Source of the DNA: Candidatus Binatia bacterium
GTDB taxonomy: Bacteria; Desulfobacterota; Binatia; HRBIN30
Length of the DNA stretch: 64,000 nucleotides
Assembly (NCBI GenBank): GCA_038245295.1
Contig: JBBRSP010000002.1
Location: 288,001 to 352,000, forward strand
Direction of reading: 5' to 3'
The translations under genes and the position numbers were made by a program. Below the pieces are notes generated by a model. The model did not search any database. It was given only the letters and a program-made list of their open reading frames with translations, and was not told where the DNA came from. Positions 1-64,000 of the stretch are shown piece by piece; position 1 is the first letter of the stretch, and every line of letters starts with the position of its first letter.

Positions 1-469
1 CGCGGCGCAGCTGTTCCGGTCGACCGGCGGGGTGCAGCGGGTAACCCAACAGCAGCAAGCCGGCAATGTCGGCGCCTTCGGCGGCCAGATGCGACGCCAT
101 GCGTCCACCCATCGATTTACCACCGATGATGATCGGCATCCCGACGCGTGGCAGCTTGCGCCGCACGTCTTCGAGAACGGCGCGATAACAAGTCAGCAAG
201 GCTTTGGCCGGATCCGGCGCTTTGCCGCCCTTCTCTTTGTAGAGGAAGTTGAACTTGACGCACAAATTTCCGGCGGCCGCCAAGCGCTCGTGCATGGCGC
301 ACACGAAGTCGGAATGCATGTCGTTTCCGGCGCCATGGGCCAGAATGATCGCCGCAGCCGGAGCAACGCCAATCGGCGAGGCAACGACCGCACTTACCGT
401 TTTGTCATTGCCGACGAGGATGCGGCGGGTTTCGAACGTTACGCGCGAGGCTGGTTGCGTCTCAGGCAT
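1..469 (-). CDS. Alpha/beta hydrolase, Tex30/KANSL3-like family (3' end runs off the window)
   Basis: Not in the ORF track. Manual translation from ATG 469 gives MPETQPAS...IILAHGAGNDM...KFNFLY...IGGKSMGGRMAS...LLGYPLHPAGRPEQLR, with a GxSxG nucleophile elbow. The start overlaps the bactofilin stop. Confidence 0.85.
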   Translation of the reverse strand, partial: MPETQPASRVTFETRRILVGNDKTVSAVVASPIGVAPAAAIILAHGAGNDMHSDFVCAMHERLAAAGNLCVKFNFLYKEKGGKAPDPAKALLTCYRAVLEDVRRKLPRVGMPIIIGGKSMGGRMASHLAAEGADIAGLLLLGYPLHPAGRPEQLRR

Positions 470-1031
470 TTTCCGGTGGCAGGCTCTTCTTTACCCCGGT
501 GATCTTGCACTCGCCGTCCAGAAACGCACCTTCGCGCACCACCAGGACGGCGGCCTCAATCCGACCGCGCACCTTGGCGCCGGCGGCGATCTCGGCGTGT
601 TCTGCAACGGTGATCTCGCCGTCGACCTCACCCAGCACGATCAGCTTTTGGGCCCGCACAGCGCCGTCGACATGTGCCTCTTCACCAATCACCAGCAGAT
701 CGTTGGCGCGTACCTCGCCCTTCAGTTTCCCGTCGATGCGCGTCGGTGAGTTGAAGCTCAGCTTGCCGGTGACGGAGGTGTCCTTGCTGAGCGAGGACCG
801 CAGCGTTTGCACCGCGGCCAAGACCTCGCTGCTCAACGACGCGGCCGGGGCCGCCGATGCGGCGGGTGGGGTTGGCGCCGGCGGTGGCGGCGCGGCCGCC
901 GCCTTCGGAGGATCCTTCTGGGCATTCTTGGCATTGCCGTTGCCCGCGTTTGCCTCTTTTTTCGTATCCTTCGCCGGCTCCGGCGTGGCAGCGGGGGCAT
1001 CCTTCGGTTGATTCCAAAAAGCCATCGTCAC
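462..1031 (-). CDS. Bactofilin (polymer-forming cytoskeletal protein) with Pro/Ala-rich N-terminus
   Basis: Beta-helix pattern SLSKDTSVTGKLSF..TRIDGKLKGEV..LVIGEEAHVDGAV..LIVLGEVDGEI..VRGRI..LVVREGAFLDGEC. The start may be ATG 1025. Confidence 0.9.
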   Translation of the reverse strand: MTMAFWNQPKDAPAATPEPAKDTKKEANAGNGNAKNAQKDPPKAAAAPPPPAPTPPAASAAPAASLSSEVLAAVQTLRSSLSKDTSVTGKLSFNSPTRIDGKLKGEVRANDLLVIGEEAHVDGAVRAQKLIVLGEVDGEITVAEHAEIAAGAKVRGRIEAAVLVVREGAFLDGECKITGVKKSLPPENA

Positions 1032-1049
1032 TCCTCTCGTTGCGGCACT

Positions 1050-2012
1050 CTACGCGGGAAATACATGACAAGCCACGGCGTGGCCGGCAACCGTTTCGAG
1101 CTTGGGTTCCTCGATACGGCAACGCTCCTCGGCAAACGGGCAGCGCGGGTGAAAGCGGCAACCACTCGGCGGGTGGATCGGACTCGGGACATCGCCGGGC
1201 AGCAGCATGCGCTCGCGTTTGGCTTTCGGGTCGGGCACCGGCACGGCCGATAGCAGGGCACGGGTGTAGGGATGCCGTGGGTTGCGGTACAACTCGACGC
1301 TTTCGGCAAGTTCGACGATCTTGCCGAGATACATGATGGCGACACGGTGGCTGATGTGTTCGACGACGCGCAGATCGTGGGCGATGAACACGTAGGTCAG
1401 GCCCATCTGTTCCTGCAGGTCCTGCAGAAGGTTGATGATCTGCGCCTGGATCGACACGTCGAGCGCCGATACCGGTTCGTCGGCCACGATCAACTTCGGC
1501 TCGACGGCGAGGGCACGGGCGATGCCGATGCGTTGCCGCTGTCCGCCGCTGAACTCGTGCGGGAATCGATCGTAGGCATCGCGCCGCAGGCCGACGCGAT
1601 CGAGCAGCTCGAGAATGCGGCGCTTCTTCTCGTCGCCGCGCGCCAGATCGTGCACCTCGATTCCTTCGGCGACGATCGAGCGCACCCGCATGCGTGGATT
1701 CAGCGAACCATACGGGTCCTGGAAGATGATCTGCATGTCGCGGCGCTTGTGACGTAAGGCGTTGCCGCGCAGCCCGGAAAGATCCTGGCCTTCAAAGAAG
1801 ACCGCCCCCGCCGTGGGCTCGAGCAGTCTCAACAACAAGCGACCGAGCGTCGATTTGCCGCACCCAGACTCGCCGACGACACCGAGCGTTTCACCGGGCC
1901 GGACGCTCAGGCTGACCCCGTCGACGGCGTGCACCACTTCGCGCGATGCCAACCACCCTCGTTGCACGGGGAAGTGTTTCGTCAGATCGCGGGCTTCGAT
2001 CAGGGCACTCAT
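1050..2012 (-). CDS. oppF: Oligopeptide/dipeptide ABC transporter ATPase (OppF/DppF type)
   Basis: [28 protein letters not shown] and GCRFHPRC motifs. ATG 2012 overlaps the upstream stop. Confidence 0.93.
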
Positions 2013-2980
2013 GCCGTCTCCCCAACCCGGATGCAGGCGGCGGCGTGAGCTTCGCCATACGTCAACAACGCCGGATCGGTGGTTGCACACGCCTCGATGG
2101 CATCACTGCAGCGATCACGAAAATGGCACCCCGACGGCAGATGTAACAGATCGGGGACGAGTCCCTGGATGGCCTCGAGGCGACGCGTCTTGGCGGCACC
2201 GACATGCGGAATCGAGCGCAACAGGCCACGCGTGTAGGGGTGCAACGGGCGCGCGAAGAGGTCTTCGACGCGGGCCTGCTCGACGATGCGGCCGGCATAC
2301 ATGACGGCGACATCATCGGCACGCTCGGCGACGACGCCGAGATCGTGGGTAACGAGAAGCATTCCCATCCCGAGGCGCTTCTGCAGCGAACCCAGCAGGT
2401 CGAGGATCTGCGCCTGAATGGTCACGTCGAGGGCGGTCGTCGGTTCGTCGGCGATCAGCAAGCGCGGATTGCAAGCCAGCGCCATGGCGATCATGACACG
2501 CTGGCGCATGCCGCCACTCAGTTGATGCGGGTAAGCGTCGACGCGCTCCTCGGGCTCGGAGATCTCGACCAGCTTCAGCAGCTCGATCGAGCGCACCCGG
2601 GCGGCATGACGATCGAGACCCTGGTGCTGTCGCAATCCTTCACCGACCTGAAAGCCGACCGTGAAAACCGGGTTCAGCGAGCTCATCGGCTCCTGGAAAA
2701 TCATCGCGATCGAGTTGCCGCGGACGCGCCGCATTTCACCCTCGCTAAGCTGACCCAGGGATTTGCCGTCGAAGCAGATCTCGCCCGCCGTGATGCGACC
2801 GGTAGGCGGCAGCAAGCGTAGAATCGACAGGGCAGTCATCGTCTTGCCGCATCCCGACTCGCCGACCAGCCCCAACGTGCGCCCGGCATCGATCGAAAAG
2901 CTCACGCCATCGACGGCCCGCGCCTCGCCGCGCGATGTGAAGAAGCTGGTGTGCAGATCACGCACCTCGAGAAGCGCCAC
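2009..2980 (-). CDS. oppD: Oligopeptide/dipeptide ABC transporter ATPase (OppD/DppD type)
   Basis: [30 protein letters not shown] and HPYT motifs. GTG 2980 chosen as start (VALLEVRDL). Confidence 0.93.
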
Positions 2981-3103
2981 GCCGCGCTGTCTAGCAACAG
3001 CCGGCGCCAATTGGGAGAGACCTCTCGGTCCAGGGGCCCGTGGGTAGCCTGTTACGGTGTTAGGCTGTTGGGAGTAAACCCTGTGCGGTGGACAGCGCGC
3101 TCT

Positions 3104-3157
3104 CCCTCTCCCGCCTCGGATGGATCTATGGATGGCGGGAGAGGGTCGGGGAGAGGG
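3104..3157. repeat. BoxC-like palindromic repeat, single unit
   Basis: CCCTCTCCC-N24-GGGAGAGGG followed by TCGGGGAGAGGG. Related copies at 8937-9080 and 46677-46813. Confidence 0.8.
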
Positions 3158-3222
3158 TTCGCACGTTTCCACGTTGGTCGACCCAGGCTGGGACGATGCG
3201 GCGCCGTGATGTAGGGAGGCGC

Positions 3223-4587
3223 ATGGCCATCGCATCGATCAATCCGTTCGACGGAAAAGTTCTCAAACGCTTCCGACCCGACAGCCGTGCCGTCGTCGAC
3301 GCGAAATTATCGCGCGCCGCGCGTGCGTTCGGTGTGTGGAGCAAGACGCCGCTGGTGAAGCGGGCGCAGTTGTTGCGGCGCACCGCCGGATTGCTGCGCC
3401 AGCGCAAGGCAACATATGCGCGCCTCATCTCTCTCGAAATGGGCAAGCCGATCACGCAGGCCGAAGCGGAGATCGATAAGTGTGCGCTGGTGTGTGAGTA
3501 CTATGCCGACAATGCGGCGGCGATGATTGCCCCGGAGATGGTCGCCACGGAAGCGCAGCGCAGTTATGTGCGCGTCGATCCGCTCGGGCCGGTGCTCGCG
3601 GTGATGCCGTGGAATTTCCCCTTCTGGCAAGTATTCCGCTTCGCCGCGCCGGCGTTGATGGCGGGCAACGTTGGGTTGCTGAAACACGCCTCCAACGTGC
3701 CGCAGTCGGCGCTGGCGATCGCCGAAGTCCTGCACGATGCCGGGGCGCCGAGCGGCGTGTTCCAGACGCTGCTCATCGAATCGGGCGGCGTGGCTCGGGT
3801 GATCGAAGACCCGCGCATCGTTGCGGTTACCCTGACCGGCAGCGAGCCGGCCGGTCGCCAGGTGGCGGCCACCGCCGGTGGTGTGCTCAAGAAAACGATC
3901 CTCGAGCTTGGCGGTTCCGATCCGTTCATCGTCTTGCGCGACGCCGATCTCGACAAATCCAGCAGCGCTGCGGCGCAAGCGCGCACCGTCAACTCGGGGC
4001 AAAGCTGCATCGCCGCCAAGCGTTTCATCATCGAAGCGGCGGTCGTCGCGAAGTTCACCGAGCGTTTCGTCGTCGCCATGCGCAACCTGCGGCTGGGTGA
4101 TCCGCTGAACCCCGATACCAACGTCGGGCCTCTGGCGCGCCCGGATCTCGTCACCGATCTCCACAAGCAAGTGCTGGGCTCGTTGCGCCGCGGCGCCAAG
4201 CTGCTTCTCGGCGGTAAGCCGGGGCGTGGTGCCGGCAATTTCTACGCGCCTACTGTTCTAGCCGATGTGCGCCCCGGCATGCCGGCATTCGACGAGGAAC
4301 TGTTCGGACCGGTGGCGGCGATCATCGTCGCCAAGGACGCCGACGATGCGGTGCATCTTGCCAACAAGTCGTCGTTCGGCCTCGGTGCCAGCATCTGGTC
4401 GAAGAACACCGCCGCCGCGGAGAAGTTGGCGGCGCGCCTCGAAGCCGGCGCCGTGCACATCAACGACATCGTCAAATCAGATCCGCGTTTACCCTTCGGC
4501 GGCATCAAACGTTCCGGCTATGGCCGCGAGCTCGGCGCCTTAGGGCTGCGGGAGTTCTGCAACATCAAATCGGTGGTGGTGAAGTGA
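3223..4587 (+). CDS. sad: NAD(P)-dependent succinate-semialdehyde dehydrogenase family aldehyde dehydrogenase
   Basis: [26 protein letters not shown], catalytic GQSCIA, EELFGP and [13 protein letters not shown] motifs. GGGAGG RBS precedes ATG 3223. Confidence 0.92.
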
Positions 4588-4602
4588 TCCCGCTTGGGGG
4601 AA

Positions 4603-4752
4603 TAACAGGAAGGACCCACCTGCGCTGAGGCTTCGGAGGGCAGGCAGGATAGACAGGATGGAATGCGCGAAGTCTGGTTTCGTAGATTCAAGACTCGCGA
4701 ACGCGTAGACATTTTGAAAACGCTCATCCTGTGCATCCTGTCCATCCTGTTA
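4603..4752. repeat. MITE-like element with 3x9-mer inverted arms, left arm interrupted by a 30-nt insert
   Basis: Left arm TAACAGGAAGGA[insert]CAGGATAGACAGGAT; right arm ATCCTGTGC ATCCTGTCC ATCCTGTTA. Second copy at 6882-7004. Confidence 0.8.
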
Positions 4753-4815
4753 AAACCCAAAGCAGCCGCGACAGCTGATGACGCAACCGAGCGGATTGTG
4801 TTAGAGACGCGCGCG

Positions 4816-6051
4816 ATGGCGACCGCGGTGAAGAAAACGATGCACACGGTCGAGGTGTTCGACGAGAAGCAGTTCTATCTCGACGAGTTCCGCAATCACA
4901 CGTTGCTCTTTTCGATTCCCGATCGCGAGCTGGTGCGCGAGGAGGCGCTGGTGCAGTTCGCCGCCATCGTGCGCGACCTTCTGCTCAACGATTCGCGCGT
5001 CATTGTGCTCATAGGCATCGCCGATCCGCAGCACGGCGAGCAGGTGATGCGGCGTTTGCAGCGGCGCCTCAGCCCGTTGATTTTTCGCGACGACACGACC
5101 CCGCTATTTGCGCCGGGTCGGACGCGCAATGCGGTGTTCGTCGCTTTGCCTCCGGACGTTTCGTCCCCGGGCGCCCTGAGCGGCGTTCTGTCGACCATTT
5201 GGAATGTGTTGCGGCGTGGTCCGCTCTTCGTCGGCACGTTGCCGGGAGCCGAGTTGGCGGGCATCAGTGCCCTGGCGCGCGACGTCGCGGCGCACTTGCG
5301 GGTTCACAAGTGGATTCTCGTCGAGCCCTCCGGCGGATTCGCCGGGACGGACGGTAATCCGATCTCGTTTCTCGACCAATCGTTGATGAACGCGCTGCTC
5401 AGCGCCGGTGAGGCCGAGTTCCATGGGCTCGCGGCGCGCCGCACGACGCTGGAAAATGTACGCCAGGCTTTGGAGGGTGGCGTCGCCTCGGTCAACGTCT
5501 GCTCGCTCGCCGGCGCGGCGCACGAGCTGTTCACGTACAATGGTTCGGGGACGCTGTTCACCCTCGCCGACTATTGCACCGTGCAGCGGCTCGGCATCGA
5601 CGACTTCGAAGAAGTCGAACGGCTCATCGAACGCGGTCAGCGCGAAGGCTTGCTGAAGATCCGCTCACAGGCGGAGATCACCGAGCTGCTGCTGCATGGC
5701 TACGGCGCCAATATCGGCCCGCATCACCTCGCCGGCGTCTGCGCCCTCACCACGGAGCCCTACCAGAGCGACAATGCCGGCGAGGTTGTCGGCCTCTACA
5801 CGATCACACGCTTCAAGGGTGAGGGTATCGGTACACGTCTGATTGCGCGTCTGCTGGCCGATGCGCGCCAGCGCGATCTGGACTACGTGTTTGCGGCGAC
5901 GACGGAGGAAAAGGCCGGGCTATTCTTCGAGCGCGAAGGATTCCACCGTGTCGACCACGCGCAGACTCCGGCCGCCAAATGGCAAGGCTACGAGACGGAT
6001 CGCAAGTCGCGCGTTGCGACCTATCGCCATGAGCTGCGGAGCAACGGATGA
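4816..6051 (+). CDS. ArgA-like amino-acid N-acetyltransferase (divergent AAK domain plus GNAT domain)
   Basis: ELFTYNGSGTL arginine-binding-type signature, EGLLKIRS, and GNAT motif FKGEGIGTRLI. The ORF-track start at 4663 lies inside the repeat. Confidence 0.75.
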   Translation: MATAVKKTMHTVEVFDEKQFYLDEFRNHTLLFSIPDRELVREEALVQFAAIVRDLLLNDSRVIVLIGIADPQHGEQVMRRLQRRLSPLIFRDDTTPLFAPGRTRNAVFVALPPDVSSPGALSGVLSTIWNVLRRGPLFVGTLPGAELAGISALARDVAAHLRVHKWILVEPSGGFAGTDGNPISFLDQSLMNALLSAGEAEFHGLAARRTTLENVRQALEGGVASVNVCSLAGAAHELFTYNGSGTLFTLADYCTVQRLGIDDFEEVERLIERGQREGLLKIRSQAEITELLLHGYGANIGPHHLAGVCALTTEPYQSDNAGEVVGLYTITRFKGEGIGTRLIARLLADARQRDLDYVFAATTEEKAGLFFEREGFHRVDHAQTPAAKWQGYETDRKSRVATYRHELRSNG

Positions 6052-6860
6052 TCGTTGGAATTGATATTGGCGGTTCGACCACCGACGCGGTCGTGTTGGA
6101 CGGAACCATTCACGTCGTCAGTGTCGAAGCCAGTGATCCGATCGCCGCGGCGGCCGGCGCTCTCGGTAAACTGATCAACGATATGCACTGCCGCTTGAGC
6201 GATCTGACGGCCATCGCCGCTTCCGGCGGCGGCTCACGCCTGCTCGGCGATGAGCTGCTCGGTATACCCGTGCACAAGGTCTCGGAGATCGATGCCATCG
6301 GCATCGGCGGGTCGACGTTGGCCGAACGTACCGAGGCTCTGGTCGTCTCGCTCGGTACTGGTACGGCGATGGTGGCGGTGCACGGTGATCATATCGTCCA
6401 TGTCGGCGGCACCGGAGTCGGCGGCGGCACCTTGCTCGGGCTGGCCAAACACATGCTCGGTGTGTCGCGTATCGAGACGATCGAGCAGTTAGCGGCGCGT
6501 GGGGAGTTGTCGCGCATCGATCTGACGGTGGGTGATATTGCAGGCGGGCCTGTCGGCCAGCTTCCGGCCACCGCGACGGCAAGCAATTTCGGCAAGCTCT
6601 CGACCGACGCCACGCCGGAAGACAAAGCGCGCTCGCTGGTCAACATGATCGCCGAGGTCATCGCTTCGCTGAGTGTCACGGCAGCGATGGCGGCGGGTCT
6701 GAAGGACATCGTCCTCACCGGTAAACTGCTGCGCGTCAAGCCGTTCATCGAGCGAATCCAGGCGACGCGCATGTTGTTCGATCGTACCTTCATCGTTCCA
6801 AAACATGCCGAGTTCGCCACGGCGATCGGCGCCGCGCGCAGCTTGCAACGGCAGCTCTGA
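6048..6860 (+). CDS. coaW: Type II (Fumble/CoaW-like) pantothenate kinase
   Basis: GIDIGGSTT, VSLGTGT, HVGGTGVGGGTLLGL, DLTVGDI and ASNFGK motifs. ATGA overlap with the upstream gene. Confidence 0.8.
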   Translation: MIVGIDIGGSTTDAVVLDGTIHVVSVEASDPIAAAAGALGKLINDMHCRLSDLTAIAASGGGSRLLGDELLGIPVHKVSEIDAIGIGGSTLAERTEALVVSLGTGTAMVAVHGDHIVHVGGTGVGGGTLLGLAKHMLGVSRIETIEQLAARGELSRIDLTVGDIAGGPVGQLPATATASNFGKLSTDATPEDKARSLVNMIAEVIASLSVTAAMAAGLKDIVLTGKLLRVKPFIERIQATRMLFDRTFIVPKHAEFATAIGAARSLQRQL

Positions 6861-6881
6861 AGAGGTCCCGCCTGGGATGTT

Positions 6882-7004
6882 TAACAGGATGGACAGGATA
6901 GACAGGATACGCGGGAGGAACCCGCTCCTGACGGATTCTGGGGCTGGGCCGCATGAGCATGAGGCTGTTCCCGTTCGATCCTGTGCATCCTGTCCATCCC
7001 GTTG
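6882..7004. repeat. MITE-like element with 3x9-mer inverted arms
   Basis: TAACAGGAT GGACAGGAT AGACAGGAT, ~69 nt spacer, then ATCCTGTGC ATCCTGTCC ATCCCGTTG. Confidence 0.8.
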
Positions 7005-7007
7005 TTT

Positions 7008-7826
7008 TTAGAGTCGATGGACGGCGGCCAATTCGAGTGGGAATGTTTGCACGCTTCGTAAGCGCCGCGCCAGCCGGTACGGGCTCGTCGGCAAGCGATG
7101 ACAATACTCGATGAACCCGGGCAGCGTCGCGAAGGTTGTCTCGGCGGCGGCGAAGTGCGGATCGTTGCGTAAGGTCTGCACTTCGCGCACCGGGGGTGGT
7201 GTGTGTGGATCGACGCGGAAGCGGCGCACGTAGTCGAGCAGGCGGGCGTGATAGTCCGGATCCTCGACAATGGCGCCGATGGTGCGATGACGCGGGTGTG
7301 TGCCGGCAACCATCTCGGCGACCTGACGTTCGAAGTCTTCCAAGCCGTTTGGGAACATTTGGATGAGCTGCAGATCGTAGACCGGGTTGAGATGGACGAC
7401 CTGCATGACATGGCCGACAATGGTGTCGCGCTGTGAAAGAAAGCCGGTCGGGTCGATCATCGATACCGGATCGTCGAGAATGCGCAGCAGCTGGTGCAGA
7501 CCGAAAGAAATTCCCTTCTGCTTGTAGTAGTCACGCGCCGCCGGCTCGATGACGAAGCGCACCATGTCGAGGCCGCCGAAGAAGATCTGCGCTCGCGTTG
7601 GGCGCTCGCGGATGTAACCTTTGAGCTCGAGATTATGCAGGCGGCTGTCGATCGTGCGGAAGTCGAAATATAAACGTAGCGTGTTGGCCAGGCGGCGCAG
7701 CTTGGCGGAAATCTCACGCGGTCCGCCGAGGGCGGTGCGCATGAGGGTCCACGCCGACGCGGTTTGTCGCAGCGTCGGTGGTTCGGTCTGGGTTGAGGTG
7801 GCCCTCTGCATGGGTGGCCGAAGCAT
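7008..7826 (-). CDS. Hypothetical protein
   Basis: 272-aa ORF with globular composition that fills the gap; no motif recognised. The start could be 7811. Confidence 0.7.
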   Translation of the reverse strand: MLRPPMQRATSTQTEPPTLRQTASAWTLMRTALGGPREISAKLRRLANTLRLYFDFRTIDSRLHNLELKGYIRERPTRAQIFFGGLDMVRFVIEPAARDYYKQKGISFGLHQLLRILDDPVSMIDPTGFLSQRDTIVGHVMQVVHLNPVYDLQLIQMFPNGLEDFERQVAEMVAGTHPRHRTIGAIVEDPDYHARLLDYVRRFRVDPHTPPPVREVQTLRNDPHFAAAETTFATLPGFIEYCHRLPTSPYRLARRLRSVQTFPLELAAVHRL

Positions 7827-8005
7827 GCATCAATGGCGGGCCTTGGACAATCGGAGCGCGCGCCCCACAATGGACCGGCGGCGTGAGTGGACTTCACAAA
7901 CGGGCGTCGCGGAGCGACGCGCTCCGGCGGCCTGAGAAAGTTGCGCCGCCGGTTTGATTTTCGCCCTCTCTTCGTTTACGGCGTAGCGAAGAAGAGGAGA
8001 AAACG

Positions 8006-8797
8006 ATGCAAGCAGGGTTGGACTACGAAGATCTCGCCAGCATTGACCACGTCGCCTTGGCCGAGATGGTCGACATTCCCCTTCTGGGGGCCGTCGCGGC
8101 GGGCAAGCCGTACAATGCCTTTGAAGTCGATGAATCGCTGAGTGTGCCGACCAGCCTGTGGGGTGGCAAACAAGTGTTCGCCCTGCGTGTGCGCGGTAGT
8201 TCGATGATCGATGAAGGCATCCACCACGGAGATTTTCTGATTGTCGAGCCGCGTGTTGCGGCCGAGAACGGGCAGACCGTCGTAGCCGAAGTCGACGGCG
8301 GTGTTACGGTCAAGAAATTCTTCCGCGAGGCCGACGGTTCAATCCGCCTGCAGCCGGCCAATCCGGAGATGTTGCCGCTTACTGTGCGTGCCGGATCGAT
8401 TCGCATCATTGGTATCGTGACAGGGGTGTTTCGTAAGTTCGCGCCGCGTCGGGTGGCGAGTCAGGAAGCCGAGCCAGCTCCCGCTGCTCCACCCGTTGTG
8501 GAAGCCAAACAAAGTGAGGAGCCGACACTCGATCTCGAAGTAAACGCGCTCGACAACGAAATCGAACGCTGGAAGGCAGCCATCACACACGCATCGGGCG
8601 ACCGCCACCTCAAAAAGCACGTGCCGCAGATGGCCGAGTTGCAACGCGATCTGCAGGCGCTGCGCGATTGGTGCGCCCGTACGAGCAAGGCAGGTTTGCG
8701 TCGCGCCCTACTGGCTGAAGCCAACAAGGTCATCCGCCGCATGCAACGTTTCGCCACGGTAACGCCGGTGCAGCTGCCGGATTCATTACTGCACTGA
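8006..8797 (+). CDS. LexA/UmuD-type S24 autopeptidase lacking the N-terminal HTH, with an extra C-terminal helical domain
   Basis: IPLLGAVAAG cleavage site, RVRGSSM (Ser), TVKK (Lys) and LQPAN motifs. Only ~23 aa precede IPLLG. GAGGAG RBS. Confidence 0.85.
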   Translation: MQAGLDYEDLASIDHVALAEMVDIPLLGAVAAGKPYNAFEVDESLSVPTSLWGGKQVFALRVRGSSMIDEGIHHGDFLIVEPRVAAENGQTVVAEVDGGVTVKKFFREADGSIRLQPANPEMLPLTVRAGSIRIIGIVTGVFRKFAPRRVASQEAEPAPAAPPVVEAKQSEEPTLDLEVNALDNEIERWKAAITHASGDRHLKKHVPQMAELQRDLQALRDWCARTSKAGLRRALLAEANKVIRRMQRFATVTPVQLPDSLLH

Positions 8798-8936
8798 CGT
8801 CGAGACGGCACCCGCAGGCCCACGCAGTCGGTGCCTCCTCAGCAAGAACGGATTTGCAGTAAGACTCCCACACTCCGTTCGGCCTGAGAGCCCGACCGGC
8901 GAAAGCCGGCTTGGCGAGTCCATGAACTAAGGCGCC

Positions 8937-9080
8937 CCCTCTCCCACCTCGAGCGGAATATCAGTGCGTGGGAGATGGTCGGGGTGAGGGCCGGCTCGGC
9001 TTCTGAGTCCGCAGACCCAACCCTCACCCTCACCCTAACCCTCTCCCAGATGTTGCCGGACCGTTTGAGCTGGGAGAGGG
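8937..9080. repeat. BoxC-like repeat, inverted pair of units
   Basis: CCCTCTCCC-N24-GGGAGATGGTCGGGGTGAGGG ... CCCTCACCCTAACCCTCTCCC-N24-GGGAGAGGG. Confidence 0.85.
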
Positions 9081-9201
9081 AACCCGTGGCTTCCGCAGGC
9101 AGCTTTTCCAAGCCGAACCAGAATGAGCCCCGGTCAAATCATGTTCATGGGCAGGAGGGGCCCATCTGGAGCGGATTCTGTGCGCCGTCTAGAAGTCCGG
9201 T

Positions 9202-9939
9202 TCAGAGCAACAGTAGACCTTCGACGTAGCCAATCTGGTACAGCATGAACAACCCAACTCCGAGGCTGGCGGCGCAGGCCAGCGATCTCAGGGCCAGGTG
9301 CGCCGTTTCGAAGCGTGTCGCGGTGAACTGTACGGGCAGGGCAACCAGTAGGCTCATAATCGCCATCCCGCCGATCGAGCCGATTCCGAAGACAACCACA
9401 TAAGCGAGTCCGAGCCATGGCGACGGGATCGTTGCGAGGACCAGGAGCATCACCGCGGCGCTACCGGCCAACCCATGCACCAGACCGATTACAATCGAGC
9501 GCCGCGGTGCTGGGGTCCATTCGGCTCGATGCGCATGTGACTGTAGATGCGGGTGAACGTGTAAATGGATGTGACGGTGTTGCTCATGGGCGTGCACATG
9601 GATGTGCAGGCGATCGCCGCGCCATAACGCGCGCAGGGCATACAACCCCAAGCCGATCAGCATCAAGGCGACGCAGAGCTCAAACGCCAGGGCCATGTGT
9701 TGATTGATACGCAACTGCAGGAAGATGACCGCGATGCCGGCGGCGAGCAGCGAGATGGTGTGGCCGACGCCCCACAGGGCGCCAACAACCAGCGAGCTGA
9801 AGACACTGCGGCGCTCACTGACGATCGTGGCGATGGCGGCAATATGATCGGCCTCGACAGCGTGCTTCAGTCCGAAGACGAGCCCCAAGCCAAGCGTTGA
9901 GAACGCCGACCACCATTCCGGACTCAACCAATCGGCCAT
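9202..9939 (-). CDS. Nickel/cobalt permease (UreH/NiCoT-like)
   Basis: KHAVEADHIAA, WGVGHT, His-rich loop HIHVHAHEQHRHIHLH and GLVHGLAGS motifs; multiple TM helices. Confidence 0.85.
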   Translation of the reverse strand: MADWLSPEWWSAFSTLGLGLVFGLKHAVEADHIAAIATIVSERRSVFSSLVVGALWGVGHTISLLAAGIAVIFLQLRINQHMALAFELCVALMLIGLGLYALRALWRGDRLHIHVHAHEQHRHIHLHVHPHLQSHAHRAEWTPAPRRSIVIGLVHGLAGSAAVMLLVLATIPSPWLGLAYVVVFGIGSIGGMAIMSLLVALPVQFTATRFETAHLALRSLACAASLGVGLFMLYQIGYVEGLLLL

Positions 9940-9993
9940 CGGCGCTCCATGCGTTACGCGTAGCACGCAACGCGCTGGAGCGGGTAGGGGTAT

Positions 9994-10040
9994 TTGGTCG
10001 GGCGTAGGGGGGGCACGTACCCCCCCCTACGCCCGACCAA
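9994..10040. repeat. Perfect 20-bp hairpin downstream of ahcY (REP-like or terminator)
   Basis: TTGGTCGGGCGTAGGGGGGG-cacgtac-CCCCCCCTACGCCCGACCAA; no clear U-tract. Confidence 0.75.
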
Positions 10041-10052
10041 GAGACGAGAACT

Positions 10053-11531
10053 TTAGTAGCGGTAGTGCTCCGGCTTGTACGGCCCATCGACCGACACGCC
10101 GATGTACTCGGCTTGCTTGTCGGTGAGGCGTGTCAGCTTCACGCCAAGCTTGCCGAGATGTAAGCGCGCGACTTCTTCGTCGAGCTGCTTCGGCAGCATG
10201 TAGACCTTCTTTTCGTACTTGCCGGTGTTCTGCCACAGCTCGAGTTGCGCCAGCACCTGGTTGGTGAACGAGGCACTCATGACGAACGATGGATGTCCGG
10301 TGGCGCAGCCCAGGTTCAGCAGACGTCCCTCGGCCAGGATCAGCACCGAGTGGCCGTCGGGGAATACCCACTCGTCGTACTGGGGCTTGATGTTGATCTT
10401 CGTGATGCCGGGGATCTTGCCGAGGCCGGCCATGTCGATTTCGTTGTCGAAGTGGCCGATGTTGCCGACGATCGCCTTGTCCTTCATCTGGGTCATGTGC
10501 TCGGCGGTGATGATGCCGAAGTTGCCGGTCGTCGTGACGAACAGGTCGGCGGTTCGTACGTAGTCTTCCAGAGTCGCCACTTCGTAACCCTGCATCGCCG
10601 CCTGTAGCGCGCAGATCGGATCGATCTCGGTGACGATGACGCGGGCGCCCTGGCCGCGCAGCGACTCGGCGCAGCCCTTGCCGACTTCGCCGAAACCGCA
10701 GACGACGGCGATCTTACCGCCCAGCATGACGTCGGTGGCGCGGTTGAGCCCATCGATCAACGAGTGGCGGCAGCCGTAGATGTTGTCGAACTTGCTCTTG
10801 GTTACCGAGTCGTTGACGTTGATGCCGGGGAACAAGAGCTCGCCCTTCTTCGCCATTTCGTAGAGACGGTGGACGCCGGTGGTGGTTTCTTCGCTGACAC
10901 CGCGGACGCGTGGCGAGATGCTCTGCCACTGGCCGGGCGCGTCCTTCTGCAGGCGTCGGACGAGATCGAGAATGATGCCCCACTCCTCGGACTCGGTCGC
11001 CGCGTCAAAGCCTGGGACCTTGCCGGCCTTCTCGTACTCCAGTCCCTTGTGCACGAGCAGCGTGGCGTCACCGCCGTCGTCGACGATGAGGTCTGGTCCG
11101 GCGCCGTCCGGCCACACCAGCGCCTCGTTCGTGCACCACCAGTACTCTTCGAGTGTCTCACCCTTCCAAGCAAACACAGCGATGCCCTGAGGCTTGTCGA
11201 CCGAACCGGTGCGGCCAACGGCAACCGCCGCCGCGGCGGTATCCTGTGTACTGAAGATGTTGCACGAGACCCAACGCACGTCAGCGCCGAGATCGGTCAG
11301 CGTTTCGATGAGTACAGCCGTCTGGGTCGTCATGTGCAGCGAGCCCATGATCTTGGCACCCGTCAACGGTTTCGAAGCGCCGTACTTGGCGCGTAGCGCC
11401 ATCAGGCCCGGCATCTCCTGCTCGGCGAGGCGAATCTCTTTGCGTCCAAGCTCGGCGAGCGCCAGATCCCTTACCTTGAACGGCGGGCGTGTCTCGGTGG
11501 TGACGGCCTTCTTCAGTGCGGTGTTGCTCAT
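10053..11531 (-). CDS. ahcY: Adenosylhomocysteinase
   Basis: [60 protein letters not shown] and C-terminal HYRY. Confidence 0.98.
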
Positions 11532-12505
11532 GCGTTTATCCTCCCTGTCTTTGTTCGATTACGAATCGGACGCCGCGCGGTGGCGGCGAACAAACCTGGT
11601 CCTTTGACATGTGTGGCGGGCGGCAACGGCTGGACGCGAACGCGCTCGAAGCCGGTGCTGCCAAGCCAATCCTCTACCTGTGCCGGCGTGAAGCCGAGCC
11701 AGATGTGACCCATCTGTTGCCGGTACTCGCGGCGATCGTGTTGCAGCATGTCGATGATCAAGAGCCGGCCACCGGGCTGCAGCACGCGCAGCAGTTCGGT
11801 GAACGCGGCCGCTGGGTCTTGGACGTGATGCAACACCAGGCAGCTGACGGCAGCGTCGAGCGTGTCATCTTCGATGGGCAACGCTTCCAGACGACCCTGC
11901 CGTACCTCGACGTTGCCGATGCTCGACAAGCTCTGCCGCGCCGCCTTCAGCATGGCGCGCGAGCTGTCGACGGCGATCACCTGGTGCACGAACGGCGCGA
12001 CGGTCTGAGCGATCTGGCCGGTGCCGCAGCCGAGGTCACCGATCACCCACGTGTCTTCGAGCAATCCGGCAAGGGCCATCAAATCGAAGCGCTCGCCGAA
12101 CATGTCGCGCCGCAACTTGTCCCACTGCCCTGCTGCCGTGCTGAAGAATGCTTGCGAACGCGTTTGCCGCGCCGCGAGAATCGCCGCGAGGCGCTGGTCA
12201 TCGTGTGCCGCGATGCGTGTTTGTCCGGTCTGCTCGCGCATCAACGCCCACAAGCGTCGGGCGGCCGCGTCCAGATCTTCCAGCGGCATTCGATACAGCC
12301 GGCTGGTACCTTCGGGGCGTGCGGCGACCCAGCCTTCATCCGCCAACAGCTTGAGATGTCGACTCACCGTCGACTGCGGCAACTGCAGAACGCCACACAG
12401 GTCGGCGACACTGAGCTCCTCGTGCTCGATGACGCGCAGGAGACGCGCTCGCGTCAGATCCGCGAGAGCATTCATCCAATGAACGATGGGGGGCGTTGCT
12501 TCCAT
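11528..12505 (-). CDS. sahR: ArsR HTH plus class I methyltransferase-domain regulator (SahR family)
   Basis: N-terminal [17 protein letters not shown]-terminal DLGCGTG SAM motif, and ATGA overlap with ahcY. Confidence 0.88.
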
Positions 12506-12536
12506 CCGTAAATCCGGATGTAGGGATATATGGATG
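12503..12536. promoter_or_regulatory. Putative SahR operator palindrome plus adjacent half-site
   Basis: CATCCG-N6-CGGATG (12503-12520) overlaps the sahR start codon. A second GGATG half-site ends at 12536. Confidence 0.6.
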
Positions 12537-12574
12537 CCACGTCGGCGTCAAGGATGGAAACGCAATGCGCCGAC

Positions 12575-12639
12575 CCCGTGCCCGTGCCCCGCCGCTCGTT
12601 GCTCTGGTTCCACCTTGGATCGGGCAAGGGCAAGGGCAA
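12575..12639. repeat. Hexamer-tandem imperfect inverted repeat
   Basis: (CCCGTG)2CCC ... (GGGCAA)3. Confidence 0.55.
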
Positions 12640-12789
12640 GCGAACCACCGCGGCTCCGAGTCATGCGGGCAGAATCGAGAGGCTCTGGTCGAAGCGTTGA
12701 CAGGGGGAAGTACGGGCTGGGCGTTGAGCCGCAGGATCCTCTCGTGGTGAAGGAGATGCATCACATACTGTGGGCCATGGCCGCTCTCA

Positions 12790-13893
12790 TCAGTGTGCCG
12801 TTGGCGGCGTCAGCACCTGCTCGTAGGCCAGGGTAACCTGTCGCCATGAGTAGAGCGCCTGAGTACGACAGCGCGCCGCCGCGCCAAGCTCAGCGTGAAA
12901 GCCGTTCAGCACGGCCTCAAGCTGCTGGCTAAGACTGCGAGGATCGTTGAACGCGTAGTACAAGACGGCATCGCCGCCGACTTCGCGATGCTCTGGAGTA
13001 TCATTTGCGATCACCACCAGGCCGGCGCCCATGGCCTCGACGAGGGCCGGGTGTGTTCCGCCGACTTCGGTTGCCTGGACATAACACGCCGCGTGCCTCT
13101 GCAGCTCTCGGTACCCCTCGCCAAACACGAAACCGGCAAATAGGATTCGTGGATCGCCACCCGCCGCTTCGAGCAACTCACGCTTGTACTGATCCGCATA
13201 CGGTGCGTCACCGACGATCACCAATTTGAACGACGTCTCGACGTTGCGAAACGCACGGATCACCACCTCGGCATTATTCTCGGGTTCTAACCGGCTGACG
13301 TAGAGAACGTATCGGCCTGGCTCGAGCCCGAAGCGATCGACTGCGTCGCGCGTCGCACACGACTCGGTGCGCGCACCATAGGCAATCATGACTGAATCGA
13401 CCCCGTAGATGTCCCGGTAGTAGGTGCGGATGACCTCGGCGTCGGCGATCACGACGTCGGCCAACTTGGTGGCGAGCCATTCGCCCGCTCGGTAGTAGGC
13501 GCGGCCGGCAGCGCTCCACTTCTTGCGACGCCGTTCGATGCCGTCGACATTGATGACAACCCGTGCGCCAGCCAGGCGCGGCAACAGCGCAAACATGCTG
13601 TTGGCAGCGTTGCAGATGAGAACGGCGTCATAGCGGCGCCACAAACAGTCGATGGCGCTCAGGGCGCTGTGCATCACTGTGTCGAGGTACTTCGAGCGGA
13701 TCGTGCGCAAGACCCGCAGGCGCACACCGCGGTAGCTCGTGCCATGCAGACGTGGATCAACATGATGGGCGCGGCAGTACACCGTAACGTCATGGCCGCG
13801 CGCTGCCAGCCGACTTCCCAACTCCTCGGCCAACGTCTCGAACCCGCCGTAGCTGGCGGGAATACCGCGCGTACCTAGGATCGCCAGCTTCAT
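12790..13893 (-). CDS. GT4 glycosyltransferase, DUF1972/RgpA-like
   Basis: ILGTRGIPASYGGFET, NVDGIE, SRLEPENN and EVGGTHPALVEAMG motifs. Confidence 0.92.
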   Translation of the reverse strand: MKLAILGTRGIPASYGGFETLAEELGSRLAARGHDVTVYCRAHHVDPRLHGTSYRGVRLRVLRTIRSKYLDTVMHSALSAIDCLWRRYDAVLICNAANSMFALLPRLAGARVVINVDGIERRRKKWSAAGRAYYRAGEWLATKLADVVIADAEVIRTYYRDIYGVDSVMIAYGARTESCATRDAVDRFGLEPGRYVLYVSRLEPENNAEVVIRAFRNVETSFKLVIVGDAPYADQYKRELLEAAGGDPRILFAGFVFGEGYRELQRHAACYVQATEVGGTHPALVEAMGAGLVVIANDTPEHREVGGDAVLYYAFNDPRSLSQQLEAVLNGFHAELGAAARCRTQALYSWRQVTLAYEQVLTPPTAH

Positions 13894-13923
13894 TGTCCCG
13901 CCGCGATAGCCTCGCGCCGACGA

Positions 13924-15021
13924 CTATCGCAAGCGCCTCGACACAGTCAGTAGGCGGCGGGGCACCTGCAGCGCAGCCCCGATCAGGCTCGAAGAGCCCC
14001 AGCTTGTAGCCACTGCGGTGCCGAAAGCCGGCAAGGCTCGATAGCCGGCCCGGCGCCGCGCTTCGAACCAACATTGCGCCACGTTCGGTGTGACTCCCCA
14101 GTGCGAATTGCCGGCTCGATACCATAGCTCTCGAGCTTCACTCGTGCCGAGCCCAGGAGTCATGACCGCCGCAGCCTTGCTGACGTCGATGACAGGGCAG
14201 GTATCTCGTAGAACCCGTAAGGCCGTTGCCAGCAGTCCGCCAAACCGCCCCTGACGCGCCGTGCGCTGGACTTTCTCCCAGTCGATGCCGTCAGCATGGG
14301 GGCCGCGCAGAACGGCGCTGAGATCGGTAAGCCAGCGCAGGCCCGGGGTGCGATTCGACCACATTCCGTCGAGCACGATACGCATCAGCTCCGTCGAAGC
14401 AGCCGACACCTGTACCACCATCGACGCGAACTCAACGGCGAAACCGTCGGCTGTGTCGGTTGGCTTCCAAGGCAGACCCCATGCCAGAATGATCGGATTG
14501 CCTTCGCGATCACAAAAACGCAGCGACGTGAGCCGTTCAACGTGGGCGCGGCGCAAGCGAATGGGTGCCGCAAATCCCGCACCACTCAGGGTGGCAAATG
14601 CGTCGAGCGCCTGGCCAACCTCTACCCGCACGACGCTATCATCGATCAAGCGCGCGCCGAGGTCGGGAGCATGCGTCAGACTGATTGCCACCCCACCCGA
14701 CAGGGAAACATTGATCCCGGCGTCGCGCAGCAGCTCCACACATGACGACAGCCGGCGCAACGCGAGCTGATTGTGCGACCAATTGTAGCGATGCAGCCCC
14801 TTGAGCCGACCGAGCGACGCATCCGCCACCCCCTGGCGAATCAGGTTACGATAGACCCACGGCAGTAGATGGCGCGTCGCGGCGTCGACGTCGTCGATGC
14901 GATTCGCCCTGCTCCAGGCCTCCCACGCGTTGGCGGCTTGTTCGCCGGGCAGCGTCGCTGCAGCGAACAACTCACACTGGGCTGAGGTCGGCACTAGCCG
15001 ACCCAGATTCAGCTCATCCAT
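13924..15021 (-). CDS. NTP_transf_5-family nucleotidyltransferase paralogue with degenerate catalytic motifs
   Basis: Alignable by eye to the neighbouring gene (AWEAW..DDVD...LLPWVY; RWLTD..IDW), but LKG and DxD are replaced by SGG and DDSVV. Confidence 0.7.
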   Translation of the reverse strand: MDELNLGRLVPTSAQCELFAAATLPGEQAANAWEAWSRANRIDDVDAATRHLLPWVYRNLIRQGVADASLGRLKGLHRYNWSHNQLALRRLSSCVELLRDAGINVSLSGGVAISLTHAPDLGARLIDDSVVRVEVGQALDAFATLSGAGFAAPIRLRRAHVERLTSLRFCDREGNPIILAWGLPWKPTDTADGFAVEFASMVVQVSAASTELMRIVLDGMWSNRTPGLRWLTDLSAVLRGPHADGIDWEKVQRTARQGRFGGLLATALRVLRDTCPVIDVSKAAAVMTPGLGTSEARELWYRAGNSHWGVTPNVAQCWFEARRRAGYRALPAFGTAVATSWGSSSLIGAALQVPRRLLTVSRRLR

Positions 15022-15097
15022 GGATGGCCCACGGCCTTGCGAAGCCCACCCTTGGGCGGGCTCAGGACGAGAGGAAGGCTGCGCACCGACGAGAGCC

Positions 15098-16210
15098 TCA
15101 CATGGCAGCCCGGCGTCGACGCAGGGCGCGGCTCAAGATGGACCATAGGGTATCAGCTTCGGAGCGATCGAGAACATAGCGCCGGAAGCCGGCGACGCGC
15201 TCCAGCCATGAGCGGTCGGCGGCCAAGCGCCACCAGTTGAACCAGTAGCCGTGAAAATCACCGACGTAGCGACTACGCGGCAGCGTCGTGCGGACATAGT
15301 GTTCGAGGTGCTCCATTGGCGCAATTTTCACGGCGTCGAGTCGCGCCAGGACGGCACCCGGCACGGCAACTCCGACGTTCTTCCAGAGCCAGCGCAAGGC
15401 GTCGCGCATTGGGAGTACCAGGCGTAGCTGCTCGGTGGTCGCCAGCATACGCTGCCAGTCAAACGTTGCTGCATCACCGATGATGGCGTGCGCATCGCAT
15501 ACCCAGCGCAGGGGAGGTAGCTCACTCCATTTCACTCCGTGGACGATCACATGCAACAACATGTCGGCCGGATGCAGCCCCCACAAATGGCCTTCGTAAC
15601 CAGGTAGCGGGTGCACAGCCTGCCACAGCTCGTTTTCGCTGCCGGGCTGGCAGGTCTCGGGTAACAGATGCCAATGCAAGTCGATCGCGCGGTGCTGGGG
15701 ATCACTGAAGTTCATCGAGTTCATCGTGCGCAAGCGACGCGCCGATAGCTCGAACTCCGCAACCCAGCCCTGTCGTCGTACCGCCTCCACGGCGCGCGCC
15801 GCATCACCTTCGGGCACGAGCACATCGATGTCGCTCATAGGGCGCACCCCGGCGTCCTTGTAATACTCGATCACCAACGCTGCGCCTTTGAGGATTGCTA
15901 CCCGCACGCCCGCGTCGTGCAGCAGGCCGGCGACAACTTTGAGGTCGCGCAAGTGCATTTGCGTTTCGGCCCAGGTGCGGCGGTAGTGTTGCTTGATGGT
16001 ATCGTGCCAGAGGGGCTCCAGCAGCTCGGGCCGCCGCCGATAGATCAGCGGCAACAGACGCTCCGACGCCGGATCGAGCCCATCCAGATCAGCGCCGTGG
16101 TACCACTGTTGCCAGGCCAGAGCGCCGGGGGCCCCAGGCAGCAGCGCCGCGCGCAGCAGCAGAACTTGCCGTGGCATCGGCCAGCAGCCACCCGAGCTTT
16201 GACCCTTCAT
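15098..16210 (-). CDS. NTP_transf_5-family nucleotidyltransferase
   Basis: ILKGAAL..YY....RPMSDIDVLV, IDLHWHL, LLHVIVHG and RWVCD motifs. Confidence 0.88.
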   Translation of the reverse strand: MKGQSSGGCWPMPRQVLLLRAALLPGAPGALAWQQWYHGADLDGLDPASERLLPLIYRRRPELLEPLWHDTIKQHYRRTWAETQMHLRDLKVVAGLLHDAGVRVAILKGAALVIEYYKDAGVRPMSDIDVLVPEGDAARAVEAVRRQGWVAEFELSARRLRTMNSMNFSDPQHRAIDLHWHLLPETCQPGSENELWQAVHPLPGYEGHLWGLHPADMLLHVIVHGVKWSELPPLRWVCDAHAIIGDAATFDWQRMLATTEQLRLVLPMRDALRWLWKNVGVAVPGAVLARLDAVKIAPMEHLEHYVRTTLPRSRYVGDFHGYWFNWWRLAADRSWLERVAGFRRYVLDRSEADTLWSILSRALRRRRAAM

Positions 16211-16301
16211 TGCTTACGTATGACGCAGGCCCGACAGTCCGTGCAAGGTCTCGTTCGGCTTGACCCTGCCGCCGGTTCGATGGACTATTGCGTCCATCGT
16301 T

Positions 16302-17165
16302 ATGATCTCGGTTGTCACGCTACATCTTGAACGCGAACTTCATACGAGTAGATTTGTGGATCGACTCTATGAACACACGCGAATCCCGTTTGAGCTCATC
16401 CTCGTCAGTCAGGGGTCCGAGCCGCCGACCGTCGAATGGCTCAACCTCCTCCGTAAGGACCGGCCCAACTTTCACGTGATTCTCAACGATCGTAACGTCG
16501 GCACGGCGGTGGGCCGCAACCGGGGAATTCTTGCCGCCCAGGGAGAGTACGTGGTTGTCGTCGACAATGACGTCGAATTCACCGAACAATGGCTCGAGCC
16601 ACTGCTTGAAACGGCTCGCAACGATGAGTCGGTTGCATGCGTCGGTGCCATGATCCTGACACCGCAGGGGCGTCCACAATATTGCTCGCATTACACGGTG
16701 GAGCGCCAGCAAGCAGATGGGTTACGGTCGATCGGATTGCGCTTCGATCGTTGGTTCGCAGCAGACTCGCCGGAGATCGGCGCCGAGTGCGATGTCCCGT
16801 GGTATCCGACCACCTGCCTTCTGATACGGAAGGAGGCCTTCGACAGGGTTGGCGGGTTCGATGAGCGACTCTTTCTCGCTGAAGAAGACAAGGATTTGTG
16901 CCTGGCCTTGCGAAACTCCGGCTATCGCGTCGTCTTCAATCCGAGGTCACGCGTGGTTCACAATGGCTACCCTCGCGATCCTGGCTACGCCAAGCTCCGC
17001 GAGAACCTGCCGCTTCTGCATCGCGACAAGCGCTACTTCGAGCAGAAATGGTCCTGCGGCGTCATCAACGAATCATCGCGCACGTACCTGCTACAGAGCG
17101 GTATCTCGGAAGAGAGGCTGCAACAGTATGAGAAGTTCCCTCTCTTTATGAAGGTCGTCCCCTAA
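16302..17165 (+). CDS. GT2 glycosyltransferase
   Basis: NVGTAVGRNRG, VVVDND, VGGFDE...EEDKDLC and GYRVVF motifs. Confidence 0.88.
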   Translation: MISVVTLHLERELHTSRFVDRLYEHTRIPFELILVSQGSEPPTVEWLNLLRKDRPNFHVILNDRNVGTAVGRNRGILAAQGEYVVVVDNDVEFTEQWLEPLLETARNDESVACVGAMILTPQGRPQYCSHYTVERQQADGLRSIGLRFDRWFAADSPEIGAECDVPWYPTTCLLIRKEAFDRVGGFDERLFLAEEDKDLCLALRNSGYRVVFNPRSRVVHNGYPRDPGYAKLRENLPLLHRDKRYFEQKWSCGVINESSRTYLLQSGISEERLQQYEKFPLFMKVVP

Positions 17166-17167
17166 CG

Positions 17168-18196
17168 ATGCCGATGCACACCGAATTCAAGTGGAACAGG
17201 CTGCCCCGACCGCGGCAGTTGATCCTCACCGTGACGGATCGCTGCAATCACTTCTGCGACATGTGCTACTACCACGCGTCGCTCAACAAGAAGACCCAAC
17301 TGCTGTCCCTGGCCGAGTACGAGCGGCTCTCAGATCAACTGCAGCAGGTCGAGCTCCTGCTGATCTCGGGCGGTGAGCCGTTCCTGCGCAAGGATGTCAC
17401 CGAGATCATCGAGATTTTCTATCGCAACAACGGCACGCGCACCGTGTTCATTCCGTCAAACGGCTCGATGCCGGCGGAGATCTTCAAGGTTGTAAGAGCG
17501 ATGCTCAGTTGCATGCCGGAGTTGCAGCTCACCTTGATGATGTCTCTGGAGGGTCGGCGCGACGAGCACGACCGGATCCACGGCAAACTTGGTGCCTTCG
17601 ACTCGGTTATCGAGACGATTCGCCGGCTGACCGTGCTGCGTGTGCACCGCCACTTGCACCGCAAGCCACCACTTGGGGTGCTGCTCAACACGGTCGTCTC
17701 GAATCAGAACGTCGACCGCATCCTGCCACTGATGAGCTACGTCAAAGACCACGTGCCCGTCAGCTCACACACGTTCTCACCCATGCGTGGAGCGGGGCCG
17801 GTGGCGAGTTGCACGACGCCCTCGGCGGCACAGTTCGAGGCGCTCGTGCGCGACGCACAACCCTACTTCGAGCACTACCTTCAAAAGCAACCCGCCGCGA
17901 TGAAGGCCACCCTGGAGCGCTACGCATTGTGGATGGACCTGATCGGCGGCAAGGGCTTGCCGCATCAATGCCAGGCCGGGAATTACATCGGCGTCATCGA
18001 GCCAGACGGACGAGTTCGCCTCTGCGAGCTGACTCCGGTGATCGGTAACCTGCGCGAAGCCGACTTCGATTTCGAGAAGGTTTGGACATCGCCCGAGGCC
18101 AACGCGCTACGCCAGCAGATCATCAATTGTTCGTGCACCCACGCCTGCTTCATCAACGCGAGCCAGAAGTACTACTCCCTCAAGCTCGATGCGTGA
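17168..18196 (+). CDS. Radical SAM protein with Twitch/SPASM-like C-terminus
   Basis: CNHFCDMC, SGGEPF, and C-terminal CQAG...PDGRVRLCE...CSCTHAC. Confidence 0.9.
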   Translation: MPMHTEFKWNRLPRPRQLILTVTDRCNHFCDMCYYHASLNKKTQLLSLAEYERLSDQLQQVELLLISGGEPFLRKDVTEIIEIFYRNNGTRTVFIPSNGSMPAEIFKVVRAMLSCMPELQLTLMMSLEGRRDEHDRIHGKLGAFDSVIETIRRLTVLRVHRHLHRKPPLGVLLNTVVSNQNVDRILPLMSYVKDHVPVSSHTFSPMRGAGPVASCTTPSAAQFEALVRDAQPYFEHYLQKQPAAMKATLERYALWMDLIGGKGLPHQCQAGNYIGVIEPDGRVRLCELTPVIGNLREADFDFEKVWTSPEANALRQQIINCSCTHACFINASQKYYSLKLDA

Positions 18197-19268
18197 ACCC
18201 GAGTACGATCTTCGCAACCGTCGAGCTCACGTTGGTGGCGAGGTACTCGGCCGGCGGAGTCCACGCCGGGGGCTGAGCCAACGCCAGCCGCACGGCGTCG
18301 ACGATCGCACCGGGGTCGGCACCACTGAGGATGCTGCTGCCGGCTTCGACGGTTTCCGGCCGTTCAGTAACGTCGCGTAAGGTCACGTTGGGGACCTGGA
18401 ACAGGCAGCACTCTTCCTGCACCGTCCCCGAGTCGGAAAGCACGCAGCGGGCGTTTTGCTCGAGGCGGACGAAGTCAAACAGCCCGAGGGGCGAGACAGT
18501 CCGCACACCATCGGTGAATGCCTGGCCTTGCCTCAAGAGCTGCCCACGGGTGCGCGGATGTAAGCTGCAGACGATCGGCAGATCGTGCTCCGCAAGCAAA
18601 CGAGCCAAGCCGTCGATGAAACCAGCCAGGCGAAGCGGCACGTCGACGTTCTCGGCGCGATGCAGGGTCACCAGGAAGTAGCCGCCAGGCTCGAGCCCCA
18701 ACCGCCCCAAGATCGTGCTGGCGGCAATCTCTGCAGCATGATGAACCAGCACTTCATGGATTGGATTACCGACGACGAAAATGCGATCCGCGGCGCAGCC
18801 TTCGCGCAACAGGTTGGCGCGGCTGCGTTCGGTGTAGGGCAGCAAGACGTCGCTACAGTGGTCGATCACACGGCGATTGACCTCTTCGGGAACCCTATCA
18901 TCGTAGCAGCGATTGCCGGCCTCCATGTGGAAGACAGGAATTCCCATGCGCTTGGCGACCAGCGCGCAAAGCCCGCTATTGGTATCGCCCAGGATGAGGA
19001 GCCGATCCGGTTGCTCTTCCTGAAACAGACCCTCGCAAGCGCAGAGAATCTTGCCAATCTGCTCCATCGGCGTCGCCGAACGGCAATCGAGCTGGTGATC
19101 CGGGCGGCGCAACCGCAGCTCGTCGAAGAAGACATCGTGCAACGGGGGCTCGAAGTTCTGCCCGGTGTGGACGAGCACGTGGCGGCAGTGCTGATCCAGT
19201 AACGGCAGGATGCGGCTCAGACGGATGATCTCCGGCCGGGTACCGAGCACCGTCACAACCTTCATCAT
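18180..19268 (-). CDS. fnlC: Non-hydrolysing UDP-HexNAc 2-epimerase (FnlC/WbjD/WbvD type)
   Basis: GTRPEIIRLS, HTGQN, EAGNRCYD.RVPEEVNR, SDSGTVQEE and TERPE motifs. Confidence 0.88.
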   Translation of the reverse strand: MMKVVTVLGTRPEIIRLSRILPLLDQHCRHVLVHTGQNFEPPLHDVFFDELRLRRPDHQLDCRSATPMEQIGKILCACEGLFQEEQPDRLLILGDTNSGLCALVAKRMGIPVFHMEAGNRCYDDRVPEEVNRRVIDHCSDVLLPYTERSRANLLREGCAADRIFVVGNPIHEVLVHHAAEIAASTILGRLGLEPGGYFLVTLHRAENVDVPLRLAGFIDGLARLLAEHDLPIVCSLHPRTRGQLLRQGQAFTDGVRTVSPLGLFDFVRLEQNARCVLSDSGTVQEECCLFQVPNVTLRDVTERPETVEAGSSILSGADPGAIVDAVRLALAQPPAWTPPAEYLATNVSSTVAKIVLGFTHRA

Positions 19269-20326
19269 CGTAGGAGCTCCATCGGGTCAGGGACGGCGGC
19301 ACCGGTGAGAAGCCCGTGGCGTGTCAGCATTTGCCGCGTCTCTTCGAGGCTCATCGGCGCATCGTGTGAGCTGTATTCGCCGCCGAGCGCTAGACCTGGG
19401 CATTCGCGGCTCAGCTCGGGCAACAATGGTTGAATCGCCAGGTAGTCACCACGCACGAAGGTGCGAACGCCCTCCTCGGACGAGACCAGCAGCTCATGAA
19501 CCTTCTCGCCCGGACGAATCCCGGTGAACGTCAACGGGATATTGCGGTCGCCAATCAAGACGTGCGCCACGTCGAGGATGCGCGCCGACGGCACTCTGGG
19601 CACAAAGATCTCGCCGGCGGCGGCGTGCTCCACGGCGGCGACGATCGTGTCGACGGCGCATTCGAGGGGCAACAGGAAGCGCGTCATCTCCGCGGTGGTT
19701 ACCGTCAGCGGGCCACCGTCGCGGATCTGCTCGTGGAACAAGGGAATCACCGAGCCCCGAGACGCCAACACGTTGCCGTAGCGCACGCAGACAAAACGCG
19801 TCGTCGCAACCGTGATATTGGCGGTAATCAAGACCCGCTCTTGCAGTGCCTTGGTCATGCCCATCACATTGACCGGCTTACACGCTTTGTCGGTCGACAC
19901 TCCGACGACCACCGCGACGGGCCAATCATGCTCGCGGATGGCGCGCACGAGATTCTCAGCGCCACGCACGTTGGTTTCCACCGCCTCGAATGGGAAGTAC
20001 TCGCAGGCCGGAACCTGCTTGAGGGCCGCAGCATTGACCACCACATCGGCATGCCTGAGCACCGCACACACCGAGGCATAGTCACGGATATCACCGATGC
20101 GGAATTCCAGGACGCGCTCGAAGTTTTGGTAGATGGCCTCGTCGGTCACTGCCCGTCGATGCTGCAGCTCCAGACGCATGAGGTGCTGCTTCGCCTCGTC
20201 GCGCGAGAAGATGATCACCTTCCTCGGCCGGCCATGCGTGCCGCCGAGAAGCCGGCGCGCCAGAACCTTGCCCAACGAGCCGGTGCCGCCGGTGATCACC
20301 ACTGTCTTGTTTTCAAATAGCGACAT
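19265..20326 (-). CDS. fnlA: UDP-GlcNAc 4,6-dehydratase/epimerase (FnlA/CapE/WbvB type)
   Basis: TGGTGSLG, FSRDEAKQ, AAALKQVPACE, STDKA..PVNVMG and RYGNVLASRGSVIPLF motifs. Confidence 0.88.
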   Translation of the reverse strand: MSLFENKTVVITGGTGSLGKVLARRLLGGTHGRPRKVIIFSRDEAKQHLMRLELQHRRAVTDEAIYQNFERVLEFRIGDIRDYASVCAVLRHADVVVNAAALKQVPACEYFPFEAVETNVRGAENLVRAIREHDWPVAVVVGVSTDKACKPVNVMGMTKALQERVLITANITVATTRFVCVRYGNVLASRGSVIPLFHEQIRDGGPLTVTTAEMTRFLLPLECAVDTIVAAVEHAAAGEIFVPRVPSARILDVAHVLIGDRNIPLTFTGIRPGEKVHELLVSSEEGVRTFVRGDYLAIQPLLPELSRECPGLALGGEYSSHDAPMSLEETRQMLTRHGLLTGAAVPDPMELLR

Positions 20327-21236
20327 GCGCCTCCGCGGCAGACGTGAACTGCCGGCGCGGATAACGCGCTGCTGCGTCGGTCAACATCGCATCGATCAGT
20401 CGCGGCCACGGCGGCGGGCTGTAACCCGTGGCCGTGTTAAACCTGGTAGCGTCCAACGACCTGTCGATCGCCGGCCCGGGGGCAGCCATAATATCGATGC
20501 GTTTGCCGTAACGGTCGGCAATTAGTCGCAGCAGATCGAGTTTGGAGATCGGCTCGGCAGCGACGTGGTAAATTCCAACCAGGCCTGGGCTCGGGAGGAT
20601 GTGCTGGCTCAGTATGTGAGCGATCTCGACGGTGGGCAGACCCGAAAAGACGGAGCGGCGAAAGCCATCGACGCTTCCGCGGCACCCGAGGAACCACTCC
20701 AGGAGACCGTGGTTGGTATGCAGCTCATGACCAATGATCGAGGTTCGCAGCGTCAGGGCGCCGCCGTCCATGGGTTCGCCGAGGAGCTTGGAGCACCCGT
20801 AGCGGTCGGCCGGATCGGCAACGTCGGCCTCGCTGTAGTGACCCCTCGCGCCGGAAAATACGCAGTCGGTGCTGAAGTGAATCAAACGAATCCCGTGGCC
20901 GCTGCAGTGCTGCGCCAGGCGGTGCGGTAGAAGGGCGTTCGCCGTAATGAGCGCAAGCGGATCGTTGGCAGACCGCAGTTGCTTCACCATACCGATGCAG
21001 TTGATCAGTACGTCGGGGCGGACGCCGTCGAGTAGCTGCCGCATCGAGTCCTGGTCAGCGGCGTCCACGCCAGCATGGATGCGCGTCTGGAACGCCGGCG
21101 CGACGCGTTCCAAAAGGGCTTCCGGGCGGCGCAAGGCGGCGTGCGTCTCCAGTGCCGGCAGGCGCGATAGGATTTCGAACAACGTATGGCCCAACATGCC
21201 GGTGGCGCCGAGGATCAAGATCTTGGGAGTGCTCAT
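20313..21236 (-). CDS. RmlD-like NDP-4-keto-6-deoxy sugar reductase (WbvR type)
   Basis: GATGMLG, FSTDCVFSG, YGCSKLLGE, RTSIIGHEL and GLLEWFL motifs. Confidence 0.88.
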   Translation of the reverse strand: MSTPKILILGATGMLGHTLFEILSRLPALETHAALRRPEALLERVAPAFQTRIHAGVDAADQDSMRQLLDGVRPDVLINCIGMVKQLRSANDPLALITANALLPHRLAQHCSGHGIRLIHFSTDCVFSGARGHYSEADVADPADRYGCSKLLGEPMDGGALTLRTSIIGHELHTNHGLLEWFLGCRGSVDGFRRSVFSGLPTVEIAHILSQHILPSPGLVGIYHVAAEPISKLDLLRLIADRYGKRIDIMAAPGPAIDRSLDATRFNTATGYSPPPWPRLIDAMLTDAAARYPRRQFTSAAEAHVAI

Positions 21237-21294
21237 TGGAAACCCACGGTCGCTACAGCCCAGCTGATGCGATTGTCAAGCCGCGGTGCCGGGC

Positions 21295-22107
21295 CTACCG
21301 CCTCAATACGCGTTTCTGCAGCCACTGAAACTTGCGCACGATGGGCAAAACGAAGTTGAGCAGCCCGCTTGGCGCCAGAGCGTGGGCATCATCGCGCGGC
21401 AGATAGCCTAGATCGGCGCGCGTCGTCGTGATGTCGAGTCGCTTCAAGCAATTGTCGGAAACGCCGTGGTAGATGCCGAAGCGGAGGTCGTCCGGGGCGG
21501 CGATGGCGGCGTCCAGCAAGCCGATGAGGTCGTCATAGGTAAGTACCATGTTCAAGTGCTCCCCCGCCGGGGAGCGCTGCACGTCCCTGCGGTCCAGCAC
21601 CATTCCCAAGCGCAAGCAAATCACCGACAAGTTGGTTTGGTGTGCGTAGAAGCTGGCGAGCGCTTCACCGCACGCCTTGCTGGCGCCGTAGAGGGTGCTC
21701 GGACGTACCGGCCAGGTTGGTTCGACCGCTACGTCCGCCGGATACCCATCGACCGCTTGAATGCTGCTGGTAAAGATCACACGCCCACATCCGACGTCGC
21801 AGGCCGCCTGGAAGAGATTGTAGAGGCCGATGATGTTACTGGCGAGCAATCCCTCCCATGGTGTGAGCATCCCCGCGGCGCCGAGATGAAGGATGATATC
21901 GATGCCCTGACAGAGCTCGCGCGCCCGGGCCGCGTCGGCGAGGTCAGCTTGAACGAAGGGGAATCCATGGGTTTCGAGCAGCGGATTCACGTCGGTCAGC
22001 AGGAGGTCGTATCGCTCGGCATAGGCCGCGGCTACGACTCGGCCAAGGCGGCCCGACGCCCCGGTCAGGAGCATGCTCGGTTTCACCGCAGGGCCGTTCG
22101 TACTCAT
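21295..22107 (-). CDS. Extended SDR, uronate dehydrogenase/epimerase-like
   Basis: TGASGRLG, FTSS, YGASK and YHGVSDN motifs. ATG 22107 overlaps the upstream stop. Confidence 0.82.
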   Translation of the reverse strand: MSTNGPAVKPSMLLTGASGRLGRVVAAAYAERYDLLLTDVNPLLETHGFPFVQADLADAARARELCQGIDIILHLGAAGMLTPWEGLLASNIIGLYNLFQAACDVGCGRVIFTSSIQAVDGYPADVAVEPTWPVRPSTLYGASKACGEALASFYAHQTNLSVICLRLGMVLDRRDVQRSPAGEHLNMVLTYDDLIGLLDAAIAAPDDLRFGIYHGVSDNCLKRLDITTTRADLGYLPRDDAHALAPSGLLNFVLPIVRKFQWLQKRVLRR

Positions 22108-22853
22108 CGGCGCGGCAGGCTCGGCGGTGACACGACGTCGGCGGTTGTTGCGGCTTTGGCGTCGGTCGGTTGTTGGCGACGTCGCAGGAGAGCGGCACGG
22201 GCGATCCGGACGTAGTCCGTCTTGCTGTGGGATTCGCGCAGCGTCGTGTTGGCGCCATGGATTCTGCGGCGCAGCACGAGCTGCGGCAGGGTTGCGGTTC
22301 GCAGTCCCTGATCGAGTGCTCTCGCCTGCCAATCAATGAACTCGCCGATCCGCAAGCCGGGGTCGAAGAGACCGATGCGCGAGAACGAGGCGCGACGAAT
22401 CAACATCGCCGGTTTCATTTGAACCCTCAGCAGGCCTGCCGGGCACACCAGTTTTCGTCGACTCTCTGCATCGAGCTCTGGGCTGAGGAAGCACTCAACG
22501 GCGCCGAAGACGGCCTCGAGTTCGGGGTTGGCCTCAAGAACCGCCATCTGCAGAGTCAACTTTTCTGAAGTCCAAAGATCGTCGGCATCCAGGAAGGCGA
22601 GACACTCGCCGCGGGAGAGCTCAATGCCGTGATTCACCGCGGTGCTGATACCGCCATGAGGTTGGTAGTCGTAGCGCACTGCTGATCCAAACCCGCGTAC
22701 GACCTCGGCCGTGCGATCCGTGGATCCATCGTCGACCACGATGATGTCGAGCCGGCGATACGACTGTGCCAACACGCTGTCCAACGCTGCGCCGAGATAA
22801 CGGTCGGCGTTATAAGCAGGGATGACGACGCTAATGAGCAATGGTTCGCGCAT
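22104..22853 (-). CDS. GT2 (GT-A fold) glycosyltransferase
   Basis: ISVVIPAYN, VVDDGSTD and FLDADD motifs. Confidence 0.92.
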   Translation of the reverse strand: MREPLLISVVIPAYNADRYLGAALDSVLAQSYRRLDIIVVDDGSTDRTAEVVRGFGSAVRYDYQPHGGISTAVNHGIELSRGECLAFLDADDLWTSEKLTLQMAVLEANPELEAVFGAVECFLSPELDAESRRKLVCPAGLLRVQMKPAMLIRRASFSRIGLFDPGLRIGEFIDWQARALDQGLRTATLPQLVLRRRIHGANTTLRESHSKTDYVRIARAALLRRRQQPTDAKAATTADVVSPPSLPRR

Positions 22854-22856
22854 GAA

Positions 22857-23912
22857 TCAGGTTCCAGATAAGAACGCCCGGATCACCCGCGGGATTTGCT
22901 CCACCTCTGTTCCCACCTCGAGGCGATAACACGCTACCCGTCGCAGCAAGGCGCCGATCATCCGGAAGGCCGCTGGCGCCACTGCCGCCACTTGAAAGAT
23001 GTTACTCGGGATCAGCGCCTTAACGCCTGCCGTCGCCGAAGTAGGCTGCAGTCTCGTGTCGCGGCGTCCGGTCACGCATGGTAACAGGACCGCATGGATG
23101 GGCAGGTGGCCGACAATCTGTCCCTTCCAGACGTCGTGCAGAAGGAACAACGCTTTCTCACCGGCCTCTCGTTCGGGGTTACGCACATGTGGGAGAAAGA
23201 CCGGCAATAGCCGCAGACTGTCGTCGGTCAACTTTCCCGAACTGAACAGGCTCGACGCCTGAGGCGATGGCAAGGGCGAGAACAGGCAATAGTCGTCGCT
23301 GACGTACTTCATACCAGCGGCGAGGCAGGCAAGAGCGGATGTCGACTTACCCGCTCCACCGCCGCCTGCCAACAACACACCTCCCTCCGGTGTGCCGACA
23401 ACGCCGGCGTGCAGGACTTGCTGCCCGCGGACACAGACTAGACCTTGCAGGAAGAGCACAAATGGCGAGCCCCTCTCGGCCGCCGAAAGCCGATCTGGGT
23501 CGGCGACCCAGTAGAAACCAAGCCTTCGCGACATGTCCAATACGCTAAGCGTGTCGGTCGCTGCATTGAATACCACGGTGAAGGTTCCATCGCCGGCAGA
23601 AAACCCCTGCGCCAGCGAGAACCCGGCAGGAAACCACGACGACGGTGCGACGCGCAACCGGGAAGAAACGCTATCCCAAAGGCAGATCGTCAGATCCGGT
23701 GTCGACGCCAGGGTCGGTCGTGCAAGGTGCGCCAACGCCGGGGTAAGATGCGGGATCAGCGCGGTAGTGGCGAATTGCAGGCGGATATGGCTTCCGCCCA
23801 CTATGTAGTCGCGATTGGTGGGAGCGCCGGAAGACTTTGTCGCCTGTTGGAAAAGCTCGTGGGTTTCGGCGAGCAGCGTCCCGGAAAGATGCTTCTGGCT
23901 GTCCCTCTCCAT
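22857..23912 (-). CDS. HPr-kinase-like Ser kinase (lasso-peptide kinase type)
   Basis: LHAGVV, Walker A GGGGAGKST, and YVSDD. Start uncertain (23912 or 23978). Confidence 0.82.
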   Translation of the reverse strand: MERDSQKHLSGTLLAETHELFQQATKSSGAPTNRDYIVGGSHIRLQFATTALIPHLTPALAHLARPTLASTPDLTICLWDSVSSRLRVAPSSWFPAGFSLAQGFSAGDGTFTVVFNAATDTLSVLDMSRRLGFYWVADPDRLSAAERGSPFVLFLQGLVCVRGQQVLHAGVVGTPEGGVLLAGGGGAGKSTSALACLAAGMKYVSDDYCLFSPLPSPQASSLFSSGKLTDDSLRLLPVFLPHVRNPEREAGEKALFLLHDVWKGQIVGHLPIHAVLLPCVTGRRDTRLQPTSATAGVKALIPSNIFQVAAVAPAAFRMIGALLRRVACYRLEVGTEVEQIPRVIRAFLSGT

Positions 23913-23956
23913 AGTGCGGTGTTCCCGAACTGCGGCCAAATTGATGGGCGAACGAT

Positions 23957-24433
23957 CTAACTCTTGGACTTCGGCCAACCGGAATCGTCGACCTCATGAA
24001 TCGGATCGAGCAGAAGCAACTCCTGCATATCGGTGTACTTCTGCAACGTCGGAATCTCGAACGGTCGCTTGGCGGTCGTCTGGCGTGGTGCGGCAGCGTC
24101 GGGCGACGTGGCCGCACCACCTTCGTCTGCGTCTGTGGCTACGAGCACGATGCCTTCCCGTTCCAGTTCGCTGAGAAATGTGGAGGCCGCTTGCGCCATG
24201 GCAGCGCCATCACCTTCGAAGTGCTCGGCGAGGGCAGCCTCAATCTGGCGGCTCGTTGCCCCGTGCTCAACCGCACCGCAGATCGTCGCGCCGGTCGTGC
24301 CCAAACTGTAGTAGGTACCGCTTTCGAGATTGACGATGACCACTTCGTCCTCGAACGTTTCGAGGATGACCGTCGGGCTGTTCAATCGATAGCGGGACTG
24401 AGGAATTATTTGAGCCACCGTCTGCGAAACCAT
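23957..24433 (-). CDS. PqqD/RRE-domain protein with a leader-like C-terminal tail
   Basis: RRE pattern ETFEDEVVIVNLESGTYYSLGTTGATI...FLSELEREGIV, an Ala-rich linker, then FEIPTLQKYTDMQELLLLDPIHEVDDSGWPKSKS. Confidence 0.88.
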   Translation of the reverse strand: MVSQTVAQIIPQSRYRLNSPTVILETFEDEVVIVNLESGTYYSLGTTGATICGAVEHGATSRQIEAALAEHFEGDGAAMAQAASTFLSELEREGIVLVATDADEGGAATSPDAAAPRQTTAKRPFEIPTLQKYTDMQELLLLDPIHEVDDSGWPKSKS

Positions 24434-24468
24434 GATCAGCGGCTAGGTGAAGCCCCGAGTGATGTCAA

Positions 24469-25596
24469 TCAGACTTGGCTTCGCGCAGACTTGGCGTCGC
24501 GGACACGCGCATACGCTCGCTCGTACATGCCGATCACCTGCGGCTGGATCACGGAATACTCCAGTCGCTCGCCGGTCGTCCGCATGTTGATCGCGGCCGC
24601 CCCATCGACCATGGCATCATCGGCTACGGCGCGCCGGATCGCTTCGGCGACTTGAGCCGGGTCATCCGGATCGACGAACAGAGCGGATTCTCCATCGGTC
24701 GCCCATTCATCCACACAGGCGGTCGGCGATTGGATGGGGAAGGCTCCCATCATCATGGCCTCCAGAAAGCTGTGGCTGATGCCATCACTGATCGAAAGGC
24801 CGATGGATACTCTGGCCCGGCCTTGCAGGGCGATCATCTTGTTGTGAGGCAGAAAGCGCGGCATCTCGACGTGCAGCCCGGTGTCGTTGGCCAGCAGCTC
24901 AGCGGCAATTCGTACATCCTGTCCGCCGGCCAGATAGACCACGATGCGGTAGCCCGGCAGCGCATCGGCGCACATCCGTAGGGCCTTGAGTCCCACCAGC
25001 GCCCGCCCGGCCCAACTCTGATAGCCTCTCAGCAGAATCATCCGGCGGGCGGACGTCGGGCCCGGCGGACAGAGGGCCTGCAGCTCTCGCACTCGATAGC
25101 CACCGCCCATGGGAACGACCGGCAACACGTCACCGGCGAACCCGCCGGAACGCGCCAGGGGTATGTCCCGATCACACTCGCAAACGTAGAATTGGCAGCC
25201 ACGCATCACCGCCTCGATGCGCGGGCGATGCTCCTTCAACCGCCCAAACAGGAAAAGGTCGCTGCCCCAGTTGCTGACGATCCACACGGGAAAGGCACCC
25301 GGCTCGAGGATGTCGCGGGCCGCCTGCGTCAGGTACCCGGCATGCTGGATTTCGAGCGAGTGAATGAAGTCGGGACGTATGACCTGAATGACAGCCGCCA
25401 GTCGTCGCGCCCGTTCACGCCAGGGTAACGACTGAGGTCCGCCCTCGTGAAGCGTAATGCTCGGCAACTGGCGCGCCTCCGGCGACAGTTCGTCCTCCAC
25501 AGGAAATACGTGCAGATCCCAGCCCAGCCCTTGCAACTGACTGATCCAGCGCTGAGTGTGGACGCTATTGGCCATCGCCACGAAGAGGATTTTCAT
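24469..25596 (-). CDS. GT4 glycosyltransferase
   Basis: ANSVHTQRW, WGSDL and SDGISHSFLEAM motifs. ATGA overlap with the upstream gene. Confidence 0.88.
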   Translation of the reverse strand: MKILFVAMANSVHTQRWISQLQGLGWDLHVFPVEDELSPEARQLPSITLHEGGPQSLPWRERARRLAAVIQVIRPDFIHSLEIQHAGYLTQAARDILEPGAFPVWIVSNWGSDLFLFGRLKEHRPRIEAVMRGCQFYVCECDRDIPLARSGGFAGDVLPVVPMGGGYRVRELQALCPPGPTSARRMILLRGYQSWAGRALVGLKALRMCADALPGYRIVVYLAGGQDVRIAAELLANDTGLHVEMPRFLPHNKMIALQGRARVSIGLSISDGISHSFLEAMMMGAFPIQSPTACVDEWATDGESALFVDPDDPAQVAEAIRRAVADDAMVDGAAAINMRTTGERLEYSVIQPQVIGMYERAYARVRDAKSARSQV

Positions 25597-26348
25597 GGCG
25601 CCACAACGAATGGCCACGCCCCTCCGGAAGCCCGATAGGCAGACCGGCCGGCACGCGCATTCGCCAATTTACGGATGAGCAGGCGCTGCGACTCCTCGAT
25701 GGCCGCGCAATCGGAGAAATGTGGATGGCGCAGATGGTGACCGACGACCCGCTCCGTGTAAACGGGGGATAAGCCCAGGCCTTGCGTCAGGCAGAGTGCA
25801 AACCACACGTCCTCGCTGCAGGGGCGCTCGAACTCCTCGTCGTTACCACCGGCGGCGTACAGATCTCGGCGCCACAGGCTGCCCAGGAAGAACAGCGGCC
25901 GCGGGCGCAGCGGGCCGGTATAGGTCATCAGGCCGCTGCCGACGCCAGCGTCGGGCTCGCAACACGGGTTGCCCTGCTCATCGGTGTTGATCACCGTGGC
26001 GATCAAGAAACACCCCGTCTGCAGATCCGTGACCAGGCGTTCGATAGCGTCCGGGCCTGCGTGCACGACGTCGTCGCTTTGACAAATGACCACATCACCT
26101 CGCGCCCGGCGGTAGGAAGCGTTGCGTGCCTTCGCCGGGTTGCGGTAGGAGGCGTCGGTTCGTTGCATCGAGTGGTAGATGACCGGGTAGCGGCGGCAGA
26201 CGCGGGCCGTTTCCTGATTGTTGCCGTCGTCAGCGACGATCACCTCGAAGTCGAAGCCTGGCTGCTGACAAAAGATGCTCTGGAGCACCCTATTCAGGTG
26301 GTCGGGCTTATCGTGCGTCGCCAGGCAAATGGAGCACGTCACCGGCAC
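25593..26348 (-). CDS. GT2 glycosyltransferase
   Basis: FEVIVADDG, ARN, QSDD and GGNDE...SEDVWF motifs. Confidence 0.85.
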   Translation of the reverse strand: MPVTCSICLATHDKPDHLNRVLQSIFCQQPGFDFEVIVADDGNNQETARVCRRYPVIYHSMQRTDASYRNPAKARNASYRRARGDVVICQSDDVVHAGPDAIERLVTDLQTGCFLIATVINTDEQGNPCCEPDAGVGSGLMTYTGPLRPRPLFFLGSLWRRDLYAAGGNDEEFERPCSEDVWFALCLTQGLGLSPVYTERVVGHHLRHPHFSDCAAIEESQRLLIRKLANARAGRSAYRASGGAWPFVVAP

Positions 26349-26432
26349 TTTCTCCGCACGCAGCAGGCTATCATGTGCGACGGCCGCGTGTCAGCCGAGC
26401 CAGGCCAGATGTTCTGCGACGCCACGTACACT

Positions 26433-27896
26433 TCAGTACGCCCCACGCCCGCGCAGCACGGCGCCGAGCGTGCGGACGAGGATCATGGCATCCATCCACA
26501 ACGACCAGTTGCGCACGTAGTACTCATCAAGCAGAACACGTTGTTCGAATGGCAGCTCATTGCGGCCGCTGACTTGCCATAAACCCGTCAGCCCCGGCCG
26601 CGCCCGCAATACCGTGTCGGCCGCTGCCCCCATACGATCCAGCTCGGCACCGAGGTAGGGGCGCGGGCCGACCAGACTCATCTCTCCCTTGATGACGTTC
26701 CAGAGCTGCGGCAGCTCGTCGAGGCTCCAGCGGCGCAAGACTCGTCCACTACGTGTGAGACGGGGATCATCCACTTTCAGCTTGGCGAACTGCGCCCAGT
26801 CGCGGTTGGCTTGCTCGTCGTTGGCCAGATGCGCCGTGAGCGACGCGTCGCTGCCGATACGCATCGTGCGCAGCTTCATACAAACGAACTCGCGGCGGCG
26901 GCGACCGAGGCGCGTCTGCCCGTAGAAAGCCGGGCCAGGTGAATCGAGGCGAATCGCCACGGCGAGAACCGCGACGATCGGCGCGACGATGGCGCCGATC
27001 GTCAGGCTCAAGGATACATCGAAGGCTCTCTTGATGGCGGAATTCCAAGGCTTCGCGAGGTTGCGCCGCAGGTGCAGGAGGAGTGTGCCGTTGACGTCCT
27101 CGGCCTCCACGCCAACCGTCGCCAAACCGACCAGATCAGGGACCAGTCGGATACTCTCGATCAGCCCTTCGCACGATTCGATCAGCCGCAACAGGCGTTG
27201 GCGCGGCAGTTGCGGGCTGGCAATCACCAGGTCCTTCACGCCGAGCGCGACGATATGAGCCGGCAATTCGTCGAGCGGACCGACAATCGGGATTCCATTG
27301 ATTTGCTGACCTATCAAAAGCGCGTCGTCGTCGATAAAGGCCGCCGTTTCGTAGCCAAGTACGCGGTCCGCCGTCAGATGTTGATAGACATCGCGACCGG
27401 TGGACCCGGCGCCGACGATGACGATGCGCTTGCGCAGCCAACCGGCACGCGCCAGCAGGCGTTTGGTCACCTGGCGCGCCAGCGGTATCAGCACCAACGA
27501 TGACAACCATGTCAAACCGATGACGACCCGCGACAGAGCCAGCTCAGGACGACCGGCGTAAGAAAGGACGATACTGAGAGCGGCACCAAAGGAAGTCGCG
27601 CGTATGCAGAGGCGCACGTCATCCCAGGCGCTCAGGCGGCGCGTGTAGAGGCCGCGTTGCGCGAAGGCAAAGGTCCACGGGAGAAAAAAGTATTGCCCGT
27701 AGAGGAAAGTCGAAAGCGGATCGACGGGCCCGATGCCCGGCGACAGACCTTCTAGGAGCTTAGCGCGCAGCAGCCACGCCAGTGTGACACAAACGAGAAG
27801 TGCCACCCAATCCGTGAGTAGCAAGCTGGCCACCGCAGCGGCCCGGCGCAACAGATCGGCGGCTGCGCCGCTTGATGACTGGCGCACAGAGCTCAC
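26433..27896 (-). CDS. wbaP: Undecaprenyl-phosphate hexose-1-phosphate transferase (WbaP/WcaJ type)
   Basis: N-terminal TM helices, IVGAG, KRAFD, KLRTM, DPRLT..G..LRRWSLDELPQL, MSLVGPRP and PGLTGLWQVSGR. Confidence 0.92.
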   Translation of the reverse strand: MSSVRQSSSGAAADLLRRAAAVASLLLTDWVALLVCVTLAWLLRAKLLEGLSPGIGPVDPLSTFLYGQYFFLPWTFAFAQRGLYTRRLSAWDDVRLCIRATSFGAALSIVLSYAGRPELALSRVVIGLTWLSSLVLIPLARQVTKRLLARAGWLRKRIVIVGAGSTGRDVYQHLTADRVLGYETAAFIDDDALLIGQQINGIPIVGPLDELPAHIVALGVKDLVIASPQLPRQRLLRLIESCEGLIESIRLVPDLVGLATVGVEAEDVNGTLLLHLRRNLAKPWNSAIKRAFDVSLSLTIGAIVAPIVAVLAVAIRLDSPGPAFYGQTRLGRRRREFVCMKLRTMRIGSDASLTAHLANDEQANRDWAQFAKLKVDDPRLTRSGRVLRRWSLDELPQLWNVIKGEMSLVGPRPYLGAELDRMGAAADTVLRARPGLTGLWQVSGRNELPFEQRVLLDEYYVRNWSLWMDAMILVRTLGAVLRGRGAY

Positions 27897-28546
27897 CGCT
27901 GCACCACGAGGACGAGACTATGGGTAAGGCCGAGCAGTCGCAGCCGAATCAGTGAGGTTTTGCTGTTTACGGGCGCCAGCGAGCGCAGTTGGCGAGCGCT
28001 CAGCAGATTCAGGTTCGCCTCGGTGGCCCACGCTGCATGTCCGAGCCAGCGGTACAGTCGGTTGCGCAGTGGCATGGGCAAGAAGTGCAACAGTGGCAGG
28101 TAGGTGTGCAGGTCGACTGGGAACCAGCGATTCGGAGTGGCGACACAGACCCTCTCGGCGACGCGCAGCATTTCGGCGACGAGCCGGCGTTGCCGATCGC
28201 GGCTACCGACGTGCTCGATGACGGCGTTGGCGACAGCGAGGGCGAAACTATTGTCAACGAAGGGCAGATCGCAGCCGTCGGCCGTCAATGTGGTCGTCGT
28301 CGCGTGCGCAGCGGCGAAGCGTTGCGCTTGCGAGAGGTTGTAGGCACAGGCGATGACGCGGCGCGCGTAGCGCGAATCGGTGGCGAAGAAATCGGCGCCG
28401 CCGCCAGGACTGCCGCTTACGCCGATCTCAAGAAACGGCCGCGGGCCGGGGGTGAGAATCAACCGGCTGAGGAGATCAAGCTTACTCTTCCGGGAACGCA
28501 GGCGCAGCGGTTCGGCGAGAGTTTGAACGAGGCGACTTAGCGACAT
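27893..28546 (-). CDS. Class I SAM-dependent methyltransferase
   Basis: LEIGVSG, DGCDLPFVDNSF, NAVIEHV and TPNRWFP..H motifs. Confidence 0.82.
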   Translation of the reverse strand: MSLSRLVQTLAEPLRLRSRKSKLDLLSRLILTPGPRPFLEIGVSGSPGGGADFFATDSRYARRVIACAYNLSQAQRFAAAHATTTTLTADGCDLPFVDNSFALAVANAVIEHVGSRDRQRRLVAEMLRVAERVCVATPNRWFPVDLHTYLPLLHFLPMPLRNRLYRWLGHAAWATEANLNLLSARQLRSLAPVNSKTSLIRLRLLGLTHSLVLVVQR

Positions 28547-28556
28547 TTCAACCAGT

Positions 28557-28775
28557 TCATTGTCCCTGTACGAGCGACAGAGGGCTCAATACGGTCCCCA
28601 GGATCGGGGTATGTTGCAGATCGCCGCCGGTCAGCACCTTGACCAGCGCGAAGACTGCCGCCGCCGCAGCAGCCTCCAAACCGACGGCGATCACTGCCAG
28701 CGGGATGCACCAGTACCCCAGGCGCCGATTCGGTGCGGGCAACAACGCGACGCACTGGCGTAGCGCCGCGAACAT
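28557..28775 (-). pseudogene. Probable N-terminal remnant of an ABC exporter (PglK/MsbA-like)
   Basis: MFAALRQCVALLPAPNRRLGYWCIPLAVIAVGLEAAAAAAVFALV resembles an elbow helix plus TM1, then stops after 72 aa. Confidence 0.5.
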
Positions 28776-28879
28776 GCACGTATCGGTGTTGCTGCTCATC
28801 AGCCGGGAAGAACAACACCCCGCGCCGAATGTTGCAAGCAGATGGCGACGATTCGCCAAGCATGGCATGAGAGTGCCCC

Positions 28880-30010
28880 ATGGTGTCACCTAGCCTGCGC
28901 ATCGGCTTCGACTTTTTCGGCGCCGGCAATGTCGGCGACGACCTGATGCTCGCCGGATTTCTCGACCTCGTCCCGGTGGGCGTCGTCATCCGCGGCGATC
29001 TGCCAGCCGATTCCATTCCACCCATGCGGGTACGTTTCCCGCGTGTCCAGTGGACCCCGCTACCTGCCGGAAAGCCAGATCCCGGTGAAGTGTGGATCGG
29101 CGCCGGCGGCACGCCATTCCAAGTCCTCAGCGGTAGGGGCGGCCTCACCCGTCTGCAGGCTGCCCTGCAAACCCACGGATTTGACTCCGCGCTGATGGTC
29201 GGTGTCGGTGCCGAGCGCGAAGCGCAGTCTGAGAAAGTACTCGGCAGAGCCATCGTGTCTCGCTTGGATTACATCTCAACCCGTGACCAGATGAGTGGCG
29301 ACCTGTTGGTCAACACTTTCGACGCCGCTCCAGCGACGATCAGCGTCGGCAGCGATTTGGCGAATGTGTTTCTGCAGCGCGCCAGCGAGTCGTCGTGGAA
29401 AAACACCACTCGTGCCGTGGCGGTCGGACTCAACTACTATGCCGAGCGCTTTGATCTGCGCACCCGTGCCGCGTTGGTGCGCTTCTTCCGCACGACGAGC
29501 CCGCGGCCGGCGGTCTTCCTCGCCAACGAGTTGCGCCCATTCAGGCATGCCGAGCTGGCGCTCTATCTCGGACATAGGCGGCTTTGGAATTTCTGGAATC
29601 GAGACGGCGTGGTACCCCTGGTGGCACCAAACTACATGGCTCCACAAGTCGACGATCTCGTTGCTCACCTGGCGCAGATCGGCACAGTGGTGGCGGCGCG
29701 TTATCATTGTTTACTGGCGGCGGCCTGGTACGGCTGCAAGGTCTGTGGAATTGCACGCTCGAGCAAGATCGAGCAGCTCTGCAAGGATCTCGACATCCCG
29801 TCGATCCGCATACCTGCGTCGGCTGCTGCGCTTGCCGCCGGCGTCGCTACAGCACGTGTGGTCGACCGCGAGCGGCTGCACAACCTGGCGACCCTGGCAC
29901 GGCGCGTCCACGGCGAAGTTGTCACACGTGCCCTGTCGATCCCTCCAGCCAACCTCGAGGCGCCACATTCCTACGGCGCCGGTGCGGGGGTTAAGACGGC
30001 GGGATCTTGA
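28880..30010 (+). CDS. Polysaccharide pyruvyl transferase family protein
   Basis: FFGAGNVGDDLM, ISTRDQMS, VGSDLA and ARYHCLLAA motifs. Confidence 0.85.
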   Translation: MVSPSLRIGFDFFGAGNVGDDLMLAGFLDLVPVGVVIRGDLPADSIPPMRVRFPRVQWTPLPAGKPDPGEVWIGAGGTPFQVLSGRGGLTRLQAALQTHGFDSALMVGVGAEREAQSEKVLGRAIVSRLDYISTRDQMSGDLLVNTFDAAPATISVGSDLANVFLQRASESSWKNTTRAVAVGLNYYAERFDLRTRAALVRFFRTTSPRPAVFLANELRPFRHAELALYLGHRRLWNFWNRDGVVPLVAPNYMAPQVDDLVAHLAQIGTVVAARYHCLLAAAWYGCKVCGIARSSKIEQLCKDLDIPSIRIPASAAALAAGVATARVVDRERLHNLATLARRVHGEVVTRALSIPPANLEAPHSYGAGAGVKTAGS

Positions 30011-31244
30011 GCTGGTCTGGACGGCGGGGCGCAGCACCAGCCGTCTCGGATAACAGGCGATCGGCGCGCTGGTAGACGGCCTCGGTACCGAGGTCGTCGA
30101 GGCACTTGCCCCAGGGCTTGTCCCAAGCCTCACAACGGACCTGCAGGCACGGCGAACACGGGTAACGAACGTAGAGACGCGCCTCGTGCGCTCCGGCGGG
30201 ACGGATGGCCTCGGGAGGCGTTGGGCCATAGAGCACCACCGACGGTGTACCCACGGCCACCGCGAGGTGGCACGGTCCGCTGTCGGCCCCGATGAAAAGA
30301 CGCGCCGCCTGAAGCAAGGCCGCCAACTCCACCAGGGAAGTGCGCCCGCACAAGTCGAAGTGGGTTACCGTCAGCAATCGCGACAACGCGGCACAGGTTT
30401 CCCGTTCGTCGTTCGATCCGATGACGCACACGACAAGATCATGCTCCCGCGCCAGGCGCTCCGCCACCATGGCGTAGTTGTGTGTCGGCCAACGCCTGAC
30501 CGTCGTTCGCCCGCCGGGGTGGACCAGTAGCAATTTCGTCTGCGGAGCGATTCCTACGGACATCAGGCAAGCCTCGGCGGCAGCGACAGCCGGCGCGCCA
30601 ACATGCAGCTCCAGGGTCGTCTCTGCGTCGCTGATGCCGAGGGGAGCCAACAGTCCCAGGTTCTTCGCCACTTCGTCGACGGCACTCGGAAAGGACAGGG
30701 CGTGGGTGAGTAGAACGTCGCCGCCGCTGCGCCGGTAGCTGAGGCGATAGGGCGCTCCAATCGTGCTGACCAAACAAACGATTTGGCGCAGGTCAGCACG
30801 CAGATCGATCACCAGATCGACACCAGAACGCCTCACGCGACGCACGACCCCCCACCAATGCAACGGAAACTGCAGCCAGTTGCGCAGTCGCGCGACCAGT
30901 CCGATGCCGTCGCGGACGTTGGCCCACCACGGAACGCTGAGCACCAGCACTTCGTCGAGGTGGGGGTTTACCTCGAGGAGCCCGCGCGACCATGGCCCGA
31001 CGATGGCCGTCAGCCGTGCCGCCGGGAAGCGCTGGCGCAGGGCGCGATACACCGGCGTCGAAAGCAAGACATCGCCGACGTGGTCGAGGCGCAGAACGAC
31101 GATGTGTCGCAGGTCGGCGGTTGCAAGGTCGGCCGGCTTTGTGGCACGCCGCCCGATTAACCAATAGAGAAGCCGCATCAGTCGATCGACGAGGCTGGCG
31201 AGGCGCCGCTTGTAAGGGGTCTGAACGAGCAACCGGATTTTCAA
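29991..31244 (-). CDS. GT9 (heptosyltransferase-like) glycosyltransferase
   Basis: RLDHVGDVLLSTP, HPGG..RRWP, GRTSLVEL and GADSGPCHLA..VGTP motifs. TTG 31244 overlaps the upstream stop (TTGA). Confidence 0.9.
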   Translation of the reverse strand: MKIRLLVQTPYKRRLASLVDRLMRLLYWLIGRRATKPADLATADLRHIVVLRLDHVGDVLLSTPVYRALRQRFPAARLTAIVGPWSRGLLEVNPHLDEVLVLSVPWWANVRDGIGLVARLRNWLQFPLHWWGVVRRVRRSGVDLVIDLRADLRQIVCLVSTIGAPYRLSYRRSGGDVLLTHALSFPSAVDEVAKNLGLLAPLGISDAETTLELHVGAPAVAAAEACLMSVGIAPQTKLLLVHPGGRTTVRRWPTHNYAMVAERLAREHDLVVCVIGSNDERETCAALSRLLTVTHFDLCGRTSLVELAALLQAARLFIGADSGPCHLAVAVGTPSVVLYGPTPPEAIRPAGAHEARLYVRYPCSPCLQVRCEAWDKPWGKCLDDLGTEAVYQRADRLLSETAGAAPRRPDQLKIPPS

Positions 31245-31603
31245 GGTAACGGTCTCTGCCGGCCTAGGCTGGAATTGTATCCGCGCATACCCAGTTTGGT
31301 AAGAACCGGTTGGCCCAGACAAAGAGGAATGGCGTAGGGTTGATTGAACGGCGTTTTCTCGATCCAGAAACGGCGTCCGAGTTGCGGAGTGACGCTCCCG
31401 TGGGCCAGCAAGGGGGCGGCCTTCGCCGGGTCACGGCGGAAGCAAGGCAGGATCGCGTCGAAAAAGTGCGTCTCGCGCGGCAGCACCAGCAGGTCGGGAT
31501 GGGAGTCGAGGAGCGAGAGCATCAGCGGCGCCTCCGAGCGGGGAAATCCGGTGACGCATACGGGTGAACCGAGGATCTGGCGGCGAGCCGTGGAGGCGAG
31601 CAT
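31241..31603 (-). pseudogene. Degenerate, shortened sulfotransferase
   Basis: TGFPRSEAPLMLSLLDSHP (canonical PRSGTTLL), ETHFF and WIEKTP motifs in only 120 aa. Confidence 0.65.
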
Positions 31604-31820
31604 CGTGGCGCTGCTCTACCAGCGCCGACCTGGACGTGCCAGCGCGCGTTGCTCACGGCTTCGAACGCTGGCCCTTGAGGCCCTGGTGGTGCTACCGGGG
31701 TTACGGTGGGCGCGGAACGGAGTCGGACTGGTCCTTCTCCGAATCGCACGGCGCCTCAGCCCGTGGTCGGTGGACCGCTGACAGGCGGCGTGATGGTATG
31801 CCGACTCCGGTCTTAGGGGG

Positions 31821-32999
31821 ATGATAATGGTTGAGGTTCCGCCCATCGATGGCACTTGCGACACACGTTTCGGCGCCGTGCGCGATGCACTAGCCGAGAA
31901 CTTCCGCGACCGTGGTGAGCTCGGCGGGGCGGTTGCGGTCTATCTCGATGAGAAATTGGTCGTCGATCTGTGGGGGGGATGGTGCGACCGCGAGCGTAGT
32001 CGACCGTGGCAGCGCGATACCCTGGTCAATGTTTTCTCGGTGGGCAAAGCGATGGCGACTGTGTCGCTTCTCATCTCGGCAGAGCAGGGCGCGATTGATC
32101 TGGATGCCCCCGTAGCGCGCTACTGGCCGCAGTTCGGAGCCGCGGGGAAGGGTGGGGTCACGGTGCGTATGGTCTTGGCGCATCGCGCCGGCTTGCCGGC
32201 GCTGCGCGGCCTGCTCGCCGAGGATGCGATGTACGACTGGGAGTTCATGACCAGGGCGTTGGCCGCCGAAGAACCCTGGTGGGAGCCGGGCAGCGCCCAC
32301 GGCTACCACGTGAACACATTCGGGTTCCTCGTCGGCGAGCTGGTGCGCCGCGTCAGCGGCGAAAGCATCGGCGCGTTTTTCCGCCGCCACGTGGCCGAGC
32401 CGTTGGGAGCGGAGTTCTACTTTGGTGTCGGGCCCGAGTCTGACGCGCGGATCGCTGATTACTATTACTCGGAGGCGATGCTTGCCGGTGAACCATTGCG
32501 GCAAGGTCCCGCCGATGATGAACGGCGACTCTGGTTGCACCGGGTGTATCTCAATCCGTCGGGCCTTTCGGGATTGGGGACGGTCAACACACGCGCCTGG
32601 CGCGCTGCCGAGATGCCGTCGACCAATGGTCACTCCAACGCGCGGGCGGTGGCTCGAATCTACTCGGCGCTGGCTTGCGGTGGGGCGGTCGAAGGTTGCC
32701 GACTCGTGCAGCCAGAGACGATCGACGCGGCGATTACCGAGGCCTCAAACGGAACGGATCTGGTGTTGCAACGACCGTCACGCTTTGGCCTCGGCTTCCA
32801 GCTTACTCAGCCGGGTAATCCCCTCGGAACCAGTGAGCGTAGCTTCGGGCACTTCGGGGCCGGTGGTGCGCTTGGCTTCGCCGACCCCGATTCTCGTCTG
32901 GCCTTTGCGTACACGATGAACCAGGCCGGGCCGCGCTTTCGCAATCCCTGTACGCGGGCGTTGATCGATGCAACGTACGCCGCCCTCGGACAAACATAG
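31821..32999 (+). CDS. Serine hydrolase, beta-lactamase/EstA family
   Basis: FSVGK (SxxK), LAHRAGL, HGYH and FGHFGAGG motifs. Confidence 0.92.
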   Translation: MIMVEVPPIDGTCDTRFGAVRDALAENFRDRGELGGAVAVYLDEKLVVDLWGGWCDRERSRPWQRDTLVNVFSVGKAMATVSLLISAEQGAIDLDAPVARYWPQFGAAGKGGVTVRMVLAHRAGLPALRGLLAEDAMYDWEFMTRALAAEEPWWEPGSAHGYHVNTFGFLVGELVRRVSGESIGAFFRRHVAEPLGAEFYFGVGPESDARIADYYYSEAMLAGEPLRQGPADDERRLWLHRVYLNPSGLSGLGTVNTRAWRAAEMPSTNGHSNARAVARIYSALACGGAVEGCRLVQPETIDAAITEASNGTDLVLQRPSRFGLGFQLTQPGNPLGTSERSFGHFGAGGALGFADPDSRLAFAYTMNQAGPRFRNPCTRALIDATYAALGQT

Positions 33000-33121
33000 G
33001 GCAAAGCTTGTACTCAGTTGGACACAGCCGCCCCGACTCACACTGAGTCCAGCAGGTTGGGTTTGGCGCTGTGCCGGCGCACGATCCGAGGAAGTTGCGA
33101 TCTTTGCTTCCACCATGAGGT

Positions 33122-35593
33122 GTGTCGTCTCCCCTCGTCGTGCCCCTTCTCTCAAGATCGCGTTCGTGGCCGACGCTTGTCTGTCTCAGCGTTGCCGTGT
33201 TGCTCGGCGACGCCACGGGAAACCTCGGCCTGGCGGATGGACTCGTGCCACTGGCGGTCTGTGTCGGCGCGACGTTGGCGGCACTCGCGGCGAGCCGTTA
33301 TGCGCCACTGCGGCGCTGGAGTTTCTTCTGTGTCGCCGCCGCTTACGCGGCGAGTGCGGCGCAGCGCGTTTACGCGCCGGCCTTTGCTCCGCATCACGTC
33401 GCGCTGCTGCCGCATAACGCATTCACGATCACGGCGATCGTAGCGCGACCGGGTGGCATCGTCGGCGGCCAGGCCACCCTCCTGCTGGAAGCCCAGTCGC
33501 TGCAGCGCGGCGGCGGAACGGACGACTTGCACGGCCTGATCCGCGTATCGATCCGCCACGTCAGGAAAGGTTGGCGACGCGGCCAACTGGTGCGAGGACG
33601 GCTGCGACTGCACACACCACGCGCCTTCGGCACGCCGGGTGAATTCGATATGGCGCGGCACTTTGCCCGTCGCAACGTTTACGTCACGGCCTTCCTCGAT
33701 GACGACGATGATCTTGATCTCGTGGGCGAGCTACCGCCGGAGTCCTACATCGACTCGGGGCGGCGACGAATCGCCCAGGCCTTCCATGAACACCTCGTCG
33801 ACCCGGATGCCGCGGTTCTCGCGTCGTTGATCATCGGCGACGACCAACCCTTGCCGCCGGCATTGCGCCAGGCGTTCAATAGCGCCGGGATTGGCCACGT
33901 TCTGTCGATCTCGGGGCTGCACATGAGCCTGGTGGCCCTGACCAGCTTTCGTCTGTTGCGCTGGTTACTCGGTCGCAGCGAGCGGCTGCTCCTCTTCACC
34001 TCAGTGCCGAAGACGGCGGCGCTGCTCTCGGCGGTTCCGCTCGTCGTGTACGCCATGTTGGCCGGCGCCAACGCGGCGACGTTGCGTTCCGCCGTCATGG
34101 CGATTCTCGTCACCGGTGGCATCCTCCTCGATCGTGAGGCGCGCCTGAGCAACTCGCTCGCGGCGGCCGCGCTTGTCGTCGTCCTCCTGTCCCCTGGGGC
34201 GACTGCGGAAGTGTCGTTCCAATTGTCGTTTGCCGCGGTGCTCGGCATCGCGATCGCCATGCAGCGCTTCTGGCTGTGGTGGCCGAGCGTCGAGGAGGCG
34301 ATGTTCCTTCGCCTGCGTCGCGAATGGTGGGTTGCTTGGGCTCGGCCGGCGGCCGCCTCCCTGGCGGTGTCCGTTGGCGCCATGTCGGCAACTCTGCCGC
34401 TCGCCGCCTACCACTTCAATCAGATCTCGTTGATCGCACCGTTGGCGAATGCGGTGGTCGTGCCGGTACTCGGCGACGCCGGCGTCATCGTGGGCCTGCT
34501 GGCGGCGTTGGCGGTTGTGTTCGTGCCGGCGCTGGCGGCGCCGCTGATCACCGTCGCCGGGCTGATCATTCGCGTCGGATTGCGGTTAACCGATCTGTTC
34601 GCCGCAGTGCCGTTCGCCGCCGTTCGCATCGTCACGCCAACCTGGGGCGAGCTCGGACTGTGTTACGCTGCCTTCGGCTGCGTTGTGCTCGCGACCGGAA
34701 GAAATCGGCGGTGCCTCCTATGGTCAATCGCCGTGATCGCAACGGCTGATGTCGCCGTCGCGTACCAGCGCCGTGCTTACCCGGGCGCGCTGCGCGTTTC
34801 CTTCCTCAGTGTTGGACAGGGTGACTGCGCCGTCCTCGAGCTCCCCGACGGCGAAGTGATGGTTGTCGACGGCGGCGGCCTGGGTGACGGTACGTTCGAC
34901 GTGGGTGAACGGGTCGTCGCGCCGTTTCTCTGGCAACGCCGTATTGCTCGCGTCGACTATGTCGTCGCCACCCACCCGGATTGGGATCACTTTGGCGGAC
35001 TACGCTTCGTTGCCGAGCAGTTCCGTCCGCGCGAGGTGTGGACCAGTGGCGCTGGCAGTCCCCGCCAGGGTTATCTCGCTTTCGAGACAGCGGCGGCCGA
35101 AGCGGGCGCTCTGCACCTTATTGTTCGCCGTGGCGATCGTTGGAACCTGAGTGGTGTCGATGTTCGCGTCGTCGGACCGGCGCATCTCGACCCGGCTAAA
35201 GACAACGACGCGTCGGTGGTCCTACGTCTCGAGTGGCATGGCACATCGGTGCTGTTGACGGGTGATATCGAGGCCCCGGCGGAAGCTGAGATCGTTGGTG
35301 CATCCGAGCTCGACGTCCGCAGCACGTTGTTGAAGATTCCGCATCATGGCAGCAAGACCTCGAGCACGATGGCGTTCCTCGACACGGTGGCGCCGCCAGT
35401 GGCGGTCCTGTCGGCCGGCTTCGAGAACCGTTTTGGGTTCCCGTATCCCGAGATCGTCGGACGCTACACGGCGCGCGGGATCGATCTTTGGCGCACAGAC
35501 CTGCATGGGACGGTGACGTTGTTGGTCGACAGCGATGGCCAGGTGCACCTGGATTCCGTCTTCGCTCGCGCGCCGAGCGTAACCAGCCGTTGA
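33122..35593 (+). CDS. comEC: DNA-uptake competence protein ComEC/Rec2
   Basis: HVLSISGLH, SFQLSF, and metallo-beta-lactamase motifs VGQGD, THPDWDH, LTGDIE and PHHGS. Confidence 0.93.
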   Translation: MSSPLVVPLLSRSRSWPTLVCLSVAVLLGDATGNLGLADGLVPLAVCVGATLAALAASRYAPLRRWSFFCVAAAYAASAAQRVYAPAFAPHHVALLPHNAFTITAIVARPGGIVGGQATLLLEAQSLQRGGGTDDLHGLIRVSIRHVRKGWRRGQLVRGRLRLHTPRAFGTPGEFDMARHFARRNVYVTAFLDDDDDLDLVGELPPESYIDSGRRRIAQAFHEHLVDPDAAVLASLIIGDDQPLPPALRQAFNSAGIGHVLSISGLHMSLVALTSFRLLRWLLGRSERLLLFTSVPKTAALLSAVPLVVYAMLAGANAATLRSAVMAILVTGGILLDREARLSNSLAAAALVVVLLSPGATAEVSFQLSFAAVLGIAIAMQRFWLWWPSVEEAMFLRLRREWWVAWARPAAASLAVSVGAMSATLPLAAYHFNQISLIAPLANAVVVPVLGDAGVIVGLLAALAVVFVPALAAPLITVAGLIIRVGLRLTDLFAAVPFAAVRIVTPTWGELGLCYAAFGCVVLATGRNRRCLLWSIAVIATADVAVAYQRRAYPGALRVSFLSVGQGDCAVLELPDGEVMVVDGGGLGDGTFDVGERVVAPFLWQRRIARVDYVVATHPDWDHFGGLRFVAEQFRPREVWTSGAGSPRQGYLAFETAAAEAGALHLIVRRGDRWNLSGVDVRVVGPAHLDPAKDNDASVVLRLEWHGTSVLLTGDIEAPAEAEIVGASELDVRSTLLKIPHHGSKTSSTMAFLDTVAPPVAVLSAGFENRFGFPYPEIVGRYTARGIDLWRTDLHGTVTLLVDSDGQVHLDSVFARAPSVTSR

Positions 35594-35627
35594 CTCGCCA
35601 GAAGGGTGGCGATAAGCCGAATCGAGA

Positions 35628-36812
35628 ATGAATCCAAGCTTCAAAGAGATGATGAACGAGGTTGTCGCGTACGGAAGCTGTTGCGAGTGTGGCAGTTGCG
35701 TCCTCGTTTGCCCGCACAACGTCATCGACTACGTCGAGAACAAGCCCAAACAGGTGGCTAAGGCGACGAATCCATTCGACTATTGTGGCATCAGTGAAGG
35801 CATTGGTTGTGATTGCTGCGCCCAGGTTTGTCCGCGCCTGGGTGAGCGCGAACATCACATGACCGACCAGGTGTTTCCGGATCAGGGCGACTCTTATCAC
35901 GGCGCCTTTGGTGTGTACCGGCGCGTCGTGGCGGCGCGGACGAAGGATCCTGAAGTATTGGCGCGCTGCGAGGATGGCGGTGTCGTGACAACGATGCTGT
36001 GTTGGGGCTTGCGCAACGGTAGCTTCGACGGCGCGGTTGTTTCGGCGATTGACGCGGACAAGCCTTGTGAGCCGCAACCACGCGTTGTCACCAATGTGGA
36101 CGACGCGATTCGCAGCGCCAGCTCGTGGTACACCTACTGCCCCAACAATCTGGCGCTTGCCGACGCGCAGAAGCTGGGCCTGACGAAGGTCGCCTTCGTC
36201 GGCGTGCCGTGCCAGATCACGCCGGTGCGCAAGATGCAGCTCGTCGACCCGGGCTTCCTGACCAACGGTCGCAAGAAGGACAAAATCATCGAGAAACAAA
36301 CCGGCTTCCTCAAAGGTTTCGGCGAGCGCGTTGCGCTAGCGATAGGCCTGTTGTGCAGCGAAGTCTTCGATTTTCAGGAACTGATGCTTGATACGATTCG
36401 CGACGAGATGGCGATCCCCCTTTCGGAGATCCGCCAGTTCAACGTCAAGGGTAAGGTTCAGATCTTCAAGAAGGACGGCAACCTCGTCGAGATCCCGCTA
36501 CGCGAGGCGCAGGAATACGCGCGACCGGAATGTCACCACTGCGGTGACTTCTCGGCCGAACTGGCGGACATCTCGTGTGGTGGCGTCGGCGCGCAGGGAT
36601 GGACCATCACGGTAATCCGCACCAAACGCGGCGAGGAAGTGTTCCACGCCATGGAACAGGAAGGCCTCCTCGAAGTGCGCCCGATCGAAGAGCTTGAAAC
36701 ATCCATGAAGGTGCTGTTGCGTTTGGCGCGTAAACAAAGGGAGCGGGTGCCGTCGCCGCCAGGGCGGCCAGAATCATGGGCTCGGCCGGCAGGCTTCGGC
36801 GGCGCCCACTAG
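35628..36812 (+). CDS. FrhB/FdhB-family Fe-S flavoprotein with N-terminal ferredoxin domain
   Basis: CCECGSCVLVCP, CDCCAQVCP, GGVVT, VGVPCQI, IGLLCS and CHHCGDFSAELADISCG motifs. Confidence 0.88.
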   Translation: MNPSFKEMMNEVVAYGSCCECGSCVLVCPHNVIDYVENKPKQVAKATNPFDYCGISEGIGCDCCAQVCPRLGEREHHMTDQVFPDQGDSYHGAFGVYRRVVAARTKDPEVLARCEDGGVVTTMLCWGLRNGSFDGAVVSAIDADKPCEPQPRVVTNVDDAIRSASSWYTYCPNNLALADAQKLGLTKVAFVGVPCQITPVRKMQLVDPGFLTNGRKKDKIIEKQTGFLKGFGERVALAIGLLCSEVFDFQELMLDTIRDEMAIPLSEIRQFNVKGKVQIFKKDGNLVEIPLREAQEYARPECHHCGDFSAELADISCGGVGAQGWTITVIRTKRGEEVFHAMEQEGLLEVRPIEELETSMKVLLRLARKQRERVPSPPGRPESWARPAGFGGAH

Positions 36813-36838
36813 GAACTTAGGAACAAGGAACACTCATC

Positions 36839-37942
36839 ATGCAAAATGGGGGCAATTGCCCTCCGAAATTCCCGCCGCACTACCTCGAGCAGCTCATAGA
36901 AAACTCTCCCGACATCGTTGTCGCGGTCGATCGTTTTGGGACGATCGTCTACTACAACGACGGGGCGGAGAAGACGCTTGGTTACGCGGCCGGCGAGATC
37001 CTCGGTAAGAAGGTTACCGATATCTACGTGTCGGCTGCGGAAGCAAAACGCGTCATGGCGGCAATGCGAGGCGACGAGGTCGGCGGCCCGGGCAAAGTAA
37101 AGAACTTCGAAACGATCTTCGTGGATCGGTGGGGTCAGCGGATGCCGGTCGCCATCTCGGGATCGATCTTGAGCGATGACGATGGCTTCGAAATCGGCTC
37201 CATCGGCTTCGCCAAGGACTTGCGGGAGATCCGCCGCCGTGACCGCCTGGCGACTCTGGGCGAAGTGGCGGTGGCGGTTTGCCATGAAGTGAACAACCCT
37301 CTGGCTGCGATCATGAATCAGGTGGAGATCCTCGATACCCACTTGCGCGAAGCAGCCACCGAGAGTGGTGGCACACCACCGGAGGAGCAACGCCTAAAGG
37401 ATATCCGGCGCGAGCTCGAGAAGATTCAGAAAGCCGTCGGCAAGCTCGAAGCCTTCTCGCACGGCGAAGAGTACGAGACACGCGAGTACAACCGCGGCAC
37501 CAAGATGGCCGCACTCTCGGCACCTCCCGAAGCGGGGGCGCTCAGCGGCTTGCGGATTCTCGTGGTCGACGACGATATGGCCGTATCACACTCGGTGCGT
37601 GACCTGCTGATCGAGGAAGGTTGCGAGGTCGTCACCGCTCACGGCGGCCTGGAGGCATTGCGTCTATTCGATCGCCTACCGTTCGACGTCGTCATCAGTG
37701 ATGTCGTCATGCCTGATCTCGACGGATACGATCTCTACATGGAGATCAAGCGCCGCGGTTCCACGACACCGGTGTTGCTCATGACGGGCTATTACTACGA
37801 CCGCGACCACGTGATTAAACGCAGCCGCCTCGAAGGGTTGGAGCAGGTGTTGTTTAAGAAGCCGGTCAACCCGGAACGGCTCAAGGGTTTGATTCGCGGA
37901 CTCTGCCGGAAACCGGGCGCGTCGGCTCAGCCGTCGGTTTGA
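36839..37942 (+). CDS. PAS-HisKA-receiver signalling protein without an HATPase domain
   Basis: PAS (YYNDGAEKTLGY), H-box CHEVNNPL, and receiver ILVVDDD..ISDVVMPDLDG..KP. Confidence 0.85.
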   Translation: MQNGGNCPPKFPPHYLEQLIENSPDIVVAVDRFGTIVYYNDGAEKTLGYAAGEILGKKVTDIYVSAAEAKRVMAAMRGDEVGGPGKVKNFETIFVDRWGQRMPVAISGSILSDDDGFEIGSIGFAKDLREIRRRDRLATLGEVAVAVCHEVNNPLAAIMNQVEILDTHLREAATESGGTPPEEQRLKDIRRELEKIQKAVGKLEAFSHGEEYETREYNRGTKMAALSAPPEAGALSGLRILVVDDDMAVSHSVRDLLIEEGCEVVTAHGGLEALRLFDRLPFDVVISDVVMPDLDGYDLYMEIKRRGSTTPVLLMTGYYYDRDHVIKRSRLEGLEQVLFKKPVNPERLKGLIRGLCRKPGASAQPSV

Positions 37943-38366
37943 GCGTCGGCGTCGCTGATGGACGCGTCGCCGTCGGTGTGCCCGTGGCGGCGGGAATCAC
38001 GAAAAGCCTGATCTCGCCACTTGCGGTCGCGATGACGACATGTTCGTCGGTGACGCGCCCCAGGCGTCCCAACCCGGGGATCTCGTCGCCTTCGCGATAC
38101 ATCGTGTGTTTGTCGTCCGGCCCCTCAATCACCGCATACGAGTAAGACGCACGGCTAGCAACGCCAGCCAGGCGGTAGCCCAGGGGCGGCGTTGGTGTAG
38201 GAGTTTCCGGCGTAGCGATCTTGGTCCGTGTTGGCGTGGGTAGGAGAGTCGCGGTCGGTGGCGCGGCTGCGCGCTCTCGAAGGCGTATGCCGAGCCAGAG
38301 GGCGCTGCCGATCACCAAGGCAAACAGCAGAACAACACTCAGCACGTTGATGAGGCGCGAATTCAT
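37881..38366 (-). CDS. Membrane-anchored GspC/PilP-like protein
   Basis: N-terminal TM helix, Pro/Thr linker, then YRLAGV..YAVIE....YREGDEI..L.RV....VVI. Confidence 0.6.
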   Translation of the reverse strand: MNSRLINVLSVVLLFALVIGSALWLGIRLRERAAAPPTATLLPTPTRTKIATPETPTPTPPLGYRLAGVASRASYSYAVIEGPDDKHTMYREGDEIPGLGRLGRVTDEHVVIATASGEIRLFVIPAATGTPTATRPSATPTLKPTAEPTRPVSGRVRESNP

Positions 38367-38505
38367 ATCGTCGAAACGTAGTCTAGCATGAGTGTCGATG
38401 GAGGCACGCCGGACCGCGTTGGGGGTTGGGGGTAGGCGTCGGGCCGTGCCGAACGGTGCTTGCCCAAAATGGTGTCGATGTGCTCTGACGACAGCGGAGG
38501 TGATG

Positions 38506-39162
38506 ATGGGTTTGCGGGAGCGACGGCAAGCGGCACGATTGGGAGTGCTGCTGCGCGTCGAGCGCGGTTTATGGGGATCGGGTATCGCCCGGGTTGCCGG
38601 ATGTGACGAAGTCGGTGTGGGACCATTGGCCGGGCCGGTTGTCGCCGCGGCGGTGATCATGCCGCAAGACGGCCATCTGCGCGGCGTCGACGACTCGAAG
38701 AAACTCTCACCTCTCCTGCGTCAGCAACTCGCCGAGCAGATTCGAGCCACCGCACTTGGCATCGGGATCGGCATCGTCGATGTCGCTACGATCGATCGCC
38801 TCAACATCTACCACGCCGCCCTCGAAGCGATGCGGCGCGCGGTCCTGGCGCTACCGGAGGCACCGGATCATCTCGTCGTCGATGCGCGGACAGTTCCCGG
38901 AATCGACCTGCCGCAAACGCCGATCATCGGTGGCGATGCGCGCAGCTATTCGATTGCCGCGGCATCGATCATCGCCAAGGTGACGCGTGATGCCATGATG
39001 TGCGAACTCGACCAGCAATACCCGGAGTATGGGTTTGTCCGCCACATGGGATACGGCACGGCGGAACACCGTGCGGCATTGGCACGCTTCGGGCCGACGC
39101 CGGAGCATCGCCGCTCCTTCGCTCCGGTGCGCCAGCTGTCGCTCTTCCCGATACTTGCCTGA
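38506..39162 (+). CDS. rnhB: Ribonuclease HII
   Basis: GCDEVGVGPLAGPVVAAAV, DSKKL, GDARSYSIAAASIIAKVTRD, GYGT..H and HRRSF motifs; GGAGG RBS. Confidence 0.93.
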   Translation: MGLRERRQAARLGVLLRVERGLWGSGIARVAGCDEVGVGPLAGPVVAAAVIMPQDGHLRGVDDSKKLSPLLRQQLAEQIRATALGIGIGIVDVATIDRLNIYHAALEAMRRAVLALPEAPDHLVVDARTVPGIDLPQTPIIGGDARSYSIAAASIIAKVTRDAMMCELDQQYPEYGFVRHMGYGTAEHRAALARFGPTPEHRRSFAPVRQLSLFPILA

Positions 39163-39171
39163 AGCTGCCCG

Positions 39172-42100
39172 CTACACTTCTTCGAGCAGGAAGTTGAGAT
39201 CTTCGCGTGTCAAACTGCGGGCGAAGCTGTCTTCGCCACCCAGGACATCGCGACTCAGCGTCGCCTTGCGCTGCTGTAGCTCCCAGATCTTTTCTTCGAT
39301 CGTGCCGACACTCAGCATGCGGTAGGCGATCACACTGCGATCCTGACCGATGCGGTGCGTACGGTCGATGGCCTGGGCCTCGACGGCCGGATTCCACCAC
39401 GGGTCGAAGAGGATGACATACGTCGCCGCCGTGAGGTTCAGGCCGGTGCCACCGGCGCGCAGCGAGATGAGGAACACCCCGGCCCGCTCGTCGTTCTGGA
39501 AGGCGTCGACCACTTCCTCGCGATTCTTCGTCGCACCCGTGAGCATGTGGTACGGGATCTCTCGCGTTACGAATTCCTGCTCGATCAACTTCAGGCACTC
39601 GACGAACTGCGAGAAGAGCAAGACCTTATGGCCCTCGGCGAGAAGCGGCTCGAGCATCTCGAACAGAGTCTCGAACTTGCCGGAACTGAGCGAAGCCTTG
39701 CCGCCGGCGAGGGCCGGATGGCAGCAGATCTGTCGCAATCGCGTCAGCGCCGCCAGGATGTGAATCTTGTTCTGCGCAATGCCCCCCGGCTCGTCGGCCA
39801 ATTGGTTGACCAACGTGCGGCTACGCCGTGCCTCGGCGAGGTAGAGAAGCCGCTGCTCCTTGGTCATCTCGCAGTCGATGCGTTCCTCGATGCGCGGCGG
39901 CAACTCCGGGGCAACCTCGCGCTTGGTCCGCCGCAGCAGCACAGGCCGCAGCTTGGCGGTGAGCAGCGAGCGTGCATAGGGGGGCGCGTCGATGCGATCG
40001 AAGCGCGACTGAAACTGCGTCCGCGTTCCGAGATAGCCGGGGTTGGCGAACTGCAGAATACTCCACAGGTCGAGGGCGCGATTCTCAAGGGGCGTGCCGG
40101 TCAGGGCCAGACGATGATTTGCTTGCAGCGCCTGCGCGGCGCGGCTGACGGCCGCGTCGGGGTTCTTGATGTTCTGGGCCTCGTCGAGGATAGCGGCGAG
40201 CAGCGGCGTCTTGCGCCAGATCTCGATGTCGCGTCGCAGCAACGCGTAGTTCGTCACGATGACGTCGTACTCGCTGAGTTGATCGAACGCCGCCTTACGG
40301 GCTTCGCCGCTGGCGAGGATGATGATGCGCAAGTCCGGTGCGAAACGCTCTGCTTCGCGCGCCCAGTTGTGAACCACCGAGGCCGGACAGACGACGAGGG
40401 ATGGGCCCTCGCTGCCGCTCTCGCGCAGGTGCATCAGCCAAGCGAGAGCCTGAACCGTTTTTCCGAGACCCATGTCGTCGGCCAAGATGGCGCCGGCGCC
40501 GAGAGACGAGGTGTAGGCGAGGAAGTCGAGTCCACGCCGTTGATACGGTCGCAGGTCGGCGCGCAGCCCGTTGGGTGGTGCCACGACCGGCAGGCCTTTG
40601 AAGTCGACAACTCGCTGCCGCAGCTGCCGCACGGCTTCGAGGGTCGCCGCGTCGGCGCCGTAGTGCTCCAGCGACCCGAGGCTGTTCGGGTTGGCACTCG
40701 CAAGCTGCCACAGACTCAGCCGCTGTGGCCCGGCGCCGGCCTCAATGCCCAGATCGGCGAGGACCGCGGCGGCCTCGTCGTGCAGTTTAGCCGTCTCGCG
40801 TTGCACCCAGCCGCTGCTGAGACGGACAAAGCGTGCCGATGACGAGCGCAATTGCGCCAGATCGTCATCGTTCAAGTCGAGACCATCGGCTTGCCATTCG
40901 GTAGACACGGCGAACCAGTCAACGCCGCTCGATTCGATGTGTAGTTTCGGGCTGATCTGAAAGCCGGCTCCGAGCAGGCGACGCAGGCGCGGTGTACCGA
41001 AGTAGGCTGCCTCGGCCGGTCGTTCCTGCCAAACAGCCGACATTCGTTCGATCGTCTTCGCCGTCAAACGCAGCCAGCGTCCAACCGCCCGGTCCGGCCA
41101 CGTCAGCCCGCGATTCGCCGGCGGTGTGCCAAACGTTACGGCGCCGAAGGCTTCGACCCAGGCCTGCATGGGCTCTACCGCGGCGGCATCGGGCTGTTCC
41201 ATCCACGGCTCGTTCGGCGGCGCTGCAGCGTTGCTAGCTTCTGCCTCGACGGTTGCGGTCGGTAACGCCGCAGGCACGTCGGCCGATGGCGTCGATTCGA
41301 CCGACGCAAAATCACCCTCCGGCGAGACCGGTTGTGCGTCGCTGCTGGCTTGGCTGTCGCAACGACGCCATCGTCCGTCCGTCTCCCATTCGAAGATGAT
41401 CTCGCCCGGGCCGGCGGTATTGCCGGGCAACCACGTCGAACGCGGTGGCCGGCTGAACAGGCGAACCTGCAGCCAGTCATCCTCGCGCAGATCGAGCGCC
41501 ACGACGGCTTGCGCCGGATGAAAGTGCGTGTGTGCCGCGACGATGGGTCGCAAATGCGGAAACGTCGCCGCAAGGCCATACAAAACCGTGTTGCGCTCGA
41601 CCGGGTGCAGCGGCAGGCCACGGGCGGCGTCGAATCGTCGCAGCAACGCCAGTGGTGGCTCGTCGGAAACAGCCGAGATGGCACCGTCGACGATCACGAA
41701 GCTTGGATGAGATTGCGCCGCCCCCCAACGTGTGTCGCCAGGAAGGTAGAGCGCCTTGTCGAGTGACCGCAACTCTCCCTCCGGAGAGACGACGCCGAAT
41801 TCGAGACTCACCTCGCCATCAACTTCGGTGCATGAGGGTAAGATGCGCTGCGGCCGTGACTCGTAACACAGCGGGGCATTCGGCTTTAGACCGGCGCGCT
41901 GTGCCAGATCTGGCGTCAGCTCCGGCCCCCACGTCACCAGCGCCGAGGATGCGGCGAACAGGATGACGGCGCGCAGCTGGGTACCGGAAAGAACGAAGCT
42001 CGAGGTTCGCGATGCCGTCGTGTACTCGGAGTCGTTCCGAGTGACGCGCTCGAGTAGCCAACGCAGCAGCGTCGCTTGCTCCGGTAACAGGATACCCGGC

Positions 42101-42984
42101 TGGCTTTGGCACTCGTTCTGGAGTTGCGTGAGTTGCTGGATGTTGCGCGGCTCATCTTCGAGACGAGCTGAAGTCACCCGGCCCTCGGCGGTGACCGCGG
42201 CGGTACCGTTGATCTCGATGAGCCCGAGCACGATGCGAAACGTCCGCAGCGGAACGACCTGGCGCTGCTCGCTCCACTCGGTCAGCTCGCCAAGCAGGCC
42301 GCTGCGGGCACGCTCGAGCCATTCTTGCTCGAGGTCGGGACGCTCGACGAAGGGGCGCAGCTCGTCCGGCACCCAACCGTCGGCGAGGCGACTGACCTCT
42401 CTCGCGAGCCGCCAGAACATCAGGTTGGCGTTGCGCTCGTTCTCGAGGATGCTGTGAAATGGTTCGCGCTGGCCGGAAAGGCCGCGGACCGGTGCGCCGG
42501 CAATCAACTTGCCGAAGATCTCGATGCGCGTCCAAATGTTCCCTGGGCGGCGCAATTGCTCGACCAGGGAAACCTCGCCCGCGGCAGCGGCGCGTGCCGA
42601 GGCGGAACTGCCGGCCGGCGGTTTTCGCGGCACCACGCGCAACAGCAGATCAGCCCGCCGCCCCATGTCGCTGTCCGCCAGAAATGCCTGCATTCGTTTC
42701 AGCACGACAAGCCCGGTCGCCGCGGCGTGTTTGCATTCGATGCCGATTGGGCACGAGCAGTCGCAGTACCACTCGTCGGAGGTCCATGACCACATGGTCT
42801 CGTAGCGCTCGTTACCGCGCACACGGGCGCGGATCATACCGGGCGCGAGCTCCATGAGCTGAACCCGGTCTTCCGCCGCATAAACACCGCCCTGTTGCAG
42901 CATGCTGGCGTCGAATGATTCGAGCTCGTCGAGGAGGGCTTCGATTTGCGGACGTGGAAGATCTGGTGACTGGGGCTCGGGCAC
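39172..42984 (-). CDS. SWIM-finger SNF2/SWI2 family ATPase
   Basis: CSCPIGIECKH, LRPYQ, LADDMGLGKT, DEAQ, LTGTPLEN, FSQF, GLNLT and QAIDRTHRIGQ motifs. Confidence 0.93.
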   Translation of the reverse strand: MPEPQSPDLPRPQIEALLDELESFDASMLQQGGVYAAEDRVQLMELAPGMIRARVRGNERYETMWSWTSDEWYCDCSCPIGIECKHAAATGLVVLKRMQAFLADSDMGRRADLLLRVVPRKPPAGSSASARAAAAGEVSLVEQLRRPGNIWTRIEIFGKLIAGAPVRGLSGQREPFHSILENERNANLMFWRLAREVSRLADGWVPDELRPFVERPDLEQEWLERARSGLLGELTEWSEQRQVVPLRTFRIVLGLIEINGTAAVTAEGRVTSARLEDEPRNIQQLTQLQNECQSQPGILLPEQATLLRWLLERVTRNDSEYTTASRTSSFVLSGTQLRAVILFAASSALVTWGPELTPDLAQRAGLKPNAPLCYESRPQRILPSCTEVDGEVSLEFGVVSPEGELRSLDKALYLPGDTRWGAAQSHPSFVIVDGAISAVSDEPPLALLRRFDAARGLPLHPVERNTVLYGLAATFPHLRPIVAAHTHFHPAQAVVALDLREDDWLQVRLFSRPPRSTWLPGNTAGPGEIIFEWETDGRWRRCDSQASSDAQPVSPEGDFASVESTPSADVPAALPTATVEAEASNAAAPPNEPWMEQPDAAAVEPMQAWVEAFGAVTFGTPPANRGLTWPDRAVGRWLRLTAKTIERMSAVWQERPAEAAYFGTPRLRRLLGAGFQISPKLHIESSGVDWFAVSTEWQADGLDLNDDDLAQLRSSSARFVRLSSGWVQRETAKLHDEAAAVLADLGIEAGAGPQRLSLWQLASANPNSLGSLEHYGADAATLEAVRQLRQRVVDFKGLPVVAPPNGLRADLRPYQRRGLDFLAYTSSLGAGAILADDMGLGKTVQALAWLMHLRESGSEGPSLVVCPASVVHNWAREAERFAPDLRIIILASGEARKAAFDQLSEYDVIVTNYALLRRDIEIWRKTPLLAAILDEAQNIKNPDAAVSRAAQALQANHRLALTGTPLENRALDLWSILQFANPGYLGTRTQFQSRFDRIDAPPYARSLLTAKLRPVLLRRTKREVAPELPPRIEERIDCEMTKEQRLLYLAEARRSRTLVNQLADEPGGIAQNKIHILAALTRLRQICCHPALAGGKASLSSGKFETLFEMLEPLLAEGHKVLLFSQFVECLKLIEQEFVTREIPYHMLTGATKNREEVVDAFQNDERAGVFLISLRAGGTGLNLTAATYVILFDPWWNPAVEAQAIDRTHRIGQDRSVIAYRMLSVGTIEEKIWELQQRKATLSRDVLGGEDSFARSLTREDLNFLLEEV

Positions 42985-43236
42985 TAGGCCGCCTCCCTTA
43001 GCGAAGCCGGGCCGCCGGTGCAGGGGCAGAGAGCGAGATTTCGCCGAATCCTGGAATGGCGGTCGTCGAGGGCCCCTGTCGCCTGATGCTTCCTCCGTCC
43101 ATTGACGCCCGGCTTTGGCAGCTTGAGGCCCTCTCTAGGCCGGAGACGCAAAATCTTGGTTCTTTCGCAGGGAAAGGCTTTGAAACCCCTCACTCCACCC
43201 TATAAGGGATGAAGGGTCTGAGAAGGAGAACGCTTC

Positions 43237-45228
43237 ATGCGCAGCAAGTCCAGCAGGACAATCTTGCTGGCGTTGTTGGTACTGCCGTTGGTCGGCATTA
43301 CCAAAGTCAACGCCGCGGATTGCAGTAACGGGAATTTTGACAGTACCTTTGCGTTGATTCAAAAAGCGATTTTCGAAAATCGCGGCTGTACGAACGATCT
43401 CTGTCACGGCTCGGCCGCCACCGGCGGTCTCGATCTGCGCCCTGACGTTGCGTACGATAATCTGATCGACGTCAAGTCGCCGCTTTTGCCGGAATGGACG
43501 CGCGTTCGTCCTGGACGTCGCGATCAGAGCCTGCTGTTCATCAACGTCGCGGCGAAGACGGACCCGACTCACTACACGGCGCCCCTACGCGCCATGCCGC
43601 TCGATCCCCAACCGGCGCTGAGCGCCAACGAAGTCGAAGCGCTGCGCCGTTGGATCGAAGCCGGCGCACCCAAGGACGGCGTCATCAAGGGCACGGCCGA
43701 CCTGCTCGACGCCTGCCTGCCGCCGCCAGAACCGATCGCCATCAAGCCGCTCGAGCCGCCGGCACCCGGGACGGGCGTCCAGATTCGCATGCCGAAGACA
43801 ATCCTGCCGCCGCGTACCGAGCACGAAGTGTGCTTCGTGAGCTACTACGACCTGACCGATCAGGTCCCGGCCGAGTTCCGCGGTCCGGATGGCACGACGT
43901 TTCGTTACAAGCGCAACGAGATTCGTCAGGACCCGTTGAGCCACCATCTCATTGTCAGCCTGTATCAGGGCCAATACCCGCCGACCGCCGAAACGTGGGG
44001 CGAGTTCACCTGCGACGGTGGCGCCAAGGCCGGGCAAACCTGTCCTCCGACAGATACAACATTTTGCGGCGAGGGTCTGTGTTCGACCACACCGCAGATC
44101 AGCATTGCGTGTATTGGCTTTGGACCCTCCGATGCGGCCGTGGGACTGCGTTCCGCGGGCTTTACCGGCACGCAAGAGACGGCCGCCGAGTTCAACTTCC
44201 CGGAAGGCGTGTACCGCGAAGTCCCCCTGAAGGGCATGATCATCTGGAACTCGCACGCCTTCAACGTGTCCGACCAGGAAGGCAAGGTCGAAGCATGGTT
44301 GAACTTCCAGTTTGCTCCGCCCGAAGATCAACAGATACCAGCGCAGCAGATCTTTAACGCCAACGACCTCTTCAAGATGTCGGTGCCGGTGTTCAAGACA
44401 CAGGAGATCTGCAGTCCGAATCCGTTGCCCAAGAATACACAAGTCTACGAGCTCAGCTCGCACGCGCACCAGCGCATGAAGCGCTGGCGTACATTCATGG
44501 GTGCGTGGACGTGTGATGGTGGCCCAGCCGATGGCGCTAGCTGCTCGCCGGTTGGCTACGATTTCGTCAGCCCCGATGTCTGTCAGGGCAGCCCCTGCAA
44601 ATCGATGAAGAAGCCGAACGTCTCCGACTGTAACGGTGACGGCGAAGTGACGATCGACGAGCTGCTGCGTAGCGTCAACATTGCTCTCGAGTCGGCGTCG
44701 ATCGAGACCTGCACGGCAGCCGACAACAACTACGACGACGCCGTGACCATCGATGAGGTGACGAGCTCGGTGAACGCCGCCCTTGCCGGTGTCCCAGGCC
44801 GCGCCCCGCGCGATCCAATGCAGAGCCTGCTCTACACGAGCTTGATCTACAACGATCCGATCGTCTTGCGATTTGATCAGCCGCTGTCGTTCCGTTCGGC
44901 GCAACAGGCCGATCGCACGCTCACCTACTGTGCGCTCTATGACAACGGTTACATCGATCCTACGACGGTCAAGAAGCAGTCGACGTCGCCCAGGCCTCCG
45001 CTGGCGATTCCGGGCGTCGGTGGTCCATGTCAGAGGACAACCGGCTGCACCGCGGGTAAGGTCGGCATGACCTGCAGCAACAGCACTGTGGCGAAACAGC
45101 GTGATGCCTCGTGCGACACGACGCCCGGAGCCGGCGATGGCTTGTGTGATGGCTGCTTGCTGACCGGTGGCGTGACGACCGAAGACGAAATGTTCCTGCT
45201 GATGGGACAGTTCTTCGTCGCCCCGTAA
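43237..45228 (+). CDS. Secreted cytochrome c-like plus PHM-type copper monooxygenase-like protein with dockerin-like insert
   Basis: Signal peptide; CTNDLCH...MP...RWIEAGAP; SHHL, NSHAFN, SHAH and EDEM motifs; DCNGDGEVTIDEL repeat; AAGGAG RBS. Confidence 0.75.
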   Translation: MRSKSSRTILLALLVLPLVGITKVNAADCSNGNFDSTFALIQKAIFENRGCTNDLCHGSAATGGLDLRPDVAYDNLIDVKSPLLPEWTRVRPGRRDQSLLFINVAAKTDPTHYTAPLRAMPLDPQPALSANEVEALRRWIEAGAPKDGVIKGTADLLDACLPPPEPIAIKPLEPPAPGTGVQIRMPKTILPPRTEHEVCFVSYYDLTDQVPAEFRGPDGTTFRYKRNEIRQDPLSHHLIVSLYQGQYPPTAETWGEFTCDGGAKAGQTCPPTDTTFCGEGLCSTTPQISIACIGFGPSDAAVGLRSAGFTGTQETAAEFNFPEGVYREVPLKGMIIWNSHAFNVSDQEGKVEAWLNFQFAPPEDQQIPAQQIFNANDLFKMSVPVFKTQEICSPNPLPKNTQVYELSSHAHQRMKRWRTFMGAWTCDGGPADGASCSPVGYDFVSPDVCQGSPCKSMKKPNVSDCNGDGEVTIDELLRSVNIALESASIETCTAADNNYDDAVTIDEVTSSVNAALAGVPGRAPRDPMQSLLYTSLIYNDPIVLRFDQPLSFRSAQQADRTLTYCALYDNGYIDPTTVKKQSTSPRPPLAIPGVGGPCQRTTGCTAGKVGMTCSNSTVAKQRDASCDTTPGAGDGLCDGCLLTGGVTTEDEMFLLMGQFFVAP

Positions 45229-45256
45229 GCGCCGACGATTCTAGCGAATGTGTGTG

Positions 45257-45286
45257 GAGAGGCGGTCTGGCAACAGACCGCCTCTC
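45257..45286. terminator. Hairpin between convergent genes
   Basis: GAGAGGCGGTCTG-gcaa-CAGACCGCCTCTC, a perfect 13-bp stem with a weak U-tract. Confidence 0.6.
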
Positions 45287-45303
45287 TCCGTTTGGGGCCG
45301 CGC

Positions 45304-46470
45304 TCAGGATGATGGCAGGTTGTGGTGCAAGACACGTACCGCGTTGCCACCCATGATCTTGGCGATCTCGTCGGCACCGTAGCCGGCGTTCATCAGCTCG
45401 GCGGTGATTTGCGGCAGGCCGGTGGTGTCGAAGGGCGTCTCCGTGGAGCCGTCGAAGTCGGAGCCGAGGCCGACGTGATCGATGCCGGCGACGTCGACGG
45501 CATGGCGAATGGCGCGGACGATTCCCTTGGCGCTGACGTCGCAGACCGCGGCATCCCAGTAGCCGATACCGATCACTCCGCCGCTGCGGGCGACGGCGCG
45601 CAAGTGGTCGTCGGACAAGTTGCGAATGTGATCGCAGGTTGCCTTGACCCCCGTGTGCGACACGATGAGCGGGCGCGTCGCCATCGCCAGCACGTCGTCG
45701 ATGAGCTGCGGTGAGGAGTGCGCCAGATCGATCGTGATGCCGCGTTCTTCGAGTCGTTGCACGACCTGCCGCCCGAAGGCGGTGAGGCCGCCTTTTCCGA
45801 CACCGTGCGCCGAGCCGCCGAGCTCGTTGTCGAAGAAATGTGTCGGGCCCATGATGCGAAAGCCAGCATCAAAGAGGGCATCGACGTTGCTCAGCTGTCC
45901 TTCCAGGCAATGCAGCCCCTCGATGCCGAGCAGCCCACCGACGACGTTTCTGTCACTCTGCCGTCGCGCCAGGAGCTCATCGAGATCGGCCTGCGAGCGG
46001 ACGATGCGGAAGCTGTCGCCGGAGCGTTGCGCCACGTCGTTCAGCTTGGCGGCTTGATAGAGAGCCCGCTCCTTCAAGCTACCCCAGGTGCGTGGCGGCC
46101 ACATCTGCACCAGCGCCAAGGTGGTGATGATGTCGGAGTTGGAATCGTTGCCGTCGTAGTTTTGATTGGTCGGGACCTTGGTGACGGCATCGAAAACCTG
46201 AAGCGCCACACCGCCGTCACGCAGCCGTGGCACGTCGATGTGCCCGCGCGCCGCGCGCTGCAACAGATCGCGATTCCACAGCAGCGGATCGGCGTGCAAG
46301 TCGACGACCGTCAAGCTGCGGTGCAATCGTAAGGCCGCGTCGCTGACCGCGACCGGCGGCACCGGCAGAACGCGATTGAGCCGGCTCTCGATCTGGCCCG
46401 GCGCCAGCGCCAGAAGCGATACGATGATGGCGACAATCAGAAAGGCGGCATACAGCAGGGTCTTGCGCAT
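45304..46470 (-). CDS. Membrane dipeptidase (peptidase M19)
   Basis: DLHAD, GIEG, IDLAHSS, SHTG, RNLSD, HVGLGSDFDG and IMGGN motifs; N-terminal anchor. Confidence 0.92.
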   Translation of the reverse strand: MRKTLLYAAFLIVAIIVSLLALAPGQIESRLNRVLPVPPVAVSDAALRLHRSLTVVDLHADPLLWNRDLLQRAARGHIDVPRLRDGGVALQVFDAVTKVPTNQNYDGNDSNSDIITTLALVQMWPPRTWGSLKERALYQAAKLNDVAQRSGDSFRIVRSQADLDELLARRQSDRNVVGGLLGIEGLHCLEGQLSNVDALFDAGFRIMGPTHFFDNELGGSAHGVGKGGLTAFGRQVVQRLEERGITIDLAHSSPQLIDDVLAMATRPLIVSHTGVKATCDHIRNLSDDHLRAVARSGGVIGIGYWDAAVCDVSAKGIVRAIRHAVDVAGIDHVGLGSDFDGSTETPFDTTGLPQITAELMNAGYGADEIAKIMGGNAVRVLHHNLPSS

Positions 46471-46676
46471 GCTGCCGTGTGACGCAGCCCGGCGGTGGTG
46501 TCAAATCCGCGCCTCTACCGGCGCACGAGAGCAATGGACAACCGACCCACCCCTTCGCGTGGCTTCGGCCGGCGGGCAGGCCTTGAACCGACCGCCGACC
46601 ACGGGCAATGGAATGGGCAAGGTGTAATCCATGGGTAGTGGGCTCATTTCCTCGAAAATAGTGGCATCCCAAACTC

Positions 46677-46813
46677 CCCTCTCCCACCGTCAACGAGATC
46701 CCAGACCGTGGGAGAGGGTTAGGGTGAGGGTCACCGGCGGGTGCCAGCGAGCCGCGAGCCCTCACCCCGACCCTCTCCCACCGATCGACAAATCCATTCG
46801 AATTGGGAGAGGG
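46677..46813. repeat. BoxC-like repeat, inverted pair of units
   Basis: CCCTCTCCC-N24-GGGAGAGGGTTAGGGTGAGGG ... CCCTCACCCCGACCCTCTCCC-N25-GGGAGAGGG. Confidence 0.85.
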
Positions 46814-46988
46814 AGAGCTTGGTTTCCAACAACGCGGAGACACTGGGCTCATGGGCACTCGGTTCAGATGACCCCACCACCAATCCATGCCTTGCTGTTG
46901 CGTCGATTGATCGGTCGTGGCTAGTCGGAGAGTCGAGGGTCGGCGCAGGCGAAAGGCGGCGGTGCGAGCGGAGGCGAAGGGAGAAACC

Positions 46989-47402
46989 ATGAGTGGAATC
47001 CACCATGTATTCATCTCGGTGAACAACATCACCCGTTCGAAAGCGTTCTACGCCAGCCTAATGCCGCGCTTGGGGTACGGTGCCTGCTGGGAGTATCCCG
47101 ACGGCGATCGCCCGAGTGTCGGGTGGCTTGGCTCCGGTGGCAGCTTCTGGATCAAGCAGGCGGATCCGCAGTACGCGAGCGAAACATTTTCCAAAGACCG
47201 GGTCGGCCTGTGCGAAATCGCCTTCCATGCCGACAGCCGCGACATGGTCGACGCCTTGGCGCGCGACCTGCCGAGCTGGGGTGGCGACATCCTCGACGCG
47301 CCGCGCGAGTATCCCGAGTATGTGCCCGGTTATTACGCCGTGTTCTTCGCCGACCCGGACGGGATCAAGCTCGAGGCGGTTCACTTTCCGGGAATGTCAT
47401 GA
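46989..47402 (+). CDS. VOC/glyoxalase family protein
   Basis: IHHVFISV...SKAFY, EIAFHADSRDMVD and YYAVFFADPDGIKLE motifs; GGAG RBS. Confidence 0.9.
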   Translation: MSGIHHVFISVNNITRSKAFYASLMPRLGYGACWEYPDGDRPSVGWLGSGGSFWIKQADPQYASETFSKDRVGLCEIAFHADSRDMVDALARDLPSWGGDILDAPREYPEYVPGYYAVFFADPDGIKLEAVHFPGMS

Positions 47403-47453
47403 GTACTGTTGTAATCGACGCGGCGTTTCGAGCTACGAGCGGCGGCGGATTTT

Positions 47454-47605
47454 TCCGCAGATGGACGGCGATGAACGCGGATGGAACCCGGAGCGTAGAT
47501 TTGCAGGTACCCGGTTTCGGCTCGCGTATGCATGGTGCGGCTTGGCTTCGCACAAAGGATCCAGGGTTCTCGTCCCATCCGCGTTCATCTGCGTCCACCT
47601 GCGGA
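47454..47605. repeat. MITE-like element with 3x10-mer inverted arms
   Basis: TCCGCAGAT GGACGGCGAT GAACGCGGAT ... ATCCGCGTTC ATCTGCGTCC ACCTGCGGA. An orphan right arm lies at 48104-48122. Confidence 0.75.
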
Positions 47606-47708
47606 TTGAATCCCGACGTTTCGCTTGCTCGCGTCGTCTGCGCATGAGCGTCGCCGTCGACACCTCTCCGTGCCCGAGTTGCCGAGCGCCGCTCGAGGCG
47701 CAGCGCTG

Positions 47709-48044
47709 ATGCCGGACCAACCAACCTCGACCACGACAAGGCCGAAGGCGCTTTGGACCACCGGCGTTGGCACCGTCATCGGTGTCGTGGTCGCCGGTGT
47801 CATGGTGTCCGGCAGCGGGACTGATCTTACCTTGCACTTCCTGATCGGCGCGATGTTTGGCTGGCTTGTGGCAATCCCAGCCTATCGACGCGCAGCCAGG
47901 GGCGCGCAGGACAGACTCGCCACGGTCGCCCTGGTCAGTTGCATTGTCGCCGGTGGTCTCATGGGCCTGCTTCTCGCCGCACCCCTTTCGTTGATTTTCT
48001 ATTTGGTGATCCGCCGCAAACAAAGAGTGAAGAGTGAAGAGTGA
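47709..48044 (+). CDS. Small membrane protein
   Basis: 111 aa with three to four hydrophobic segments. The stop lies in an (AAGAGTG)3 tandem repeat. Confidence 0.65.
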   Translation: MPDQPTSTTTRPKALWTTGVGTVIGVVVAGVMVSGSGTDLTLHFLIGAMFGWLVAIPAYRRAARGAQDRLATVALVSCIVAGGLMGLLLAAPLSLIFYLVIRRKQRVKSEE

Positions 48045-48209
48045 AATATTATGGTGGGGGCGACGCCATTGTCGAGATCGGACGGCGTTGGCTCTTTCGC
48101 TTCATCCCCGTTCATCTGCGGATAACCCACCCTGTGTTTCCGGCCCCTTGACGTATCCGCGGTCTGCGAGTCGCAACACGGGTCGAAACAGTGTTCGTGC
48201 CCGTGCGGC

Positions 48210-48317
48210 TCAGTTCACGGCGAGTAGGTCGATGATCGCGCGATGCAGCGAGGTCACCACTAGCGCCATGCGTTGGTAGTCGAGCGTGTCGAAATCCGCG
48301 TGGTTGCCGTCCGGCAT
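48210..48317 (-). pseudogene. Possible C-terminal remnant of an M28 peptidase
   Basis: Manual translation gives MPDGNHADFDTLDYQRMALVVTSLHRAIIDLLAVN*. DTLDYxRMAxVV recalls M28 C-termini (from memory). Confidence 0.35.
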
Positions 48318-48453
48318 TTCGCGGCATCGATGAAGCAACCTGGTGCGTCACCGATGCGTGATCCGGGGAACAAATTCAAGTCTGAGGAATACGCCCACCA
48401 CGCCCTACCCCCTCCCGAGCGCCGATGACGAGAGCGCTTTGAGTCTCCCGCCG

Positions 48454-49140
48454 ATGTTGTTAGAAAGAAGCGCCTTGACCTTCCCCGACGATCTATTGGC
48501 CAACAACCGCCGTTGGGCCGAACGCATGAAAACCGGCGATCCGGGTTTCTTCGAACGCTTGGCCCACCTCCAATCTCCGAAGCATCTGTGGATTGGCTGC
48601 GCCGATAGTCGCGTGCCGGCCAGTGAAATCGTCGGCCTGGCGCCGGGTGAGCTGTTCGTGCACCGCAACGTTGGCAACATCGTCGTCCATACCGACCTGA
48701 ACTGCTTGTCGGTGCTGCAGTATGCGATCGATGTGCTGCACATCGAACACATCATGGTCACCGGCCACTATGGCTGTGGCGGCGTGGTCGCCGCCATGGG
48801 TAATCAGGAGCTCGGCCTGATCGACAACTGGTTGCGCGTCATCAAGGACGTCTACCACCAGAACCGCCACATCGTCGACGCGATCGCCGACGAGAGCGAT
48901 CGTATGAACCGCATGTGTGAGCTCAACGTGGCGCAACAGGTCGCCAACGTCTGCCACACCACCATCGTGCAAAACGCCTGGCACCGCGGCGCGCAATTGT
49001 CGGTGCACGGGTTGATCTACGATATTCAAGACGGCCTGCTGCAGGATCTCGGCTTTCGCGTCACCGGCATCGACCAGATCCCGCATATCTACCGAATCGA
49101 GAACCCGACGGATCTGCCGCACCGCCCGGCGCGGCGTTGA
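48454..49140 (+). CDS. can: Beta-class carbonic anhydrase
   Basis: WIGCADSRVP, GELFVHRNVGN, GHYGCGG and LCELNV-like motifs. Start may be TTG 48475. Confidence 0.95.
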   Translation: MLLERSALTFPDDLLANNRRWAERMKTGDPGFFERLAHLQSPKHLWIGCADSRVPASEIVGLAPGELFVHRNVGNIVVHTDLNCLSVLQYAIDVLHIEHIMVTGHYGCGGVVAAMGNQELGLIDNWLRVIKDVYHQNRHIVDAIADESDRMNRMCELNVAQQVANVCHTTIVQNAWHRGAQLSVHGLIYDIQDGLLQDLGFRVTGIDQIPHIYRIENPTDLPHRPARR

Positions 49141-49167
49141 TCGGATCGACGCTTTCTTTGCGCCGGC

Positions 49168-49190
49168 CGCAGGCTAAAGCCTGCGCCTAC
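49168..49190 (-). repeat. GTAG-type REP-like hairpin between convergent genes
   Basis: The minus strand reads GTAGG-CGCAGGC-TTTA-GCCTGCG. Confidence 0.55.
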
Positions 49191-49242
49191 CAGCGCCGCT
49201 CCCGGTGGACTCGATCGGGTAGCCTGCGACGCGCGACTCAGA

Positions 49243-50769
49243 TCATCGAACCACGCCGCCGCCGAGCGCGTTGCTCACCGCACCGATGATCTCATAGATG
49301 CTGATCGCCCCATCGCAATTGGTGTCGGCGATGGCACAAGCCGTGACAGGCTTGATGCCGAGGCTGATGTTCACCAGTGTCAGGAGCTCGTCGACAGTAA
49401 CCTGGCCATTGTCGTCGCAGTCACCAACGTTGTCGCTGGAGCTGGTCGGCGACGCCGAGACGATACGCAGGATACGATCGTCCTCCTCCGCCGGCCGACC
49501 GCGCCCATCACGATTGCTGGTGCTGACGTAAAGGGCGCCGTCCGGTCCTTCGATCACGTCGCGTAGGCGGCCGTAGACTCCATTGAATAAGCGCTCGATG
49601 GCCGTCACCTCGCCGTGTCCGTTGAAGACGACGCGTTGAAGGTGCTGCGCTCCGAGACTGGTGAAGAAGAGGTTTCCGGTCCACGACGCGATCTGCTCCG
49701 ACGAGTAGAAGGTCGCACCGCTCGGTGGAACAGCGCTCGACGGATATGTTAGCAGCGGATCGCGATACAACGGATTGCCGGGCGCGCCGACAACGATAGG
49801 CCACCCGTAGTTGCCTCCGGCGATTATGATGTTCACCTCGTCATAAGCGCCCAGGCCCACCTCACCGGAAGGTCCATGCTCGGTGGCGAACAACGCACCG
49901 CTGCGTGGTTCGAAGGCCAGCCCCTGCGGGTTGCGATTCCCATAGGTGTAGATCAGAGAGTTTGGCCCGAACGGATTGTCGCTCGGCACGCTGCCGTCAG
50001 GGTTCAAGCGCAGGATCTTTCCGGAGAGGGACGTGAGATCCTGGGCGCGGGCGCGTTGAAATCCCTCGCCGGTCGTTGCGTACAGTTTGCCATCGGGGCC
50101 GAATTTGAGTCGGCAACCATCATGGTTGTCGCCGCCCGCAATGTGATCGACGAGAATCTGCTCTTCTCCGCCGTGGCCGTCGATCTCGCGCCAGCGACTG
50201 ATTCGATTCACCGCCTCGTCATTCTCAGAAACCGTGTAACAGACATACGCCCAGCGATCGCTGTCGAAGTTCGGCGACAACGCCAACCCCATCAGCCCGC
50301 CCTCGCCAATCGCCCGCACCGCGATGGTTGCCCACGGTTGCGGGTCAAGCGTTCCATTGCGCACGACGCGGATACGCCCGCGCCGCTCGGTGACGAACAA
50401 TCGCTGGTCGGGCGCAAAGGCCAGCGACCAGGGGACCTCGAGCCCTTTCACCAGCGTGTCGACTCGCACTTCGCTTGGTGTTGCCACGCTGAATTGTGCC
50501 GGCATGTGTGGTGCGCCGCCGACGATGAGGCCGTTGGGCAGAGTTCGGATGACTCCCACAGGCTCCGATGCGTCGACAACTTTCTGGCCGCGCGGGGCAC
50601 AAGGATTTACTTGTGCCGTTGCCGGCAGGCTTGTCGAGGAGAGGAGAAGCCACAGGCAAGCCGACGCGAGTCGGAACCGTCGGGATAGGTCGCGAACCGC
50701 CCCTACAATTCGCGGCGACAAGACGTTGAAGGTTCGCAACGCGAACGATGTGCCAACCACGCGCAACAC
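49243..50769 (-). CDS. PQQ-dependent aldose sugar dehydrogenase (GSDH/YliI family) with C-terminal dockerin-like module
   Basis: PWSLAF, GEGGLMG, HDGCRLKFGPDG, YGNRNPQG, EHGP, NYGWP and GRLRDV motifs; C-terminal GDCDDNGQVTVDEL. Start uncertain. Confidence 0.88.
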   Translation of the reverse strand: MLRVVGTSFALRTFNVLSPRIVGAVRDLSRRFRLASACLWLLLSSTSLPATAQVNPCAPRGQKVVDASEPVGVIRTLPNGLIVGGAPHMPAQFSVATPSEVRVDTLVKGLEVPWSLAFAPDQRLFVTERRGRIRVVRNGTLDPQPWATIAVRAIGEGGLMGLALSPNFDSDRWAYVCYTVSENDEAVNRISRWREIDGHGGEEQILVDHIAGGDNHDGCRLKFGPDGKLYATTGEGFQRARAQDLTSLSGKILRLNPDGSVPSDNPFGPNSLIYTYGNRNPQGLAFEPRSGALFATEHGPSGEVGLGAYDEVNIIIAGGNYGWPIVVGAPGNPLYRDPLLTYPSSAVPPSGATFYSSEQIASWTGNLFFTSLGAQHLQRVVFNGHGEVTAIERLFNGVYGRLRDVIEGPDGALYVSTSNRDGRGRPAEEDDRILRIVSASPTSSSDNVGDCDDNGQVTVDELLTLVNISLGIKPVTACAIADTNCDGAISIYEIIGAVSNALGGGVVR

Positions 50770-50832
50770 ACTTCTCTTTACAGCCGGCCACCGGCTGACG
50801 CCACAGCCTGAATCGCGGGGGACCAGTCGGGA

Positions 50833-53172
50833 CTACTTCACTGTGAGGTGCACCAGGCGCGACGTACCCGGTGACAAGGCGGCCTTGAGCTGGAATGTGT
50901 GCTCGCCGACGCTGAGGGGCCAGCGCGCCGTATAGGGATAGGCGACCGTCGCGAACGGAGCGCCATCTACCCACCATACCGCCTGCTCGATCGGCGGGTC
51001 GACTACGGCACGCAGGGCGATTGTCGAGAACTGTGCCGGGCTGTCGGGATCGCGCATGACATCGGCTCCATGCACGGGCGTGACTATCGTCAGCTTCGGT
51101 GTCTCCGATTCCTGCGGCCCGGTTCGACTCATTAGGGCCGCCGGGCCGTCGTAGCCGGCACTGACGGACCAGGCGGCATAACGCGACGGCAACGTTGTGA
51201 CGGTTCGCACCTGCACGAAGTTGACGGGTGTATCTGCCCCGGCGACCCGGCCGTCTCGTCGATCAACGGCGACGCGCTGGTGCGCCTGGCAATCCTGCAT
51301 CGGCTCATCACCGGGGCGGAACCATTCGACGAACACTTGGCCGCAGGCCGGTGTCGCCCGCATGCCGGTGAGGGCGCAGATGCGTTCGGAGTGATACTGC
51401 GGCGGCGGTTCAAACGGCAGATCATCGAGACCGCCGCGCTGATCATTGTGCAGCGCGAGGAGAATGGATTGTGCCAGGCTCGCCGCCGAGTGAAACGCCG
51501 TGAGCTTGCTCATCGGCCGATGTTTCGGATGCCCCAACCAGACGCCGACGACGTAACGCGTCGAATAGGCCACCGTCAGGGCATCGCGGTACTTCGACGA
51601 TGTGCCCGTCTTCAGCGCCACTGGGAACGGATACTCACTCGGCCCCATGCGCGGAAAGGTTGGCAGGCGGGCCATCGGGTCGGCGAGAAACAAGGTGATC
51701 TGCCGCGCCGTGGCCTGCGACAGAACACGACGCGGGACATCGAGAGGTTGGCTGCGCAACCAGACGAGATCAGACAGCACACCATCACGCGCCAACGCGG
51801 TGTAGGCGTGGACCAGATGTTCGAGCGTCACTGGCAGCGCGCCGATCGCCAGGCCGAGGCCAAGCTCGTGTGGATCCTCAGCGCCGTTGTGCAAGCCGAG
51901 TTGCTGCAAGAAAGCGTAGCCGTCGCTCAAACCGATACGTGCCAGCAACGCGGCCGCCGGCACATTGCGCGAGTTGGCCAGCGCGACACGCGGCAACAAC
52001 GGACCGAGGAACGTTTCGTCGGCGTTGATGATGTCACCACGCGGCCGTTGGATGTCGTCGAGAATCGTCGCCGGGGAGATGGTCCCGCGCTCCAACCCAA
52101 GCGCAAACAGGAACGGCTTCAACGTGCTACCTGGGGAACGATCGATGCGACTGTAGTCGAACGCGCCCGCATGCGCCTTATCGAAGTATCCCGTCGAGCC
52201 GACCGCGGCGCGAACTTCATTGGTGGCGCGGTCGACAACCAGCACCGCGGCGTTGCCAACCCCACGCGATTCCAGCTCCCGCACGGTCTGCTGCGCCAAC
52301 CCCGCGACCATGTTCTGGGTCGGCAGGTCGACGGTCATGTCGGTCGTACCGTTGAGGTCGATGCGCCGCTGCGCGTCGCGAAGCCATCCTTCGACACGCG
52401 CAATCAGGTGCAGGGCGTTGGTCGGGCGCGGTGGTAGCGGCGGAATTTGCAGCCGCGTCAGTTGCACTCTGGCCAACTCGAACGCGTCCTGATCCATCTT
52501 GCCGGCATCGAACAAGGCGCGCAGGATCCGTTGCCCGCGCTCTCTGGCGCGCTGGAGGCCCGTGGTCGTGTAAGGGTCACTGCGAGCCGGAGCCTGCGGT
52601 AGTGCTGTTAGAAAAGCGGTCTCGGCCCAACTCAAGTCGTCGACCGGTTTGTTGAGATAACGCCGCGCCGCATAGGCGATGCCGTGGATTCGATGACCAT
52701 ACGGCGCCAGGCGCAGGTACTGAGCCAGGACAGCCTCGCGTCCATAGGTGATGGTCAGCAACAGCGCCGTCGTCGCTTCACTGAGCTTGCGAAGATACGT
52801 CCGCGAACCTGGGCGTTGCATGCGGGCGACCTGCATGGCAATCGTCGAGGCCCCCGAAAGGCGGCGCCCGCTGCGCCAGTTTTCCGTCAGGGCTCGCCCC
52901 ACGGCGACCGGATCAATGCCGGGATGCCGGAGGAAGCGCCGGTCCTCGACCAACAACGTCGCCGCGACGACGCGTGGAGGCAGCTGACGCATGGCCCAGT
53001 AGCCCAGCTCGAGCTCGGGTCGAGCCGCGACCTCGCCGAGAAAGGCTCCCTGACGATCGCGCAGGTAGACCGAGGCCGGTGGCGACACGAGACGATCGTG
53101 TGTGGCAACGAACCAAACGCCGCATGCGACAAGCACAGGCACCACCACGGCGCCCCATCTCGACCGTTGCAT
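50833..53172 (-). CDS. pbpC: Penicillin-binding protein 1C
   Basis: EDRRF, GASTIAMQVAR, SPGSTLKP, SRN and KTGT motifs; C-terminal PBP1C domain; lies directly after the A2M gene. Confidence 0.92.
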   Translation of the reverse strand: MQRSRWGAVVVPVLVACGVWFVATHDRLVSPPASVYLRDRQGAFLGEVAARPELELGYWAMRQLPPRVVAATLLVEDRRFLRHPGIDPVAVGRALTENWRSGRRLSGASTIAMQVARMQRPGSRTYLRKLSEATTALLLTITYGREAVLAQYLRLAPYGHRIHGIAYAARRYLNKPVDDLSWAETAFLTALPQAPARSDPYTTTGLQRARERGQRILRALFDAGKMDQDAFELARVQLTRLQIPPLPPRPTNALHLIARVEGWLRDAQRRIDLNGTTDMTVDLPTQNMVAGLAQQTVRELESRGVGNAAVLVVDRATNEVRAAVGSTGYFDKAHAGAFDYSRIDRSPGSTLKPFLFALGLERGTISPATILDDIQRPRGDIINADETFLGPLLPRVALANSRNVPAAALLARIGLSDGYAFLQQLGLHNGAEDPHELGLGLAIGALPVTLEHLVHAYTALARDGVLSDLVWLRSQPLDVPRRVLSQATARQITLFLADPMARLPTFPRMGPSEYPFPVALKTGTSSKYRDALTVAYSTRYVVGVWLGHPKHRPMSKLTAFHSAASLAQSILLALHNDQRGGLDDLPFEPPPQYHSERICALTGMRATPACGQVFVEWFRPGDEPMQDCQAHQRVAVDRRDGRVAGADTPVNFVQVRTVTTLPSRYAAWSVSAGYDGPAALMSRTGPQESETPKLTIVTPVHGADVMRDPDSPAQFSTIALRAVVDPPIEQAVWWVDGAPFATVAYPYTARWPLSVGEHTFQLKAALSPGTSRLVHLTVK

Positions 53173-53185
53173 CAGCACGCCGGGC

Positions 53186-56100
53186 TCACTGTCGTTCGAT
53201 CTCGATGCGGGCGCCGGCCGAGTTGCCGCGCACGCTGCCGTCGTACATCAACTCGGCGAAGGCAGCGGGCTGAATGAACTTGCCGGCTGTCGTCGCCCGC
53301 GTGCGCACGTAGAAGTCGTACGTTCCCTTGGGCAATTCGTCGTAATAGAAGGCTGCCCGGTCATCGAGAAACATCACATACGTTGGGGTCAACGTCGTCT
53401 GCCCGCTCGGCTTGGCCGCCGCCGGGGCGGTGGCGAGATTCGGATTGAGCGGTTCGACGCCGGCGGCGAACGGCAGAACGACCGCCACGGAGTGATGGTC
53501 CAGCGGATTGACGAGTTGCAGGTGCTCCTCAACGACATCGCCGATCACCAGCTTGGCCGTCATCCCAGCGCTGCTCAGCGCGATGCGTTCGGGTGGGATT
53601 GTCTCATCGACAGCCACGCGCTGCAGTTCACGGCTGACGACGAAGCCGCCTGCCACTGGGCTGACCTGACTTCCATCCGCCGCTGGGATGTATGAGATCT
53701 CGGCTCGGGCGATGACCGGCGGCGAGGTCGCATCTCCCGTCGATGTGATTGTGCCGTTGCCGCTCGACGTGCCCAGCCATTGCGTCAATGGCGCCTGCGG
53801 TCCGATTGCCAACGTGCTGTCTCCGTCGTCGTCCAGGTGCAGCGCGATTGTGTGCGGACTGCTGCCCGCAAACGGCGGCTCCAGAACCGCGGCCAGGGCG
53901 CTGAGCGCCGCCGCGTTGGCATTGGTCGAGCCCCAGCCATCGCCACGTCCGAGTGCGACCAGGGCGTTGACCAACAATGGCAGGCGTTTCGCGCCGCCCT
54001 CGGTGCGGGCAATCGCGCGCGTTACTTCGGCCAAGGTCCGCGTTTCACTCGGCAAGACCTTTGGATTGATATCGTCCAGATTGTGCTGCAGCCCACCGTA
54101 GACCTCGTGGCCCTGATACAAACGGATCGTTAGTCCGTCCCACAGCTTCTGAATCAGTCCGTCGAGAGTCGATGACTTGTCACCCGTTGCGGCAAGGGCC
54201 TGGGCGATTTGTGCTGTGGCCTCCAGGTTGAGGAATTGCGACCGCCGCGCCAGTTCCGCCGTGTAGGCCGTGTCGGCACGGCCGGCCGCCGTCAACGCAC
54301 TCAGAGCCCAGGCGCGTTCCAGAAAGGCCTCGCCACGGACGAAGTGACTGTAGTCGGAACGCAGCGCCGCATTGAGCGAGCCGATCAAGCGCTCGTACAG
54401 GGGCGCCTCGATCGTGTAGCCGGCCGCCTTCGCTTCGGTAAGGAACTGCACCGACCAGGCGGTGAGGCTGACGCTTCCCTGCGTTCCCGGCCAGAAGGCA
54501 CACAAGCCGTTGTCGTCGACCACCTGCGGCAGCCAGGCGACGAAGTCGTTCACTGGTTTGTCGGCGTGCTCCGGCGAGTCCTGCTCCTTCAGCAAACGGC
54601 GAAACTGTTTGAGGGCCACGTGCACCCGCGCCTGGCTCAAGCGCTGTTCGGTGCAGCTGTGTGGATAGTGGCGCATGAAGTCGAGTCCCGCCGCCATGCG
54701 CACCAGGGCCGGCTGATCGGAGACGATGAGACTGCGACGTACGGTGCCGGGACGGGCTTCCTCGGTGAGTGCCGGCAACGTTGCGGCGATGCCTGGTTGA
54801 AGATCAAGCAGCACCCGCAAGGCGACACGGTCTCGATCGTCGCGGATCGGCAGCTCGACTTCGACGGCGTCGCCGGCCTTGTCGGCGATACGTTGGGTCG
54901 CCACTTTCACGGTCATGGTATCGCGACTCAGCTTGCAGTCGGCTGTGTAGGGCGGCGTTGCGACCTCGATCGGAAACTCGACGCGCGATGGTTCGGTGAG
55001 TGACAAGGTGATCTGCGGTTCGACCCCGGGCACCGCAGTGCCATCGATCCACGCGCCGACACGCGCGGCACCGGCATCACCTTCGACGACTCGACTAATC
55101 ACGGCGGCGGTAAAGCTGTCGCCAGGACGAACGAAACGCGGCATCGCTGCCTGCGAAACAACCGGCTTGCGCACGGCGATGTTGCCGGTGGCGAAGCCGA
55201 AGCGATCTCCGCCGCTCACGGCTTTCGCGCGAATCTTGAAATTGGTCAGATTGTCCGGCAGCTCGACCGTAACTGTGGCAACACCATCGTTACCGACGAG
55301 GATCGACGGGTTCCAATAGGGCACCGGCTTGAAGCTACGCCGCACCGTCATCTTGTCGAACGGCGCTGCCTCTTCGCCTTCGCCTCCGGAGCCGCCGGGG
55401 CTGTCGGCAAACGGAATCCAGCCGAAGACCATGTTGCGCGTATCGTGCATGCTGAAGAAGGACTGCGGATTGGTGATGAAGTCCGGCAGCGGGTCGAGGC
55501 GTTGCTCTTTGCCCAGCGCCAGCACGGCTTGATCGACGAGCCACAGAGTTACTTCGCCGCCCAGCGGTTTGGCGTGCGCATCACGAAGACGAATCGTGAT
55601 CGGTACCTTGTCGCGCGGCAGGGCTTTCTCGGCATACTCGAGTCCGATCTGCAGGCGATGCTCGGTTGGCTCGACCGACACCCATGACGTCGCCGCCATC
55701 GTCGTCGGCCGGCCCAGATCAATCTGATCGGTGGGAGCGTTGGCTTCCGCCAGCCGGCCACGCATCAACACGAAGTGCACCGGAACGCGCGGTACGAAGT
55801 TCTTGCTGATCTTGAGCGGGTAGGTGGCGCTGCCGCCTTTGACGTCGAGCCATTCGTAGTGATTGCCGTCGGGCGCTTCGACGACGACCAGGGCGTGTGC
55901 TTCCTGGAATGGACTCTTCAGCACCATCTGCGCCGTCTCGCCGGGATTATAGGTGGGCTTGTCGGTCGCCACGTCGAACACACGTGTCGCCGGTTTGTTC
56001 CAGCTCACCGGTTCGTCACCAGCGGCATAGAGATCGACGGAAACGATCTGCGAGCGATTGAGTTTGTCGCGCGCTTCGAGCTGCACGATGTAAACCCCCG

Positions 56101-59029
56101 GATGGTCGATCGGCAGGCTCAAGCCCTTGGCCGCCGCTTCACTGGTGAATGTGGTTTCGCTCACCTTCTCGTCGACGATCTCGGTGACGTAGCGCGCCGT
56201 GCCGTCGGTGAAGTCACTGGCGCGCAGGTGCGAGTGCCACTGGCGTGACAACAGGCGAACCGTGACCTCGACTCCCGTGACGAGCTCGCCGTTCGGCCCG
56301 ACGACGATCGCCTCGGGTTCGATGGCGTGCACCTTTTCGATGTAACGCGGCGCCTTGATGCCGAGCACGAACGGCGGCAGGGCCAGGACGTGTTTGGTGT
56401 TGGTGACGGTTTGATCATCGGCGCCGGTGACGGTTGCTTCTACGATGTAGCGTCGTGGCTGCGCCGACGGTTCGATCGCCGGGTTGAGCGTCAGCTCCGA
56501 GGCGCCGCTGTCATCCGTGACGTCGTCGCGCTCTAGCTTTGGCGTCGAGTCGAACTTGCCGTTGCCGCTGAAGCGGGAGTCCGACGAGTAGACGAAGCCT
56601 GGTTTGGCCGATGGGCTCCAGACATAGGGGAACTGGGTGACCCGCCAGCTGATCGGCCGACGGCTGACGCTGCCTCCCGCATAATACTGCGCTAGCAGTT
56701 TGACGTTGAACTCCTGATCGAGCGGCACCTTCTCCGGCGCGTTCAACTGCACCTCGAAGGTTGGAATGCGATACGCCTCGACACGGAAGCGCACCTCACC
56801 GAAGCTCTCTTCCTTCTTGTTCTCCAGGTGCGCCTTGTATTCGCCCGTCGGTAGGTTGGCTTGCTGGAAGACGGTATCGAAGCTTCCGTACGCGGACAGC
56901 GTGACAGGCAGGCGCCAGACATTGTCCTCGCCCGGTCCGTTCACCACCAGGGTCGGCGTATCGACGCTCTTGACTCGGAGCTCGCCGGCGGCGCGCTCGC
57001 GTAGATATCCCTTCAGGTAGATCTCTTCCTGGGGCCGATACACCGGTCGCTCGCTGAACAGATGACAGAGGAGCTCGGGTTTTGGTCCGCGATCCGTCAA
57101 CGGTTCGAAGGCCCACTGCAACCACGTCGCGGCACTCGGCGCCCAGTGATTGTCGGCGTACTGATCGGGCGCATGTTCGGGATCGAGGACGAGCACGTCG
57201 CGATCCTTGCGCACGACAATGCGGCGCATGCGCGGTGAGAGGTTGCCGACCTCGCCGGGCGCGCGCCACGACCAGGCGCCGCTATCGTCCGTGGTACCGC
57301 TGGCCAGCGACTTCCATTCCTTGTCGTAGATCCCCTGCAGATCAACTGTGGCGCCGCGCACCGGCATGGCGCTGGCCAGCGATGTGACGACGACGCGCAC
57401 GGCGTGTGGCTCTTCGAGTGTGCTCAGGCTGAGGTCGGTTGTTTGCAAACGCATCCACGAGCGCTGGTTGGAGCGGTCGAGTTGGCGCGCGCCGACCAGA
57501 TAGTGCCCCGGCGCATGGGCACCGCTGAGATGCGTCAGTGGCGCTGCCACATCGAGGCCGAATGTCGCGGCACTGCCGCCGCGGCGCAGCGGCAAAGGGA
57601 CGATCTGCGAAAACGGTGGCGCCCCGAGCATTTGGATGAAGCCGGGCAAGGCGGTCGTCGACACATTCTGGAGGCTGGTGTGTGGCGTTGGTTCTTCACC
57701 GGGCCCGGGCGGACGTTGTGATTCGTCGACGAAGACCGGCGACGCCGGGAAAGGCCACAGCGAGCGATCGAGTGGATCGATCGAGTAGACTCGCAGATCA
57801 ACGCGGTCCTCGCCTCGGCCACTCAGCGGCAGGCTCTGTGGACCGAAGCGTTCGATGATTCCCGACGCGACGCCCCAACGTAGAAACTCCTCACGATGTG
57901 GAAAGAAAAAGTGCAACGAGCTCTCGCCGCGGAGATCGAGTGGACGACCGGCCTCGTCGCTGATCGTCGTCGGCTGCAGGCTCAGCTTGTAGATCTGATC
58001 GGCCGAGAAGGTGCCGCGTACGAGCAGTGTATTGCCACTGAGCTCGAAGGTCAGATTGTCGACCGGGGGCGTGATGTGCACGAGGTTGCGCGCGACGACC
58101 GGCCCGAGCTCTAGCGGCTTCGACGAGAAGTCGATCATCAACTCACGCGACCCGCCGCCGCAATCGAGGGCCTGCGCTGCATCGTATACCGATCCGTCTT
58201 GTGAAATCGGGTAGCTGTGTTTCCCGAACTGCTGGCGGCGCTGGTACTGATTCTGCGTGTCGCCGTTCACCGACCGGCAACCGGTTTCGACAATGCGGAA
58301 TGGCTCCGCCGTGGAGAAGCTCAGGCGCGCGAACGAGTCGCTGGCGCGATCGTCGAGCGAAAGCCGCAGGTGAGCCGTTGCCTGTGTACCCAGCGGAATC
58401 TCGCGGTGCAGATGCACGACATACGTGGCCGGGTCGTTCGGCGAGTGCCGCTCCATCGTCTTGATCTCAAAGTCGTCGCGCGTCAGCCAGCGCGAATTGC
58501 GCGCATCGACGCCGGGGACCGGACGCAGCTCGAGGGTCAGCATGCGCACGAGCGATTCAACCTCGAGTGGTTCGGCAAAGGTGAGCGAGATGGTGTCGAG
58601 CCGCATTAGCCCGATGGCATTGTCCGGCGGCACGGTGGTCGTCGGCGCCGACATCAGTGTGATCAACGTGAACGCCTGGCCGTTTACCGTCCAGGAAACT
58701 CGCGCCAGGGGCGGCCACGGAATGGCCGGCTTGAACTGCAGCGTCTGCGCATCGAGCCAGGTGAAGGCACCGGGGTGCCGCGGCTGAATCTTGAGCAGAC
58801 GCTCGGGGTGATCCTCGGGCCCCGGCTTCTTGGGGCCAACCGACTTGTCGAAGAAGATCGTGACCGGATCCCAACGACGCAGGAAGTGATCGGGGATGAT
58901 CGTCGTGCCTGTGGCGGCGGCGGGGCGCTGGGAGACCGCCGTGGAATCCGTGGCGCGCGCTGTTCCGGTGGCGCATGCCAGGAGGCAGAGCAGGGCGGCG
59001 AGAGTCGAGCGGCGCGGACGCGAGTCCAT
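53186..59029 (-). CDS. Bacterial alpha-2-macroglobulin family protein (~1950 aa)
   Basis: Signal peptide, ERPVYRP, LVDQAVL, LPDNLT, PRFVRPGD, thioester YPHSCTEQ (54644-54655) and AELMY motifs. GAGGA RBS before ATG 59029. Confidence 0.92.
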   Translation of the reverse strand: MDSRPRRSTLAALLCLLACATGTARATDSTAVSQRPAAATGTTIIPDHFLRRWDPVTIFFDKSVGPKKPGPEDHPERLLKIQPRHPGAFTWLDAQTLQFKPAIPWPPLARVSWTVNGQAFTLITLMSAPTTTVPPDNAIGLMRLDTISLTFAEPLEVESLVRMLTLELRPVPGVDARNSRWLTRDDFEIKTMERHSPNDPATYVVHLHREIPLGTQATAHLRLSLDDRASDSFARLSFSTAEPFRIVETGCRSVNGDTQNQYQRRQQFGKHSYPISQDGSVYDAAQALDCGGGSRELMIDFSSKPLELGPVVARNLVHITPPVDNLTFELSGNTLLVRGTFSADQIYKLSLQPTTISDEAGRPLDLRGESSLHFFFPHREEFLRWGVASGIIERFGPQSLPLSGRGEDRVDLRVYSIDPLDRSLWPFPASPVFVDESQRPPGPGEEPTPHTSLQNVSTTALPGFIQMLGAPPFSQIVPLPLRRGGSAATFGLDVAAPLTHLSGAHAPGHYLVGARQLDRSNQRSWMRLQTTDLSLSTLEEPHAVRVVVTSLASAMPVRGATVDLQGIYDKEWKSLASGTTDDSGAWSWRAPGEVGNLSPRMRRIVVRKDRDVLVLDPEHAPDQYADNHWAPSAATWLQWAFEPLTDRGPKPELLCHLFSERPVYRPQEEIYLKGYLRERAAGELRVKSVDTPTLVVNGPGEDNVWRLPVTLSAYGSFDTVFQQANLPTGEYKAHLENKKEESFGEVRFRVEAYRIPTFEVQLNAPEKVPLDQEFNVKLLAQYYAGGSVSRRPISWRVTQFPYVWSPSAKPGFVYSSDSRFSGNGKFDSTPKLERDDVTDDSGASELTLNPAIEPSAQPRRYIVEATVTGADDQTVTNTKHVLALPPFVLGIKAPRYIEKVHAIEPEAIVVGPNGELVTGVEVTVRLLSRQWHSHLRASDFTDGTARYVTEIVDEKVSETTFTSEAAAKGLSLPIDHPGVYIVQLEARDKLNRSQIVSVDLYAAGDEPVSWNKPATRVFDVATDKPTYNPGETAQMVLKSPFQEAHALVVVEAPDGNHYEWLDVKGGSATYPLKISKNFVPRVPVHFVLMRGRLAEANAPTDQIDLGRPTTMAATSWVSVEPTEHRLQIGLEYAEKALPRDKVPITIRLRDAHAKPLGGEVTLWLVDQAVLALGKEQRLDPLPDFITNPQSFFSMHDTRNMVFGWIPFADSPGGSGGEGEEAAPFDKMTVRRSFKPVPYWNPSILVGNDGVATVTVELPDNLTNFKIRAKAVSGGDRFGFATGNIAVRKPVVSQAAMPRFVRPGDSFTAAVISRVVEGDAGAARVGAWIDGTAVPGVEPQITLSLTEPSRVEFPIEVATPPYTADCKLSRDTMTVKVATQRIADKAGDAVEVELPIRDDRDRVALRVLLDLQPGIAATLPALTEEARPGTVRRSLIVSDQPALVRMAAGLDFMRHYPHSCTEQRLSQARVHVALKQFRRLLKEQDSPEHADKPVNDFVAWLPQVVDDNGLCAFWPGTQGSVSLTAWSVQFLTEAKAAGYTIEAPLYERLIGSLNAALRSDYSHFVRGEAFLERAWALSALTAAGRADTAYTAELARRSQFLNLEATAQIAQALAATGDKSSTLDGLIQKLWDGLTIRLYQGHEVYGGLQHNLDDINPKVLPSETRTLAEVTRAIARTEGGAKRLPLLVNALVALGRGDGWGSTNANAAALSALAAVLEPPFAGSSPHTIALHLDDDGDSTLAIGPQAPLTQWLGTSSGNGTITSTGDATSPPVIARAEISYIPAADGSQVSPVAGGFVVSRELQRVAVDETIPPERIALSSAGMTAKLVIGDVVEEHLQLVNPLDHHSVAVVLPFAAGVEPLNPNLATAPAAAKPSGQTTLTPTYVMFLDDRAAFYYDELPKGTYDFYVRTRATTAGKFIQPAAFAELMYDGSVRGNSAGARIEIERQ

Positions 59030-59030
59030 T

Positions 59031-62000
59031 TCAATCCTCATCTTCTGATGCAACCGGTGTGGGCGGCGCGACGGCGCCGTCGATGTACGTGCGGATGACG
59101 TCGTTCGGCGGTCCTGTGCTCGGGGCGGTGACGCCGGCAAGGGCCGGCCGCACCAGCACCGGCCCACCATCACCCGGTGCGTGAACCGCCAACAGGTAGG
59201 TGCCTGGAGCGAGATCGGGCATCTGCACGGTTCCGGTGGAAAGCTGCTTGCCGTCGGCGGTGTAGAGGACCACGTCGACGCGATCCGGGGCGGCCCTGAC
59301 GCCGACACCCACGGCGCCCTGTTGGGCGACCTTGAACGAGAAGAAACGCGTTGTACCCGCGGCCAGCAAGACCTGTGCACCGAGGCCTTCGCCGATGGGC
59401 GATACCGGCGAGGTTGTGAGCTCGGCCGTACCGCTGAGCGCGCGCCCACCGAGGGCACGAAGGCCGATGAGAACGTCGGGACGCTCGACGTAGGTGTCGA
59501 GCACGACGCGCTTCGAGTGAACCGCGACCTCGGGTTCGTCACTACCACGCAAGACGGCGCTGATCGCTGGTACCGCGGCACGTATGTGGACGACAATCGG
59601 CGGCTCCGCATCGAGCCGCAATCGTTGTGAAGCACCGGCCAGAGGGATGACGGCGGGTGGCCGGACAGTCGTCTCCGGGGTGGTTGTGTCGGTCGTCCAC
59701 AATCCCAGCGTACCCGTGCCGCGATTCAGCCAAGCCAGGATGGTCCCAGCCGAATGGGGTACGATGAGGTTACCGCCTGTGCCGGTAACCGTCAGGTCGC
59801 TCCCTTGCGTGATGCGGCCATCCTCGTTCAGCAAGAGTGCGTCGCCACTGGCACCGCGTACGTGCAACGTCAGAGTATCCCCATTGCCGGTGTTCGTGTC
59901 TTCGACGCGTAGGCGCAGGATGCCGCCGGCGGCGGCGCTCCATTCGAACGGGTGATCGCCGTCGATGGCGCGCGCCAGGGTTGGCTCGGTCAGTGCCACC
60001 GTCTCGACGCGTAGCTGACGGTTGTTGCCTTGTACTTGAAACACGGTGAGGCGATCGGCGTCGCTGTCGAGTGTCTCATCGGCCGCTTCATCTCCCGACC
60101 AGTGTACGGTCTTGATGTGTTCGCCATTCGACAGCACGGCCACGAGGCCCGGCTGCAAAGCGAGATGAACTCGCTTCCAACCGGTTGGCAGATCGAAGCG
60201 CCGCGCCGCCTCTTTGGCGAGAGTAATGTCGAGGCCACCGAGAGAAGCCGTCTCCACCTTGGGTTGGGCGAAGGTGAACTGCTGCAGACGCGCCAGGATC
60301 GGTGCTTCCTGCCGATCTGCCGACCAGACGACCGCGGCACGTGATTGAGTTGCCAAGCTTGCTGCCACGGCGGCGTGTGCCCGTGCCGTGTAGGCGGCGG
60401 GTTCGTCGAGACGGACTCCGGGTTGGCCAACGGTCGTCGTAGCCAGAGCGATGACCGCCGAGCCGGTCGGCGCATCGAGGTCAACTGTCGTGGAGCGGCG
60501 CACTTCAGGCTGCACGGCGCGCTGATCACCCGGCCCGAGGACCACGCGCTGCAACGTTGCATGTTGGCCGGCTGGGCCAAGCAGATGGAAAAAGGTCCCA
60601 CGGGCGGCCGCGAGGCCATTCACCGGCGTGTCGCAGCCGCCGGTTGCGTCGGAACAATCCATTGCATCATGGCCGGCGACGCGAAAGAGCCCGTCGTGCG
60701 CCAGACGGATCGTGACACTGCCGAGCGGCGGCGTCAGGCCCGCGATCGGTTGGAAGACGACAGCACCGTTCTTGATCGCCGATTCGGCGATACCCGCGGC
60801 GCTGTGTGCGACCACACTCAGCTCAGCTTCGGCTGGGCGGCCGTCCAGCGACCAAAGGCGCAGGCGATGAGGCGCCTGGTTGAGCGGGGCCGCGACGTGG
60901 AACGCCGAACCACGGTTGGTGACCAATACACGCCAGCCGTTGTCATCGTGGCGTTCGATGGCGCAGACGACACTCTCGGCCGACTTGACACCGGCGATCA
61001 GAAGGTCGCCGGTGCTGTTGATGTCGTAGACCTGCGAGTCGCGTGAAACCGCGACCTTGAATTGAGCCGGAAGTGCCAACGCGCCGTGAGCAATCTCCTG
61101 CGGAGCCCTCATCGATACACGTACGCCAGCCACGGTTGTGTCGTTGCCGTCCCTTGCCGCGTCGTTGAAGGGCACCGACTCATCGTCATGTGCTTCCGCG
61201 TTGGGCTCGTCGCCGGTTGCCGGTCCGGCTGATCCTTGGAGGCTATGGACCTCCACCGCTCGCACCGGGTCGACCTGTAGGCGATAGGTTCCCGCCTGCA
61301 GGGGCTGCTGAAGTTGGAAATTCCAATCGTCCGGACCGTCGTCGTTGCTCGCGACGCGGTTGCCATTCTGATCGAAGAGTGCGGCGCGCACGTCGGTCGA
61401 GCCGAAGGACGCAAGCTGCACGAGACCGTCCCTGCCAACCGCAACATCGAGACTCGCAGGGGGAGTCAGGTCGCGATCTTGCCCAGCCAGCAACTGACGC
61501 GAGCTCAGTCGCAGTGTGTAGGTCGCCTGATCGTCGATGCGCGCGTCGTGTAGCCGCAGAACATAGTTGCCGGCGGTAAGGGAACCATTCCAACCGTGCC
61601 CCGGTTTCAAAGTCGCGACCGCCGGGTCATGCCCTTCGGCGTAGAGCGAACCTTCCATCTCGCCGTTGATCGCGACGGTAATGTCCGCGGCGGCAGGTAG
61701 CGAGAACGTCCAGGCGTCGTCGAGACGCTCCTGGCCGGCCACCGGCTCACGCCAGACGTGCTCGACTCCCTGATCGAACGGCAGGGGATGCGGCCCGTGG
61801 CCGAGGAGCTCTGTTGGCTGCGGCACGCGTTCGAGCAGAGTCAGTCGCCGACCCTCGATGGCCTCAGGTAGCAGGATGATCTGATAGTGGCCCTTGTCGA
61901 AGAAGCGGCTGAGATCGGCGCCGATGTTGGGTGTCTCGATAGGCCAACCCTCGCCATCTTCGAGGCGGCAACGCACGCTACCGCTGAGCGCCAACGAGCG

Positions 62001-64000
62001 CACTCGGTACTCTCCCGGTTCGTCGATGTCGAAGGTGTATCGAATCGCCTGGCCGGCGCCGAGCGTGGTGCGGGCTGGAAAGCCCTCGTTTAGGCGGCCG
62101 CCGTCGCTGAGCTCGGTCCGTTCCAGCGTCAGACCGAGATGTCCGCGCGACTGTCCTTCGGCCTTGAGCGTTAGCTGGTAGTCGCCTTCGCGCAGGTACT
62201 GGTCGATGTAGAAGTTGCGCCCGGCGCCATTGTCCCGAGCTCGCACGAAGGATGGGTTCATCCGTGTACGCAGGTTGCCCGAGACGGCCAGCAGGCCGGT
62301 GCTTTGCAGGCGATACAACGCCGGCTTGGTGGCGTTGACGAGGAACGTCCGACTCTCCTGCCGGTCCAGATCGAAGAAGGTTGGTGCGTCGGGAGCGACG
62401 ACCGGCAACTTTGGTGGTGTGGCGCGACTCGGATCGGGGAGCGGTGGCAAGGGTGCCCTTGGCTGCATCTTGGATTGCTCCACCGACAGGCTGAGGTTCC
62501 GCGGGGTATCGGTGGCGGCAATCTTGACCGTATGAACCCCGGCTTTGATGGAGGCAGCGACGCTGGCTGCCTGGTCGTCGACGCTGAGAAGGACTGTCGC
62601 ACCAGCATCCGTTTCGCCGCGCAGGATGCCGTCGCTGGCGCTGCGTACGGAGACGGTGACGGGATCGTCGGGACGCTGGCTGATCGGCAAGCCGTTTTCG
62701 AGATCGACGGGAAGCGGGCGCAGCACGAGGCCGACTGGCACGCCCGGCTGTTGGTTCAGGTACAGCTCGGCGACGTGACCTTTGTCCGGCTGGAAGAGGC
62801 TGACGTTGCGCAGTTCAACATTGGGCTGCAGTCGCTGCAGCTCCTTGGTGCGATCGGCGGGGAGCAGACGTTCGAGGACGGCGGCGGGCGACTCGTCGCT
62901 CGGCGCCACGATGGCAACATCGAGGACACCGCGCGACTCAGGCTCCAAGGACAGGACGTAGATGCCCGCGTCGAGCTCCCACTTCGCATCGACGCTGGTC
63001 CAGGCGGGCGGCTCGTATTCTGTCGGGTGGTAGCGCAGGAACGGCTCGAAGCGGAACTTGACGTTGGCGCCGCGTGTCACGACCCGGTAGCTGCCGGCGG
63101 CCGCGACCCGAAAGAAGATTGTCGTGTGATCGAGTACATTGGCGCGGCGCGCCCACGGGTGACTCGAGTCGATTTCGATCAGCTGTGTCGCCAACGGTTC
63201 CGTGTGGATGGAATTGGAGGTCGCATCGTCGATGAGGATACCGGTGGCATCGACGGAGTCGGACGCATCGCCGGCGTGGATGGTCGACACCCAATGGGGC
63301 CCCTGGCTCAGGACCCTCCAACTCCGACCGGTCCATCCCGTGAACGTTCCGGAGTCGAAGTGCTGCAGGATATACGGCTGCCCGGCGGCCCCGCTGACGC
63401 TGACAATGTGCTCGGATTCGCGGTCCGTCTCGAGTTCGGCGACCGGCACGAGAGATGTCTTGTTGATGGTTGCCGTTTCGGCGGTCGACAGCGGGTTCGA
63501 CTCACGGAACGGTCCTTCGCTGAGGGTCAGGTCCCTTGCCGCCGGGATCTCGGCGCGCACGTAGTTGGCTAGGGCTGGCAGAATCCAGCGGTCGGTGCCG
63601 AACGGACCGATGGTGTGACGACTGCGCGCCGCTTCTTGTCGGCGCGGGATGCCGAAGCGCAGATGGAAGGGGCGCGTCGAATCATCGTTGGCCCAGGGCT
63701 GCGATGTGCCGCCGTAGGCGGTGACCAGGTAGAGTCCCGGTTCGAGGTCGGCGACGAGAGTGCAATCGCGCAGAGGATGTCCGCTGTCGGGCTCGATCGT
63801 GTCAATTTTTGGCGCGGCGTCGACGAGCCAGTCGCCATTCTGCCAGAGGCGCAAGTCGGCGAGATGTCGTCCGGCCGCCTCGATGAACACCCAGCGGCGT
63901 TTCGGCACGTCGAGCCAGTACGAGCGTTGCTCGAAGTCGGCGAGGGTGTCGGAGTTGAGCTTCGTTTCGACGAGCAGCCGCGGCGGTGTGTTGCGTTCGT
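59031..64000 (-). CDS. Very large hypothetical protein with repeated PPC-like beta-sandwich domains (5' end outside the window)
   Basis: The frame stays open to the window end (>1650 aa). Recurrent LxxGxYxL strands and NDDGPDDWNF / DNGAGRNF motifs. Stop is 1 nt from the A2M start. Confidence 0.85.
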   Translation of the reverse strand, partial: ERNTPPRLLVETKLNSDTLADFEQRSYWLDVPKRRWVFIEAAGRHLADLRLWQNGDWLVDAAPKIDTIEPDSGHPLRDCTLVADLEPGLYLVTAYGGTSQPWANDDSTRPFHLRFGIPRRQEAARSRHTIGPFGTDRWILPALANYVRAEIPAARDLTLSEGPFRESNPLSTAETATINKTSLVPVAELETDRESEHIVSVSGAAGQPYILQHFDSGTFTGWTGRSWRVLSQGPHWVSTIHAGDASDSVDATGILIDDATSNSIHTEPLATQLIEIDSSHPWARRANVLDHTTIFFRVAAAGSYRVVTRGANVKFRFEPFLRYHPTEYEPPAWTSVDAKWELDAGIYVLSLEPESRGVLDVAIVAPSDESPAAVLERLLPADRTKELQRLQPNVELRNVSLFQPDKGHVAELYLNQQPGVPVGLVLRPLPVDLENGLPISQRPDDPVTVSVRSASDGILRGETDAGATVLLSVDDQAASVAASIKAGVHTVKIAATDTPRNLSLSVEQSKMQPRAPLPPLPDPSRATPPKLPVVAPDAPTFFDLDRQESRTFLVNATKPALYRLQSTGLLAVSGNLRTRMNPSFVRARDNGAGRNFYIDQYLREGDYQLTLKAEGQSRGHLGLTLERTELSDGGRLNEGFPARTTLGAGQAIRYTFDIDEPGEYRVRSLALSGSVRCRLEDGEGWPIETPNIGADLSRFFDKGHYQIILLPEAIEGRRLTLLERVPQPTELLGHGPHPLPFDQGVEHVWREPVAGQERLDDAWTFSLPAAADITVAINGEMEGSLYAEGHDPAVATLKPGHGWNGSLTAGNYVLRLHDARIDDQATYTLRLSSRQLLAGQDRDLTPPASLDVAVGRDGLVQLASFGSTDVRAALFDQNGNRVASNDDGPDDWNFQLQQPLQAGTYRLQVDPVRAVEVHSLQGSAGPATGDEPNAEAHDDESVPFNDAARDGNDTTVAGVRVSMRAPQEIAHGALALPAQFKVAVSRDSQVYDINSTGDLLIAGVKSAESVVCAIERHDDNGWRVLVTNRGSAFHVAAPLNQAPHRLRLWSLDGRPAEAELSVVAHSAAGIAESAIKNGAVVFQPIAGLTPPLGSVTIRLAHDGLFRVAGHDAMDCSDATGGCDTPVNGLAAARGTFFHLLGPAGQHATLQRVVLGPGDQRAVQPEVRRSTTVDLDAPTGSAVIALATTTVGQPGVRLDEPAAYTARAHAAVAASLATQSRAAVVWSADRQEAPILARLQQFTFAQPKVETASLGGLDITLAKEAARRFDLPTGWKRVHLALQPGLVAVLSNGEHIKTVHWSGDEAADETLDSDADRLTVFQVQGNNRQLRVETVALTEPTLARAIDGDHPFEWSAAAGGILRLRVEDTNTGNGDTLTLHVRGASGDALLLNEDGRITQGSDLTVTGTGGNLIVPHSAGTILAWLNRGTGTLGLWTTDTTTPETTVRPPAVIPLAGASQRLRLDAEPPIVVHIRAAVPAISAVLRGSDEPEVAVHSKRVVLDTYVERPDVLIGLRALGGRALSGTAELTTSPVSPIGEGLGAQVLLAAGTTRFFSFKVAQQGAVGVGVRAAPDRVDVVLYTADGKQLSTGTVQMPDLAPGTYLLAVHAPGDGGPVLVRPALAGVTAPSTGPPNDVIRTYIDGAVAPPTPVASEDED

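Follow-up and report, generated by a model that had tools for sequence, protein, structure and literature searches.

HprK-like kinases that modify peptides are known from several biosynthetic systems. In the clusters of the linear polyphosphorylated peptides (LPPs), arranged lppA-K-B-S-D-N (Popov et al. 2026, PMC13381572), the precursor LppA is phosphorylated at Ser3 of its core, 18 residues after Tyr(-16), and the kinase LppK rejects Thr or Tyr in place of this Ser; kinases of the type can therefore be strict for Ser. In the Bsf lasso cluster of Bradymonas sediminis (PMC10368454), which has a nucleotidyltransferase gene together with a separate precursor, a B2 peptidase and a cyclase, an RRE-assisted kinase also modifies core position 3, and the acceptor Ser of BsfA lies 19 residues after Tyr(-17). 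In systems of the paeninodin and pseudomycoidin type, the residue targeted by PadeK, ThcoK, SyanK and PsmK is a C-terminal Ser (PMC9266682), and the DxD motif of PsmN is required to put a hexose on the phosphate (PMC6993621). A sequence-only reading of the DNA studied here had drawn on paeninodin and pseudomycoidin; the LPP cluster, with its phosphorylation at core position 3 (PMC13381572), is closer. On the whole, the observations of that reading were partly confirmed and its interpretation is partly supported.

The window analysed is a stretch of 64,000 nucleotides from a Candidatus Binatia bacterium. Its open reading frame at 23957..24433 (minus strand) encodes a protein of 158 residues, a discrete-type RRE fused through a flexible linker to a conserved precursor-like tail that resembles a leader and core. 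The RRE domain (residues 14-97; 24143..24394, minus strand) matches PF05402 over residues 30-96 (E 2.4e-10), and the nearest folds to the model of the protein are the lasso B1 proteins TbiB1 and 6jx3. The Ala-rich linker is modelled with low confidence (pLDDT below 50 at 103-111 and 113-116), and the tail (residues 125-154; 23972..24061, minus strand) carries in turn FxxPxL, Tyr133-x-Asp135-Met136, a hydrophobic helix, Asp143-Pro144, His146 and GWP, so that the domain, the linker and the tail quoted in the sequence-only reading are all present. Relatives of the protein number 410 at E <= 0.001 among 672 candidates, and the same genome has a paralogue of it. A homologue search with the RRE only gave 9 matches among 55 candidates, 8 of the 9 with a tail, numbers too small to weigh.

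Directly downstream on the minus strand lies the core gene for an HprK-like P-loop kinase (22857..23912 from its ATG, in a frame that opens at TTG 23978), the motif of which (His168, Lys189, Asp206, Asp207) is intact and conserved in alignment A2. The match to PF07475 is weak, that to TIGR04352 falls under its cut-off, and a search against solved structures matched only the HprK P-loop. There follow a core GT2 glycosyltransferase of cassette type (22104..22853, minus strand, PF00535), which matches 118 of 160 related loci at E < 1e-30 with a best identity of 52%, and an extended SDR/epimerase (21295..22107, minus strand, PF01370) whose start overlaps the GT2 stop and which, matching 11 of the 160 at the same threshold, is an accessory member. 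The order of kinase, GT2, SDR and sugar genes after the RRE gene is thus as first described. Two NTP_transf_5 genes had been placed further along the same strand, and both are indeed on the minus strand; however, a plus-strand pair that went unmentioned, a GT2 (16260-17165) and a radical SAM/SPASM gene (17168-18196), breaks the minus-strand run at 16260..18196 and separates them from the RRE and kinase genes.

NTP_transf_5 protein 1 (15098..16210, minus strand; PF14907 E 1.4e-36, DxD intact) is a core gene that lies away from the run of RRE and kinase genes; it matches 59 of the 160 related loci at E < 1e-30 and groups with cassette nucleotidyltransferases. A sequence search for its solved relatives found none, and its model has a Pol-beta-like fold, as judged by VIA-align against MenT1 (Z 13.7, rmsd 3.3, 182 aligned) and ANT(2'') (Z 10.7, rmsd 3.6, 162 aligned). 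An FKRP-like fold was also considered and gave a weak match (Z 6.9, rmsd 4.1, 148 aligned). NTP_transf_5 protein 2 (13924..15021, minus strand; PF14907 E 9.3e-12) has a degenerate DxD and is likely non-catalytic; the motif is missing in 24 of 94 family members, this one included, and pairs of an intact and a degenerate member occur in 10 loci, the window locus among them.

Regarding the wider occurrence of this arrangement, we find a cassette made up of the RRE-tail protein, the HprK-like kinase, GT2s, NTP_transf_5 and often an ABC exporter. Among 80 loci selected by the tail, the kinase occurs in 72 (directly downstream of the RRE-tail gene in 59), GT2 in 65, NTP_transf_5 in 55 and the ABC exporter in 21; in the 45 of these loci that span at least 15 kb the counts are 44, 43, 39 and 13. 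As an independent test, 65 of 80 metagenome loci selected by the kinase carry RRE and tail in one frame, and in 5 more the tail is present but lies at the end of a contig or out of frame. The tail is tightly linked to the kinase. The cassette is found in Cyanobacteria, Chloroflexota, Acidobacteriota, Nitrospirota, Actinomycetota, Bacteroidota and other phyla, with an estimate of about 790 stretches for the genome collection, and we found no description of it in the literature.

The likeness to LPP clusters is extensive: both have a discrete-type RRE together with an HprK-like kinase, an NTP transferase and often an ABC exporter, lack a cyclase and sit in polysaccharide loci, and both share a YxxPx[V/L]-like leader motif with an acceptor register, putative in the cassette, 18 residues after its aromatic residue. 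They differ in that the cassette precursor is fused to the RRE, has Asp where LPPs have Ser3 and keeps its sequence as far as the last part of the tail, in contrast to the variable LppA cores; that the core set includes between one and four GT2 genes; and that the cassette occurs in many phyla, while LPPs are called restricted to Bacillota (PMC13381572). As to the MsbA-like exporter of LPPs, an ABC exporter occurs in those 21 of 80 related loci, and none was recognised in the window locus. The archaeal-type signal peptidase LppS is missing from 80 of 80 tail loci, a count made by jackhmmer from one S24 protein, which is a narrow query; LepB-type queries miss the S24 peptidase of locus L142. 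With PsmK, PsmN and PadeK (PMC6993621, PMC9266682) the cassette shares the His-Lys-Asp-Asp kinase motif and a DxD partner of NTP_transf_5 type, linked there to hexose on the phosphate, and with their lasso clusters an RRE with a [Y/W]xxPxL-type leader motif, the binding of which is predicted; however, those systems use a C-terminal Ser as acceptor, close a lasso ring and cleave off the leader, none of which was found for the cassette.

The HPr-rel-A system (TIGR04352, TIGR04353) likewise sets an HprK-like kinase beside a PqqD-like protein, and to our knowledge it has no known substrate. However, the window proteins stay under both cut-offs (37.9 of 200 for TIGR04352 and 25.9 of 35 for TIGR04353), and the TIGR04353 model, 74 positions long, covers no tail.

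The conservation of the tail, which the sequence-only reading had proposed to check by a profile search, is far above chance: at E <= 0.001 the 42-residue tail finds 2053 sequences, each standing for one cluster at 50% identity. Synonymous positions of its codons vary freely in 134 copies, which rules out an RNA element or an overlapping frame as the cause; the tail is conserved at the protein level. The F/Y/W-xx-P-x-L motif is kept across tails. At Asp143 (codon 24005..24007, minus strand), a candidate acceptor or phosphoserine mimic, every one of the 65 kinase-selected and the 16 order-level tails has Asp, and the search pattern did not fix this position. Across two tail clades the polar residues kept are Asp135 and Asp143, and the second clade retains Asp143 even without His146 and GWP. 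Most short matches of the tail search, considered as free-standing DPIH tails, look by eye like cut fragments of RRE-tail proteins.

Structure models are consistent with capture of the tail by its own RRE. In the monomer model residues 121-130 reach pLDDT 94, a strand spans 130-133 and bridges form at 123-124 and 72-73, a pattern like that in RRE-leader crystals (PMC13381572). Read from pLDDT, DSSP and the listed contacts, the tail is thus predicted to pair with the RRE, as had been suggested for its motif; residues 141-158 stay near pLDDT 60. For the kinase with the RRE-tail protein, the complex model scored 0.64 vs 0.00 for the best of three controls, on a scale whose mark is reached by 116 of 157 solved pairs vs 2 of 215 mismatched pairs; runs share at least 36% of contacts, with a partner pLDDT of at least 72. 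The predicted docking site of the kinase comprises the RRE sheet together with Tyr133, Asp135 and Met136, with residues 133-136 touching the C-terminal helices of the kinase.

Free precursors give a second view of the acceptor. Counting 18 residues from Phe125 of the RRE-binding motif leads to Asp143, the register of LppA. After stand-alone RREs, the same step in free precursors falls on Ser-Pro (L203) and on Tyr (L202, whose kinase lies across a contig break), and these two loci are the only support of this kind; precursor candidates beside more distant kinases have no Ser at +18. The L203 and window kinases share one clade (SH-aLRT 99), although a tree in which the tailed kinases form a clade of their own is not rejected by an AU test (p 0.238). 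A survey of 53 S24-peptidase loci (251 + 401 genomes) gave no new free precursor and a close kinase in two only; these are L279, which repeats L203, and L281.

We therefore favour, tentatively, as a possible account and the best of those considered, that the protein is an uncleaved, captured precursor in which Asp143 is likely phosphorylated and then glycosylated. The tail would bind in the leader cleft of its own RRE, the RRE-tail protein would recruit the adjoining kinase, this would probably phosphorylate Asp143, standing in for the phosphoserine of LPP-type precursors, and the nucleotidyltransferase and GT2 enzymes would then add sugar. HprK-like kinases also add phosphate onto phosphate, and therefore an aspartyl-phosphate anhydride would be similar chemistry. 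In the absence of a peptidase the tail would not be released, and the product would be a phospho-glycosylated protein or a reusable carrier serving the surrounding surface-glycan locus. The idea that RRE and precursor are fused within a tailoring module of lasso type gains support from the conservation of the tail, its linkage to the kinase, its predicted pairing with the RRE and its register with free precursors. Counting against this reading, aspartyl phosphates are labile. In a fuller version, doubtful and plainly unlikely, a RiPP tailoring module would have become a catalytic protein carrier for glycan chemistry: RRE and precursor would have been joined, the peptidase lost and Ser replaced by Asp. 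The kinase would then form an Asp-phosphate on which the nucleotidyltransferase and GT2s build a sugar-phosphate, and the labile anhydride would pass this unit to a surface glycan and so regenerate the carrier.

Should the tail receive phosphate and sugar, peptide-tailoring enzymes would be serving a purpose not described before; for RiPP enzymology, both an HprK-like kinase that targets Asp and an RRE scaffold that naturally carries its leader would be novel. With RRE and candidate substrate in a single protein, four or five genes would be expected to suffice for reconstitution, and the cassette offers a test bed for the role of PF14907 enzymes (PsmN, LppN, BsfN) and for why kinase modules of this type sit in polysaccharide loci.

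The main rival, on the unlikely side but well placed, holds that the tail is never modified: Asp143 would mimic phosphoserine, and the permanently loaded scaffold would keep kinase, nucleotidyltransferase and GT2 together as these phosphorylate and extend another acceptor, for example a surface glycan. It agrees with the lack of any universal hydroxyl residue in the tail (352-row alignment and the 65 + 16 tails), with the strictness of LppK for Ser, with the confident contacts of the complex model, which are docking contacts and do not include Asp143, with kinase-GT2 fusions in 7 loci, with the setting of the cassette among glycosyltransferases in related loci and here within a WbaP locus, and with how common non-catalytic partners are, as the nucleotidyltransferases without DxD illustrate. 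Also against the favoured reading, helix capping could explain Asp135 and Asp143 in the clade of the window protein, because each precedes a short helix in the model. Against the rival, a mimic ought to allow Glu, yet Asp is found in 81 of 81 tails; and close kinases adjoin free precursors with Ser at +18, so that this position probably enters the active site, which would be obstructed by anything lodged there for good.

That the tail is a substrate with its acceptor elsewhere, at Thr134, Tyr133, Ser151 or His146 according to clade, is improbable. Position 134 is Ser/Thr in 318 of 352 rows, but 9 of the 16 order-level tails have Arg there; position 151 is Ser/Thr in 205 of 352; Phe takes the place of Tyr133 in 45 of 352, and residues 133-136 are predicted docking contacts of the kinase. 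His146 is present in 65 of 65 kinase-selected tails but in only 5 of 16 order-level tails; its absence from the other 11 rules it out as a universal acceptor, and its apparent invariance in tail-selected sets is partly built into the search patterns.

It is very improbable that the cassette tailors a separate precursor supplied from another site of the genome by a lasso or LPP cluster, although PF13471 has some match in 23 of 50 cassette genomes (none in 27), assemblies are incomplete, and one of the 80 tail loci, L053, has B2 within a lasso cluster 10 kb off on the other strand. The sequence-only reading had seen no cyclase, peptidase or separate precursor in the window, which is supported, and had proposed a genome search for lasso B2 and C genes. 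The genome, 96.57% complete, gave no match to PF13471 (B2 leader peptidase), no TIGR02228 match over cut-off and no alignment A5 match for an LppS-type signal peptidase, and the cassette records L039 and L063, both titled as whole chromosomes, are also without PF13471. A macrolactam cyclase was not found in the window region, and a phmmer search of the 80 tail loci found none either; its single query was an asparagine synthase, which does detect cyclase-like frames in 4 of 10 B2 loci. The strong PF00733 protein of the genome has a GATase domain, passes TIGR01536 and scores 167.7 against the cut-off of 525 for the lasso cyclase model NF033535; a second PF00733 match is weak. A crude scan of 45 loci showed no shared short ORF.

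Phosphorylation of the RRE-tail protein at its C-terminal Ser, proposed from the paeninodin and pseudomycoidin kinases and from the window copy ending in Ser, is hardly credible, given that Ser is last in only 8 of 120 relatives and 28 of 351 in a larger set, that 157 of 352 rows have no Ser from Asp143 onward, that 2 to 23 variable residues follow GWP, and that the paralogue of the same genome ends in Lys.

The remaining genes are not part of the cassette. Three sugar-nucleotide genes (RmlD-like reductase, 4,6-dehydratase and UDP-GlcNAc 2-epimerase; 18180..21236, minus strand), formerly counted with the tailoring set, have matches at E < 1e-30 in 0, 0 and 1 of the 160 related loci and belong to the host glycan locus, outside the cassette core. 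A promoter and terminator scan stayed at chance level. The window locus has its own lipid-priming WbaP and no cassette-type ABC exporter recognised by domain and homologue searches, which we counted against the preferred reading. Upstream of the cassette, a GT4, a GT2 and the WbaP-type priming transferase (24469..27896, minus strand), the last over the TIGR03022 cut-off, mark the surface-glycan locus that hosts it; these genes are not conserved in related loci. The plus-strand GT2 and radical SAM/SPASM pair, which is not cassette core, has close homologues in one of the 160 loci, L181.

The RRE-tail gene and its neighbours, namely an HprK-like kinase, a GT2 and NTP_transf_5 genes, make up a real, widespread and apparently undescribed form of a known kind of RiPP tailoring module, one that can be tested sharply and cheaply. 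The gene encodes 158 aa (23957-24433, minus strand), in which a PqqD/RRE domain (PF05402, E 2.4e-10) runs through an Ala-rich linker into the tail, and translation of the ORF gave the tail as the sequence-only reading had quoted it. Downstream on the same strand follow the kinase (22857-23912), the GT2 (22104-22853), an SDR (21295-22107) and three sugar-nucleotide genes (18180-21236). This is the order that had been proposed, except that the two PF14907 genes at its end, NTase 1 (15098-16210) and NTase 2 (13924-15021), also on the minus strand, lie beyond an intervening plus-strand pair of a GT2 and a radical SAM gene (16260-18196). The genes upstream encode two glycosyltransferases, a GT4 and a GT2, and a priming transferase of WbaP type (TIGR03022 above its cut-off), which places the RRE gene inside a surface-glycan locus.

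The linkage of these genes recurs in a genome collection. Among the best 80 of 554 confirmed stretches, selected by tail patterns and distributed over many phyla, the kinase was found in 72, GT2 in 65, NTP_transf_5 in 55 and an ABC exporter in 21, the kinase lying directly downstream of the RRE-tail gene in 59; the 45 loci of at least 15 kb gave 44, 43, 39 and 13, respectively. Since selection by the tail could itself shape these counts, the test was redone from the kinase side. In the best 80 of 249 confirmed stretches (8 further rows being excluded from the count), RRE and tail share one frame in 65, the tail is at a contig edge or frame-shifted in 5, the RRE stands alone in 1, and neither is found in 9; in 7 of these 9 the sequence before the kinase is shorter than 100 bases. 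Because there are near-duplicates among the loci, counts of 80 do not stand for 80 independent events. In 7 loci the kinase is fused to a GT2 domain. Of the window's genes, the GT2, the SDR and NTase 1 have close homologues in 118, 11 and 59 of 160 loci. None or one of these loci has such homologues of the flanking glycosyltransferases, the radical SAM pair or the sugar-nucleotide genes, and we therefore assign these last genes to the host locus. A GT2 and radical SAM/SPASM pair 58% and 67% identical to that of the window is present in locus L181 (161-2139), 5 kb from a cassette-type kinase, and L181 has no RRE in 12 kb. Elsewhere in the window's genome, a 439-aa ORF (L082, G000:C9, 9937-11256) has an N-terminal PqqD and otherwise no Pfam match, and another frame with a PqqD domain is 5.6 kb away.

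A sequence search with the RRE-tail protein gave 410 relatives among 672 candidates. Residues 125-154 are conserved far above the RRE itself in the 120 relatives listed, and 2053 cluster representatives were hit with the 42-residue tail as the only query. Synonymous sites of the tail show unrestricted variation across 134 DNA copies, thus selection acts on the peptide. A search of the window genome's order, in which 15 of 52 genomes match, found a second tail clade in the same cassette, ending DP[P] and without His146 or GWP. Its members (L196-L199, L205, L206, L208, L209, L214, L219, L243) have an Asp-Pro-Pro-rich end and a late Trp; their kinases form a clade of their own, and GT4 genes are more numerous. 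One genome, G351, matches the RRE-tail profile 6 times. The window's genome has a second, divergent cassette (L081, G000:C59, 2400-7928) with NTP_transf_5, broken by a TAG stop at 2658-2660, RRE-tail, kinase, GT2 and GT4; its RRE-tail protein (136 aa) belongs to another clade and has no Pro at the leader-motif position, with DPIH and GWP retained.

The genome-wide search for lasso B2 that had been proposed with the sequence-only reading gave no PF13471 match in this genome, which is 96.57% complete. There was nothing over cut-off for TIGR02228, and the strong PF00733 match is to an asparagine synthase of the glutamine type, a second PF00733 match being weak. Of 50 cassette genomes, 27 lack PF13471 and 23 have it somewhere. 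In single-query searches of the 80 tail loci, which distant forms could escape, B2 was found in 1, 10 kb distant and on the opposite strand, and cyclase-like and S24-peptidase hits in none.

In the AlphaFold2 model of the RRE-tail protein, whose fold is closest to lasso B1 proteins, residues 121-130 have pLDDT 94, 130-133 form a strand and there are bridges at 123-124 and 72-73; pLDDT is below 50 in the linker and near 60 for residues 141-158. The modelled tail would fit the way in which leaders are described to bind in crystals of PbaB1 and LppB (PMC13381572). A complex with the kinase scored 0.64, the highest of 3 controls being 0.00; this mark was attained by 116 of 157 solved pairs and by 2 of the 215 mismatched ones, counts only rough for the alignments and ligands used here. 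At least 36% of contacts are common to the runs, partner pLDDT is at least 72, and the confident contacts join kinase 292-324 with the RRE sheet and Tyr133, Asp135 and Met136, Asp143 being absent from them. Tail binding in cis and kinase docking are thus predicted. In alignment the kinase retains His168, Lys189, Asp206 and Asp207, which make up the His-Lys-Asp-Asp motif known from lasso kinases (PMC9266682). NTase 1 has the DxD and a Pol-beta-like fold; NTase 2 is without this motif, which is missing from 24 of the 94 family members. An intact and a degenerate NTP_transf_5 gene occur together in 10 loci (window 13924-16210; L005, L006, L007, L008, L010, L018, L044, L078, L133), which suggests an enzyme with a pseudo-enzyme partner.

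As for the acceptor, the protein's C-terminal Ser had been proposed, on the paeninodin pattern, and is rejected, because Ser is the last residue in only 8 of 120 and 28 of 351 relatives and a variable 2 to 23 residues follow GWP. With position 143 left free in the tail pattern, and 2 chance hits removed from 67 kinase-selected, all 65 kinase-selected and all 16 order-level tails have Asp143, whereas only 5 of the 16 have His146 and 9 have Arg at 134. Asp143 lies 18 residues after Phe125. Ser3 is phosphorylated in LppA of the LPP clusters, at Tyr(-16) plus 18 (PMC13381572), and in BsfA of the Bradymonas lasso cluster, at Tyr(-17) plus 19 (PMC10368454). In two LPP-like clusters of the window genome's order a stand-alone RRE is followed by a short ORF with YxxPxL; the predicted precursor of L203, with a strong ribosome-binding site, ends Ser-Pro at +18/+19, that of L202 has Tyr at +18, and both stop 1 residue past the predicted acceptor. 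L203 also encodes an S24 peptidase, and its kinase scores E 1e-112 against the cassette profile and shares a clade with that of the window (SH-aLRT 99, 35-row tree); since a single clade of tailed kinases is not rejected by the AU test (p 0.238), we claim no direction of evolution. In 53 S24-peptidase loci no further precursor was found next to a close kinase; where the kinase is distant, the candidates have no Ser at +18. The putative register rests on two published and two predicted precursors.

We tentatively favour phosphorylation of Asp143, which would be presented to the cassette kinase, because Glu never takes its place in those 81 tails, no other peptide substrate is evident, and such kinases already form phosphate-on-phosphate anhydrides (PMC13381572, PMC9266682). 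A PsmN-type NTase, required for hexose on such phosphates (PMC6993621), would then add hexose, which the GT2s could extend. The main rival, which we consider somewhat less likely, is that the tail stays unmodified as a phosphomimetic scaffold and the enzymes act on a glycan. Against Asp143 phosphorylation, the complex model leaves this residue unplaced. Acyl phosphates, moreover, are labile. LppK rejects Thr and Tyr (PMC13381572), which also counts against it.

In how it works the cassette is comparable to the tailoring half of LPP and Bsf clusters, but it belongs to neither, having no peptidase, separate precursor or Ser3, and it falls outside lasso clusters and HPr-rel-A models. The words 'kinase' and 'nucleotidyl' are absent from the accessible part of PMC7470986. 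We found no description of an RRE with fused precursor in such a cassette in a literature that leaves subscription papers mostly uncovered, and supplementary tables of PMC13381572 could contain such loci.

LPP-like clusters of relatives of the window's genome (L203 4921-9311, L202 5079-6380, L281, L142, L215), with stand-alone RRE, short precursor, S24 peptidase, kinase and GT2-RRE fusion, fall outside the Bacillota range given in PMC13381572. Short ORFs with [Y/W]xxPx[L/V/I] and Cys-rich cores near S24 peptidases (L258, L263, L272, L274), with distant HprK-like kinases in three cases and NTP_transf_5 genes in two, are a possible further RiPP family. In the window itself, two short remnant-like ORFs on the minus strand encode 110 aa without Pfam match, by eye resembling a membrane exporter start (28557-28889), and 120 aa that weakly match a sulfotransferase (31241-31603, E 0.003). 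A 663-aa ORF (43237-45228, plus) has no Pfam match; that at 8006-8797 (plus) by eye has a LexA-type peptidase domain that a linker joins to an additional helical region of ~90 aa at the C-terminus. At 50833-63908 (minus) a PBP1C-like gene adjoins a bacterial alpha-2-macroglobulin, as is ordinary, and a 1625-aa ORF before them has a PPC match only.
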